DNA from: Mizuhopecten yessoensis
Lineage: Eukaryota
Assembly: GCF_002113885.1 (NCBI RefSeq)
Contig: NW_018407846.1
Span: forward strand, 493,158 to 557,157
DNA length: 64,000 nucleotides
Reading direction: 5' to 3'
Shown here: one piece after another, positions 1 through 64,000 of the stretch
Numbering within the stretch: position 1 is the first letter of the stretch
Layout of the letters: every line of letters begins with the position of its first letter
Made by a program: the position numbers and the translations under genes
Notes under the pieces: generated by a model
Database searches by the model: none
What the model was told of the DNA's origin: nothing
The model's input: the letters and a program-made list of their open reading frames with translations, nothing else

Positions 1-1935
1 GTATACACATAACTCTGAACCACTTATATACAAGTAACTTTGAACCACTGGTATAAACCTAACTCTGAACCATCGGTATACACATAATTATGAACCACTG
101 ATATAAATATTACTCTGAACCACTGGTATACACATAACTCTGAACCACTGATATACAAGTAACTCTGAACCACTGGTATACACATAACTCTGAACCACTG
201 GTATAAACGTAACTCTGAACCATCGGTATACACATAACTCTGAACCACTGATATACACATAACTCTGAACCACTGATATTTACATAACTCTGAACCACTG
301 ATATACACATAACTCTGAACCACTGGAATAAACGTAACTCTGCACCATCGGTATACACATACCTCTGAACCACTGATATTTACATAACTCTGAACCATAG
401 GTAAACACATAACTCTGGACCATCGGTAAACACATAACTCTGAAACACTGGTATAAACGTAACTCTGAACAATCGGTATACACATACCTCTGAACCACTG
501 ATATATACATAACTCTGAACACTGATATACACATAACTCTGAACCACTGGTATACACATAACTCTGAACCACTGGTACATGTATACACATAACTCTGAAC
601 CATCGGTAAACACATAACTCTGAACCACTGGTATACACATAACTCTGAACCACTGATATACACATAACTCTGAGCCACAGATATACACATAACTCTGAAC
701 CCACTGGTATACACATAACTCTGAACCACTGATATACACATAACTCTGAACCACTGGTATACACATAACTCTGAACCATCGGTATACACATAACTCTGAA
801 CCATCGGTATACACATAACTCTGAACCACTGGTATGCACATACCATTGGATTTTGATATATATATATTTAACTGTAAACCTGTAATGTAAATGAACATAT
901 TACTCGAAACCACTGATAGACAAACAAAATTCTGAACCTCTGATATCCAAACATAACTCTTAGCCTCTGATAGACAAACATAACTGTAAACCACTGATAG
1001 ACAAACATAACTCTAAACCTCTGGGAGACATTAATTACTCTGAACCTCTGGTAGACATACATAAATCTGAGCCTCTAATAGACAAGCATAACTCTGAACA
1101 TCTGATAGACATCCATAACTCTGCACATCTGATGAACAAACAAAACTCTGAACCTCTGGTATACATATATAGCTCTGAACCTCTGATAGACATACACAAT
1201 GTACTTACCTCTGAACTGCTGATAGACATACTTATCTATGAACCTCTTATATACACGAAACTCGGAACCTCTTATATACACGAAACTTTGAACCTTTTAT
1301 ATTCCCGAAACTCTGAATCTCTAACATACACGAAACTCTGACCCTCTTATATACACGAAACCCTGAACCTGTTACAAATGTATAAAAACGAAACTCTGAA
1401 TCTCTTATTTACACGAAACTCTGAACCTTTTATATACACGAAACTCTGAAGCTCTTACATGTATATACACGAAACTCTGAACCTCTTATATACACGAAAC
1501 TCTGAACCTCTAGCATACACGAAACTCTGAACCTGTTATATAAACGAAACTCTGACCCTCTTATATACACGAAACCCTGAACCTGTTATATAAACGAAAC
1601 TCTGAATATCTTATTTACGCGAAACTCTGAACCTTTTATATGCACGATACTCTGAACCCCTTACATGTATATACACGAAACTCTGAACATCTTATATACA
1701 CGAAACTCTAAACCTCTTATATACACGAAACTCTGAACCTCTTACATACACGAAACTCTGAACCTCTTACATACACGAAACTCTGAACATCTTATATACA
1801 CGAAACTCTGAACCTCTTATATACACGAAACCCTGAAGCTCTTACATACTCGAAACTCTGAACCTCTTATATATACAAGACTCCGAACCTGTTATCTAAA
1901 CGAAACTCTGAACCTCTAATTTACACGAAACTCTT
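1..1935. repeat. 25-bp tandem satellite; variant A (GTATACACATAACTCTGAACCACTG) at 1-845, degenerate 900-1240, variant B (ATACACGAAACTCTGAACCTCTTAT) at 1240-1935
   Basis: 25-bp period read directly (units at 121/146/171 and 1741/1766/1791). It explains the repetitive minus-strand ORFs. Confidence 0.95.
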
Positions 1936-4544
1936 GAGTAGGTTGTACGGGGCATGACTAGTCAGCTTACCGTACTGTCTAAATAATATTACAACTGTTA
2001 AACAAGGGACTGTTAATCACAGAAAACAATAAAGTGCATTTATACAAAAAAATACTTTTTTCTTTATATTACATTTTAAAGATTTTTTGATTTTTTTTGA
2101 CTTATGAGAACGTAACGTAAATTAAGCACATGTCTCTTCGTAACTAAAGAAGACGACTGGATTCTGTTTTCCGTTTAAATACCGGTAACACAATAATCAC
2201 CCATAATTATATTGCTAATAACAACCTTCTACCCAACGAGGTGTAAAGAGTCTTAAAAACCCATTTGTCAACGGTGCAAAGCAACTTTGATGTGTTCTTT
2301 TTGACAGTAGAAACCCGATTCGGGTTTTACTTTCATAGGCCAATTTTCCTTTCTCATATAATTTGCAAATAAGTATTCATTCTGAAAATAATTATACAAA
2401 AACCCCGAACCATGGCAGTTCATTTTCATACCATTGCGTGTGTGTAACAGCATGAACATAAAGTAAGTTAACAAACACCATTGAATTCCAAAGAGTAGTC
2501 CAGAGTTCTGTATCATGTCTGTGCTATTTCAATATGCATTCTTAAATAAAAATCTCGCTATATATCCTTCATGTACATAAGAACGTGGATTACTGTTTCG
2601 GATTTACAATATGTGAGGAACATTAAAGGCGAGTTCGTAACGGACACAAGTTGGTGTGTGTTATAAGCCAAGTAATGTTTACATTTCTCCCTGTGAACGT
2701 TGCATTCAATTGTCTCGTCGTTTTATGTGTTGGAGTAATGATGTGTTATCGTGATGTATTATCTCTGATCAAAAACGGCTCTCCACTGACAGTGTACGTA
2801 CTAGTATAGCCGATCTTTGACGTGTATAATGACTGGTTCTTTGTTGACTCGCATTAATGCAGATATACGAAAAAGATTGAGCAAGTACAAATTGTGAAAA
2901 CGGATTTATTTTACACGTTGGTTCTGACTTGAGAATACTTCTTTAGGAACTTTGCAAAGCCTTGTGGATATGTATAGTGTATAATGGCTCTCACATTCAT
3001 TCTTGACCACAAAACATCAATCTTAGACTGAATATCCCTCGTCTGGCTGCATTGTTTATCAACAAAACCCGATTTTATGTAAGGTAAGCCATATCTATGT
3101 ATTTACCTACTGTAGTGGCCTTCAGTTCTATGTCGAATTTATTATTTTGCATATCATATTTATGTTATAGATAGGTTTGTAGCTCTATGTTTTGTGTAGT
3201 CACTTAATGCTTTGATGTGTTCAGATGTTATCACTTTCTTTGACTATACAGTGAAGTGTAAACATGGAAGCACCAGGGCGAATGTTTAAGTATGTAGTTT
3301 ATATTTAAACGTTCTGATACTTTTGATAAGTTCAGGCACAATTGTATAGAACATTACATTTTGACATCACTACGCAAATTAAGAGTATTAGTTTTATTTC
3401 GGGCTGTTTTATTGATGAGTCAAATGTATATAATACTATAGACAGATTACTACAACTCTTGTCGGCAAATATTTGTCGTCCTTGTACAAAAATGTATGAA
3501 TATTTAACGGCTTTAGATGTACGTTATAGGAACAATACGATCAGTTGTATCCTAATTATTTTGTTTGTGACCTTACGTTTAAAAGCCCACCATTTTCCTT
3601 TTTGGTATATTAATTTGACCGAGAGGACAATGGGACCTACACAAATGTACAATTTCATAAAATGTTGTCCAAAACTCAAGCTGTGCATAGTTAAATAATA
3701 TAATTATAAAGATAGAAATGTGTGAAAGCGACAATGACTGGGTCCTTTTCATTTAAAAAATGTTAATAAACTGTTCTGATGTCAATAGTTTCTCTGATAC
3801 GATGATGTTCGTCAAAGGAAACTCGCTGGTCTAAATGTCCAATAACTACACGAACCATCATCTTTATGTTTATTATTGTAAAGTTTGAAAATAATTCTCA
3901 CAAACCTCTTTCATACGCGTGAAGATATCCTTTCATTTACAGTTTTTAATGACATTATTTTGTAAATGTACGTATTACTGCTGTATTAGAATGAAGCTTA
4001 CATACAGTTAATGGATTCAGTATAGGACTTATACTGCCGACACGTGGTTTAGGTGATATTAGGTCTATGCCATAGCGAGTGCTATTCGCGACGTCAAATT
4101 AACGTGTGTAGCATTCTGACATACCTTCAGGTATTATTATTATGTGTTTAATGTCCGTAAAATGTGCAAGATTCTCTCAAAATTAAAATTGGTTGGAGGA
4201 CAACCCGATATCGTGCATAAATTTATGACGTCACGTCAACATAGCATCGGATGTCAAAATATTTAGAAATCGTTCTTATTTCAATTCATTGATTTGATTC
4301 AGATAAAAAATACTAGTTTAATCCAAAACGAGATGCGGTCGATCTATGTATAACACTTTACAATGTTCAGCATAATATTGGCTAAAATGAATGCATTGTA
4401 TGTAATAAATACAAATATATAAGAGAGTGTATTTGAGCGGCATTTGGAGATATAACACTAAAAAGTAAAAGCTTATAGCGACAGAAAATAAACATGTCCT
4501 GAATTATATTTTGTTTTAGCGGTGTGACGTCATAAAAAATCGCC

Positions 4545-6220
4545 ATGACCCAACGTCATTCGTGTTGCGCAAGAGTCGCCCTTGGTTTCGTGGTGGTCGT
4601 TGTTCTACTCCAGTGCATCGCTGTTGTCACGCCGTTCTGGGTTTATGTGTTTGAAGGGTCCTATCAGGGCTACTTTGGACTGTGGCAGACATGTTATGAG
4701 GGTTCAACAGATGATCAATATATCTGCATGGATGTCTTCAAGGACAGCCGATATAACGCTAGTAAGTTGAGGGACGATCTAAAGAAATATATGCTAATAC
4801 AAAAAATAAACGCGTATTACTATTTACGGAATTTAATATAAGAAAGAAACACTTGCATTTTTTCATGATGTAACAGGTGAAAATATGGAAGTATGTTTAT
4901 AATTGGTAGAATACAGATCTTCTTCACGAGTACAACATATCAGTATACAATACCATGCCAGTGAAATGTTTATGGTATTCAACAGGAACGCATTACCACA
5001 TTTCTCTACAACGATGAAAATGTTACTGTATCAAACTAATGGGGAATATGATAGCGGAAAGGTTGGCGCAATGTTTAACTGACGTCACGCTTGAAAACAT
5101 TTTGGCTGCGGAACAAAATTCTACTTTTTTCATTTTAATTGGTAAGATTTGCTTTCATACATGTAGATTGTAGCAGCTGTTTTTGAAAGATTTGGTGCCT
5201 TAGTCTGTGTAGCCTAGATGTTTGAATGGGATGACTAATAAGTGTCCTTCTGATTGGTAAATTCCAAATGTCCTATTATCTTGTAAAAATTCGATGTCTC
5301 ACCAAATTAAATTTCAATAAAATGAATAACATATGCGATGAATTGCACTGTAATAGTTCCAATTTATTCATTAACAGTGTGGTTCTACCTGGTACAGGCT
5401 TTTACCTCTTCTGGTTTAGTTGCGGCACTAGTAACAATGGCGGTAACTATTAACCAACACTGTGGCAATCGGATCGACGCATGCGTGACTGGCCTTCTCT
5501 CAGTAATGAGTTACATCACATGTAAGTGATATATTAAAGTCATTATCGACCACATTTTCAGCATGAACTGATAATACTTAATTTGAAAGCAATCAATTTA
5601 ACTATGTGATATAATGCATCGTGTTCCCACATTCTTCATTTTCTAAATTGTGTGATAGGTAACGTCGGGTGGTCAGGTGGCGCAGTGGATAGTGCACTTG
5701 CATTTCACACAGGCCCGGCCACGTGGGGTTTATCAGCCATTAAGACCCCTCCCGCGCAAACACCCGGTCAAACAAGCGTGATTAACGTGATTAATATAAG
5801 TTGAAATAGCTTGTTTCATTATTGTTTTAAAATAAGTAAAGTTTATATATACCGTCAAATGAACAAATGGATTATAGTTGTTCATTCAGACTACGGTCTG
5901 CATGGCTTTTAAGACTTAAGTTGCAAATTGTAGAGGTTCGATAAATCGTTGATAAAATATATTTTCCAGGCGCCATTGTGATAACAAGTCTCGTCTTCTT
6001 CATCCGAAACGTGAATGGAATCGGTACGATTTCCGGTCTGACAATGAACTACGTGCCGTACATGTCCGCTTCCGTGTATGCTTCAGGTGGAGCCGTGATA
6101 TTTAGCATGCTAGCAGGGTCCGTATTCGTCATTGTCGCCTACAGTGCCAACAAAGGCACGGAATTCGAAGAACCGGAGGACGGGATAAGTACAAGAGAAG
6201 GACGGGCGGATGTCAAATAG
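4545..6220 (+). CDS. Claudin/PMP22/EMP-family four-TM protein, copy 1 (exons 4545-4761, 5378-5521, 5970-6220; 203 aa)
   Basis: GT-AG introns in compatible phase 1. TM1 is followed by the W...GLW-x2-C-x10-C signature (PFW...YFGLWQTCYEGSTDDQYIC) and three further hydrophobic segments. Probable non-coding upstream exon (donor 3084, acceptor 4519). Confidence 0.88.
5668..5846 (+). mobile_element. tRNA-derived SINE, internally deleted, in claudin intron 2 (copy 2 counterpart ~42850-43022)
   Basis: A-box-like head GGTGGCGCAGTGG. Shares head and 3' body with the reverse-strand copy at 10700-10909. Confidence 0.65.
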
Positions 6221-6539
6221 GCGGTTCAGGTCTAATAAAATAATTGACAACAAATACTATTTTTAAGATGTGAAAAAAAACCTACAAGAAGTTAGTCAAA
6301 GACAATTGGGTTATATTTGCACAGAAATATGTACAGGCGAGTGTGTTATGGAGATGTCATGTCACATATAGGATACATACCTGTACTTCAGAACAACGAA
6401 GATAAGGGAGGTGTCTTTCGCAGAATTAATGTAACCAGAGATGGTGATTTCTTTATTTCTCTGACAGAAAATAAATATATTGAATTGGAGTTATATTACC
6501 GAACAGCACAGCTATCTATCAGCATGTGTTTCTAGTAAA

Positions 6540-7265
6540 AAATACATTGAACTGTGTAGATGGTTATATGTCTTGTGATAAATTACATTGAACTGTGTAT
6601 ATTGTCATATGTCTTGTGATAATTTACATTGAACTGTGTAGATTGTTTTATGTCTTGTGATAATTTACATTGAACTGTGTATATTGTAATATGTCTTGTG
6701 ACAATTTACATTGAACTGTGTAAACGGTGATATGTCTTGTGACAATTTATATTGAACTATGTAAACGGTGATTTGTCTTGTGACAATTTATATTGAACTA
6801 TGTAGACGGTTATATGTCTTGTGACAATTTATATTGATCTATGTAGACGGTTATATGTCTTGTGACAATTTACATTGAACTATGTAGACGGTGATATGTC
6901 TTGTGACAATTTATATTGAACTATGTAGACGGTTATATGTCTTGTGACTATTTACATTGAACTATGTAGACGGTTATATGTCTTGTGACCATTTATATTG
7001 AACTATGTAGACGGTTATATGTCTTGTGACAATTTATATTGAACTATGTAGACGGTTATATGTCTTGTGACAATTCATATTGAACTATGTAGACGGTTAT
7101 ATGTCTTGTGAGAAACAATTTATATTGAACTATGTAGACGGTTATATGTCTTTTGACAATTTACATTGAACTATGTAGACGGTTATATGTCTTGTGACAA
7201 TTTACATTGAACTGTATAGATTGTTTTGTGTCTTGCGATAATCTACATTGAACTGTGTAGATGCC
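6540..7265. repeat. 41-bp minisatellite (TTTACATTGAACTGTGTAGATGGTTATATGTCTTGTGACAA), ~18 units
   Basis: 41-bp period (6841/6882). Confidence 0.95.
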
Positions 7266-7569
7266 TGATATGACCAGAAAGAGTTTACTGTAAACAGTAC
7301 GGATTGCTATTTCAATGAGAGACCAGGAAGAATTTACACAAAATAAATTTCAAGGAAAGAAAATAAATTTGAAAAGTAAAAGCTTTATATAGACCATTTC
7401 GAAAGGCTTTACAGTGATAAGTGTCGACTCCCCTTTCTCAATTAGAGTCTGCTAAAGTAAGAATTCATATTGAACAATATATTGATATGTTTTCAAGATG
7501 AACGTCCAGGGTTAAGAATTAACATGTGTATTAATAAATCATTCCGTTATCAGCTTCATTTACACATTT

Positions 7570-7785
7570 CACGGCGTGGAAACTACGTCACACACGTAAC
7601 TAAGATGGCACAAACATGGCGGCTGCGCATGCTGCAGCAAGCGCTTCGAGGTAAATTTTTCACGTTTTATAAATGATTGGTCGGATATACCAAACATTCC
7701 GCAACTGAAAACATATGATAACGGCAGTTTATTAGGCATGTTTGTGTCATCTTAGTTACGTTAGTAACGTAGTTTCCCCGCCGTG
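7570..7785. mobile_element. MITE with ~49-bp TIRs, CAC...GTG ends, TT flanks (EnSpm/CACTA-like)
   Basis: 7570-7618 is the reverse complement of 7737-7785 with ~5 mismatches. Superfamily assignment is inferred from the termini only. Confidence 0.7.
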
Positions 7786-8858
7786 TTAAATACTTTTTTA
7801 AACTAAATTATCACCAATATCGAAAAGTTGAAAATCAGTCCAAACTTCATGAAATATCATGCTTGATATGGTACTAACGATAACATTGCAGTAGGTATTG
7901 ACTGAGTGTGTGGTACTGGTATAACGAAAAGTAGGCTTACAATCAAATGTTCGCCTCTTGATATGTTAGACTAATTACCTTGTTGTTTTCCACCGTTAAT
8001 TGTTTACACACCTTTGTAAAGCTGTCAATCAGTACTGTAATAGGTACTGTACTAGTAAATGTGCTTTTAAAAATATGAACATATAAGATGTAGTTCAACA
8101 ATAGAATTCCTTTGTAAATTGTCACAATACGGCATCAAATAAATTAGATTCAGCTCATTCGTTACATGTTTCTAAGTGATATATTGGATTTATCAACTTT
8201 ATAAAACTGATATATTTAATACTGTGATACATAAAATGTGACATTTAGTCACAGTGTCAAGATTGAACTTTTGACGTTAATCGATTCAAACAGTTCTATT
8301 TATCCAATGTAAGTTGATACATTTTCGACCAACTAAAAAACCTAATAACACCAGGGAAAATTCGAAATTTAATTCAGTCATCCAAATTGGACTCGTTAAG
8401 AAGGCCGATTGATACATATCTATTGTACTATCTCAAAATATTGTCTTATTTCTCATTTTCCCGGTTGTAGTAATTTACATGGAACTATATGATACACTTG
8501 TATACTTGCTATATGTATCACAGATTTTGCTGTCACGATTGTAGAATCAATGATCATAGAAATACAATGTACATTGTAGTACGATTTGCAGAGTTGTCTC
8601 CCTTTAAACATGTACCTATCAATCGCGTTTCAGATTTGGCCACGATGTTTTTTTAAAGGAAAATGCTATCTGTTAAGGGAGAGAGATATATAACTTTATA
8701 AGTTTAACTTAATCACGAATTGATAGCACTGGTTAAAGACAACGGGCTCGTACACCACTATACGTGTATAGCATGGATTTTCCCGTGGTACAGTTGATAC
8801 CTGGGTATACATTGCGCACTGGAACTTTTTATCGCACACATAACGCCGCGAAACAAAG

Positions 8859-9246
8859 TACGTGTATTAATACTTTTTTTTTTTTTTTTTTTTTNNNNNN
8901 NNNNNNNNNNNNNNNNNNNNNNNNNNNNNNNNNNNNNNNNNNNNNNNNNNNNNNNNNNNNNNNNNNNNNNNNNNNNNNNNNNNNNNNNNNNNNNNTCATC
9001 ATCATCATCATCATCATCATCATCACATCATTACATCATCATCAGCATCATCATCATCATCATATCAGCAACAGCAGCAGCAGCAATCATTCGTCATTCA
9101 TCATACTCACATTCATACACACGCAAGAACATTTTTCACCCTCATTCACCCAGACAAGACTTATCAATATAATGGTATATTACATAATTTGTATTCAATA
9201 AACTGATATACAACATGTATCTGAAAAGATACGAGTATTAATACTT
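8859..9246 (-). mobile_element. Short retro-insertion with poly(A) tail and 17-bp TSD, copy 1 only (spans a gap)
   Basis: TACG(T/A)GTATTAATACTT at 8859-8875 and 9230-9246, poly-T on the + strand, (CAT)n inside. Empty site at ~47096-47112 in copy 2. Confidence 0.75.
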
Positions 9247-10699
9247 ATTACACAATAATAGGAGGAAATTCAGAGAGAAAGTTCATGATTTGTTTTATTG
9301 ATTCTTATTATCGATAAAAAAAAATGATTGTTTGAGGATGATATTCGTGTGGGTATCAAATACATTTTGAATAACAATAAGTGTTTTTTGGTGTACATAA
9401 TTTACTAGCTCATTATGAATTGTTTTCACTCACTTAGTCATGTAGCCTCATGAAAACACCAGACAGTCTAGATCTTGGTTACCACAAACACACTTTGACG
9501 GCTTATCTTGGAGCTCCACGTGGACAACCACAAGTGGCCATACACAAGAGGCCAACATGGTATTACGTACATTATCCCTGCCTGTGTTAACGCGTGCATG
9601 TAAGTCTTGGCTGATCATTGGCTCTTGAGTCTGTCTGTTACAGCAGCCACGGGAAAACGAAACTTTTCCTTAGTTATACAATGTACCTATTCATTGTAAT
9701 GTGGTAACTGGTTTTGTTAAGTGTGAGAGAAAACAACATCGCTAAACTTATAGAGACCTGAGAATATCTTACAAGTATAGTTGGACCTAAATGTCGAAAA
9801 CTCGACCCCATCTAACTATCTTGCACCACATTTGTATACGTAATTGATGCACAAAAACATGCTTAGTATCGTTGGAAAGATGGACACTTGTTCTTTTAAA
9901 AACATCCTATATGCACGTAGAATGTAATCTCCTTCCGCAGACATGATCTCTGGTTTCTCCAAAAACACACTCCATCTCTTAGTTTCAAAGCTTTTCGCAG
10001 TTAAATTACATCATTGGGGATGGCATTTTTACCGAAAGTTGAATACCTTAGTTAAGGTCCAAATAGATACGAAATGTAGCTGTAACAAATGTTCAGGTCC
10101 CTGTGGCTAAACTATTTGCACAAATAACAAAACAAAACTATACCTACTTCAAAGGTATTGTTAATCACACCATTGGATTAATAAACTGAATTTTATGTTA
10201 ATTATCATAGTTTTGTTTAATATTACATTACAATTCTATTTTTTTGTCATTTTAAAAACAATGTTTGGCATCCGTCTCCAGAAAACAATCAAATTTTGAA
10301 AATGCAATTTGTTTGCTCCGTACTGTTCTTCTCTGGTATAGTTAAGGTCTGTTGAATATTATATTTTTTGATAAGAGGTGCTGGTGATAATGTGTTGCAA
10401 AATGTAATTAACTTCAGACCATATTACTTACTGCAAATGGTGCGGAAGGATGTGGTGTTTGTAATACTCGGCCACCACTTACATGGGGTCCGTATGGGAA
10501 ATTCTGACAACAATTCAAAATCACTCTTTTTTATAAATCGATCTTAGGATTGATAAAGAAAAAAAAAGATAAAATATCTTAAATAGTAATAGGTTAAAAG
10601 GTCAGGGAAACTTTTGTTTTAAAATTAAGAGTGCAAGTGTAACGTAGAGCTAATATATATATTACGAAATGTGCGAGTCGATATAAATATTGAGCGAAT

Positions 10700-10909
10700 G
10701 TAAAATTTATTCATTTTACAAAAATCATGAAATAAGTATTTGCAATTCATATTAATCGCACTTGTTGGCCCGGATAAATGCGCGGATGGGGTCTTCATGT
10801 GGGAGGAAAGAGCAGTACCCGGAGAAAACCCACGTGGACCCAATACCTTTTATTCTTCGACCGTTTTGGTGAGAGGTAGGTGCACTATACCTTGCGCCAC
10901 CCGACCACC
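10700..10909 (-). mobile_element. tRNA-derived V-SINE-like element (copy 2 counterpart ~52210-52420)
   Basis: Minus strand has A-box-like GGTGGCGCAAGG and GTGGGTTTTCTCCGGGTACTGCTCTTTCCTCCCAC, resembling the V-domain core of V-SINEs, followed by an AT-rich tail. Confidence 0.7.
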
Positions 10910-11469
10910 GAATTTAGGAATAATAAAAGACGTGTGCAAGTCTTGACGTGTACGCTTGAGAATGTTTGAATTAGGGACATATGCAAGTCTAGATACATAG
11001 CAATTCGACAAGTGTTAAATTGAGGTCATGTGGAAATCTAGATATTTAGGGACGCAGTTAGTATTGGGCAAGTGTTCTAGTTCAGGGCATGTGCATGTCT
11101 AGAAATGCGAAGCAAAACACAGACATCTGCACTTCTAGAGATAGTTAGATCACTTCGTTGGTAAATTAGATTTAGGTTTTGAATGATAGTGACGGAAAGT
11201 TAGAACATTGCTGGATAAGTTCCATTAATTAATTGTACTTAAAATTTGTCCTGACCCACACGAGTTACATGCATCCTAGCTACTTGCTGTTTAAATTAGA
11301 ACGATCACAGATGAGTTATTTGGGAGCGCGACCGTATGATTGTCCCCTTGCCAGAAATTATGGTTTTTGCTCCCATACGGTGATCATTTCGATAATAACA
11401 CAATTCATTTTGTTTACTTTCTCTTGTAATCTCGATTTCTCGATTCCAAAACTATACCCTACCTTTGCA

Positions 11470-12195
11470 CTCCCTCCAAATCCATCCCCCCTCCCCCTCC
11501 CCCGGTCTGCCCTTGCTATAACGACTCCTCCGACATACCACTCTTCCAACCACTACCCCTGTGTGATAAAAGAATCCCTCATTTGCCCAAACGACCCACT
11601 CCCTAGCCCTCCCGAATGAAACCATCGTATGATGAATTACCGCCTCCCTGATCCTCCAAATACCATTCGCCTGACGATAACTACCCCCTCTTTTGCCCCT
11701 CCCATATGAAACCCTAGTGTGATAAACTACCTCCTCATTGGTTTTTCCCAATATCATTCCCCGCGTGATATCTACCTCTTCCCTGACACTATCCCCCATC
11801 ACGAACCCTGCGTGGNCATCAGAATAAACTTATCCCTCCCAGGTCCTTTCCATCACAATCTCAGCGCAGTAAACGACACCCTCCATATACACTCTCTCCC
11901 TCATAATAATAGACCCTTTTGATTAAATACCCTTCTCTCCATAACAACCCCATATGTAAATCGTCTTTATTCCTCGTTCTCTCCGTCACAATTCGAACGT
12001 AATGGACGATCCCATCCCTGGTCCTCCCATCATCTTGCCCGCGTGATAATTTACCTCCTCCATGGCCCCTCTCCATTTCGACCCCTGCGTTATAAATTAC
12101 CCCCTTCCAGATATCCCCCCAATCAAAAAACCCGCGCGGTAAACTACCCCCTCCCTAGCAATCCCTCCCCAATCACAATCCTCGCGTGATAAAAA
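11470..12195. repeat. Degenerate C-rich ~46-bp repeat (CGCGTGATAAAYTACCCCCTCCC motif)
   Basis: Motif recurs at ~11718, 11763, 12041, 12088, 12133 and 12184. Confidence 0.55.
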
Positions 12196-12503
12196 CTATC
12201 CAGCAGAGGTGTGTGTTATATATCACTTCCGGTTTCCCTTCCATGGAAGCCAAGTTTGTAAATAAAGTAAAACTGATGAAATATTTTCTAAACTGTGATT
12301 TTTTACATCTGTTATCTGGAACACATGGGAGCTGTTCTGTGTTATTCCCCAGTGCTATGTTAGACCACTTGTTCTGTATGTAAGTTCCCCCCGGGCCCAT
12401 TCAGAGGAGGATACGTACAGCCTACACACGGATACCACAGATTTACACATAGTGTGTTTTACGTACTAACAGCGGTTACACACTCACGGAATTTTAAATA
12501 AGC

Positions 12504-12555
12504 ATGGACAAAGTAATTGGAATGGTGTCCATAGTTCTCCAAGTTTTCATGATTG
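12504..12555 (+). CDS. CTLD/WSC secreted protein copy 1, exon 1 (signal peptide MDKVIGMVSIVLQVFMIG)
   Basis: ATG, hydrophobic stretch, GTAAGT donor in phase 1 matching the next exon; conserved in copy 2. Confidence 0.7.
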
Positions 12556-15500
12556 GTAAGTTTATTTTTATATTCTCGTATTCTGAAAGTATTTAAAAAG
12601 GTTTATGTAAAATATCATTGGATTTTGCTGTTCACGAAAAAGTCATCTGATGGAATTTAATTTAATTTAAGTGAGTGTAAGTTATTAAATTTATAATTGT
12701 ATATAAATATAATTATTTTGTTTGGTGTGCGCGAAACAATTACAATTAAAGGCATTTTTTTTTTTTATGTTTGATCATATTTAAATACATGTAGTTATAT
12801 TTGTGGCTATTTGTATAAAACATGACGAAGGAAAGTGATGTAGTATATATGCAGTACAATAAGAACAACTAAATCGCTGTAATGGGATTTGATTTCGAGA
12901 TTTTGAACAATAATACGAAATGTGATAATTTCCGATGTTATTTCTCGGATATATCGGTCAAGTTATCAGTTATGAGTGTGTTCGTTTTGTTTGCTGTTTC
13001 GAATAGTACATATATATATATACATCGATTTGTATCACGATCGTTGAGACAACACTCCATTGATACATCCTTTAAATATCAATAAAAAAGCTGGAAAGGG
13101 TATTTTACATTTATCAGCTATTGGCGGGGTTGGGCTAATGATAAATGAGAGCTTATTCATTCACAACATAAAGTCATAGTAAGATTATTTTGATTTAACG
13201 TAAATTAGAAGTATATTGTACACCACCACATTGTAAATACATGTATAAAACATATGTACCGTGTAGGACAGATGTATCGCCTAGCTTATATATTTAAACA
13301 TTCTTCTACCAGGATAGATACTATTACTCTACACTTTACGAATACTTGTTGGTTTTCCAGTGACTTAGATTTCATGCAACCTTCAAAATGAACCAGTGTC
13401 TTCCAGAACAAGTCATTGGAATATTTCCTCCTGTGACACTAAAAGTGAATGAAAGTTGTTCATACGAGAAACCTTAATGTCATTCCATCCCATTATACCA
13501 AAAGCCAATACAGAAACCCCAGGTATCTTGGTGGCTATTCAGAAGATGTTGCTTATATTTTTAAAACACATTTAACTCATGTGAAATTGAACACGGATCA
13601 CGGTTATCCAATTGAACATCTTAGTAGCCTGCTGCATCAACATGCTACTTGCCAAACATCATAACCATTTACCTCTCAATCAATTCAACAATCGTAGTCA
13701 CTTCTGCGGTTGATGATATCAAGTAATTGACTGTGTTTGTGAAGCGGATTTATAGATTACTAGGGATAAATGATAGGGGGTTAGGGAGAAGTTAGGGTTG
13801 AGACGGAAATTGATAGGATGGCGGGGCGGGGCGGGGCGGGGCGGGGATAATGGCATAGGGCAGCTATTAGCATATAGCAAGGCCGGACAGTTAGAGTAGA
13901 GTAGGGCAGACAGGGTATAGCAGGGCTTGCCAAGGTGTATTGCACTGAGGTTAAGATGAGAACGCGCTAAGATAGGGTGATGTTTGATTTGATGAGCTGA
14001 GCATGATAAAAGTAGCAAAGAAGATGAAGAGGAGAGGAGAGTGAGTGAGAGGGAAGGGGATTGCATATCAATAAAAAGGAGGACCGGACAGGCACGGATG
14101 GATGTCTGGCTGAAGGGGAGTGGGAATGGGATGGTAGAATTAATACGTATTTAGCACTATCACGGCAGGTTGATATTCTATACTGGGTGTGCCAGTAACA
14201 AAGTTAAAAGTAAAACTGTGCAGTGTTTGTAAACGAGCAATAAGTATGGAAAACCCAGACGGAACCATTAACTGTCAAGCCGACGACGCCCGGATGACAG
14301 ACTAATGTTAAAAAGTTCCTAATTCTGTTAAAGGCTATACATTCCCCATATCAACCACCAATTTGGAGGAGAGATCCCCTCAAGCTATGTATAATCACCT
14401 CATTATAAGTAAATTGCACCAAACGTGCATTTATTTAAACTGTTTAGTTTCAATTTATCTGGCGTATTTTACCAAATGCTAAACACTGATTTTATATGCC
14501 AAGTCTTGTAAGGAAGTCCGAGAGGAACAGACATGCTTGTTGTATGTATATGTCTAACACTGTAGACGCGTAAATTCGACAATTATTTTCTTTTTGCAAT
14601 GGATAGCATTTGTATGTTTGTTTTATCGAGATATAGTATATCCGTTTAAGAAGCATTTGTTGAAATGTAAACAATTCTCCTCCTTTTTGCCTATTTACGA
14701 ATCATAATCAGAATTTGCCAGGGTTTGGCTCTAAATATTTACATGTACAAGTAACGACCAATTTGAGAAATATTGCAATTCAAATTCCATCTTCTGAATT
14801 ACGTCAAGAATATGCGTCAGTTTTGAACGCATGCACGGAGTCGAGAACATCCGGACTGCGCTGGAGAAGGGACCGCTCCGGAAACTACACACACTCAATA
14901 TGTGTACGTTCAATGCATATTCCCAGGCCTGCAGGTTGGTGATAAAGTTTCAACTTGCGACTTGATTGGCTGCCAGTTGATTAAAATGGGAAGACGAAAA
15001 CGATTTGAATGCTTTTTGTTATCTGAATCTGAATGATTTTGATAAACCAGTGCTACAAACATAACTCGTCGCAGATTGTAAACGTTCTTTCTTTAAACGA
15101 TGAATGTGTTTATTCTGACAAAATTGTGATTTCACAATCCTTTGACAGTCAGCTTTGAAATAAAAAAACATTTAAATAGAAACATATTTGAAAAGTTGTT
15201 TAGATTTCGATATTTTGATATGTCGGTAACATGCTGTATTTCCCTGTCTTTCGTATTCATACATTAAATATGAAATATGTTTTATTTCTCCATAAAAGAC
15301 GCAATATAACAGTTTAACGACTTCCCATCCTTGTTAATACACGTGTTTTTCTTGTCATAAGTTCGTGTCGTCATTTCCGTATTGCGTATCGGTCATTCCA
15401 ATACCGTAGTGTAAATCATAGTAGCACCGGGTAAACATTAGTACACGTGCGTGACGATGCTATGTCAACACCCGATATCGAGACTTCAATGGAACATGTG

Positions 15501-17715
15501 TAACCACAAATCAGATATAAAGCTTCCGATACAGTGACAAACATTGACTCTAAGGAACACACTGACATGTTACCAGACGACTTTAAGAAGGTCATGCATA
15601 TGAAGCGCATGAAACAATTATATTATATATGTTAATTAACACCCACGCAATTTATAACTTATCCGAAAATGAGGTGATACAAATGCACAAAATTTACATA
15701 AACTTACACTAATCTTAGTGGAACATTTGTGGAAACTTCAATGGTTTCAGTGTTGGTAATAATGAGACAGAGGAATACAACCACTCACATACATGTATAT
15801 CCGTCCCACTTCCGGAAATTTAACGAATGATACCGTACAGAGTCTGGTTTTTTCCTCTGAGATCCTCGAATTAGCCTTTACACTGACTTATATCTTTCAA
15901 CTTTTTTAAATTGGAAGTAAAGATACTTGGGTTTTGATATTAATACTGTTCAAAGATAAGCAATAATAAAAAAAGACATTTTAACAATACTTATCGAAAC
16001 ACTAACTGCTTTTATTTCGAATTTCAATAATCTGGATTTGAACTCTCCGTACAATTAATGATCCAGAAATTAACAGGAATTAATTGTATTCCAGAGACTA
16101 TAACAGATTTATCATTGTTACAATTGTATGTGTTTGTAATACTGTTGGTTTGGACTAAACAGTTTTCAATGCACTTAATCTTTATCAATTTACAATCATG
16201 TTATGATGGGTAATGAATTCACTTAAACGATGAGGATTTTATTTCTTCTGACTTCCTATTTCGTATGAAAATTAAACATATGCAGAAAGTGACATAAACA
16301 CATTCCGTATATATGGAGCTGCCATTCAAAAATCTAACCGAATTTGTTTCTACGACTCTGAAACAGAACATGAAAACATATTTCTCTTATCACTCTTATC
16401 AACACAAAGAAAGTTGGAATGAGAAAGATAATGTCAAAACCTAGACTTTTAATCTGCCTGTCTGGCAAACTGTCGTAATAACTACCAATCTTATTCAAAA
16501 CAGCCTAACACAACCCCCTTCTGTCAGTGTGTGTTCAGTCTAGTCCATGGAAACACTCGCAGTGAGATTTATCAAAAGTGGCACAGACCATTTACCTGTT
16601 ATTGTGGTCATGGGAATTTCGAGACGAATCTAGATATTTGACAATATTTATTAATTGTTTTACACTTGTGCAAAGACTAATGTGACACTATCTCGTTATA
16701 AAGAGAAAAACACATTTTAAAATAATTAGAAAGTCAATAAAGAGAAATGGTTATTGTGAGCCATAGTTATTTTTATTGAAATGTGTGAATGTCAAATGTA
16801 TGTTGACAAAAAGGAGAGTAAATACCAATATGAAAGAGCAATACATTTGTGTGCTGGAGTGAACCCAGGGGGTGCTGGTATACTGAGTAGGTCAGGATAT
16901 TTGCTTATATAGCCACTTACTGAGGCTAATTTATTCCTACCATTAAACAATTGCAGTTATTCTACGGCATTCACAAGATGCGGTTCTATCGCGTAATGAT
17001 GTCCTTTGGAAAGACAATTTTGATCATGTTAACGAAATATATCTTGATGCTCAAATGGCGATGCATTTGATTTGACCGTTAGCTTTTGTAATTGAAAGAA
17101 AATTAAAGTGACATTAAATTTATCCACATACAATAAATAGTCTTGTGTTTAGGTTCATCGTCCACCTTAGATTGTACTGGTGTTATCACTTCTCATATCC
17201 CCGTGTATATAAGAAAAACTATGTAAACAACAGAAATTTAAATAGTTTTATCCATTCCAACTGGAAATGACAAACAGTTTTCGACTTGGTAATGGCGACT
17301 GTTCTACCGTGTTCAGCCTTGTACAAATCCGCGGTTTTTATTATCATAATTTAAAGGAGACAAATGCTGCCCCTGTACAAGCATACATTACCATGTAACA
17401 TAAGGATCTAAAATATTACTGCCATAGACTTATATCGCTAAATGTCCAATTTCTTATGTATCGCACTTTTGCATTTAACCAGAACTATCCTCAAATCAAA
17501 ACGTACCAGCAGTCCTGTTTGTCATCTTTATAGCAATGCCTGTCCGAAAGGACGCTGTCACAGACCAGTCTAACAGTTTAGATGTTGACGACGGAGCATC
17601 AAAATATGCATTGAATTGTTAAAGTATAATGATAACGTTCAATATTCTTTTTACATATGAGGCGTCTTTTTTTAGCTTTTGACTTATTCTTGTTTGTTGT
17701 ATACCATATATGAAG

Positions 17716-17925
17716 GTCCTGGTTTGGCGGAATACGACATCAGGGCAGTCACTGTAGAAGTTCCCTGGGATGAAGCAAGTCAAGGATGTGAGGACATTGG
17801 ATACAACCTGTTTGACCCCGCAATGGTGACAAAGCAAACACTGGTATCAAAGGCACTCCTTCAGGAAGGGGAACGTTATTGGACAAGTACATACACGTCA
17901 AGATCCCCCTTCTATTGGAAACTTG
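17716..17925 (+). CDS. CTLD/WSC protein copy 1, exon 2 (N-half of C-type lectin domain 1)
   Basis: AG/GT bounded, phase 1-1; VPWDEASQGCEDIGYNL...RYWTS. Confidence 0.85.
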
Positions 17926-18229
17926 GTAAGGTTTAACCTTAGTACCCTCTAGTCCTACGAATAACTTATTGGGTAAATTCAAACACAGTATCGTCTGATC
18001 CTACTTGCGTTGTAAGTCTTAATCCAGACATTTCGGCTCATTACCTGTTTGCGAGTTTTGAGAGATTTCCCTCTGTATCACTTGTTCCTGCTCGCCTGGT
18101 AAAATTTAGCCTCAGTTTCCCCTGGTTCTAATTACACATTGATATTTAGCCACAGTATTTATTGGTTCAACATGCATTTGTCCGGTACCATGTAACTCAG
18201 TATCCCCTTTTACTTACTTGCCAGTCAAG

Positions 18230-20760
18230 ATTGAGCCCATGTGTTCTATAGTCCTATTTTCCTGTTAAGGTTTAATCCAAGTATCCTATAGTCCTAACTA
18301 TCTTTTAAGATAGACTTGCCTGTTGCAATTTGATTCCAGTATTCAATAGTCCTACTTGCCGTTAAAGATTTAACCCCAGTATTCCATAGTCCTAGACACA
18401 TGTTAAGATTTAAAACGTATTATTCCATAGTCCTAATTGCCTGTTAAGATGTATCCCCAGTTTATCATGGTCCTTCTCGCCTTTCTAAATTTAGCCGAAG
18501 TACATTATATCATGGTCCTACTCACGTTTTTAGATTTAGCCCCAGTATATAATGGTACTACACGCCTGTTAAGATTTAGCCCCAGTTTATCATGGTCCTA
18601 GTCGCAAGTTTAAATTTAGCATATTATATAGCATGGTCCTACTCGTCTTTTTGAATATAGCCCTATTTATCATGGTCCTCCTACTCACCAGTTAAGTTTT
18701 ATCCGCCGTTCATTATGGTCCCACTTTCCTGTTAAGATTTAGACTCAATATCATGGTCCTACTTGCCTGTTAAGATTTAGCCCCAGTATATCGTGGTCCT
18801 ACTCGCCTGTTAAGATTTAGCCCCAGTATATCGTGGTCCTACTTGCCTGTTAAGATTTATCCCCAGTATATCGTGGTCCTACTCGCCTGTTAAGATTTAT
18901 CCCCAGTATATCGTGGTCCTACTTGCCTGTTAAGATTTAGCCCCAGTATAACATGGTCCTACTTGCCTGTTAAGATTTAGCCCCAGTATATCATGGTCCT
19001 ACTTGCCTGTTAAGCTTAAGCCCCAGTATATTGTGGTCCTACATGCCTGTTAAGATTTAGCCCCAGTATAACATGGTCCTACTCGCCTGTTAAGATTTAG
19101 CCCCAGTATATCATCGTCCTACTTACCTGTTAAGATTTATCCCCAGTATATCGTGGTCCTACTTGCCTGTTAAGATTTAGCCCCAGTATAACATGGTCCT
19201 ACTCGCCTGTTAAGATTAAGCCCCAGTATATCGGGGTTCTACTTACCCGTTAAGATTTATCCCCAGTATATCGTGGTCCTACTTGCCTGTTAAGATTTAG
19301 CCCCAGTATAACATGGTCCTACTCGCCTGTTAAGATTAAGCCCCAGTATATCGGGGTTCTACTTACCCGTTAAGATTTATCCCCAGTATATCGTGGTCCT
19401 ACTTGCCTGTTAAGATTTAGCCCCAGTATAACATGGTCCTACTCGCCTGTTAAGATTAAGCCCCAGTATATCGGGGTTCTACTTACCCGTTAAGATTTAT
19501 CCCCAGTATATCGTGGTCCTACTTGCCTGTTAAGATTTAGCCCCAGTATAACATGGTCCTACTCGCCTGTTAAGATTAAGCCCCAGTATATCGGGGTTCT
19601 ACTTACCCGTTAAGATTTATCCCCAGTATATCGTGGTCCTACTTGCCTGTTAAGATTTAGCCCCAGTATAACATGGTCCTACTCGCCTGTTAAGATTAAG
19701 CCCCAGTATATCGGGGTTCTACTTACCCGTTAAGATTTAGCCCCAGTATATCGTGGTCCTACTTGCCTGTTAAGATTTAGCCCCAGTATAACATGGTCCT
19801 TCTCGCCTATTAAGATTTAGCCCCAGTATATCTTGGTCCTACTTGCCTGTTAAGTTTTAGACTCAATATCATGGCCCTACTTGCCTGTTAAGATTTAGCC
19901 CAAGTATAACGTGGTCCTACTCGCCTGTTAAGATTTAGCCCCAGTATAACATGGTCCTACTTGCCTGTTAAGATTTAGCCCCAGTATATCATGGTCCTAC
20001 TTGCCTGTTAAGCTTAAGCCCCAGTATATTGTGGTCCTACATGCCTGTTAAGATTTAGCCCCAGTATAACATGGTCCTACTCGCCTGTTAAGATTTAGCC
20101 CCAGTATATCATCGTCCTACTTACCCGTTAAGATTTAGCCCCAGTATATCGTGGTCCTACTTGCCTGTTAAGATTTAGCCCCAGTATAACATGGTCCTAC
20201 TCGCCTATTAAGATTTAGCCCCAGTATATCATCGTCCTCCTTGCTTGTTAAGATTTAGCCCCAGTATATCGTGGTCCTACTTACCTGTTAAGATTTAGCC
20301 CCAGTATATCATGGTCCTACTCGCCTGTTTAGATTTAGACTCAGTATATCATGGTCCTCCTTGCCTGTTAAGATTTAGCCCCAGTATATTGTGGTCCTAC
20401 TTGCCTGTTAAGATTTAGCCCCAGTATAACATGGTCCTACTTGCCTGTTAAGATTTAGCCCCAGTATATCATGGTCCTACTCGCCTGTTTAGATTTAGAC
20501 TCAGTATATCATGGTCCTCTATAACGAATTACTACTATATTTGTATAATTTTTCCCTTACTTGCCTGTAAAGATTTATCCGCAGTATAACATGGTCCTAC
20601 TCGCCTTTTTTAGATTTAGCCCCTATATATAATGGTCCTACTCGCCTTTTTTTAGATTTAGCCCCTATATATAATGGTCCTACTCGCATTTTTAGTTTTA
20701 GCCCCAATACATCGTGGTCCTACTCTCATGTTAATATTTAGACCCATTATATCATGGACA
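18230..20760. repeat. 40-bp intronic satellite (CATGGTCCTACTTGCCTGTTAAGATTTAGCCCCAGTATAT) with a 120-bp higher-order block at ~19141-19740
   Basis: 40-bp period; sequence lines 120 bp apart are identical from 19201 to ~19739. Confidence 0.95.
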
Positions 20761-21292
20761 TAACCCCGTTTTCCTTGATCCTTGTTGTCTTTTAATATTT
20801 AGCAACTGTATTCGCCTGTCCTTCATGTACCTGTTCCTCTTTCCCTATAGACTTGATGAGGCTTTGAGTAAAGATCAAGGATCGCAATTTGCATTTAAAC
20901 ATAAGAAAGTTAACAGCATACATGTATACACGACATCAGGGTAGAACTTCTAAAATGAAGCGCTGACAGAAGCAACAAATCGTTATTACTTTTGAATGAT
21001 TAGGGTTTGCTTATGATTAAATGTAAAAGAATATTATAGTAATTATGATCGCATGTTGGTGTGCTATAGTATATGTTTTTGCCGTGATCATATCATACAA
21101 TTTAGTTATACATGTGTGTACGCGTGTGTATAGATTGACGTGGTATGAATAGGTATTTATAAGTATAAATTTTCCTGGTGATTGTATATAACTGTAAGAA
21201 TGAATACGTTAGAATTCTGTACGATATAATATTATTTTGCTTGCGCATCGCACTGGATTTTATTGTCCATCATTTCAATTTTGTCTCAAAAG

Positions 21293-21405
21293 GTTGTTAT
21301 GACGTTAAGGACCGAAGTTCTCTGCATATGACCGACTTTGGAAGTGAAAACTCTGTCTATCAATGTTCCCAGAAATGTGGCGACTTGCAGTACATCGGAT
21401 TGGAG
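21293..21405 (+). CDS. CTLD/WSC protein copy 1, exon 3 (WSC N-half)
   Basis: GCYDVKD...NSVYQCSQKCGDLQYIGLE matches the WSC pattern; phase 1-0. Confidence 0.88.
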
Positions 21406-21700
21406 GTTCGTTTAAAGGAAATACGCTTTATAATTAACCTCTATCAAATGTGATAGTTTATTTGTATCGTCTGTGGATAGAGCCTCATCAATGTATACTC
21501 TCATCAAAGTATATTTAAGTCAATTTTAGAATTATATCGTTTAAGGAATGTGCGTATCTCCTCAATTATGTAAAAACTAATTCTTTCCACGTTAACTGTC
21601 CATTATCATACTAGTTTATCAACAAAATACGCCTTGAAACTATAACGTGTGCACACATGTAATAATGCATAATGCAACATTTTGATATTTCTCTCCTAAG

Positions 21701-21839
21701 GATACGGGTTGCTTCTGTTTTCCGGCCTCAGCAAAGCTGTCTCAAGAATCTGAAACCCCGTGCACGACTCTGTGTCCAGGGAACGCTAACGAAATATGTG
21801 GAGACTCCGGATCGGGCAAAATGTCGGTATACCGGAAGT
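21701..21839 (+). CDS. CTLD/WSC protein copy 1, exon 4 (WSC C-half)
   Basis: DTGCFC...CTTLCPGNANEICGDSGSGKMSVYRK; phase 0-1. This frame is not shown in the ORF track. Confidence 0.88.
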
Positions 21840-22996
21840 GTAAGTACAGTCATCTTCTACGGGTTCATATATACTTGCAAGCATACATCGGGAGTTGTTA
21901 CGTTTCTAAACACATTGGCAGCATTCTTTTCTTATATTGATTTACAAACTTCATTTTATGTATCAGAGGCATGTGCTCTTGTAAATTTCTAAATGTCAAC
22001 TGTTATTGTTTCTATCATCCTCAAACTTTTATGATTAATTTTCCCTCATTCAACGTTGGCATACACGACTTTTGCGGTACATGCGTCAAGGTTAAACAGT
22101 TTCAAATTGGAAAGATAGAGCATGTTCTCTATTACTGTATTATTCACATGGTATTTTGTTAGTAGATACCAATTATTATGTACAGTATTAGGAGAGCGTT
22201 GTTTCGTATTACACAAATGTTCAATTACGTCAGCCTGTAGCTTCATTAATTGAAACGTTTTCCAAATAACAAAGTTTGCCCGAAAGTTATACCTGGTATT
22301 TATTTCTTTTTTAATTATCCACTCATAACTAATCACGAGATACTACTAAAATTCTCAATATGTAGAGTATAACTGTATTCCGACATGCGTAGAGTATTTA
22401 TTCTAAAACATTAGACATGCTTATGTGCTCCTCAAAAACAGTCATAGGCCATAAATATCAATGCATTTAAAACAACTACGTTAACTATGTAAGCACGGAG
22501 ATTGCGACTTAATCTTCAGTACCCTAATTAAATGGAGATAATTAAAACTGCCTATACTTGTAATGCTCTATTAGACAAAAGCGCCGAAGGTATAGTATAT
22601 CATAGAACATCGAGAATAAGAAACAAAACTGCATCTTAAATGAAGGGAAAGAAACCTAACGTAGAAAACTGTATTTATAAAATGAACTTTAGTTGCCTTC
22701 TACTGTAAGTGTACAAAACGATTCATCGTTATTTTATATGATGGATGTGGTGGAAGCTTTTCTCAGTAAGCGAATACTTACTTTCAATAAAGCTGAAACT
22801 AATCTCGGTACCATATACTGTACACAATGATCCATTTTTGTGGCGAATAATACGTCAACTCATGGCTGGATAATGAATGCACAATATTCGATGAACGACA
22901 TTGTTTGAAATCTGAAGAAAACCACGTGAACCTTTTGAATTATTTCTATGATTTGTTACTCTTTCGCTTGAAAAATTAACTCTTTGTTGTTTAAAG

Positions 22997-23164
22997 TGGA
23001 CACTAATGAGGACAGGGTAACCTTAGAGGGAACGACGGGAGATTGTGTCACACTAAACAAAGAAAATGTAGATGCGATGTACAATTATTATTCCGACGAC
23101 GACGAACACCAATTGTTCACAGACAAAACCTGTACGGAAAAAAGGACATTCTTCTGTCGAAATT
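22997..23164 (+). CDS. CTLD/WSC protein copy 1, exon 5 (C-half of CTLD 1)
   Basis: GDCVTL...DKTCTEKRTFFCRN gives the terminal CTLD cysteines; phase 1-1. Confidence 0.85.
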
Positions 23165-23578
23165 GTAAGTCATGGAACGAAATCCCTATAACAGTATCTC
23201 TCATAACTCTTTATCAAATGTTTCTATACATATATAGTATTGTATTTCTGTACACTTCATCTTTTTTTATAACGAATTACTACTATATTTGTATATATCT
23301 TATATGCATACATTGGTATCAAGCGTCGATTTAACGTGACTGCCTACCTTGGGTATATATGGACTAAGTTAGTTGTCGACAATATAGCGTCCTTGATCTG
23401 ATAACATTTATGATAAAGGCCACCAAATGACTCTTCCAATGTCTAATGTTTTCTTGTATGTTTTTTGGGTTCATGATGCATTTGATTCGGTGACTCCTCA
23501 TTTTCAGTTGTCGCCTCTGATTTTTCAATTTTGTTCTTGTGCATTAACACAAAGTAATACAGAATATATATATTTCAG

Positions 23579-23800
23579 ATGTGTACGACCCAACCAAATC
23601 AGACAGTGACATATTTATTTATAAACCGGAAAACAAGACTTGGTACGAAGCTCAGAGTGATTGCTTGTCTAGTGGGAACGACCTCGCGTTTATCGATGGC
23701 TCCAACGCCTTCGGTGTTCTTTCCCGAGACACAATACCAGTAGGCTCAGAAAGTTGGGTCGGGCTATTTAGAGAAACTGCCGAACTCTCCGTAGCCGAAG
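23579..23800 (+). CDS. CTLD/WSC protein copy 1, exon 6 (N-half of CTLD 2)
   Basis: KTWYEAQSDCLSSGNDLA...SWVGL; phase 1-1. Confidence 0.88.
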
Positions 23801-24070
23801 GTACATCCAATACAAAGATTAATAATCAGAGTATTGTTTTAGATCGATTTGAATCAATATTGATCTATAATTGGTAACCTTAATTTTTTTCCTGACCTGT
23901 ATATGAAATGGAATCTACTATCAATGATATTTATAAAATAATGCTGCAACCGTTTATAATATCAGAATTGTAACAAGAGTTCACACATTTATAGGTATTA
24001 CTACACGAAATATTCTTGCACTCTCTGTCACGTTGTTTAGTATACATGGAGACTTTGTTCTTTCTTTCAG

Positions 24071-24297
24071 GGGATGTCACTGGTGATCTAGTGTCATGTA
24101 ATTCTATTTCCATCGACAGCAACGTACTGGAGGAGAGACACCAGCCGTGTATGAATAAGTTAAAGACGCTTTGTATGAAGGGTGGGTATGACATTACAAC
24201 ACAAGATAGCGGAAAAAGTCAACGTTTCACTCCAAGTCATATATGTATCGTTGTCAGCTTAGCTTTTTATTTCAAATTACGGTGGTTAGACTTATAA
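24071..24297 (+). CDS. CTLD/WSC protein copy 1, exon 7 (C-half of CTLD 2 plus hydrophobic tail; full model 376 aa)
   Basis: SCNSI...QPCMNKLKTLC, then read-through to TAA at 24297. An alternative donor at 24182 is possible. Confidence 0.75.
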
Positions 24298-24736
24298 CAT
24301 AAAAAGCCGTTGACAAAAATGAAAACGAACAATACAAACTATATTAGGCAAGGTTTTACACAAGTTATTTTTACAGAGTGTATATAATTTTTCTACGATT
24401 ATGTGGCGTTTATCCCCTCCCAACCTACTATTTATTTTGTTTGATAAGTTAACTATATTAAAATAAGCTTTTAATGAGATGCAATATGAATTTCTATAAA
24501 AGACAGCCAAGATATCCAATTCATGGGATTTGATTTTGATTTTGATATGTGAGTTTTTTAAGAAGTAAACTTTACTCAAGTTTGTGTATTTTTCTTAGGA
24601 ATTGACTTACCATGTTATATATAAATTATAACCACATTTTTCCCTTCTGATATCTTCTGTATGAATTGGTTGAGCACGTTTATGGAACGCCATAGCTGTC
24701 ACATATGGCATAAAAATACTATATGAATTGATATTT

Positions 24737-25200
24737 TCATTATATTATATGATTTTATCATTATATTATTCGATTATATCATTATATTATTTCATATCAT
24801 CATTAAATTATTTGATTTCATCATTATGTGATTTGATTTTATCATTATATTATATGATGTCATAGTTATATTATTCGATTTTATCATTATATTATTTCAT
24901 ATCATCATTATATTATTTGATATTATCGTTATATGATTTGGTTTCACCATTATATTATACGCTGTTGTCGTGATATGATTTGGTTGTATCGTTATATTAT
25001 TCGATTTCATCAATATATGATTGAACTTTATCATTATATTATTTAGTTTCAACATCATAGTATATGCTTTCGTCATTATATGATTTAGTGTAATCGTTAT
25101 GTTATTCGATATTTTATCATTATACCATTCCGTCATCATATTATTCACAAACGTCATGATGTTGCACAACTTCATTATATTATTGTACAACTTCATTATA
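24737..25200. repeat. Degenerate 21-bp subterminal array (TTTCATCATTATATTATTTGA), ~22 units
   Basis: 21-bp period; it produces the heptad-repeat ORF 24897..25271. Confidence 0.85.
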
Positions 25201-25849
25201 CGTTGGATACAATTCTGACAAGCGTCTCCGCGAATNAGGAACTTTTCACCGGGGCCCCTTAATTCTGCCATGTTACTACGTTAATACCGCCATTTCTGAC
25301 GAACGAAGCGGTGCTGCTGATGCAATTTGTAAGTATAGCTAAAACCTCAAATGTAAGGCAGCATATAGGCATCTTTCGGAAAAAGTCGTGTTTTATATAT
25401 ACTGATTTAGTGAGTACTGAATAGGCTGAAATCCTATAGAAGACACAGTGGATATCCTCCACCATTAGACAGCAACATACAGATATCAGTGCATTCTCGG
25501 GGGGGCTGAGCGGATATGGTAGTTGATTGCATTGTACCCGTCCGTTCTTCCATCCTTCCGCCTTGGTTCTATCCCCGACATACACTCGGGTAAAACACAA
25601 TAAAGGGCCCAGGTAGAAAAGCTGAATGTTATAGATCTAGAGGCTTCACAATAACACACATCATTGCACAATTTTTCTTTTAAGTTCAAAATTTGTAGTC
25701 TAGGTTGTTGGATATTGACACAAAATTTCAGCTATTTCTGACCAAGCATTTCTGAGAATGTGTATAATAATGTATGGAAAATGTGACAATTTCGGAAATT
25801 ATTCTGTTGCACTTCAAATTTAAGCATTTTTTGCACAACTAATATTTAA

Positions 25850-26370
25850 TAAACGGTGTTTTTGACCCCCCTGGAGGCAGAGAGGTGGGGCCCAATAGGG
25901 AAAATAGAGGTAAAACGTTTAAAATCCTTCTTCTACCATAGGGACTAAGGGATTTTATCCTAATTTAGTCTGGAGCATCCTTGGGCCAAGGGGACTCAAT
26001 TTTGTATAAGCATTGTGTGTGGTCTCCCAGGGGGCAGAAGGGTGGGGCACAATAGGAGAAATAGAGGTAAAACCTTTAAAATCCTTCTTCGACCATTGGG
26101 ATTATGGGATTTTATCCTTATTTAGTCTGGAGCATCCTTGGGCCAAGGGGACACAATATTGTATAAACGGTGGGTATTAACCCCCCTAGGGGCATAGGGG
26201 TGGGGCTCAGTTTGAAGTTTGCTCCCGTTTTATCTCAAGAACTGGATGGATCTTTCTAAATTTCATATGTACTTAGAGCACCTACCATGGAGTGCTATAT
26301 CTTTACTTCATACCAATTATTTTAAACATATTCAGGTGGGCGATACATGCCCTCTGGGTCTCTTGTTTTT
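25850..26370 (+). mobile_element. HINE-like (non-autonomous Helentron) element, 3' part with ~157-bp internal repeats
   Basis: Repeat units at 25894/26051; end CAGGTGGGCGATACATGCCCTCTGGGTCTCTTGTTTTT. Confidence 0.6.
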
Positions 26371-26504
26371 CACTGTCAGAGCACACAGTTGGGCCCATTA
26401 TTGTGTTTTACCCGACTCCTTGCCATTGTAACTTCATACCTGGGGCATGAGTTTACGTAGGTGAGGCGGTGTGTCATGTATCAAAAGGAGGTCACTTACC
26501 TATA

Positions 26505-27082
26505 TTTTTAGCTCACCTGCCCAAGGGCAAATGAGCTTTTGCCGTGGTGCGGCGTCCGTCAACTTTCCCCTATAAACAACTTCTTCTCAATAACAGAGAG
26601 GCAAAGATACCTGATATTGGGCCTGTAGCATGCTGGGGTGAAGGGCTACCATGTTTGTTCAAATGAATGACCTTGACCTACATTCAATGTTACAGGGGTG
26701 AAAAAGGCTAAAATCTCTAAACAACTTCTTCGCAATAACCAAGAAGCCCAGAGACCTGATATTGGGCCTTTAACATGCTGGGGTGAAGGCTACCAACTTT
26801 TTTCAAATGAATGACCTGGACCTATTTTCGAGGTCACAGGGGTCAAATAGCCTATAATCTTTAAATGATGACTTAATAACCAAGAGACCCAGAGACCTGA
26901 TATTGGGCCAGTAGTATGCTGGAATGAAGGGCTACAGAAGTTACTTAAATAAATAAACCTATCCTGCTCATATATTTGAATAAAGGGGTAATCAGCTTAG
27001 CATCCACATTAATGACCTAAAGTCTTAATACAGTTGCATTAGAAGCAGGTGAGGGATACAGGCCCATTGGGCCTCTTGTTTT
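26505..27082 (+). mobile_element. HINE-like element, complete
   Basis: 5' subTIR AGCTCACCTG (26510), GTCC microsatellite seed, ~145-bp repeats, 3' CAGGTGAG (27046), palindrome AGGCCCATTGGGCCT and T-run. Confidence 0.75.
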
Positions 27083-27084
27083 AA

Positions 27085-28465
27085 TAAAGTTTTCCCGGCC
27101 CCCTAGTCGTTCCATCCCCTAACCGGTCCATCCTTAGTCGTTCTGGCCCCCTAGTCATTCCGACGCTTTTATATAATGTCTGTACGTCAACAATTTCTTC
27201 AAACGACTGATTGGAATTTAACTAAATTTGACTGGCAGCATCCCTAGGTGGTGGAGATTCAAAATATCAATCATACTTGATCAGAAGCCAAAAAGGGTTA
27301 TTTGACTTTATTGCTTTAAGCGGCTTCTTCTCTGGAACTAAGAGATGGATATCAACTATTTGACTGGAAGCATTCTTATATAGCTAGGTGGTGAGGACTC
27401 ACAATTGTACAAATGGTGGGGCTGAGGGGCAGGGCCAAAGGGGGGCAATTTGGCTATATTGCTATAAACGACTTCCTCTGTAGAACTATGCCATGGATAT
27501 CAAACATATTTGGTCGGAAGCATTCATGGGAGGCAGGGATTCAAAATTGTACAAATGGTGGGGCTGAAACCCCCGGGCTAAGGGGTGGGGCCAAAACAAG
27601 TGTATTACTTGGAAATGGTTGAGATCCCCACCGTATTACCATATATATACAATTGCTGAGTATAAAGAAAAGAATGCACATTTGCTTCCAGGATGGCCCT
27701 GGGGTCTGGCCCTACCCTTGGAGACATAGTCCCTGGGTCATAACTTTGAAACGGTTGAGATCCCCACCCAAAACCTCGATATACAAATGCTGGGCATAAA
27801 GAGAAGAATGCAATCATGATATTAGAATTGACCCTTGGGTCTGACCGAACCCCTAGGGACGTAGTTTCTTAGTCACAGCTTGGAAACAGTTGAGATCCCC
27901 ACCCTATAACCATATACAATTGCTGAGTATTAAGAGATGAATCCACATACGCTTCCAGGATGGCCTTGGGGTCTACCCCACTCTTGGAGACTTAACCCCT
28001 GGGTCATAACATCAAAACGGTTCAGATCCCCACCCCAAAACTATATATATACAATTGTTGGGCATAAAGAGACAAATGCAGTCATGATATTAGAATTGAC
28101 CCAAGGGTCTGTCCCACCCTTGCAGACTTAACCCCTGGGTCATAACTTCGAAACGGTTGAAATCCCCACCCCAAAACTATAAATACAAATGCTGGGCATA
28201 AAGAGACAAATGTAGTCATGCTATTAAAATTGATCCTGGGGTCTGGCCACATTCCTAGGGACCTAGTTTCTGAGTCACAGCTTTGAAACAGTTGAGATCC
28301 CCAACCCATTACCATTCATAAATTTGCTGGGCATGAAAAATCTAATACAGATGTGCTATAAGGATTGGCCTTGGGGTCTGGCCTATTCCCTTGAATCTCA
28401 TTTGGAGAATATTTTGCAATGATTGCTTAGATATCCAGGTGAGCTGGCCAAGGGCCTCTTGTATT
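27085..28465 (+). mobile_element. HINE-like element(s) with ~134-bp tandem units (27600-28400)
   Basis: TTGAGATCCCCACC-like motif recurs every ~134 bp; end CCAGGTGAGCTGGCCAAGGGCCTCTTGT. The 5' boundary is uncertain. Confidence 0.6.
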
Positions 28466-28587
28466 TGGAGGCAACATCATTATATTTGGTGACGGACTAC
28501 CTTTATTATAGTGTAGCTTCATCATACAGTGTGCTGTAATTGTGTGGTTGCAGTTTTAAAGTCTGTATGCTTGTCTTTTCAGCCAAA

Positions 28588-29949
28588 ATGGGAGACGGAC
28601 AGATGTCAGAAATACTCAAGAAACTTGCCCTGGGCCATGCATGCAATAATTTCAAAAAAGAGAAAATAACACCTGACATTGTTGTAAAACTGTCTGCATT
28701 TGAGCTGGAAATTTTAGGTATACCAAATTCTTCGGACATGATGAAACTTAGAACTGAATGTGTAAAGTATGGTCACTGTCCTCCTGCCAAAGTTACACTA
28801 AATGGTGGGGCCCCAGCCTACGATATTCCGAAATGTACACTCGAGTATCTTTTAGATAACGGTTTTCCAATATCTGACATATCCAAGATACTTCAAGTTT
28901 CTGAAAGAACAGTTTACCGTAGGATGTGCATGTATAATTTGAGTAAAATGTCATTTAGTAACATTTCGGATGAACTGCTCGATGAAAACTTACGAAAAAT
29001 AAGTAAAGATTTCCCTTTTTGTGGTGAAGGTATGGTAAAGCAAATGCTGTTTCAGCAAGGTATTAAAGTGCAAAGATGGCGTCTCCGGGGTTCCTTGCAT
29101 CGCATAGACTCGGAAGGAGTTTTGGAACGACGTAAAGGACGGCTCCACAGACGCGTGTACAATGTTATGGCACCTAATCACTTGTGGCACATAGACACTA
29201 ATCATAAGCTTGTTCGGTGGCGGTTTGTAGTAGCAGGCGGTATCGACGGTTTTAGTAGGAAGATCATGTTTTTGAAATGCTATGACAACAACAAATCTGC
29301 AACTGTGTTTCAAAGTTTTTTTTCTGGTGTATGCGAATATGGAACACCAAACAAAGTCCGCTCAGACAAAGGTCTAGAAAATGTAGATGTGGCAAACTAC
29401 ATGCTGTCTAACAGAGGATTAACTGGCATGATAACAGGGAAGAGTACCCACAATCAGCGTATTGAACGTTTGTGGCGCGATGTATACGAAGGTGTTCTAA
29501 GTTTTTTTTACAATTTATTCTACTATATGGAAGATCAAGGGATTTTGGACTGTTTGGACAGTACTCATTTACAAGCCCTTCATTATATATATATGGATGA
29601 AATTAACAGAAGGCTATGTGTATGGACCAATGCATGGGATGCTCACAGAATGAGAACTGTGAAGACGTCCCCACAAGCGCTGTGGATTGCTGGGCAATTA
29701 CAAAACACAGTTGGTGTTGACGTAGATGAACATGAATTACAGGACTATGGTGTAGAGGGTTCAATTCCTGATGTTCTGCTAGAAACTGCGCAGAATGAAA
29801 GGCCCATATTTAGTCCTCTGTCCGAACTTAATGACCGGTGCATACAGATATTGACACAGGAAGTTGGTTCTCCTAGCTTTAATGTGAATTTTGGAATTGG
29901 CGATTATAAAACCTCTTTGAGAGTGATACGTTTATACAACAGTCAATGA
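28588..29949 (+). CDS. IS3-like DDE transposase/integrase-core protein (453 aa) with N-terminal SAM-like and HTH regions
   Basis: Uninterrupted [41 protein letters not shown] (D..D-32-E); [25 protein letters not shown] follows an acceptor TTTTCAG at 28582; candidate upstream donor at 25329. Confidence 0.9.
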
Positions 29950-30469
29950 TGTAACTCAAGTGAGAGGCTGTTTGGAATCAGCTGTTTGTTTCATATTTAA
30001 GAAAAGGTATGGTCTCAAAAATAAAGAACTAAACATGAGGCACATGGGGCCTGCATCGCTAACCTGGATATTTCAGTGATAAGTGCAAAGCACTATATTA
30101 AGTTATATACACGTATTACAAATACTTTCCCTATTTTGGGATTTACCTCTCATTACCATGTATTGCACTTTCTTTTAACTAGCATTTAGCTTTCTGGTTC
30201 AAAATAAGATTGTAAGCAAATTAAGTTGAAAAGCACTCAACATAAGTCATGAATAACCAATTGACTTATTTTATTGGGTCCCACACATCTGCCTCTGGTG
30301 GAATTGAGATTAGAATCTGTATATATGCAATAAAAAGATTGTTTAACTTGTGTGCATAATAACAGTAGTAGTAGTAATGTCGCAGAAATACTATTTTATA
30401 AAAAGAATCTGTAATTTTTCTAATCCGGATGTATAAAGGCAAGATACTGTTACCTATATTCGTATATAA

Positions 30470-31538
30470 TTATTCCCCGCTTTCACCGAAATGGGGGATA
30501 TTAATTTGGGTCTCTCTGTCTGTCATGCTTCGTTTCCGTGAAATATTTAACTACAACAAATATTAACCGATTTTCTTCAAACTTAGTCACAGTGTAAAAT
30601 GCCTTAAGGGCTCGACCAAGTTTGATGACCACTTTCAGCAGACCCCAATTGGCGGAGTTATAGCCCCTTGAATAACAAAACGTCATTATCTGCCGTTTCC
30701 TTGCAATAACTGCAGCACATGTTAACCAATTTTCTTCAAACTTGGTCGATTTTGATGAAAATTGGTATATAGGGATATTAGGGGACTGCGAATTCAACCG
30801 CATAGGTTTTGTTGCCATAGCAACCACACAGAGGCTTCTGATTGGTGGAAATTCAGATATTGTTCGATTTTGATGAAAATTGGTATATACTAATATAGGG
30901 GTATAATTAATAAGGGGACTTCAAATTCAACCGCATATGTTTCATTGCCATATCAACCACATGGAGGCTTCTGATTGGTCGAAATTTAGATATTTTTCGG
31001 TTTTTATGAAAATTGGTATATAGGGGTATTAGGAGACTGCGAATAAAACTGCATTAAGTTTCGTTACCATAGCAACCACACGGAGGCTTCTGATTGGTCG
31101 CAATTTAGATATTGTTAGATATAGGGGTATTAGGAGACTGCAAATTAGATTCTGATAATTTCACTCAAATTTAGTATGTACATTGTAGGTGTACTATGTT
31201 AATGCAATCCTTTTCTGATGCATCTCTGCGACTATGGGGGCAGTTTGAGGGCCATCTGTTATGGTCCTCCATTATAATTAGTACTTGTTGCTGTAGATAT
31301 TAAGATGTTTCAACCTAATTCCTTATGCACATCCAACTCATGCTAAGTTTGCCAACCAATGTGATTTGTGCATATTTACGGATAATCAATGAAGTATAGG
31401 GCTTTTTTTTCTTCAAGTTTCAAGCTATACATTATGTCTCAACAGCACGATACTCGCATGTTTAAACCTAACCTCAATAATGTTAACCTACAATATGTCC
31501 TGCAAGCGGGGGATATAAATTCCACAAATTTGCTTGTT
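30470..31538 (+). mobile_element. HINE-like element with ~142-bp internal repeats
   Basis: subTIRs TTCCCCGCTT (30473) and AAGCGGGGGA (31504), TCTG microsatellite, repeats at 30745-31140. Confidence 0.65.
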
Positions 31539-32848
31539 GTATATTATTACATGGCTTACAGGTAACTGGCCAGATAAACTAATTATGTATGTTTGCATAA
31601 ACTTGTATGTACATGTACGTCATGATTGTCTCTCTTTGCACAAAATGTATTATTCATGCATAATTATTGTTTCAATGCATGTATTATATATTATCATGCT
31701 CTTCATTTTGAGGAAATAAAGATAATGATACAGCAGAAAAAAGATTTTGAGGAAATTCCTCTTTTTTTGCCCTTTTGGGCCCCGCCCCTCCACTTCCAGG
31801 TGAGACGGTCCGACCCTCCATTTTTTGACGGGCATATAAAAAATATTGAGATATGAGACCACACTTGCACCTTAATATGTGCAAATTCTAAGTTACAAGC
31901 AATGAAAGAAAAAGAACAATGTGATGAACTACTTTATTTGTTGTCAAATATAGTGTACAAACCATTGACATTCTATGCCATTCTACTAAACTAAAATTAA
32001 TTGAATATGAAAAAAATAATTATTTTACAGACAATTTATAATTTTATTACTGCGACATCTCTTTTATGGGGGTAATGCAAGTTGCATACTAGTATATTTT
32101 AATGAATCAAGGTTGAAATAAATCATACTTGTCAGGGTTTCAGAAATAGGAGATCAACAAACGGTAATCAAATTTTAGCAGCTCAATATATTGGCACTAA
32201 TGTAAAATTCTTCCAAGATATCTACACATAATTTCCCCAAAGGTTCCCAACATATAAAACAAGTATATAGAACAAACTTGAAATGGCTGAAGTACATATA
32301 AATCATTACCAAGATTTATATTCCAAATATCTACTGTTCGATCTGTCTAAATCAATGATTTGTTTTGCGACGTTTTTTATATACCGGTATATATACTGTT
32401 AGTGTTATGCCTTTCAGGATTAACTTAGTCTTTGTTTATAGCAATAGCTAATTGATCAAAATAGTTTCTAATTTTACAAGTAAATGATAAAGGGGGGAAA
32501 ATGCCTCTTTATAACTACCAAAATTTGGCAACTGAAGTCACACAATTCAGTTAAACAATGATGTCTAATTGCCAGTAATTCTTTGTTTCTTTATAAGATT
32601 TTCTGGACATATCTAGAACAAACAGAAGATATATAAATTTCTGTGAAATATTTAATATTCTTTGCAATACCATGATCATTTGTGGAAATAATATCCATTC
32701 TGTACTTTTTGATTCCTTGATCATTACATAAATTTAGTACAAAGAAAATTGAACTTTTATTAATCAATTCTATATTTGTTTTATTCTAATGTAATACCAA
32801 TGGCCACAAAACAAGTGAATCCATGTACTATGTACATGTATATATATC

Positions 32849-33660
32849 AACAAGAGACCCATGGGCCTAAACGGTCATCTGACTACTACAGCAGTGGGTA
32901 ACTACTTGTCAGTAAAGAAATTCAAAAAAGCATTTAAAGCAAAATTGTAGCTAAGTTCCCCTTTTGGGATATCAATTAAACTTCAGTCAATTTTTTTCCT
33001 GTATGGCCCTTGGGATATATAAGGGTCAAAATGTTAACATGATAAAACTTATATATATATATTGCATAGTAATATTCAAACTGAACATAAAATCATTTAC
33101 TGGCAGTAAAATATTTAACAAAATTTTAACCTTAACCATCTCACAGGTTGCAAGAATTTAAGTGGAAAATGTACAGCTTTCCTAAGGCACTCTACATGCA
33201 TCATCGTAAAAACTCTTTCAATCCACGAATATAGGGATTGCTACTACCATATCTGGGTCTGAAAAATTTCGGCATAAATATGGCTGCTCTATCTAATGGG
33301 GTGAACATGCACATATGCTTTGGTTTGGTTTGGTTTATGGCCATGGATGGTTTCAACGATATTGGTGCAGGGTGCAACTGGAAGAAGAAATATTAGCATC
33401 CTTTCCCTATACTCTCCAAATTCAACTAGAACTGTAGGCCAATGGCTAACTAATACTCCCCCTCCCCCCATCATTTGCGACCATGGCAACCAAATGACAT
33501 CTATCGTTTCGAAATTCTGAAAGTTGGTTGGTTAAATATACAATGCAATTTGATCTCATTAACCACAGATAAACATGGAGGGCTGACATAGGCTTGTATG
33601 TATAAAAGAGGTGATAATGGACAGATGGACAACAAACATTTTTTGTCAGAAACACACAGA
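32849..33660 (-). mobile_element. Degenerate HINE-like element
   Basis: AACAAGAGACCCATGGGCCT palindromic end, GGACAGATGGAC microsatellite remnant at the other end. Confidence 0.5.
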
Positions 33661-33941
33661 CCATTACCAAAAGTACATCCCTACAAAGTTTTAATGAAAT
33701 CAGTACTTTTTTCTCACAAATAATTATAATCTATTGTACATTAATTGTTCCTTGCATTACAAAACAGCATATTTTGTGCTAAGCTAAGTTACTGTAAGTA
33801 GTTTTAATACAAAAGCAGATTTTCTCCTTTTCACTTCAACAACGTATGAAAATCAAATGATGACATTTTTGTTTTTCCTTAAAAAACAGTCAATTAACAG
33901 GTATATGTATAACGTTTCTCAGCAAAGATGCACTGCGCGCC

Positions 33942-34200
33942 TTATTGTATTCCAAAATATTTGTTTTGGAACGCGTAGTCGTACAAGCTAAACAATTTCT
34001 CATCTTCGGGCAATTTTTCACTGTTGCCGTTGGTCTTGGTAGATACATACAGCAACTACAGGTATTTGCAGTTGGGATGAAACTGGGACTCATCATTACA
34101 AACTCGATAGAAGGGCCAATGGAAAAACCCAAAGCAGGCTCGTCACTGGCTGCCGTTACAAACTCCAAAATATGTGATAATATCACACCTCTTCTTCCAC
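33942..34200 (-). pseudogene. HECT-domain (G2E3-like) E3 ligase, last exon with catalytic PTANTC; frameshifted
   Basis: SGRRGVILSHILEFVTAASDEPALGFSIGPSIEF...FIPTANTCSCCMYLP. After a frameshift in the A5 run (34014-34018) it reads LPEDEKLFSLYDYAFQNKYFGIQ*. Confidence 0.8.
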
Positions 34201-35002
34201 CTAAAAAAAGGAAAAATAGGTGTAAAATTCTTATATGACAATAAGGCGAATTAGTCTCCCACTGAATATGAAAGTGTATGCAAGTATCAAACATTATGAC
34301 CTACTTTTGATACAGGACACAACACCTCACCTAGGTCAACCCTTGCCCCAAGTATAAAGTTTTCTTCAGTGCTTTCATAATAAAAAAAATCAGATGCTTT
34401 ACATTAGTTCTGCTTCGTCATGTGGGCAAAATCATCACTTCAATATTCATACTTGATGGTCAAAGGTTAAGTAATCCATCCATTACTTCCTGATGATTCT
34501 CAGATCAATTCCAAAATTGAATCCGAACCTTAGGGACCACGTGGAACCTATATAATATGAGAATGAGCCACCCAATACTTCTAAAGGAATAGTGATAATG
34601 GTCACCTGTTGGCTATTTTATTTTTCACAATTAGTTCCAAAATTAAATAAACACAACTATTGACCTAGGGTACAATGAAATTTGAGAATGATCAATTTTG
34701 CAGTACTTTTCAAGAAAGAGCAATAACAGGAATTGTTTTAAGGACAGACAGACGGCGACGCAAATACAATTTAGTTGTCATTTTAGCATGCATAGACCTC
34801 TAATGATTTTATATATATACCCTATAGGGTATGGGATGTATACTGATGGACTTAAAAACCTTCCAAATACTCACCCAAAAACTTAAAGTGAGTTTTGATG
34901 CAAACGAAATTCAATGTTAATAAAGTAATTGAAGTATGCGAGCACCTTATTTACGTAATAGACATGCATAAATATTGATGCATTGCATCTCAAAATTCAC
35001 CT

Positions 35003-35440
35003 AAACAAGAGATCCCAGAGGGATCTTGGCACCCACCATTGAATGATCTTCAGTAATTGGTTCCATGTAAGACTGATCTTTTCTCTACTTTCCGTTCTTT
35101 CATCCTTAATTTTCCCTTTAATAATTTGATAACAAGGAAATCCTTCATATGAAATCTAAGAAAGATCTAAGAAGAACTTTCTGTGACATACAAAATGTAG
35201 CGATAACAAACTTCCAACTGACAAAATCCAAGATGGCCACCTGTCGGCCATTTTGTTTTCCCAATCAGAATCAAAATTGAATGGGCACATCTAGGGACTA
35301 AGGGGAACCTACATGTGAAGTTTGAGAAACATCCTTCAAGTACTTCTCAAGAAATAGCGATAACAAGGATTGTTTATGGACAGACGGATGATAGACAGGC
35401 GATTTGAATAGCCCACCATCATCAGACGGTGGGCTAAAAA
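35003..35440 (-). mobile_element. HINE-like element in HECT intron
   Basis: AAACAAGAGATCCCAGAGGGATCTT palindrome; GGAC microsatellite; TAGCCCACC..GGTGGGCTAAAAA end. Confidence 0.7.
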
Positions 35441-35676
35441 GTCCAGTTACCCAGAATCCCCATTTTCCAGAGTCACTGGAACATAATGTTTTATGGTATT
35501 AAAGAAATGATGGTGTGTTGAAATTAACATTATGTCATCATAACTATATACCAAGTTTGATTAAGTTTGGACAAGTATTTTTGAGAAATGGATCTATAAA
35601 TTCAAAATTTTTAAAGTCAACTCAAAAGTAACACCATATAAGTCTTGCTTCTACATCCGACAATGTTATAACTAAC

Positions 35677-35851
35677 TGGCAACTTCACGAACATATCTCA
35701 TAAAGGCAGAGTATACTGCTCCCTCTAGGATCCTGCTGTTGGAACCTGTCTCTGAAAACTTCGGCTTCAAATAATGTGTCAACGCCCTTACTGTAAGCTT
35801 TCTGTTGGATGGTCTCAGAAGGAAGACAAATGCAGGGACACGATTACCAAT
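35677..35851 (-). pseudogene. HECT-domain gene, penultimate exon
   Basis: AG/GT bounded; IGNRVPAFVFLLRPSNRKLTVRALTHYLKPKFSETGSNSRILEGAVYSAFMRYVREVA; phase 1 joins the 34200 exon in frame. Confidence 0.8.
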
Positions 35852-36037
35852 CTACAAAGACATATGCACAGTTAAATATATGTACATTAGAAGTAGCATT
35901 TTTAAAAGAAATATAACCATAACTTGTATATGATTTCTGTTTCAAACAGATTCTAAGTGGGATACAAACTTTATTACAGCTATACATGTATATATGAATT
36001 AAAACAAGACGGCTGTCCGTCGATCTCCACAAATCAT

Positions 36038-37907
36038 ACAAGAGATCCCAGAGGGATCCTGGCGCCCACCTTTGTACCATCTTCATTAGTTCTTTGTCAG
36101 TTCGATCTTTTCTCTTCTTTCCTCTAATCTGTTTGATCAAGTCATGTTAACAGTAAATGCACCTTGAGGTAACTTTTGATCTAAACTTAATACTGATGTG
36201 TATGAAAGCCAACTTTCAAAGTGAGTTTGTCATTTCACATATTTACTAGTACAGTACTTAATGTGAAAGAAATAGAATCGATCATTGCAATATGAGAAAG
36301 ATCTGTTTAGTTCNNNNNNNNNNNNNNNNNNNNNNNNNNNNNNNNNNNNNNNNNNNNNNNNNNNNNNNNNNNNNNNNNNNNNNNNNNNNNNNNNNNNNNN
36401 NNNNNNNNNNNNNNNNNNNNNNNNNNNNNNNNNNNNNNNNNNNNNNNNNNNNNNNNNNNNNNNNNNNNNNNNNNNNNNNNNNNNNNNNNNNNNNNNNNNN
36501 NNNNNNNNNNNNNNNNNNNNNNNNNNNNNNNNNNNNNNNNNNNNNNNNNNNNNNNNNNNNNNNNNNNNNNNNNNNNNNNNNNNNNNNNNNNNNNNNNNNN
36601 NNNNNNNNNNNNNNNNNNNNNNNNNNNNNNNNNNNNNNNNNNNNNNNNNNNNNNNNNNNNNNNNNNNNNNNNNNNNNNNNNNNNNNNNNNNNNNNNNNNN
36701 NNNNNNNNNNNNNNNNNNNNNNNNNNNNNNNNNNNNNNNNNNNNNNNNNNNNNNNNNNNNNNNNNNNNNNNNNNNNNNNNNNNNNNNNNNNNNNNNNNNN
36801 NNNNNNNNNNNNNNNNNNNNNNNNNNNNNNNNNNNNNNNNNNNNNNNNNNNNNNNNNNNNNNNNNNNNNNNNNNNNNNNNNNNNNNNNNNNNNNNNNNNN
36901 NNNNNNNNNNNNNNNNNNNNNNNNNNNNNNNNNNNNNNNNNNNNNNNNNNNNNNNNNNNNNNNNNNNNNNNNNNNNNNNNNNNNNNNNNNNNNNNNNNNN
37001 NNNNNNNNNNNNNNNNNNNNNNNNNNNNNNNNNNNNNNNNNNNNNNNNNNNNNNNNNNNNNNNNNNNNNNNNNNNNNNNNNNNNNNNNNNNNNNNNNNNN
37101 NNNNNNNNNNNNNNNNNNNNNNNNTCGTCTGAAATTTGAGAAAGATTCCATTTGGTACTTCTGGAGAAATAGCGATAACAAACTTTCACTATCAAAATCC
37201 AAGATGGCTGCCTGTCGGCCATGTTGTTTATCCGATCAGTCTCAAAAGTTGCCCTGCACAGCTTAAAACCATGGAAAACCTACATATAAAATTTGAGAAA
37301 GATCCCTCTGGTACTTCTTGAGGAATAGTGATAACAAACTTTCACTATCAAAATCCAAGACGGCTGCCTGTCGGCCATGTTGTTTATCCGATCAGTCTCA
37401 AAAGTTGCCCTGTACAACTAAGGACCAAGGGGAACCTACATATAAAATTTGAGAAAGATCCCTCTGGTACTTCTTGAGAAATAGCGATAACAAACTTTCA
37501 CTATCAAAATCCAAGATGGCTGCCTGTCGGCCATGTTGTTTATCCGATCAGTCTCAAAAGTTGCCCTGCACAGCTTAAAACCATGGAAAACCTACATATA
37601 AAATTTGAGAAAGATCCCTCTGGTACTTCTTGAGGAATAGTGATAACAAACTTTCACTATCAAAATCCAAGACGGCTGCCTGTCGGCCATGTTGTTTATC
37701 CGATCAGTCTCAAAAGTTGCCCTGTACAACTAAGGACCAAGGGGTACCTACTTATGAAATTTGAGAAAGATCCCTCTGGTACTTTTTGAGAAATAGCGAT
37801 AACAAGAATTGATTAAGGACGGACCACGGACGAACCACGGACGGACCACGGACCACGGACGCAGGGTGATTTGAATAGCCCACCATCAGATGTTGTTGGG
37901 TTAAAAA
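36038..37907 (-). mobile_element. HINE-like element with ~156-bp tandem array (dimeric 312-bp period), spanning a gap
   Basis: Same end motifs as 35003-35440; repeats at 37130-37800; GGACCAC microsatellite at 37817-37860. Confidence 0.65.
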
Positions 37908-38044
37908 TTCCAAGATGCTGCCTGTTGGCCATTCCTATCAGTCCTAAAATCAAACATGTCCATTAATTAATTAAGTATTTCTTTAGCCACAGTGATTAAT
38001 ACACACAGATGGAACACTAATGATGAGCTATTTGAACAGCTCAC

Positions 38045-38186
38045 AATCCAATGATGGTGGTCTCATCCAAGCCCGTCCTCAAATTTTGAATACAGCGTGA
38101 ACTGGATTTCTCATCAGAGAACATTTCATTCAATATATCATGTGGAATGAAGGTAGGTAAAGTACCATTCTGCAAGATGCTAAGAC
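38045..38186 (-). pseudogene. HECT-domain gene, upstream exon (N-lobe segment); 3' end probably overwritten by repeat
   Basis: Acceptor TTTCAG; GLSILQNGTLPTFIPHDILNEMFSDEKSSSRCIQNLRTGLDE. The nearest donor (38044) is out of phase with the next visible exon. Confidence 0.65.
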
Positions 38187-38344
38187 CTGAAACATAAATA
38201 GCACTGACTGTCAGTTATTCTGAAGTTGTTAACACAGTTTTAACACATTTGACCCCTGTGACCTTGAAAGTAGGTCCAGGTCAATCATTCCAGTAGGCTA
38301 CTTAAAAGCTTGTCCAATATCATGACCCTGGGCCTCTTGAAGTA

Positions 38345-38792
38345 TATAAACGAAATTCTGACCCTCTTATATACACGAAACCCTGAACCTGTTATATAAA
38401 CGAAACTCTGAATCTCTTATTTACACGAAACTCTGAACCTCTTATATACACGAAACTCTGAACCTCTAGCATACACGAAACTCTGAACCTGTTATATAAA
38501 CGAAACTCTGACCCTCTTATATACACGAAACCCTGAACCTGTTATATAAACGAAACTCTGAATATCTTATTTACGCGAAACTCTGAACCTTTTATATGCA
38601 CGATACTCTGAACCCCTTACATGTATATACACGAAACTCTGAACATCTTATATACACGAAACTCTAAACCTCTTATATACACGAAACTCTGAACCTCTTA
38701 CATACACGAAACCCTGAAGCTCTTACATACTCGAAAAATCTGAACCTCTTATATACACAAGACCCCGAACCTGTTAATTACACGAAACTCTG
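38345..38792. repeat. 25-bp satellite, variant B
   Basis: Same unit as 1240-1935. Confidence 0.95.
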
Positions 38793-40918
38793 ACTAGGTT
38801 GTTCGGATCATGACTAGTCAGCTTACCGTACTGTCTAAATAATATTACAACTGTTAAACAAGGGACTGTTTAACAATAAAGGGCATTCATACACAAAATA
38901 CTTTTTTCTTTATATTACATTTAAAAGTTTTTTTGTTTTATTTTTGACTTATGAGAACGTAACGAGAAATAAGTTCATGTCTCTTCGTAACTAAAGAAGA
39001 CGACTGGATTCTCTTTTCCGTTTAAATACCGGTAACACAATAATCACCCATAATTATATTGCTAATAACAACATTCTACCCAACGAGGTGTAAAGAGTCT
39101 TAAAACCCCTTTGGCAACGGTGCAAAGCAACTTTGATGTGTTCTTTTTGACAGTAGAAACCCGATTCGGGTTTTACTTTCATAGGCCAATTTTCCTTTCT
39201 CATATAATTTGCAAATAAGTATTCATTCTGAAAATAATTATAAAAAAACCGAACCATGGCGGTTCATTTTCATACCATTGCGTGTGTATAACAGCATGAA
39301 CATAAAGTAAGTTAACAAACACCATTGAATTCCAAAGAGTAGCCCAGAGTTCTGTATCATGTCTGTGCTATTTCAATATGCATTCTTAAATAAAAATCTC
39401 GCTATATATCCTTCATGTACATAAGAACGTGGATTACTGTTTCGGATTTACAGTATGTGAGGAACATTAAAGGCGAGTTCGTAACAGACACAAGTTGGTG
39501 TGTGTTAAAAGCCAAGTAATGTTTACATTTCTCCCTATGAACGTTGCATTCAATTTTCTCGTCGTTTTTTATGTGTTGGAGTAATGATGTGTTATCGTGC
39601 TGTATTATCTCTGATCAAAAACGGCTCTCTACTGACAGTGTACGTACAAGTATAGCCGATCTTTGACGTGTATAATGACTGGTTCTTTGTTGACTCGCAT
39701 TAATGCAGCTATACGAAAAAGATTGAGCAAGTACAATTTGTGAAAACGTATTTCTTTTACACGTTGGTTCTGACTTGAGAATACTTCTTTAGGAACTTTG
39801 CAAAGTCTTGTGGATACGAACATGTATAATGGCTCTCACATTCATTCTTGACCACAAAACATCAATCTTAGACTGAATATCCCTCGTCTGGCTGCATTGT
39901 TTATCAACAAAACCCGGTTTTATGTAAGGTAAGCCATATCTATTTATTTATTTACTGTAGTGGCCTTCAGTTCTATGTCGAATTTATTATTTTGCATATC
40001 ATATTTATGTTATAGATAGGTTTGTAGCTCTATGTTTTGTGTAGTCACTTAATGCTTTGATGTGTTCAGATGTTATCACTTTCTTTGACTATACAGTGAA
40101 GTGTAATCAACAGTGCTTCCAGGACGAATGTCTAAGTATGTAGTTTATATTTAAACGTTCTGATACGTTTGAGGCATAATTGTATAGAATATTACATTTT
40201 GACATCACTATGCAAATTAAGAGTATTCGTTTTATTTTGGGCTATTTTATTGATGACTCAAATGTATATGATATTATAGACAGATTACTACAACTCTTGT
40301 CGGCAAATTTTTGTCGTCCTTGTACAAAAATGTATTAATATTTAACGGCTTTAGATTTACGTTAAAGGAACAATAAAATAAGTTGTATATTAATTATTTT
40401 GTTTGTGACCTCATGTTTAAAAGCCCACCATTTTCCTTTTTGGTATATTTTTTTTACCGAGAGAACAATCGGACATATAATTACATAATTGTTTGTCCAA
40501 AACTCAAGCTGTGCATAGTTAAATAATATGATTATAAAGATAGAAATGTGTGAAAATGTGCTTTCCGTGTGAAAGCGACAATGACTGGGTCCTTTTCGTT
40601 TAAAAAATGTTAATAAACTGTTCTGTTGTCACTAGTTTCTCTTATACGCTGATGTTCGTCAATGGAAACTCGATGGTCTAAATGTCCAATAACTACACGA
40701 ACCATCATCTTTATGTTTATTAGTGTAAAGTTTGAAAATAATTCTCACAAACTTCTTTCATACACGTGAAGATATTATCCTATCATTTACAGTTTTTAAT
40801 GACATTATTTTGTAAATGTACGTATTGCTGCTGTATCAGAATGAAGCTTACATACAGTTAATGGATTCAGTATAGGATTTATACTGCCGACACGTGGTTT
40901 AGGTGATATTAGGTCTAT

Positions 40919-41233
40919 TTCTACATTTCATCATATTTTATTGAGTAAACAATAGGATTGAACAGCAGGCTAGGCCTATATAAGTTCTCTCCTTAGGTTG
41001 ACATGACAAAGACAAAGATGAATGAAATGGTTTGTAAGAAAATATTGATGCAAATCATATATAATAAGTAGCATAGACATATATATATATATAGCAGATG
41101 GTATAGGGGAGATAATTCCATGTATGTTTCAATTACATATAAATATTTAATTGATATTTTTAGCTATACAATGCTCATATTGTTGTTTTGCAAGTCATTA
41201 GTGCCCCCTGTGCATACCCTGCTGCTGTTGCAT
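40919..41233 (-). mobile_element. 315-bp segment present in copy 2 only, probably the 3' end of a non-LTR element
   Basis: Absent at ~4068 in copy 1; minus strand ends ...CAATCCTATTGTTTACTCAATAAAATATGATGAAAT. Confidence 0.5.
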
Positions 41234-41715
41234 GCCATAGCGAGTGCTATTCGCGACGTCAAATTAACACTATGTGTGTAGTATTCTGACATACCTTCAG
41301 GTATTATTATTATGTGTTTAATGTCCGTAAAATGTGCAAGTTTCTCTAAAAATTAAAATTGTTTGGAGCACAACCCGATATCGTGCATAAATTTATGACG
41401 TCACGTCACCATAGCATCAGATGTCAAAATATTTGGAAATCGTTCTTATTTCAATTCATTGATTTGATTCAGATAAAAAATACGATTTTAATCCAAAACG
41501 AGATGCGGTCGATCTATGTATAACACTTTACAATGTTCAGCATAATATTGGCTAAAATGAATGCATTGTATGTAATAAATACAAGTATATAAGAGAGTGT
41601 ATTTGAGCGGCATTTGGAGATATAACAATAAAAAGTAAAAGCTTATAGCGACAGAAAATAAACATGTCCTGAATTATATTTTGTTTTAGCGTTGTGACGT
41701 CATAAAAAAATCGCA

Positions 41716-43461
41716 ATGACCCAACGTCATTCGTGTTGCGCGAGAGTCGCCCTTGGTTTCGTGGTGGTCGTTGTTCTCCTCCAGTGCGTCGCTGTTGTCA
41801 CGCCGTTCTGGGTTTATGTGTTTGAAGGGTCCTATCAGGACTACTATGGACTGTGGCAGACATGCTATGAGGGCTCAACAGATGATCAATATATCTGCAT
41901 GGATGTCTTCAAGGACAGCCGATATAACGCTAGTAAGTTGAGGGACGATCTAAAGAAATATATGATAATACAACAAATAAACGCGTATTATTATTTACGG
42001 GCTTTAATATAAGAAAGAAACACCTGCATTCTTCATGATATAACAGGTGAAAATATGGAAGCATGTTTACAATTGGTAAAATACAGATATTTTTCACGAA
42101 TACCAAACAGGAGTGAACATATCAGTATATAATACCTTGCAAGTGAAATGTTTATGGTATTCAACAGGAACGCATTACCACATTTCTCTACAACGATGAA
42201 AATGTTACTGTATCAAAATGATGGGGAATATGATAGCGGAAACGTTGGCGCAATGTTTAACTGATGTCACGCTTGGAAACATTTTGGCTACTGAACAAAA
42301 TTCTACTTTTTTCATTTTATTTGGTAAGATTTGCTTTCATACATGAATATTGTAACAGCTGTTTTTGAAAGATTTGGTGCCTTAGTCTGTGTAGCCTAGA
42401 TGTTTGAATGAGGTGACTAATAAGTGTCCTTCTGATTGGTTAATTCCAAATGTCCTATTATCTTGCGAAAATTCGATGTCTCCCCAGATTAAAATTCAAT
42501 AAAATGAATAACATATGCGATGAATTGCACAGTAATAGTTCCAATTTATTCATTGACAGTGTGGTTCTACCTGGTACAGGCTTTTGCCTCTTCTGGTTAG
42601 GTTGCGGCACTAGTAACAATGGCGGTAACTATTAACCAACACTGTGGCAATCGCATCGACGTATGCGTGACTGGCCTTCTCTCAGTAATGAGTTACATCA
42701 CATGTAAGTGATATATTAAAGTCATTCTTGACCACATTTTCAGCATGAACTGATAATACTTAATTTGTTAGCAATCAATTTAACTATGTGATATAATGCA
42801 TCGTGTTCCCACATTCATCATTTTCTAAATTGTGTGATAGGTAACGTCGGGTGGTCAGGTGGCGCAGTGGATAGTGCACTTGCATTTCACACAGGCCCGG
42901 CCACGTGGGGTTTATCAGCCATTAAGACCCCTCCCGCGCAAACACCCAAACAAGCGTGATTAACGTGATTAATATAAGTTGAAATAGCTTGTTTCATTAT
43001 TGTTTTAAAATAAGTAAAGTTAATATATAACGTCAAATGAACAAATGGATTATAGTTGCTCATTCAGACTACGGTCCTTATTGTTTTTAAGGCTTAAGTT
43101 GCAAATGATAGAGGTTCGATAAATCGTTGATAAAATATATTTTCCAGGCGCCATTGTGCTAACAAGTCTCGTCTTCTTCATCCGAAACGTGAATGGAATC
43201 GGTACGATTTCCGGTCTGACAATGACCTACGTGCCGTACATGTCCGCTTCCGTGTATGTTTCAGGTGGAGCCGTGATATTTAGCATGCTAGCAGGATCCG
43301 TATTCGACATTGTCTCCTACAGTGGCAACAAAGGCACGGAATTTGAAGAACCGGAGGACGGGATAAGACAAGATAACGCGGAAGTACAAGAGAAGGACAG
43401 GCGGATGTTAAATAGGCGGTTCAGGTCTAATAAAATAATTGACAACAAATACTATTTTTAA
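41716..43461 (+). pseudogene. Claudin/PMP22-family gene, copy 2 (exons 41716-41932, 42560-42703, 43148-43461) with premature TAG
   Basis: In-frame TAG at 42598-42600 where copy 1 has TTA; also V->D in TM4 (FVIV vs FDIV). Confidence 0.82.
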
Positions 43462-43754
43462 GATGTCAAAAAAAAACCCACTAGAAGTTAGTCAAAGTTA
43501 TTTAATGTGACAAAGACAATGGGGTTATATTTGTACAGAAATATGTACAGGCGAGTGTGTTATGGAGATGTCATGTCACATATAGGATACATACCTGTAC
43601 TTCAGAACAACGATCATAAGGGAGGTGTCTTTCGCAGACTTAATGTAACCAGAGATGGTGATTTCTTTATTTCTCTGACAGAAAATGAATATATTTAATT
43701 GGAGTTATATTACCGAACAGTACAGCTATCTATCAACATGTGTTTCTAGTAAAA

Positions 43755-45695
43755 TATACATTGAACTATGTAAGATGGTTATATGTCTTGTGACAATTTA
43801 TATTGAACTATGTAGATTGTTGTATTTCTTGTGATAATTTACATTGAACTGTGTAGATGGTGATATGTCTTGTGACAATTTACATTGAACTGTGTAGATG
43901 GTTATATGTCTTGTGACAATTTACATTGTACTGTGTAAGCGGTGATATGTCTTGTGACAATGTACATTGAAATGTGTGGATGGTGATATGTCTTGTGACA
44001 ATTTACATTGAACTGTGTATATTGATACATGTCTTGTGACAATTTACATTGAACTGTGTAGATGGTGATATGTCATTTGACAATTTACATTGAACTGTGT
44101 ATATTGTTATATGTCTTGTGACAATTTACATTGAACTGTGTAGAATATTGTATTTCTTGTGACAATTTACACTGAACTGTGTAGATGGTTATATGTCTTG
44201 TGACAATTTACATTGAACTATGTAGATGGTGATATGTCTTGTGACAATTTACATTGAACTATGTATATTGTTGTATTTCTTGTGACAATTTACATTGAAC
44301 TGTGTAGATGGTGATATGACTTTTGACAATTTACATTGAACTGTGTAGATGGTTATATGTCTTGTGACAATGTACATTGAACTGTGTAGATGGTGATATG
44401 ACTTTTGACAATTTACATTGAACTGTGTAGATGGTTATATGTCTTGTGACAATTTACATTGAACTGTGTATATTGTTATATGTCTTGTGACAATTTACAT
44501 TGAACTGTGTATGTTGTTATATGTCTAGTGACAATGTACATTGAACTGTGTAGATGGTGATATGTCTTGTGACAATTTACATTGAACTGTGTATATTGTT
44601 GTATTGCTAGTGACAATTTACATTGAACTGTGTATATTGTTATATGTCTAGTGACAATGTACATTGAACTGTGTAGATGGTGATATGTCTTTTGACAATT
44701 TACATTGAACTGTGTAGACGGTTATATGTCTTGTGACAATTTACATTGAACTGTGGATATTGTTGTATTGCTTGTGACAATTTACATTGAACTGTGTATA
44801 TTGTTATATGTCTTGTGACAATTTACATTGAACTGTGTATATTGTTGTATTGCTTGTGACAATTTACATTGAACTGTGTATATTGTTATATGTCTTGTGA
44901 CGATTTACATTGAACTGTGTAGACGGTTATATGTCTTGTGACAATTTACATTGAACTGTGAAGATGGTGATATGTCTTTTGACAATTTACATTGAACTGT
45001 GTAGACGGTTATATGTCTTGTGACAATTTACATTGAACTGTGTAGACCGTTATATGTCTTGTGACAATTTACATTGAACTGTGAAGATGGTGATATGTCT
45101 TTTGACAATTTACATTGAACTGTGTAGACGGTTATATGTCTTGTGACAATTTACATTGAACTGTGTAGATTATTGTATTTCTTGTGACAATTTACATTGA
45201 ACTGTGTAAATTATTGTATTTCTTGTGACAATTTACATTGAACAGTGTATATTGTTTTATGTCTTGTGACAATTTACATTGAATTATGTAGATTGTTGTA
45301 TTTCTTGTGACAATTTACATTGAACTGTGTAGATGGTGATATGTCTTGTGATACATTACATTGAACTGTGTAGATGGTGATATGTCTTGTGACAATTTAC
45401 ATTGAACTGGGAAGATGGTGATTTGTCTTGTGACAATTTACATTGAACTGTGTAGATGGTGATATGCCTTGTGATACTTTACATTGAACTGTGTAGATGG
45501 TTATATGTACAATGAACAGCGTTGATTGTTTTATTGTCTTGTGAGAATTTACAGTGAACTGCGTATATTGTTGTAGTTCTTGTGAGAATTTACAATGAAC
45601 AGCGTTGATTGTTTTATGTATTGTGAGAATTTACATTGAACAGCATAGATTGTTTTATGTCTTGTGAGAATTTACATTGAACTGCGTAGATGCCT
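43755..45695. repeat. 41-bp minisatellite, ~47 units
   Basis: Same unit as 6540-7265. Confidence 0.95.
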
Positions 45696-47653
45696 GATGT
45701 AACCAGAAAGGTTTTACTGTAAACAGTATGGATTGCTATTTCAATGAGAGACCAGGAAGAATTTACACTTAACAAATTTTTAAGGAAAGGAATTAAATTT
45801 GAAAAGTAAAACTTGCTATACATAGACCTTTTCGAAAGGCTTTACAGTGATAAGTGTCGATTCCTTTCTCAATTAGAGTACAGGCAGAACTTCTACTGAA
45901 CGTTATTTATGTTATATGTCCCTGTCTGCTAAAGTAAGAATTCATCTTAGTTACGTTAGTAACGTAGTATCCCCGCCGTGTTAAATACTTTTTAAACTAA
46001 ATTATCACCAATATCGAAAAATCAAAAATCAGTCCAAACTTCATGAAATATCATGCTTGATATGGTACTAACGATAACATTGCAGTAGGTATTGACTGAG
46101 TGTGTGGTAGTGGTAGGCTTACAATCAAATGGTCGCCTCTTGACATGTTAGACAAATTACCTTGTTGTTTTCCACCGTTAATTATTTACGCACCTTTGTA
46201 AAGCTGTCAATCAGTACCGTAATAGGTACTGTACTAGTAAATGTGCTTTTAAAAAAACACTCATGTTACCCTTTTTTCCAACAGTCCTGTTATTTGTCAT
46301 TTATATGCACATATAAGATGTAGTTCAACAATAGAATTCCTTTGTAAATTGTCACAATACGGCATCAAATAAATTAGATTCAGCTCATTCGTTACATGTT
46401 TCTAAGTGATATATTGGATTTATCAACTTTATATAACTGATATATTTAATACTGTGATACATAAAATGTGACATTTAGTCACAGTGTCAAGATTGAACTT
46501 TTGACGTTAATCCATTCAAACAGTTCTATTTATCCAATGTAAGTTGATACATTTTCGACCAACTAAAAAACCTAATAACACCAGGGAAAATTAGAAATTT
46601 AATTCATTCATCCAAATTAGACTCGATAAGAAGACCGATTGATAAATATCTATTGTAGTCCAAATATATGTAACTCAAAATATTGTCTTATTTCTCATTT
46701 TCCCGGTTGTAGTAATTTTCAGTGAACTATATGACACACTTGTATACCTGCTACACTGTATATGTATCACAGATTTTGCTGTCACGATTGTAGAATCAAT
46801 GATCATGGAAATACAATGTAGTACGATTTGCAGAGTTGTCTCCCTTCAAACATGTACCTATCAATCGCGTTTCAGACTTGGCCACGATTTTTTTTTAAAG
46901 GAAAACGCTACTGTTAAGGGAGAGAGATATATAACTGGTTTAACTTAATCACGAATTGATAGCACTGGTTAAAGACAACTGGCTCGTACACCATAGCATG
47001 GATTTTTCCGTGGTACAGTTGATACCTGGATATACATTGTACCCGTCCACACGCACTGGAACTTTTTATCGCACACATAACGCCGCGAAACAAAGTACGA
47101 GTACTAATACTTATTACACAATAATAGGAGGAAATTCAGAGATAAAGTACATGATTTGTTTTATTGATTCTTATTATCGATAAAAAAAAAGATTGTTTGA
47201 GGATGATATTTGTGTGGGTATCAAATATATTTTGAATAACAATAAGTGTTTTGGTGTACATAATTTACTAGCTAATTATGAATTGTTTTCACTCACTTAG
47301 TCATGTAGCCTCAAGAAAACACCAGACAGTCTAGATCTTGGTTACCACAAACACACTTTGACGGCTTATCTTGGAGCTCCACGTGGACAACCACAAGTGG
47401 CCATACACAAGAGGCCAACATGGTATTACGTACATTATCCCTGCCTGTGTTAACGCGTGCATGTAAGTCTTGGCTGATCATTGGCTCGTGAGTCTGTCTG
47501 TTACAGCAGCCACGGGAAAACGAAACTTTTCCTTAGTTATACAATGTACCTATTCATTGTAATGTGGTAACTGGGTTTGTTAAGTGTGAGAGAAAACAAC
47601 ATCGCTAAACTCACAGAGACCTGAGAATATCTTACAATTATAGTTGGACCTAA

Positions 47654-48022
47654 ACTAAGGTGTGTTCAGAGTAATTAAACAAGTTTTAGGGGTTTAGATC
47701 GACTTCCGGTAAAAATGCCACCCCAATGATGATAATATACGAGAAAAGAGGAAAGCTCTCAATGTCGAAAACTCGACCCCATCTAACTATCTTGCACCAC
47801 ATTTGTATACGTAATTGATGCACAAAAAAATGCTTAGTATCGTTGGAAAGATGGACACGTTTTCTTTTAAAAACATCCTATATGCACGTAAAATGTAATC
47901 TCCTTCCGCAGACATGATCTCTGGTTTTTTCAAAAACACACTCCATCTCTTAGTTTCAAAGCTTTTCGCAGTCAAATTACATCATTGGGGATGGCATTTT
48001 TACCGAAAGTTGAATACCTTAG
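47654..48022. mobile_element. MITE-like element with ~30-bp inverted repeats
   Basis: ACTTCCGGTAAAAATGCCACCCCAATGATG (~47702-47731) is inverted at ~47980-48010. The left arm is missing in copy 1 (~9790). Confidence 0.55.
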
Positions 48023-48676
48023 TGAAGGTCCAAATAGAGACGGAATGTAGCTGTAACAAATGTTCAGGTCCCTGTGGCTAAACTATTTGCACAAATAACA
48101 AAACAAAATTATACCTACTTCAGAGGTATTGTTAATCACACCATTGGATTAATAAACTTTATTTTATGTTAATTATCATAGTTTTGTTTAATATTACATT
48201 ACAATTCTATTTTTTTGTCATTTTAAAAACAATGTTTGGCATCCGTCTCCAGAAAACAATCAAATTCTGAAAATGCGACTTGTTTGCTCCGTACTGTTCT
48301 TCTCTGGTATAGTTAAGGTCTGTTGAATATTATATTTTTTAATAAGAGGTGCTGGTGATAATGTGTTGCAAAATGTAATTAACTTCAGACCATATTACTT
48401 ATTGCAAATGGTGCTCTGCTGCAGGGTGCAGAAGGATGTGGTGTTTGTACTACTCGGCCACCACTTACTTGGGGTTCATATGGGAAATTCTGACAACAAT
48501 TCAAAATCACTTTAAAAAAAAAATCGATCTAAGGATTGATAAAGTAAAAAAAAATATGATAAAATATCTTAAATAGTAATAGGTTAAAAGGTCAGGGAAA
48601 CTTTTGTTTTAAAATTAAGAGTGCAAGTGTAACGTAGAGCTAATATATTACGAAATGTGCGAGTCGATATAAAAAT

Positions 48677-51232
48677 ATTTTAGAAGAAGTACAATCATTT
48701 TATGCAGACTTATATAGACATAGGGATGTTGACAATACTGATTTAGATGTTCATCTTCGTGACTGTAATATTCCAAAGTTAAATGATGTTGAGTCTAGCA
48801 GTTTAGAGGGTAGAATAACATTGGGGGAAGCAGGGAAAACATTGAAAGACATGAAAAATAATAAAAGTCCTGGGTCTGACGGTTTTACTTCAGAATTTTT
48901 TAAGACTTTTTGGAAATATTTAGGTAATTTTGTTGTTCGTTCAATTAATTATGGTTTTACAGATGGTCAGCTGTCAGTCACACAACGACAAGGTATAATA
49001 ACATGTATCCCAAAGGGAGACAAACCACGTCATTTTTTGAAAAATTGGAGACCAATTTCACTTTTGAATATCACTTATAAAATAGCCTCTGGAGTAATTT
49101 CTCGTAGGATAAAAACTATATTAGGAAAACTTATAAATAATGACCAGACAGGATTCTTATCAGGGCGCTTTATTGGGGAAAATATTAGAACATTATATGA
49201 TGTGATGCACTATGCAGAAGAAAGAAACATTCCAGGAATGCTTCTTTTGATAGATTTTGAAAAAGCATTTGATTCGGTTTCATGGAGTTTTATTGATAAG
49301 GTACTAGAATATTTTAATTTTGGGGTGGACATAAGACAAAGGGTTAAATCTTTACACACTAATGTATTTTCTTATGTTAATCAAGGTGGCAACATTTCTG
49401 CACCTATCAACATTCAACGCGGATGCCGTCAAGGTGATCCTATCGCCCCATATATTTTTATACTTTGTGTTGAGGTCCTAGCATCAAAAATAAGAAATAA
49501 TGACCATATTAAAGGCATCCAATTGGAAAATATAGATATTTTAAATATACAATATGCAGATGATTCTGGGTTGATACTAGATGGTACTGAGAGGTCTCTT
49601 AAGGAATCTATCGATGAATTGAATAATTTTGCAAATATCTCTGGGTTAAAGATCAATACTACAAAAACACAGGTTATATGGATAGGCAGTAGAAAATATA
49701 GTGACCAAACTTTCCTTCCAGACTTGCATCTACAATGGGGGAAGGATAAGTTCAACTTTTTGGGTATAGATTTTTCCGTAGATTTAAGTGAGATTCCAAG
49801 AATGAATTTTGACAAAAAGATTGTTAAACTTAAAGCTCTTATTAATAATTGGAATAGACGGAGTTTGACTCCATTAGGTAGAATTAGTATCATAAAGTCT
49901 TTGTTGATTTCCCAACTTAATTACCTGTTTATCACTTTGCCAAATCCATCCGAAAAATATATTGCTAAGTTGAATTCTTTGTTATTCAATTTTCTATGGA
50001 ATGGCAAAAGTCATAGGATTAAAAAAGAAGTTGTGATTCAAAACTATATAAATGGGGGATTAAAGATGATTGATGTACATGCTTCTATAGATTCTCTTAA
50101 GCTAGGTTGGATTAGAAGACTGTTCCAGCCATCTGGAAAATGGAATCAGCTTTTGAATCTAATTTTGGATCCTAAAAAAATGATTAATTGTGGAAAAGAA
50201 TACATTATGACATGTGTAAATACCTGTCTTAACCCATTTTGGAAGGATGTTTTTAAAGGATGGGTTAGACTGAATAATTCCAAATTTATGAGACAAACCT
50301 ACAGTAGAAGTGAATCAATGTTAAAAACTCCCCTATGGTATAACAAAGATATTCAAGTGGGTAATAATTTTATTTTTTATCGAAATTGGTTTGAGGCAGG
50401 AATATTTACAGTAAATGACCTGGTTAAAAATTCTGACAGCTTGACTTTCTATTCACTTGAGGAGTTTCAGTTTAATTTCCATATCCATACAAACTTTCTT
50501 CAGTACCAAGGGCTAGTCTCAGCTGTCAAGCGTTTAGTTAGGAAATTTGACTCTCAGATAGCTATAGAAAGACCTTTCCAACCTTTTATACCTCTTCTCC
50601 TTGAATTTTTTTTTAAGAGTAGAAAAGGGGTTAAAGATTTTTATAACTATATTATTGCTCCAGCTTCAACACCTACAGGGATCAATAAATGGAACCATGA
50701 ATTTGACTTTGATAATGAAAAATGGACAAAAAATTTCATAATTCCTTTTACAGTAACAAAAAGTGCAAAATTACAGTGGTTCCAAGTCAGAATTTTACAT
50801 CACATTTTGGCAACAAACACCTTTCTGTTTAAAATTAACTTAACCCCTAGTCTGTTATGTACTTTGTGTAATATAGAACATGAAACAATAATTCATTGTC
50901 TTTGGGAATGTCGAGAAGTGCAGAAATTACTGCAGAGATTTGAAACTCTGCTGGATCTATTTTTTATCCCGTTTTCATTTAATAAGGAATCCTTCCTTTT
51001 TGGAATAGTTTCACACCTTTCCAGCTTTGTTGATAATGAAATTTTAATTCTTATCAAGCATTATATATACAAGACTAGATGTCTCTGCAAATCTTTAAAT
51101 CTCAATGCACTAATTAATGTTATTAAAGATCATTTCATTGTCCAAAACTATATTAATAACGGTAAAAGTGAGCATGTCAAAATGAAATTTGAAACAGGTT
51201 GGAGAAAATGGAAACCTATTATAGATATATAG
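48677..51232 (+). CDS. LINE ORF2 reverse transcriptase with C-terminal CCHC zinc finger; endonuclease lost by 5' truncation
   Basis: Frame open from 48677 (ILEEVQSFYADLY); KSPGSDG, WRPISLLN, IDFEKAFDSV, GCRQGDP, QYADD, FLGI, CTLC-x8-H-x4-C. Confidence 0.92.
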   Translation: MLEEVQSFYADLYRHRDVDNTDLDVHLRDCNIPKLNDVESSSLEGRITLGEAGKTLKDMKNNKSPGSDGFTSEFFKTFWKYLGNFVVRSINYGFTDGQLSVTQRQGIITCIPKGDKPRHFLKNWRPISLLNITYKIASGVISRRIKTILGKLINNDQTGFLSGRFIGENIRTLYDVMHYAEERNIPGMLLLIDFEKAFDSVSWSFIDKVLEYFNFGVDIRQRVKSLHTNVFSYVNQGGNISAPINIQRGCRQGDPIAPYIFILCVEVLASKIRNNDHIKGIQLENIDILNIQYADDSGLILDGTERSLKESIDELNNFANISGLKINTTKTQVIWIGSRKYSDQTFLPDLHLQWGKDKFNFLGIDFSVDLSEIPRMNFDKKIVKLKALINNWNRRSLTPLGRISIIKSLLISQLNYLFITLPNPSEKYIAKLNSLLFNFLWNGKSHRIKKEVVIQNYINGGLKMIDVHASIDSLKLGWIRRLFQPSGKWNQLLNLILDPKKMINCGKEYIMTCVNTCLNPFWKDVFKGWVRLNNSKFMRQTYSRSESMLKTPLWYNKDIQVGNNFIFYRNWFEAGIFTVNDLVKNSDSLTFYSLEEFQFNFHIHTNFLQYQGLVSAVKRLVRKFDSQIAIERPFQPFIPLLLEFFFKSRKGVKDFYNYIIAPASTPTGINKWNHEFDFDNEKWTKNFIIPFTVTKSAKLQWFQVRILHHILATNTFLFKINLTPSLLCTLCNIEHETIIHCLWECREVQKLLQRFETLLDLFFIPFSFNKESFLFGIVSHLSSFVDNEILILIKHYIYKTRCLCKSLNLNALINVIKDHFIVQNYINNGKSEHVKMKFETGWRKWKPIIDI

Positions 51233-52111
51233 CTGTTTTGTTAATTTATTTTTCCTGTGTTTTAATTTATTTTTTGTATACAGTATTTATCCAAGGCCTC
51301 AGCAGTTTCTGATAAAGTCACTGGCTACTTAAGTATATACAATTTTTACATGTAAGATTACCTCCTCCTCTCTCTCTCTTCTCTCTCTTTTCTCTCTCCC
51401 TCTCTCTCCTTATCTCTCTCTCTCTCTAAACTTATACTACTGATTTTACTCTTATATAAGTATAGTAGGTTTGATGTACACAACAGATGTATACTATTAT
51501 TTATGGTTCTAAAGTAAGAGAGTGATGTGTGTATTAACCTGTGTAATGGATAGGTGTCTGGGAGTTTGTTATGGTGTGTTGTGTGGTGGATGGTGTGTGT
51601 GTGTGTATGTGTGTGGTAGTGTAAAAGATGAATTATATAGATACAGCTAGGTATGAGGCATATGAGTCAATATATGTAGACAGCTGACCGCATACAAGTC
51701 TTATGTGTATGCATGTGTGTTTATATATTGTTCATACTCATGTATGTACAGTTAAATAGCTACTATCGAACATGTATACAGTGCAGTGACATGTATTAGT
51801 GTCCACAATGTAGAGATATCAGTGCTCAAATGATCATGTACATATTGTGATATGTGTGTGTGTTGGTGAACAGTGATACATCTACTATGCTAGGCTTGGA
51901 AGTTTGAATTATTATTCTTAGCGCATATCATCTAGGGGTAGGAGAATGAGGAAATGTTTTAATAAATAAATATGCAGAATATGATGGTTGTATAATAAGT
52001 TATCTCGTGCTAGCGTATATGCTCTGTAAGTTTGTGTGTGTGTGTGTTTCTTTCCATGATTATATGTATTATGAAAAAATCGTCGAAAAATAAACAAGTA
52101 CAAAAAAATAA
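48677..52111 (+). mobile_element. 5'-truncated L1/Tx1-type LINE, copy 2 only
   Basis: Empty site at ~10683-10690 in copy 1; ATAAAAAT direct repeat at 48669-48676 and 52112-52119; AATAAA at 52089 and A-rich tail; 3' UTR with (CT)n and (TG)n. Confidence 0.9.
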
Positions 52112-54538
52112 ATAAAAATTGAGCGAATGTAAAATTTCTTTTTTTTAAAAAAATCATGAAATAAGTATTTGCAATTCATATTAATCGCACTTGTNAAAAT
52201 TGAGCGAATGTAAAATTTCTTTATTTTACAAAAATCATGAAATAAGTATTTGCAATTCATATTAATCGCACTTGTTGGCCCGGATAAATGCGCGGATGGG
52301 GTCTTCATGTGGGAGGAAAGAGCAGTACCCGGAGAAAACCCACGTGGACCCAATACCTTTTTTTTCTTCGACCGTTTTGGTGAAAGGTAAGTGCACTATA
52401 CCTTGCACCACCCGACCACCGAATTTAGGAATGATAAAAGACGTGTGCAAGTCTTGACGTGTACGCTTGAGAATGTTTGAATTACGGACATATGCAAGTC
52501 TACAGATATATTTGAATTAGGGACATATGCAAGTCTAGATACATAGCAGTTCGACAAGTGTTAAATTGAGGTCATGTGGAAATCTAGATATTTAGGGACG
52601 CGGTTAGTATTGGGCAAGTGTTCTAGTTCAGGGCATGTGCATGTCTAGAAATGCGAAGCAAAACACAGACATCTGCACTTCTAGAGATAGTTAGATCACT
52701 TCGTTGCTAAATTAGATTTAGGTTTTGAATGATAGTGACGGAAAGTTAGAACATTGCTGGATAAGTTCCATTAATTAATTGTACTTAAAATTTGTCCCGA
52801 CCCACACGAGTTACATGCATCCTAGCTTCTTGCTGTTTCAATTAGAACGATCACAGATGAGCATGTGTTATTATCTTAACAATTCATTTTGTTTACTTTC
52901 TCTTGTAATCCCGATTTCCCGATTCCAAAACTATAACCCTTACTACGCACTCCCTCCAAATCCCTCCCCCNNNNNNNNNNNNNNNNNNNNNNNNNNNNNN
53001 NNNNNNNNNNNNNNNNNNNNNNNNNNNNNNNNNNNNNNNNNNNNNNNNNNNNNNNNNNNNNNNNNNNNNNNNNNNNNNNNNNNNNNNNNNNNNNNNNNNN
53101 NNNNNNNNNNNNNNNNNNNNNNNNNNNNNNNNNNNNNNNNNNNNNNNNNNNNNNNNNNNNNNNNNNNNNNNNNNNNNNNNNNNNNNNNNNNNNNNNNNNN
53201 NNNNNNNNNNNNNNNNNNNNNNNNNNNNNNNNNNNNNNNNNNNNNNNNNNNNNNNNNNNNNNNNNNNNNNNNNNNNNNNNNNNNNNNNNNNNNNNNNNNN
53301 NNNNNNNNNNNNNNNNNNNNNNNNNNNNNNNNNNNNNNNNNNNNNNNNNNNNNNNNNNNNNNNNNNNNNNNNNNNNNNNNNNNNNNNNNNNNNNNNNNNN
53401 NNNNNNNNNNNNNNNNNNNNNNNNNNNNNNNNNNNNNNNNNNNNNNNNNNNNNNNNNNNNNNNNNNNNNNNNNNNNNNNNNNNNNNNNNNNNNNNNNNNN
53501 NNNNNNNNNNNNNNNNNNNNNNNNNNNNNNNNNNNNNNNNNNNNNNNNNNNNNNNNNNNNNNNNNNNNNNNNNNNNNNNNNNNNNNNNNNNNNNNNNNNN
53601 NNNNNNNNNNNNNNNNNNNNNNNNNNNNNNNNNNNNNNNNNNNNNNNNNNNNNNNNNNNNNNNNNNNNNNNNNNNNNNNNNNNNNNNNNNNNNNNNNNNN
53701 NNNNNNNNNNNNNNNNNNNNNNNNNNNNNNNNNNNNNNNNNNNCCCCCCCCCGTTCCCTTAAGGATTTCTGTCTTCATCACGATTCCGTCACAAGAAACT
53801 TAACCCTCCCAGGTCCTTTCCATCACAATCCCAGCGATGTAAACGACACCCTCCCTATACACTCTCTCCCTCATAATAATAGACCCTTTTGATTAAATAC
53901 CCTTCTCTCCATAACAACCCCATGTGTAAATCGTCTTTATCCCTCGTTCTCTCCGGCACAATTCGAACGTAATGGACGATCCCATCCCTGGTCCTCCAAA
54001 CATCTTGCCCGCTAGCTAATTACCTCCTCCCTGGCCCCTCTCCATTTCGACCCATGCGTTATAAATTATCCCCTTCCAGGAATCCCCCCAATCAAAAAAC
54101 CCGCGCGGTAAACTACCCCCTCCCTAGCAATCCCTCCCCAATCACAATCCTCGCGTGATAAAAACGAGATGAAATGGACACGTAAAACTATCCAGCAGAG
54201 GTGTGTGTTATATATCACTACTGAGATGGACTTGACCAGAACACTTCCGGTTTCCCTTCCATGGAAGCCAAGTTTGTAAATAAAGTAAAACTGATGAAAT
54301 ACTTTCTAAACTGTGATTTTTTTTACATCTGTTATCTCGAACACATGGGAGCTGTACTGTGTTATTCCCCAGTGCTATGTCCCCAGTGCTGTGTTAGACC
54401 ACTTGATTCTGTATGTAAGTTCCCCCCGGGCCCCACCAGAGGAGGATACGTACAGCCTACACACGGATACCACAGATATACACATAGTGTGTTTTACGTA
54501 CTTACAGCGGTTACACACTCACGGAATTTTAAATAAGC

Positions 54539-54590
54539 ATGGACAAAGTAATTGGATTGGTGTCCATAGTTCTCCAAGTTTTCGTGATTG
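54539..54590 (+). CDS. CTLD/WSC protein copy 2, exon 1 (signal peptide MDKVIGLVSIVLQVFVIG)
   Basis: Homologous to 12504-12555. Confidence 0.7.
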
Positions 54591-57500
54591 GTAAGTTTAT
54601 TTTTATATTCTCGTATTCTGAAAGTATTTTAAAAGGTTTATGTAAAATATCATTGGATTTTGCTGTTCACGAAAAAGTCATCTAATGGAATTTAATTTAA
54701 TTTAAGTGAGTGTAAAACAAAGTTATTAAATTTATAATTGTACAATGTATATAAATATAATTATTTTGTTTGGTGTGCGCGAAACAATTACAATTAAAGG
54801 CATACTTTTTTTATGTTTGATCATATTTAAATAGTTATATTTGTGGCTATTTGTATAAAACATAACGAAGGAAAGTGATGTAGTATATATGCAGTACAAT
54901 AAGAACAACTAAATCGCTGTAATGGGATTTGATTTCGAGATTTTGAACAATAATACGAAATGTGATAATTTCCGATGTTATTTCTCGGATATATCTGTCA
55001 AGTTATCAGTTATGAGTGTGTTCGTTTTGTTTGCTGTTTCGAATACTACACTTACATCGTTTTGTATCACGATCGTTGAGACAGCACTCCATTGATACAT
55101 CCTTTAAATATAAATGTATTCTGTGTTTTGTTGTACATGTTAGTTTAGCTTATTTACCGAACAAATTATTTTAAAATGTTCATATTTTATTGTTGCAAAG
55201 GAATATTTCTTTATTTGTAAATAAAATGTTAGAAAGTGTATTTTACATTTATCAGCTATTGGCGGGGTGGGGCTAATAATAAATGAGAGCTTATTCATTC
55301 ACAACATAAAGTCGTAATAAGATTATTTTGATTTAACGTAAATTAGAAGTATATTGTACACCACATTGTAAATACATGTATAAAACATATGTACCGTGTA
55401 GCACAGATGTATAATAAGATCTCCGTTGGACCCGTACCGCCTACCTTATATTTTTAAACATTCTTCTATACGGGATAGATACTATTAATCTACACTTAAC
55501 GAATACTTGTTGGTTTTCCAGTGACTTAAATTTCATGCAACCTTCAAAATGAACCAATGTCTTTCAGAACAATTAAGTCATAGGAATATTTCCTCCCGTG
55601 ACACTAAACGTGAATGAAAGTTGTTCATACTAGAAACCTAAATGTCATTCCATCCCATTATACCAAAAGCCAATACAATAACCCCAGGTATCTTGGTGGC
55701 TATTCAGAAGATGTTGCTTATATTTTTAAAACACATTTAACTCATGTGAAATTGAACACGGATCAAGGTTATCCAATTGGACATCTTAGTAGCCTGCTGC
55801 ATCAACATGCTACTTGCCAAACATCATAACCATTTACCTCTCAATCAATTCAACAATCGTAGTCACTTCTGCGGTTGATGATATCAAGTAATTGACTGTG
55901 TTTGTGAAGCGGATTTATAGATTACTAGGGATAAAGGATAGGAGGTTAGGGAGAAGTTAGGGTTGAGACGGAAATTGATAGGATGGCGGGGCGGGGCGGG
56001 GCGGGGCGGGGATAATGGCATAGGGCAGCTATTAGCATATAGCAAGGCCGGACAGTTAGAGTAGAGTAGGGCAGACAGGGTATAGCAGGGCTTGCCAAGG
56101 TGTATTGCACTGAGGTTAAGATGAGAACGCGCTAAGATAGGGTGATGTTTGATATGATGAGCTGAGCATGATAAAAGTAGCAAAGAAGATGAAGAGGAGA
56201 GGAGAGTGAGTGAGAGGGGAGGGGATTGCATATTAATAAAAAGGAGGACCGGACAGGCACGAATGGATGTCTGGCTGAAGGGGAGTGGGAATGGGATGGT
56301 AGAATTAATACGTATTTAGCACTATCACTTCAGGTTGATATTCTATACTGGGTGTGCCAGTAACAAAGTTAAAAGTTACACTGTGCAGTGTTTGTAAACG
56401 AGCAATAAAAATGGAAAACCCAGACGGAACCATTAATTGTCAAGCCGACGACGCCCGGATGACAGACTAATGTTAAAAAGTTCCTAATTCTGTTAAAGGC
56501 TATAAATTCCCCATATCAACCACCAATTTGGAGGAGAGATCCCCTCAAGCTATGTAATCACCTCATTATAAGTAAATTGCACCAAACGTGCATTTATTTA
56601 AACTGTTTAGTTTCAATGTATCTGGCGTATTTTACCAAATGCCAAAAACTGATTTGATATGCCAAGTCTTGTAAGGAAGCCCGAGATGAACAGACATGCT
56701 TGTTGCATGTATGTCTAACACTGTAGACGCGTAAATTCGACAATTATTTTCTTTTTGCAATGGATAGGATTTGTATGTTTGTTTTTATCGAGATGGTATA
56801 TCCGTTTAAGAAGCATTTGTTGAAATGTAAACAATTCTCCTCCTTTTTGCCTATTTACGAATCATAATCAGAATTTGCCAGGGTTTGGCTCTAAATATTT
56901 ACATGTACAAGTAACGACCAATTTGAGAAATATTGCAATTAAAATTCCATCTTCTGAATAACGTCAAGAATGTGCGTCAGTTTTGAACGTATGCACGGAG
57001 TCGAGAACATCCGGACTGCGGTGGAGAAGAGACCGCTCCGGAAACTACACACACCCAATATGTGTACGTACAATGCATATTCCCAGGCCTGCAGGTTGGT
57101 GATAAAGTTTCAACTTGCGACTTGATTGGCTGACAGTTGATTATAATGGGAAGACGGAAGCGATTTGAATGCTTTTTGTTTTCTGAATCTAAATAATTTT
57201 GATAAACCAGTGCTACAAACATAACTCGTCGCAGATTGTAAACGTTCTTTCTTTAAACGATGCATGTTTTATTCTGACAAAATTATGATTTCACAATCCT
57301 TTGACAGTCAGCTTTGAAATAAAAAAGCCAATTAATAGAAGCATATTTGAAAAGTTGTTCAGATTTCGACATTTTGATATGTCGGTAACATGCTGTATTT
57401 CCCTGTCTTTCGTATTCATACATTAAATATGTAATATGTTTTATTTCTCCATAAAAGACGAATATACGACTTCCCACCCTTGTTAATACACGTGTTTTTC

Positions 57501-59782
57501 TTGTCATAAGTTCGTGTCGTCATTTCCGTATTGCGTATCGGGCATTCCAATACCGTAGTGTAAATCATAGTAGCACCGGGTAAACATTAGTACACGTGCG
57601 TGAGGATGCTGTCAACACCCGATATCGATACTTCAATGGAACATGTGTAACCACAATTCAGATATAAAGCTTCCGATACAGTGACAAACATTGACTCTAG
57701 GGAACACCCTGACATGTTACCAGACGACTTTAAGAAGGTCATGTATATGAAGCTCATGGAACAATTACATCATATATGTTAATTAACACCCACGCAATTT
57801 ATAACTTATCCGAAAATGAGGTGATACACATGCACTAAATTTACATAAACTTACACTAATCTTAGTGGAAACTTTGTGGAAACTCCAATGGTTTCAGTTT
57901 TGGTAATAATGAGACAGGAATACAACCACTTACAGATATCCGTCCCGCTTCCGGAAATTTAACCAATGATACCGTACAGAGTCTGGATTTTTCTTCTGAG
58001 ATCCTCGAATTAGCCTTTACACTGACTTATATCTTTCAACATTTTTAAATTGGAAGTAAAGATACTTGGTTTTTGATATTAATACTGTTCAAAGATAAGC
58101 AATAATAAAAAAAAGATATTTTAATAATACTTATCGAAACTCTAACTGCTTTTATTTCGAATTTCAATAATCTGGATTTGAACTCTCCGTACAATTAATG
58201 ATCCCGAAATTAACAGGAATTAATTGTATTCCAGAGACTATAACAGATTTATCATTGTTACAATTGTATGTGTTTGTAATACTGTTGGTTTAGACTAAAC
58301 AGTTTTCAATGCACTTAATCTTTATCAATTTACAATCATGTTATGATGGGTAATGCATTTACTTAAACGATGAGGATTTTATTTCTTCTGACTTCCTATT
58401 TCGTATGAAAATTAAACATATGCAGAAAGTGACATAAACATATTCCGTATATATGGAGCTGCCATTCAAAAATCTAACCGAATTTGTTTCTACGACTCTG
58501 AAACAGAACATGAAAACACATTTCTCTTATCATTCTTATCAACACAAAGAAAGTTGGAATGAGAAAGATAATGTCAAAACCTAGACTTTTAATCTGCCTG
58601 TCTGGCAAACTGTCGTAATAACTACCAATCTTATTTAAAACAGCCTAACACAACCCCCTTCTGTCTGTGTGTTCAGTCTAGTCCATGAAAACACTCGCAG
58701 TGAGATTTATCAAAAGTGGCACAGACCATTTACCTGTTATTGTGGTCATGGGAATTTCGAGACGAATCTGGATATTTGACAATATTTATTAATTGTTTTA
58801 CACTTGTGCAAAGACTAATGTGACACTATTCTCGTTATAAAGAGAAAAACACACATTTTAAAATAATTAGAAAGTCAATAAAGAGAAATGGTTATTGTCA
58901 GCCATAGTTATTTTTATTGAAATGTGTGAATGTCAAATGGAGAGTAAATACCAATGTGAAAGAGCAATATATTTGTGTGCTGGAGTGAACCCAGGGGGTG
59001 CTGGTATACTGAGTAGGTCAGGATCTTCGCTTATATAGCCACTTACTGAGGCTAACTTATTCCTACCATTAAACAATTGCAGTTATTGTACGGCATTCAC
59101 AAGATGCGGTTCTATCGCGTAATGATGTCCTTTGGAAAGACAATTTTGATCATGTTAACGAAATATATCTTGATGCTCAAATGGCGATGCATTTGATTTG
59201 ACCGTTAGCTTTTGTAATTGAAAGAAAATTAAAGTGACATTAAATTTATACACATACAATAAATAGTCTTGTGTTTAGGTTCATCGTCTACCTTAGATTG
59301 TACTGGTGTTATCACTTCTTATATCCCTGTGTATATAAGAAAAACTTTTTCGACTTGGTAATGGCGACTGTTCTACCGTGTTCAGCCTTGTACAAATCCG
59401 CGTTTTTTATTATCATAATTTAAAGGAGACAAATGCTGCCCCTGTACAAGCATACATTACCATGTTACATAAGGATCTAAAATATTACTGCCATAGACTT
59501 ATATCGCTAAATGTCCAATTTCTTATGTATCGCACTATTGCATTTAACCAGAACTATCCTCAAATCAAAACGTACCAGCAGTCCGGTTTGTCACCTTTAT
59601 AGCAATGCCTGTCCGAAAGGACGCTGTCATAGACTAGTCTAACAGTTTAGATGTTGACGACGGAGCATCAAAATATGCATTGAATTGTTAAAGTATAATG
59701 ATAACGCTCAATATTCTTTTTACATATGAGGCGTCTTTTTAACTTTTGACTTATTCTTGTTTGTTGTATACCATATATGAAG

Positions 59783-59992
59783 GTCCTGGTTTGGCGGAAT
59801 ACGACATCCGGGCAGTCACTGTAGAAGTTCCCTGGGATGAAGCAAGCCAAGGATGTGAGGACATTGGATACGACCTGTTTGACCCCGCAATGGTGACAAA
59901 GCAAACACTGGTATCGAAGGCACTGCTTCAGGAAGGGGAACGTTATTGGACAAGTACATACACGTCAAGATCCCCCTTCTATTGGAAACTTG
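59783..59992 (+). CDS. CTLD/WSC protein copy 2, exon 2
   Basis: Homologous to 17716-17925; one N->D change, the other differences synonymous. Confidence 0.85.
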
Positions 59993-60289
59993 GTAAGGTT
60001 TAACCTTAGTACCCTCTAATCCTATTGGGTAAATTCAAACACAGTATCGTCTGATCCTACTTGCTTTGTAAGTCTTAATCCAGACATTTCGGCTCATTAC
60101 CTGTTCACGAGTTTTGAGAGATTTCCCTCTGTATCACTTGTTCCTGCTCGCCTGGTAAATTTTAGCCTCAGTTTCCCCTGGTTCTAATTACACATTGATA
60201 TTTAGCCACAGTATTTATTGATTCAACATGCATTTGTCCAGTAACATGTAACTCAGTATCCCCTTTTACTTACTTGTCAGTCAAGATTG

Positions 60290-63005
60290 AGCCCATGTGT
60301 TCTATAGTCCTATTTTCCTGTAAAGGTTTAGCCCAAGTATCCTATAGTCCTAACTGTCTTTTAAGATTTAGCCCCAGTAACCCAAATTCCAACTTGCCTG
60401 TTGCAATTTGATTCCAGTATTCAATAGTCCTACTTGCCGTTAAAGATTGAACCCCAGTATTCCATAGTCTTAGACACATGTTAAGATTTAAAACGTATTA
60501 TTCCATAGTCCTAATTGCCCGTTAAGATGTATCCCCAGTTTATCATGGTCCTTCTCGCCTTTCTAAATTTAGCCGAAGTACATTTCCTACTCAATTATTT
60601 AGATTTAGCCGCAGTATATAATGGTACTACACGCCTGTTAAGATTTAGCCCCAGTTAATCATGGTCCTAGTCGCAAGTCTAAATTTAGCCCATTATATAC
60701 ATGGTCCTACTCGTCTTTTTGAATATAGCCCTATTTATCATTGTCCTCCTACTCACCAGTTAAGTTTTATCCGCCGTTCATTATGGTCCCACTTTCCTGT
60801 TAAGATTTAGACTCAATATCATGGTCCTACTTGCCTGTTAAGATTTAGCCCCAGTATATCGTGGTCCTACTGGCCTGTTAAGATTTAGCACCAGTATATC
60901 ACGGTCCTACTTGCCTGTTAAGATTTGGCCCGAGTTTATCGTGGTCCTACTTGCCTGTTAAGATTTAGCCCCAGTATAACATTGTCCTACTCGCCTGTTA
61001 AGATTTAGCCCCAGTATATCGTGGTCCTACTTGCCTGTTAAGATTAAGCCCCAGTATAACATGGTCCTACTCGCCTGTTAAGATTTAGCCCCAGTATAAC
61101 ATGGTCCTACTTACCCGTTAAGATTTAGCACCAGTATATCGTGGTCCTACTCGCCTGTTAAGATTAAGCCCCAGTATAACATGGTCCTAATTGCCTGTTA
61201 AGATTTAGCCCCAGTATAACATGGTCCTACTCGCCCGTTAAGATTTAGCACCAGTATATCATGGTCCTACTCGCCTGTTAAGATTTAGCCCCAGTATAAC
61301 ATGGTCCTAATTGCCTGTTAAGATTTAGCCCCAGTATACCATGGTCCTACTCGCCCGTTAAGATTTAGCACCAGTATATCATGGTCCTACTCGCCTGTTA
61401 AGATTTAGCCCCAGTATATCGTGGTCTTACTTGCCTGTTAAGATTACGCCCCAGTATAACATGGTCCTACTCGCCTGTTAAGATTTAGCACCAGTATAAA
61501 ATGGTCATACTCGCCTGTTAAGATTGAGCCCCAGTATATCATGGTCCTACTTGCCTGTTAAGATTAAGCCCCAGTATAACATGGTCCTACTCGCCCGTTA
61601 AGATTTAGCACCAGTATTTCATGGTCCTACTCGCCTTTTTTTAGATTAAGCCCCTGTATATCATGGCCCTACTAGTTTATCGTGGTCCTACTTGCCTGTT
61701 AAGGTAGCAGAGTACAGTAGCGTACGGTGGCCATGGGTGATATTTTTATACAATGAATAACCCCTGTAATATAACATATATAAAAATTAAAAAAAAAAAA
61801 ATCAGCACTAAAATTGGCATATACATGATGAAGTGGACTATGTGGGCTTCATAATTTTTCAAAAAAAAAATCGGTTTTGGTTTGAGACTACAATTTTGGG
61901 CATTTACAAATCTTGGTCTACACAACAAAAGCTAGCTTTTCATGTAGTCTATTTTTGTACTCAGCACATGTGTAAATATTGTGAAAAATCCACCGGAATG
62001 ACCTATGATAAGACGTGAGTATTTCTGTTACCGAGTAGGAGATATTTAATTTCAGACAGGGTTTAAGAAAAACAAGTATATCATGGCCCTACTTGCCTGT
62101 TAAGGTAGCAGAGTACAGTAGCGTACGGTGGCCATGGGTGATATTTTTATACAATGAATAACCCCTGTAATATAACATATATAAAAATTAAAAAAAAAAA
62201 AATCAGCACTAAAATTGGCATATACATGATGAAGGGGACTATGTGGGCTTCATAATTTTTCAAAAAAAAAAATCGGTTTTGGTTTGAGACTACAATTTTG
62301 GGCATTTACAAATCTGTGTCTACACAACAAAAGCTAGCTTTTCATGTAGTCTATTCTTGTACTCAGCACATGTGTAAATATTGTGAAAAATCCACCGGAA
62401 TGACCTATGCTAAAACGTGAGTGTTTCTGTTACCGAGTAGGCGTTATTTAATTTCAGACAGGGTTTAAGAAAAACAAGTATATCATGGCCCTACTTGCCT
62501 GTTAAGATTAAGCCCCAATATATCGTGGTCATACACCCGTTAAGATTTAGCACCAGTATATTGTGGGCCTACTCGCCTTTTAAGATTTAGACTCAGTATC
62601 ATGGTCCTACTCGCCTATTAAGATTTAGACTCAGTATCATGGTCCTACTCGCCTGTTAAGATTTAGCCACAGTATATCATGGTCCTACTTGCCTGTTAAG
62701 ATTTAGCCCCAGTATATCATGGTCCTACTCGCCTTTTTTTAGATTAAGCCCCTGTATATCATGGCCCTACTTGCCTGTTAAGATTTAGCCCGAGTATATC
62801 GTGGTCTTACTTACCCGTAAAGATTTATCCGCAGTATATCATGGACCTACTCGCCTGTTTTAGATTTAGCCCCTATATATAATGGTCCTACTCGCCTTTT
62901 TTTTATATTTAGCCCCTATATATAATGGTCCTACTCGCATTTTTAGTTTTAGCCCCAATACATCGTGGTCCTACTCTCCTGTTAATATTTAGACCCATTA
63001 TATCA
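60290..63005. repeat. 40-bp intronic satellite, copy 2, interrupted by a duplicated transposon fragment
   Basis: Same unit as 18230-20760. Confidence 0.93.
61703..62475 (+). mobile_element. Two tandem copies (401-bp period) of a probable DNA-transposon end starting TTAA|GGTAGCA (Kolobok-like)
   Basis: Inserts begin at 61703 and 62104, directly after the satellite's TTAA; absent from copy 1. Confidence 0.6.
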
Positions 63006-63543
63006 TGGACATAACCACGTTTTCCTTGATCCTTGTTGTCTTTTAATATTTAGCCACTGTATTCTCCTGTTCTTCATGTACCATTTTCTCTTTCCCTATA
63101 GACTTGATGAGGTTTTGAGTAAAGATCAAGGATCGCAATTTGCATTTAAACACAAGAAAGTGAACAGCATACATGTATACACGACATCAGGGTAGAACTT
63201 CTAAAATGAAGCGCTGACAGAAGCAACAAATCGTTATTACTTTTGAATGATTAGGGTTTGCTTATGATTAAATGTAAAAGAATATTATAGTAATTATGAT
63301 CGCATGTTGGTGTGCTATAGTATATGTTTTTGCCGTGATCATATCATACAATTTAGTTATACATGTGTGTACGCGTGTGTATAGATTGACGTGGTATGAA
63401 TAGGTATTTATAAGTATAAATTTTCCTGGTGATTGTATATAACTGTAAGAATGAATACGTTAGAATTCTGTACGATATAATATTATTTTGCTTGCGCATC
63501 GCACTGGATTTTATTGTCCATCATTTCAATTTTGTCTCAAAAG

Positions 63544-63656
63544 GTTGTTATGACGTTAAGGACCGAAGTTCTCTGCATATGACCGACTTTGGAAGTGAAA
63601 ACTCTGTCTATCAATGTTCCCAGAAATGTGGCGACTTGCAGTACATCGGATTGGAG
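63544..63656 (+). CDS. CTLD/WSC protein copy 2, exon 3
   Basis: Identical to 21293-21405. Confidence 0.88.
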
Positions 63657-63951
63657 GTTCGTTTAAAGGAAATACGCTTTATAATTAACCTCTATCAAAT
63701 GTGATAGTTTATTTGTATCGTCTGTGGATAGAGCCTCATCAATGTATACTCTCATCAAAGTATATTTAAGTCAATTTTAGAATTATATCGTTTAAGGAAT
63801 GTGCGTATCTCCTCAATTATGTAAAAACTAATTCTTTCCACGTTAACTGTCCATTATCATACTAGTTTATCAACAAAATACGCCTTGAAACTATAACGTG
63901 TGCACACATGTAATAATGCATAATGCAACATTTTGATATTTCTCTCCTAAG

Positions 63952-64000
63952 GATACGGGTTGCTTCTGTTTTCCGGCCTCAGCAAAGCTGTCTCAAGAAT
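63952..64000 (+). CDS. CTLD/WSC protein copy 2, exon 4 (partial, runs off the window)
   Basis: Identical to 21701-21749. Confidence 0.85.

Follow-up and report, generated by a model that had tools for sequence, protein, structure and literature searches.

A truncated IS3EU/GingerRoot element of Mizuhopecten yessoensis, from a family with convergent transposase and HECT-type ubiquitin ligase genes

Results

The window holds the left part of a transposon

Positions 24681 to about 38342 of the window, as we call the whole 64-kb stretch of Mizuhopecten yessoensis DNA analysed here (scaffold NEDP02004519.1), are the left 13.7 kb of an IS3EU/GingerRoot cut-and-paste DNA transposon. This copy is a truncated remnant, which retains its left end, a leader that is spliced, and the transposase open reading frame (ORF), still intact. 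Its complete relatives occur in corals, bivalves and an acorn worm; in them, two genes face each other, one for the transposase and one for a HECT-type ubiquitin ligase. We consider it very probable that the observations are jointly explained by a truncated IS3EU/GingerRoot copy, a two-gene family bound by terminal inverted repeats (TIRs), and the transposase/ligase mechanism proposed in the Discussion.

The left boundary is sharp (Table 1). Position 24681 opens an IS3EU/GingerRoot-type terminus, which starts TATGGAACGCC, TATGG first, and the similarity between copies begins exactly there. The same 11-12 nt end elements of Argopecten, Pinctada, Crassostrea, Dreissena, Sinanodonta and a coral. 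Next to it lies a subterminal array, whose 21-bp repeats are probably binding sites of the transposase. This period is also seen in the coral, Sinanodonta, Crassostrea and Dreissena, and is 63 bp in the Pinctada copy L013. A preliminary description of this DNA had noted a terminus-like motif and a subterminal array on the left, and both proved real.

The same description had placed the right edge of the element at 38342. This position is a rearrangement junction with a duplicated host segment, and not the element end. The break lies between 38188 and 38343, and is followed by copy 2 of the host duplication (38343-64000, matching 1487-21749). Within the window, nothing to the right of the junction matched ligase residues 1-466 or a right TIR. 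In fact, no right TIR was found in the 64 kb by pattern search (≤3 mismatches), inverted-repeat search or low-stringency blastn of 24681-25260; inverted repeats within 22-42 kb, which were considered as TIRs, are interspersed repeats. At 38343, the duplicated host segment takes the place of the ligase-side half, whose length is about 10 kb to judge from the Argopecten element. The absence of the block from the host duplication had also been taken as an argument for a single element. This argument does not hold, because the window end cuts copy 2, which stops exactly where copy 1 continues towards the element block.

Table 1. Coordinates of the element remnant and of its surroundings in the window
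Feature	Position	Strand	Basis or remark
Left flanking 6-mer CACGTT	24675..24680		Read directly; would-be half of a target site duplication, the element's right end being absent
Left terminus TATGGAACGCCATAGCTGTC	24681..24700	+	1 occurrence in the window vs 0.02 expected
Subterminal array of 21-bp repeats, ~19 units	24720..25124	+	TRF
Transposase leader exon, non-coding, 3' part	25299..25328	+	One contig of run X2; donor GTAAGT next
Leader intron (GT..AG)	25329..28582	+	Splice joint in X2 contig
Transposase coding exon	28583..29949	+	ORF 28588-29949, 453 aa, intact
Transposase domains	residues: SAM-like 1-60; HTH ~85-117; DDE core 190-374	+	Pfam
HECT-like exon C (last; C-lobe, PTANTC, stop at 33942), residues 578-662	33942..34200	-	Match to full-length proteins
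HECT-like exon B, residues 518-577 of P0122	35677..35851	-	Match to full-length proteins
Assembly gap in intron between exons A and B	36314..37124		No coding sequence expected
156-bp tandem repeat in exon A-B intron, interspersed-repeat-like	37132..37805		TRF; adjoins assembly gap
HECT-like exon A, residues 467-518 of P0257, original donor lost	38045..38187	-	Match to full-length proteins
25-bp satellite opening copy 2 of host segmental duplication	38343..38793		TRF

The transposase gene is intact

The earlier reading of an intact plus-strand DDE ORF was confirmed: its product matches Pfam rva_4 (E 3e-73) and HTH_23, and the triad D203, D260 and E293 shows conservation of at least 97% among 110 relatives. 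Among bacterial proteins, it matches IS481 and IS3 transposases best (NCBIfam E 1.6e-9 and 6.6e-9, respectively; 4e-16 with IS481 for the coral homologue). The N-terminus gives weak matches to Pfam SAM_1 and SAM_2 and to the tankyrase SAM domain. Contigs of ~1.6 kb from RNA-type runs span the coding exon, and one X2 contig links the 30 letters of the leader exon to position 28583. The leader intron is filled with nested repeats (25869-26166, 26605-26935 and 27607-28308), and differs from that of the other two Mizuhopecten copies by ~3-5% substitutions (14-15% in the repeats 27601-27937).

Assignment to IS3EU rests on published features, NCBIfam and Pfam. As in the IS3EU elements described previously (PMC6839031; Kojima and Bao 2023, PMC10045372), the transposase is integrase-like, nearest to IS481/IS3, with an HTH and no HHCC finger; termini are of the TA..TA type, target site duplications (TSDs) are 6 bp long, TIRs are long, and corals, oysters and acorn worms are among the hosts. 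Termini TATGG..CCATA have been reported for IS3EU (PMC12730594, PMC10045372). Unlike the elements studied here, those of the searchable papers are described by their transposase only; neither a HECT ligase gene convergent to it, nor a SAM domain within it, nor phased 21-bp subterminal arrays are mentioned.

The ligase gene of the window is a pseudogene remnant

The three minus-strand exons of the preliminary description each match full-length HECT-like proteins, and together encode the last 198 residues of a ligase of roughly 660 aa. Its proposal that the last two splice in frame also stands, the joint 34200|35677 being present in contigs of runs X5, X2 and X7 (one run recorded as RNA), which may originate from the window copy or from a paralogue. 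Likewise, PTANTC in exon C, rightly taken for the HECT catalytic motif, lines up with catalytic LPTAHTC in HECT domains of known structure. Two defects had been missed: in exon C, the A-run 34014-34018 has gained 2 nt, so that the last 25 codons fall out of frame, and the donor of exon A is gone, with 11 nt deleted in comparison with Argopecten and a GT left that is out of phase with exon B. Exon C is intact in the Mizuhopecten locus L001 and in those loci of other species that carry it.

No exon for residues 1-466 was found in the 64 kb: tblastn (E up to 5) with full-length proteins of the coral, Sinanodonta, Argopecten, Ptychodera and others returned only A, B and C. Nor is an exon expected in the assembly gap, because in relatives those of exon B directly follow the residues of exon A (the Argopecten intron has 268 nt); ORFs listed across this gap are runs of X. 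Units similar to the 156-bp repeat occur at 35191-35420 and in the Argopecten intron. With its last three exons only, one donor lost and one frameshift, the ligase gene of the window is dead, and these exons do not belong in a host gene model.

Complete relatives carry both genes between TIRs

The family architecture consists of long TIRs with the same start as the window terminus, phased 21-bp subterminal repeats, and two convergent genes, each starting beside a TIR. In the coral Desmophyllum (L012), an element of 8.6 kb (9349-17991) is flanked by a perfect 6-bp TSD, CTTTTT; both genes lie inside TIRs of ~630 bp, each of which reaches within 12-26 nt of a start codon. In the mussel Sinanodonta (L018), the element is 16.6 kb long (8096-24687), with a perfect TSD, GATATC, TIRs of more than 1 kb, and again both genes inside. 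Complete scallop relatives measure ~22 kb; the Argopecten copy L021 has both termini and a TIR of 676 bp, and its TSD is identical at only 4 of 6 positions. All three elements have TATGG..CCATA at their ends. No TIRs were found within the locus of the Ptychodera copy. The earlier proposal of one element with an E3 ligase therefore stands at the level of the family; the window copy is truncated, and its ligase gene is a remnant.

The convergent linkage recurs. Of 14 element copies, 12 have HECT-like exons facing the transposase, and they represent 8 species and 3 phyla (Cnidaria, Mollusca and Hemichordata). The exceptions are L016, which is truncated, and the Dreissena copy L015, without a ligase within 10 kb. 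Could the two genes of the window be chance neighbours? The window itself contains no right TIR that would enclose them, as this explanation would have it. It is nevertheless already contradicted by the 11 other copies with the same order, strand and spacing class, and by the colinearity of the window and the Argopecten element, which extends from the terminus through exon A, with unrelated flanks; we give it practically no credence.

Comparisons between copies indicate mobility. Two Pinctada copies on two chromosomes, L013 and L014, are 99.985% identical from the exact terminus on, with unrelated flanks, and two 22-kb Argopecten copies with 99.2% identity lie in different flanking sequences. 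In Mizuhopecten, the left flank differs among all three copies, and each has an intact transposase ORF; L017 is the window itself, and L001, which was considered as another assembly of the window locus, is a paralogous copy on another scaffold. At least 2 of these 3 copies are without a working ligase gene, and no full-length Mizuhopecten ligase was found among 109 relatives of P0162. Since transposase ORFs are intact in copies without a working ligase, the ligase is not needed in cis.

These data also bear on the possibility that the pair consists of domesticated or ordinary host genes, held together by synteny and not mobile. NCBI does annotate both as host genes, as the preliminary description had expected, and the transposase coding sequence is nearly identical in the three Mizuhopecten copies while flanks differ by 2-5%; the 3-6 differences among these copies are too few for an informative dN/dS. 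TIRs and TSDs surrounding both genes, near-identical copies on different chromosomes, and flanks that are unrelated at every copy, with different neighbouring genes, all contradict it, which makes it very improbable. HECT homologues are multicopy and recurrently linked to the transposase, rather than single-copy, syntenic and unlinked to it, the finding that would have spoken against the original proposal.

The ligase shares a SAM domain with the transposase

The full ligase comprises a SAM domain, a ubiquitin-like domain, a C2HC zinc finger and a compact HECT domain, and may resemble G2E3. Its family profile matches AREL1, E6AP, RSP5 and WWP1 (E 2e-13 to 1e-8); the matches cover the start of the N-lobe as well as the C-lobe and bring the Cys into register. 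Across 20 diverse members, hardly any variation is seen in the catalytic Cys or the HECT motifs, and the Cys aligns with that of AREL1 LPTAHTC. By its sequence, the protein is a HECT E3 with a predicted catalytic Cys. The AF2 model (pLDDT 80) predicts the bilobed HECT fold, and the Foldseek PDB matches listed are all HECT domains (prob 1.0, TM ≤0.73). As in cellular HECT E3s (AREL1, E6AP/UBE3A, the NEDD4 family and HUWE1), the predicted fold is bilobed, the N-lobe starts with the motif GGPR.EFF, and the catalytic Cys lies in LPTA.TC ~30 residues from the C-terminus. Unlike them, the transposon protein has a HECT domain of ~260 aa instead of 350-380 aa, in which the N-lobe is shortened, and ends in a C-terminal tail of its own, LF..YD.AF.N.YFG; it adds the SAM, ubiquitin-like and C2HC modules, and is encoded within a transposon.

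Profile comparison of the ligase and transposase N-termini (hhalign 97.8%, E 7e-13) and tblastn cross-matches between them indicate that the two proteins share a homologous N-terminal SAM domain. That of the ligase is modelled with pLDDT >95, has the predicted five-helix SAM fold and superposes on the tankyrase-1 SAM (TM 0.73, rmsd 1.9 Å, 31% identity). Polymerising SAMs (tankyrase-1, BICC1, ANKS3/ANKS6) are its best structural matches.

Discussion

The TIRs and 6-bp TSDs that bound the relatives of the window copy fit excision and insertion mediated by the transposase, which would bind the terminal and 21-bp repeats. The ligase would join it through the homologous SAM domains, the nearest solved structures being polymerising SAMs. 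At the transpososome, the ligase would ubiquitinate the transposase, for turnover or for removal after strand transfer; alternatively, it would ubiquitinate a host factor that limits transposition. Tentatively, the HECT ligase may be an integral cofactor, recruited by its SAM domain, possibly with polymerisation, such that host ubiquitin would control the transpososome or disable a restriction factor.

Many genes get captured by transposons, and the HECT gene might be a passenger of one IS3EU lineage, without a role in transposition. Fungal IS3EU elements indeed carry other cargo, TET/JBP dioxygenase and alpha-kinase genes (Kojima 2025, PMC12730594). These elements share with ours the superfamily, TAYGG..CCRTA ends, 6-bp TSDs, extra genes within the TIRs, and opposite orientations of the transposase and alpha-kinase genes. 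They differ in their extra enzymes, a DNA demethylase and a kinase versus a ubiquitin ligase here; in addition, our hosts are animals, and a domain of the transposase recurs in the product of our extra gene. The Mizuhopecten copies in which the ligase gene was lost or broken beside an intact transposase ORF, and the Dreissena copy without one, also point to a passenger. Against this, the position, orientation and exon order of the ligase gene are the same across 3 phyla, its catalytic motifs are conserved in diverse members, the coral TIRs run close to both start codons, and random capture leaves unexplained why the ligase has the transposase's own SAM domain. We therefore regard a mere passenger as improbable.

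Viruses are well known for hijacking the ubiquitin ligases of their hosts or for supplying ligases themselves. In the literature searched, we found no DNA transposon described as encoding or hijacking a ubiquitin ligase; HECT was not mentioned in the IS3EU literature, wider searches for HECT and transposon returned nothing relevant, and no paper describing the convergent IS3EU transposase/HECT ligase pairing was found. If the cofactor reading is true, this would be, to our knowledge, the first eukaryotic DNA transposon family shown to encode its own ubiquitin ligase, and the family is old enough to be common to cnidarians, molluscs and hemichordates. Hundreds of marine-invertebrate proteins named 'uncharacterized' or 'HECT domain-containing', and 'integrase catalytic domain', are halves of one mobile element. 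The near-identical Pinctada and Argopecten copies suggest recently active, testable elements, and a two-gene IS3EU lineage with its own HECT ligase offers a system to study how a transposase is managed or how host control is evaded.

Relatives of the element and linkage of its two genes

The preliminary description proposed that a transposase and a convergent HECT ligase gene belong to one transposon, bounded by terminal inverted repeats (TIRs) and 6-bp target site duplications (TSDs). Such elements were indeed found. In the coral Desmophyllum, an element of 8,643 bp (L012, 9349-17991) is flanked on both sides by the 6-mer CTTTTT and ends in TIRs of about 630 bp (92-96% identity) with TATGGAACGCC at both ends; it contains the transposase (+) and a 655-aa HECT gene (-), whose start codons lie 12-26 nt from the inner TIR edge, one per TIR. 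The element of Sinanodonta woodiana (L018, 8096-24687, 16,592 bp) has a TSD of GATATC and, in each arm, a 21-bp repeat array of over 1 kb. That of Argopecten irradians (L021, 6573-28733, 22,161 bp) has TIRs of 676 bp, with flanking 6-mers that match at only 4/6 positions.

HECT-like exons convergent to the transposase were present in 12 of 14 element copies, from 8 species and 3 phyla including the hemichordate Ptychodera flava, so that the predicted linkage is recurrent. The exceptions are a Mizuhopecten copy (L016), where no linked HECT-like exons were found and similarity to the window ends at about 33752, and the Dreissena copy (L015), with no HECT-like exons within 10 kb.

Two Pinctada imbricata copies on different chromosomes (L013/L014) are 99.985% identical over more than 13 kb; the identity begins precisely at the terminus, and the flanks are unrelated. 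Likewise, the two Argopecten irradians copies (L020/L021, about 22 kb) share 99.2% identity and differ in flank. Both pairs point to very recent transposition, making these copies candidate active elements. At least three Mizuhopecten copies (the window, L001 and L016) start at a common terminus next to three different left flanks, and the alignment of the window with Argopecten also begins at the terminus, the flanks not aligning. The analysis establishes the element class, its ends and TSDs, its two genes, and its recent spread in several species.

IS3EU/GingerRoot transposons have TA..TA ends and 6-bp TSDs (PMC10045372), and GingerRoot homologues have been reported from corals and oysters (PMC6839031). 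Fungal IS3EU members have TAYGG..CCRTA ends and carry TET/JBP and alpha-kinase cargo genes (PMC12730594). The term "HECT" was not found in the searched papers that name IS3EU.

Left end and transposase gene of the window copy

The terminus-like motif and subterminal array noticed at the left of the element (see table) are features of the family. The window has one occurrence of the motif, where 0.02 would be expected. Argopecten, Pinctada, Crassostrea and Dreissena have an identical terminus of 11-12 nt on the 5' side of the transposase gene; in Sinanodonta and Desmophyllum it stands at both element ends. The 21-bp period of the array is also common to relatives. The terminal motif is directly repeated in Crassostrea angulata (L003), where it stands 5' of the transposase at 7811 and again at 9351, a spacing of 1.5 kb; a nested or tandem left end could account for this.

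Coordinates of features in the window
Feature	Position	Strand	Observation
25-bp satellite	1-1934		start of duplication copy 1
40-bp satellite	18300-20800		duplication copy 1
Left terminus	24681		TATGGAACGCCATAGCTGTC
21-bp repeat array	24720-25124		about 19 copies, inward of the terminus
Transposase ORF	28588-29949	+	intact, 453 aa
Exon C	34200-33942	-	translated peptide matches full-length relatives
Exon B	35851-35677	-	translated peptide matches full-length relatives
Exon A	38187-38045	-	translated peptide matches full-length relatives
25-bp satellite	38343-38793		start of duplication copy 2
41-bp satellite, separate	43753-45692		about 48 units
40-bp satellite	60270-61670		duplication copy 2

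The reading of the plus-strand ORF as an intact IS3-like DDE transposase was borne out. Pfam assigns it PF24764 (rva_4, integrase core; E 3e-73) and HTH_23, and gives weak SAM matches at residues 7-54; among bacterial families, IS481 transposases score best (E 1.6e-9), followed by IS3 (E 6.6e-9). Residues D203, D260 and E293 are kept in at least 97% of 110 relatives, and the ORF shares 99% identity with Mizuhopecten yessoensis LOC110446871.

A single contig of public run X2 connects 25299-25328, with GTAAGT after it, to 28583, which has TTTTCAG before it and stands 5 nt 5' of the ATG. The bulk of the 3.9 kb between terminus and ATG is thus a repeat-filled leader intron; the leader exon in this contig is non-coding and adjoins the left TIR, and the intron measures 3.25 kb with nested repeats. 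On the basis of this one contig, transposase transcription begins near the TIR. RNA-type contigs of two other runs contain deletions in the coding sequence (8 nt at 29188 in X7, 1 nt at 29316 in X5), and frameshifted paralogues or alleles are therefore also present in those runs.

Among the three Mizuhopecten copies (window 28588-29949; L001 and L016, 10001-11362), the coding sequence differs at 3-5 of 1362 nt, with 0-1 synonymous change, and the surrounding element DNA diverges by 2-5% with many indels. Judged from these counts, coding uniformity exceeds what plain purifying selection would leave; possible causes are gene conversion, or collapse in short-read assembly.

A ligase with a HECT C-lobe and a SAM-like N-terminus

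The HECT assignment was confirmed at the family level. A profile of 20 ligase C-terminal regions matches AREL1, E6AP, RSP5, WWP1 and others (E 2e-13 to 1e-8). The matches cover the start of the N-lobe as well as the C-lobe, and they align the cysteine on LPTAHTC. Full-length members P0122 (662 aa) and P0162 (622 aa) match Pfam SAM_1, weakly, and the HECT C-lobe; another member, P0136, has zf_C2HC_14 in addition. In the AlphaFold model (mean pLDDT 80), HECT domains were the only PDB matches listed (prob 1.0, TM up to 0.73). The N-terminal model comprises a SAM fold, most similar to that of tankyrase-1 (TM 0.73, rmsd 1.9 A), and a small zinc finger; residues 118-230 of P0122 form a confident alpha/beta domain (pLDDT 93-97) weakly resembling ubiquitin-like folds (USP7 Ubl, UBX, Ras-binding). 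Over their first 60 residues or so, transposase and ligase align with each other (hhalign 97.8%, E 7e-13) and tblastn cross-matches recur; by sequence comparison, these N-termini are homologous.

The window copy is truncated

The three minus-strand exons facing the transposase tail to tail encode, in order, peptides that match full-length relatives over residues 467-664. As first described, exon B splices to exon C without a break in the reading frame, and contigs from three public runs, of which one is recorded as RNA, pass from 34200 directly into 35677-35706; these reads may come from the window copy or from a paralogue. Two defects affect the window gene. In exon C, two extra A's relative to Argopecten in the A-run at 34014-34018 shift the frame ahead of the last 25 codons; the Mizuhopecten paralogue L001 and every other-species locus with exon C have it intact. 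At the 3' end of exon A, the 11 nt bearing the Argopecten donor are missing, and the GT that is left does not fit the phase of exon B. The assembly gap at 36314-37124, within the A-B intron and adjoining a 156-bp tandem repeat, is not expected to hide an exon, because in relatives no residues separate those of A from those of B.

The claim of a single element holding both genes stands for the family, of which this copy is a truncated member: neither ligase residues 1-466 nor an inverted right terminus was found anywhere in the 64-kb window. Judged against Argopecten, about 10 kb is lacking right of exon A. At 38343, the 25-bp satellite starts the second copy of a large segmental duplication (38343-64000 matching 1487-21749 at 91-95%), whose copies bracket the element. 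Such a junction would result if a tandem duplication had had one of its breakpoints in a ligase intron. The proposed absence of the element block from the duplication is unsupported, since the window end cuts copy 2. The stretch 15320-39949 of the window is 100% identical, N gap included, to locus L017 on scaffold NEDP02004519.1 of GCA_002113885.2; an NCBI WSC gene model spans all of L017, which places the element inside or between lectin-type gene copies.

Possible role of the ligase

The ligase is dispensable in cis, since Mizuhopecten copies without it retain intact transposase ORFs. The transposase would bind the terminal and 21-bp repeats, and a SAM-SAM contact would bring the ligase to it; the ligase may then ubiquitinate the transposase or a host factor.
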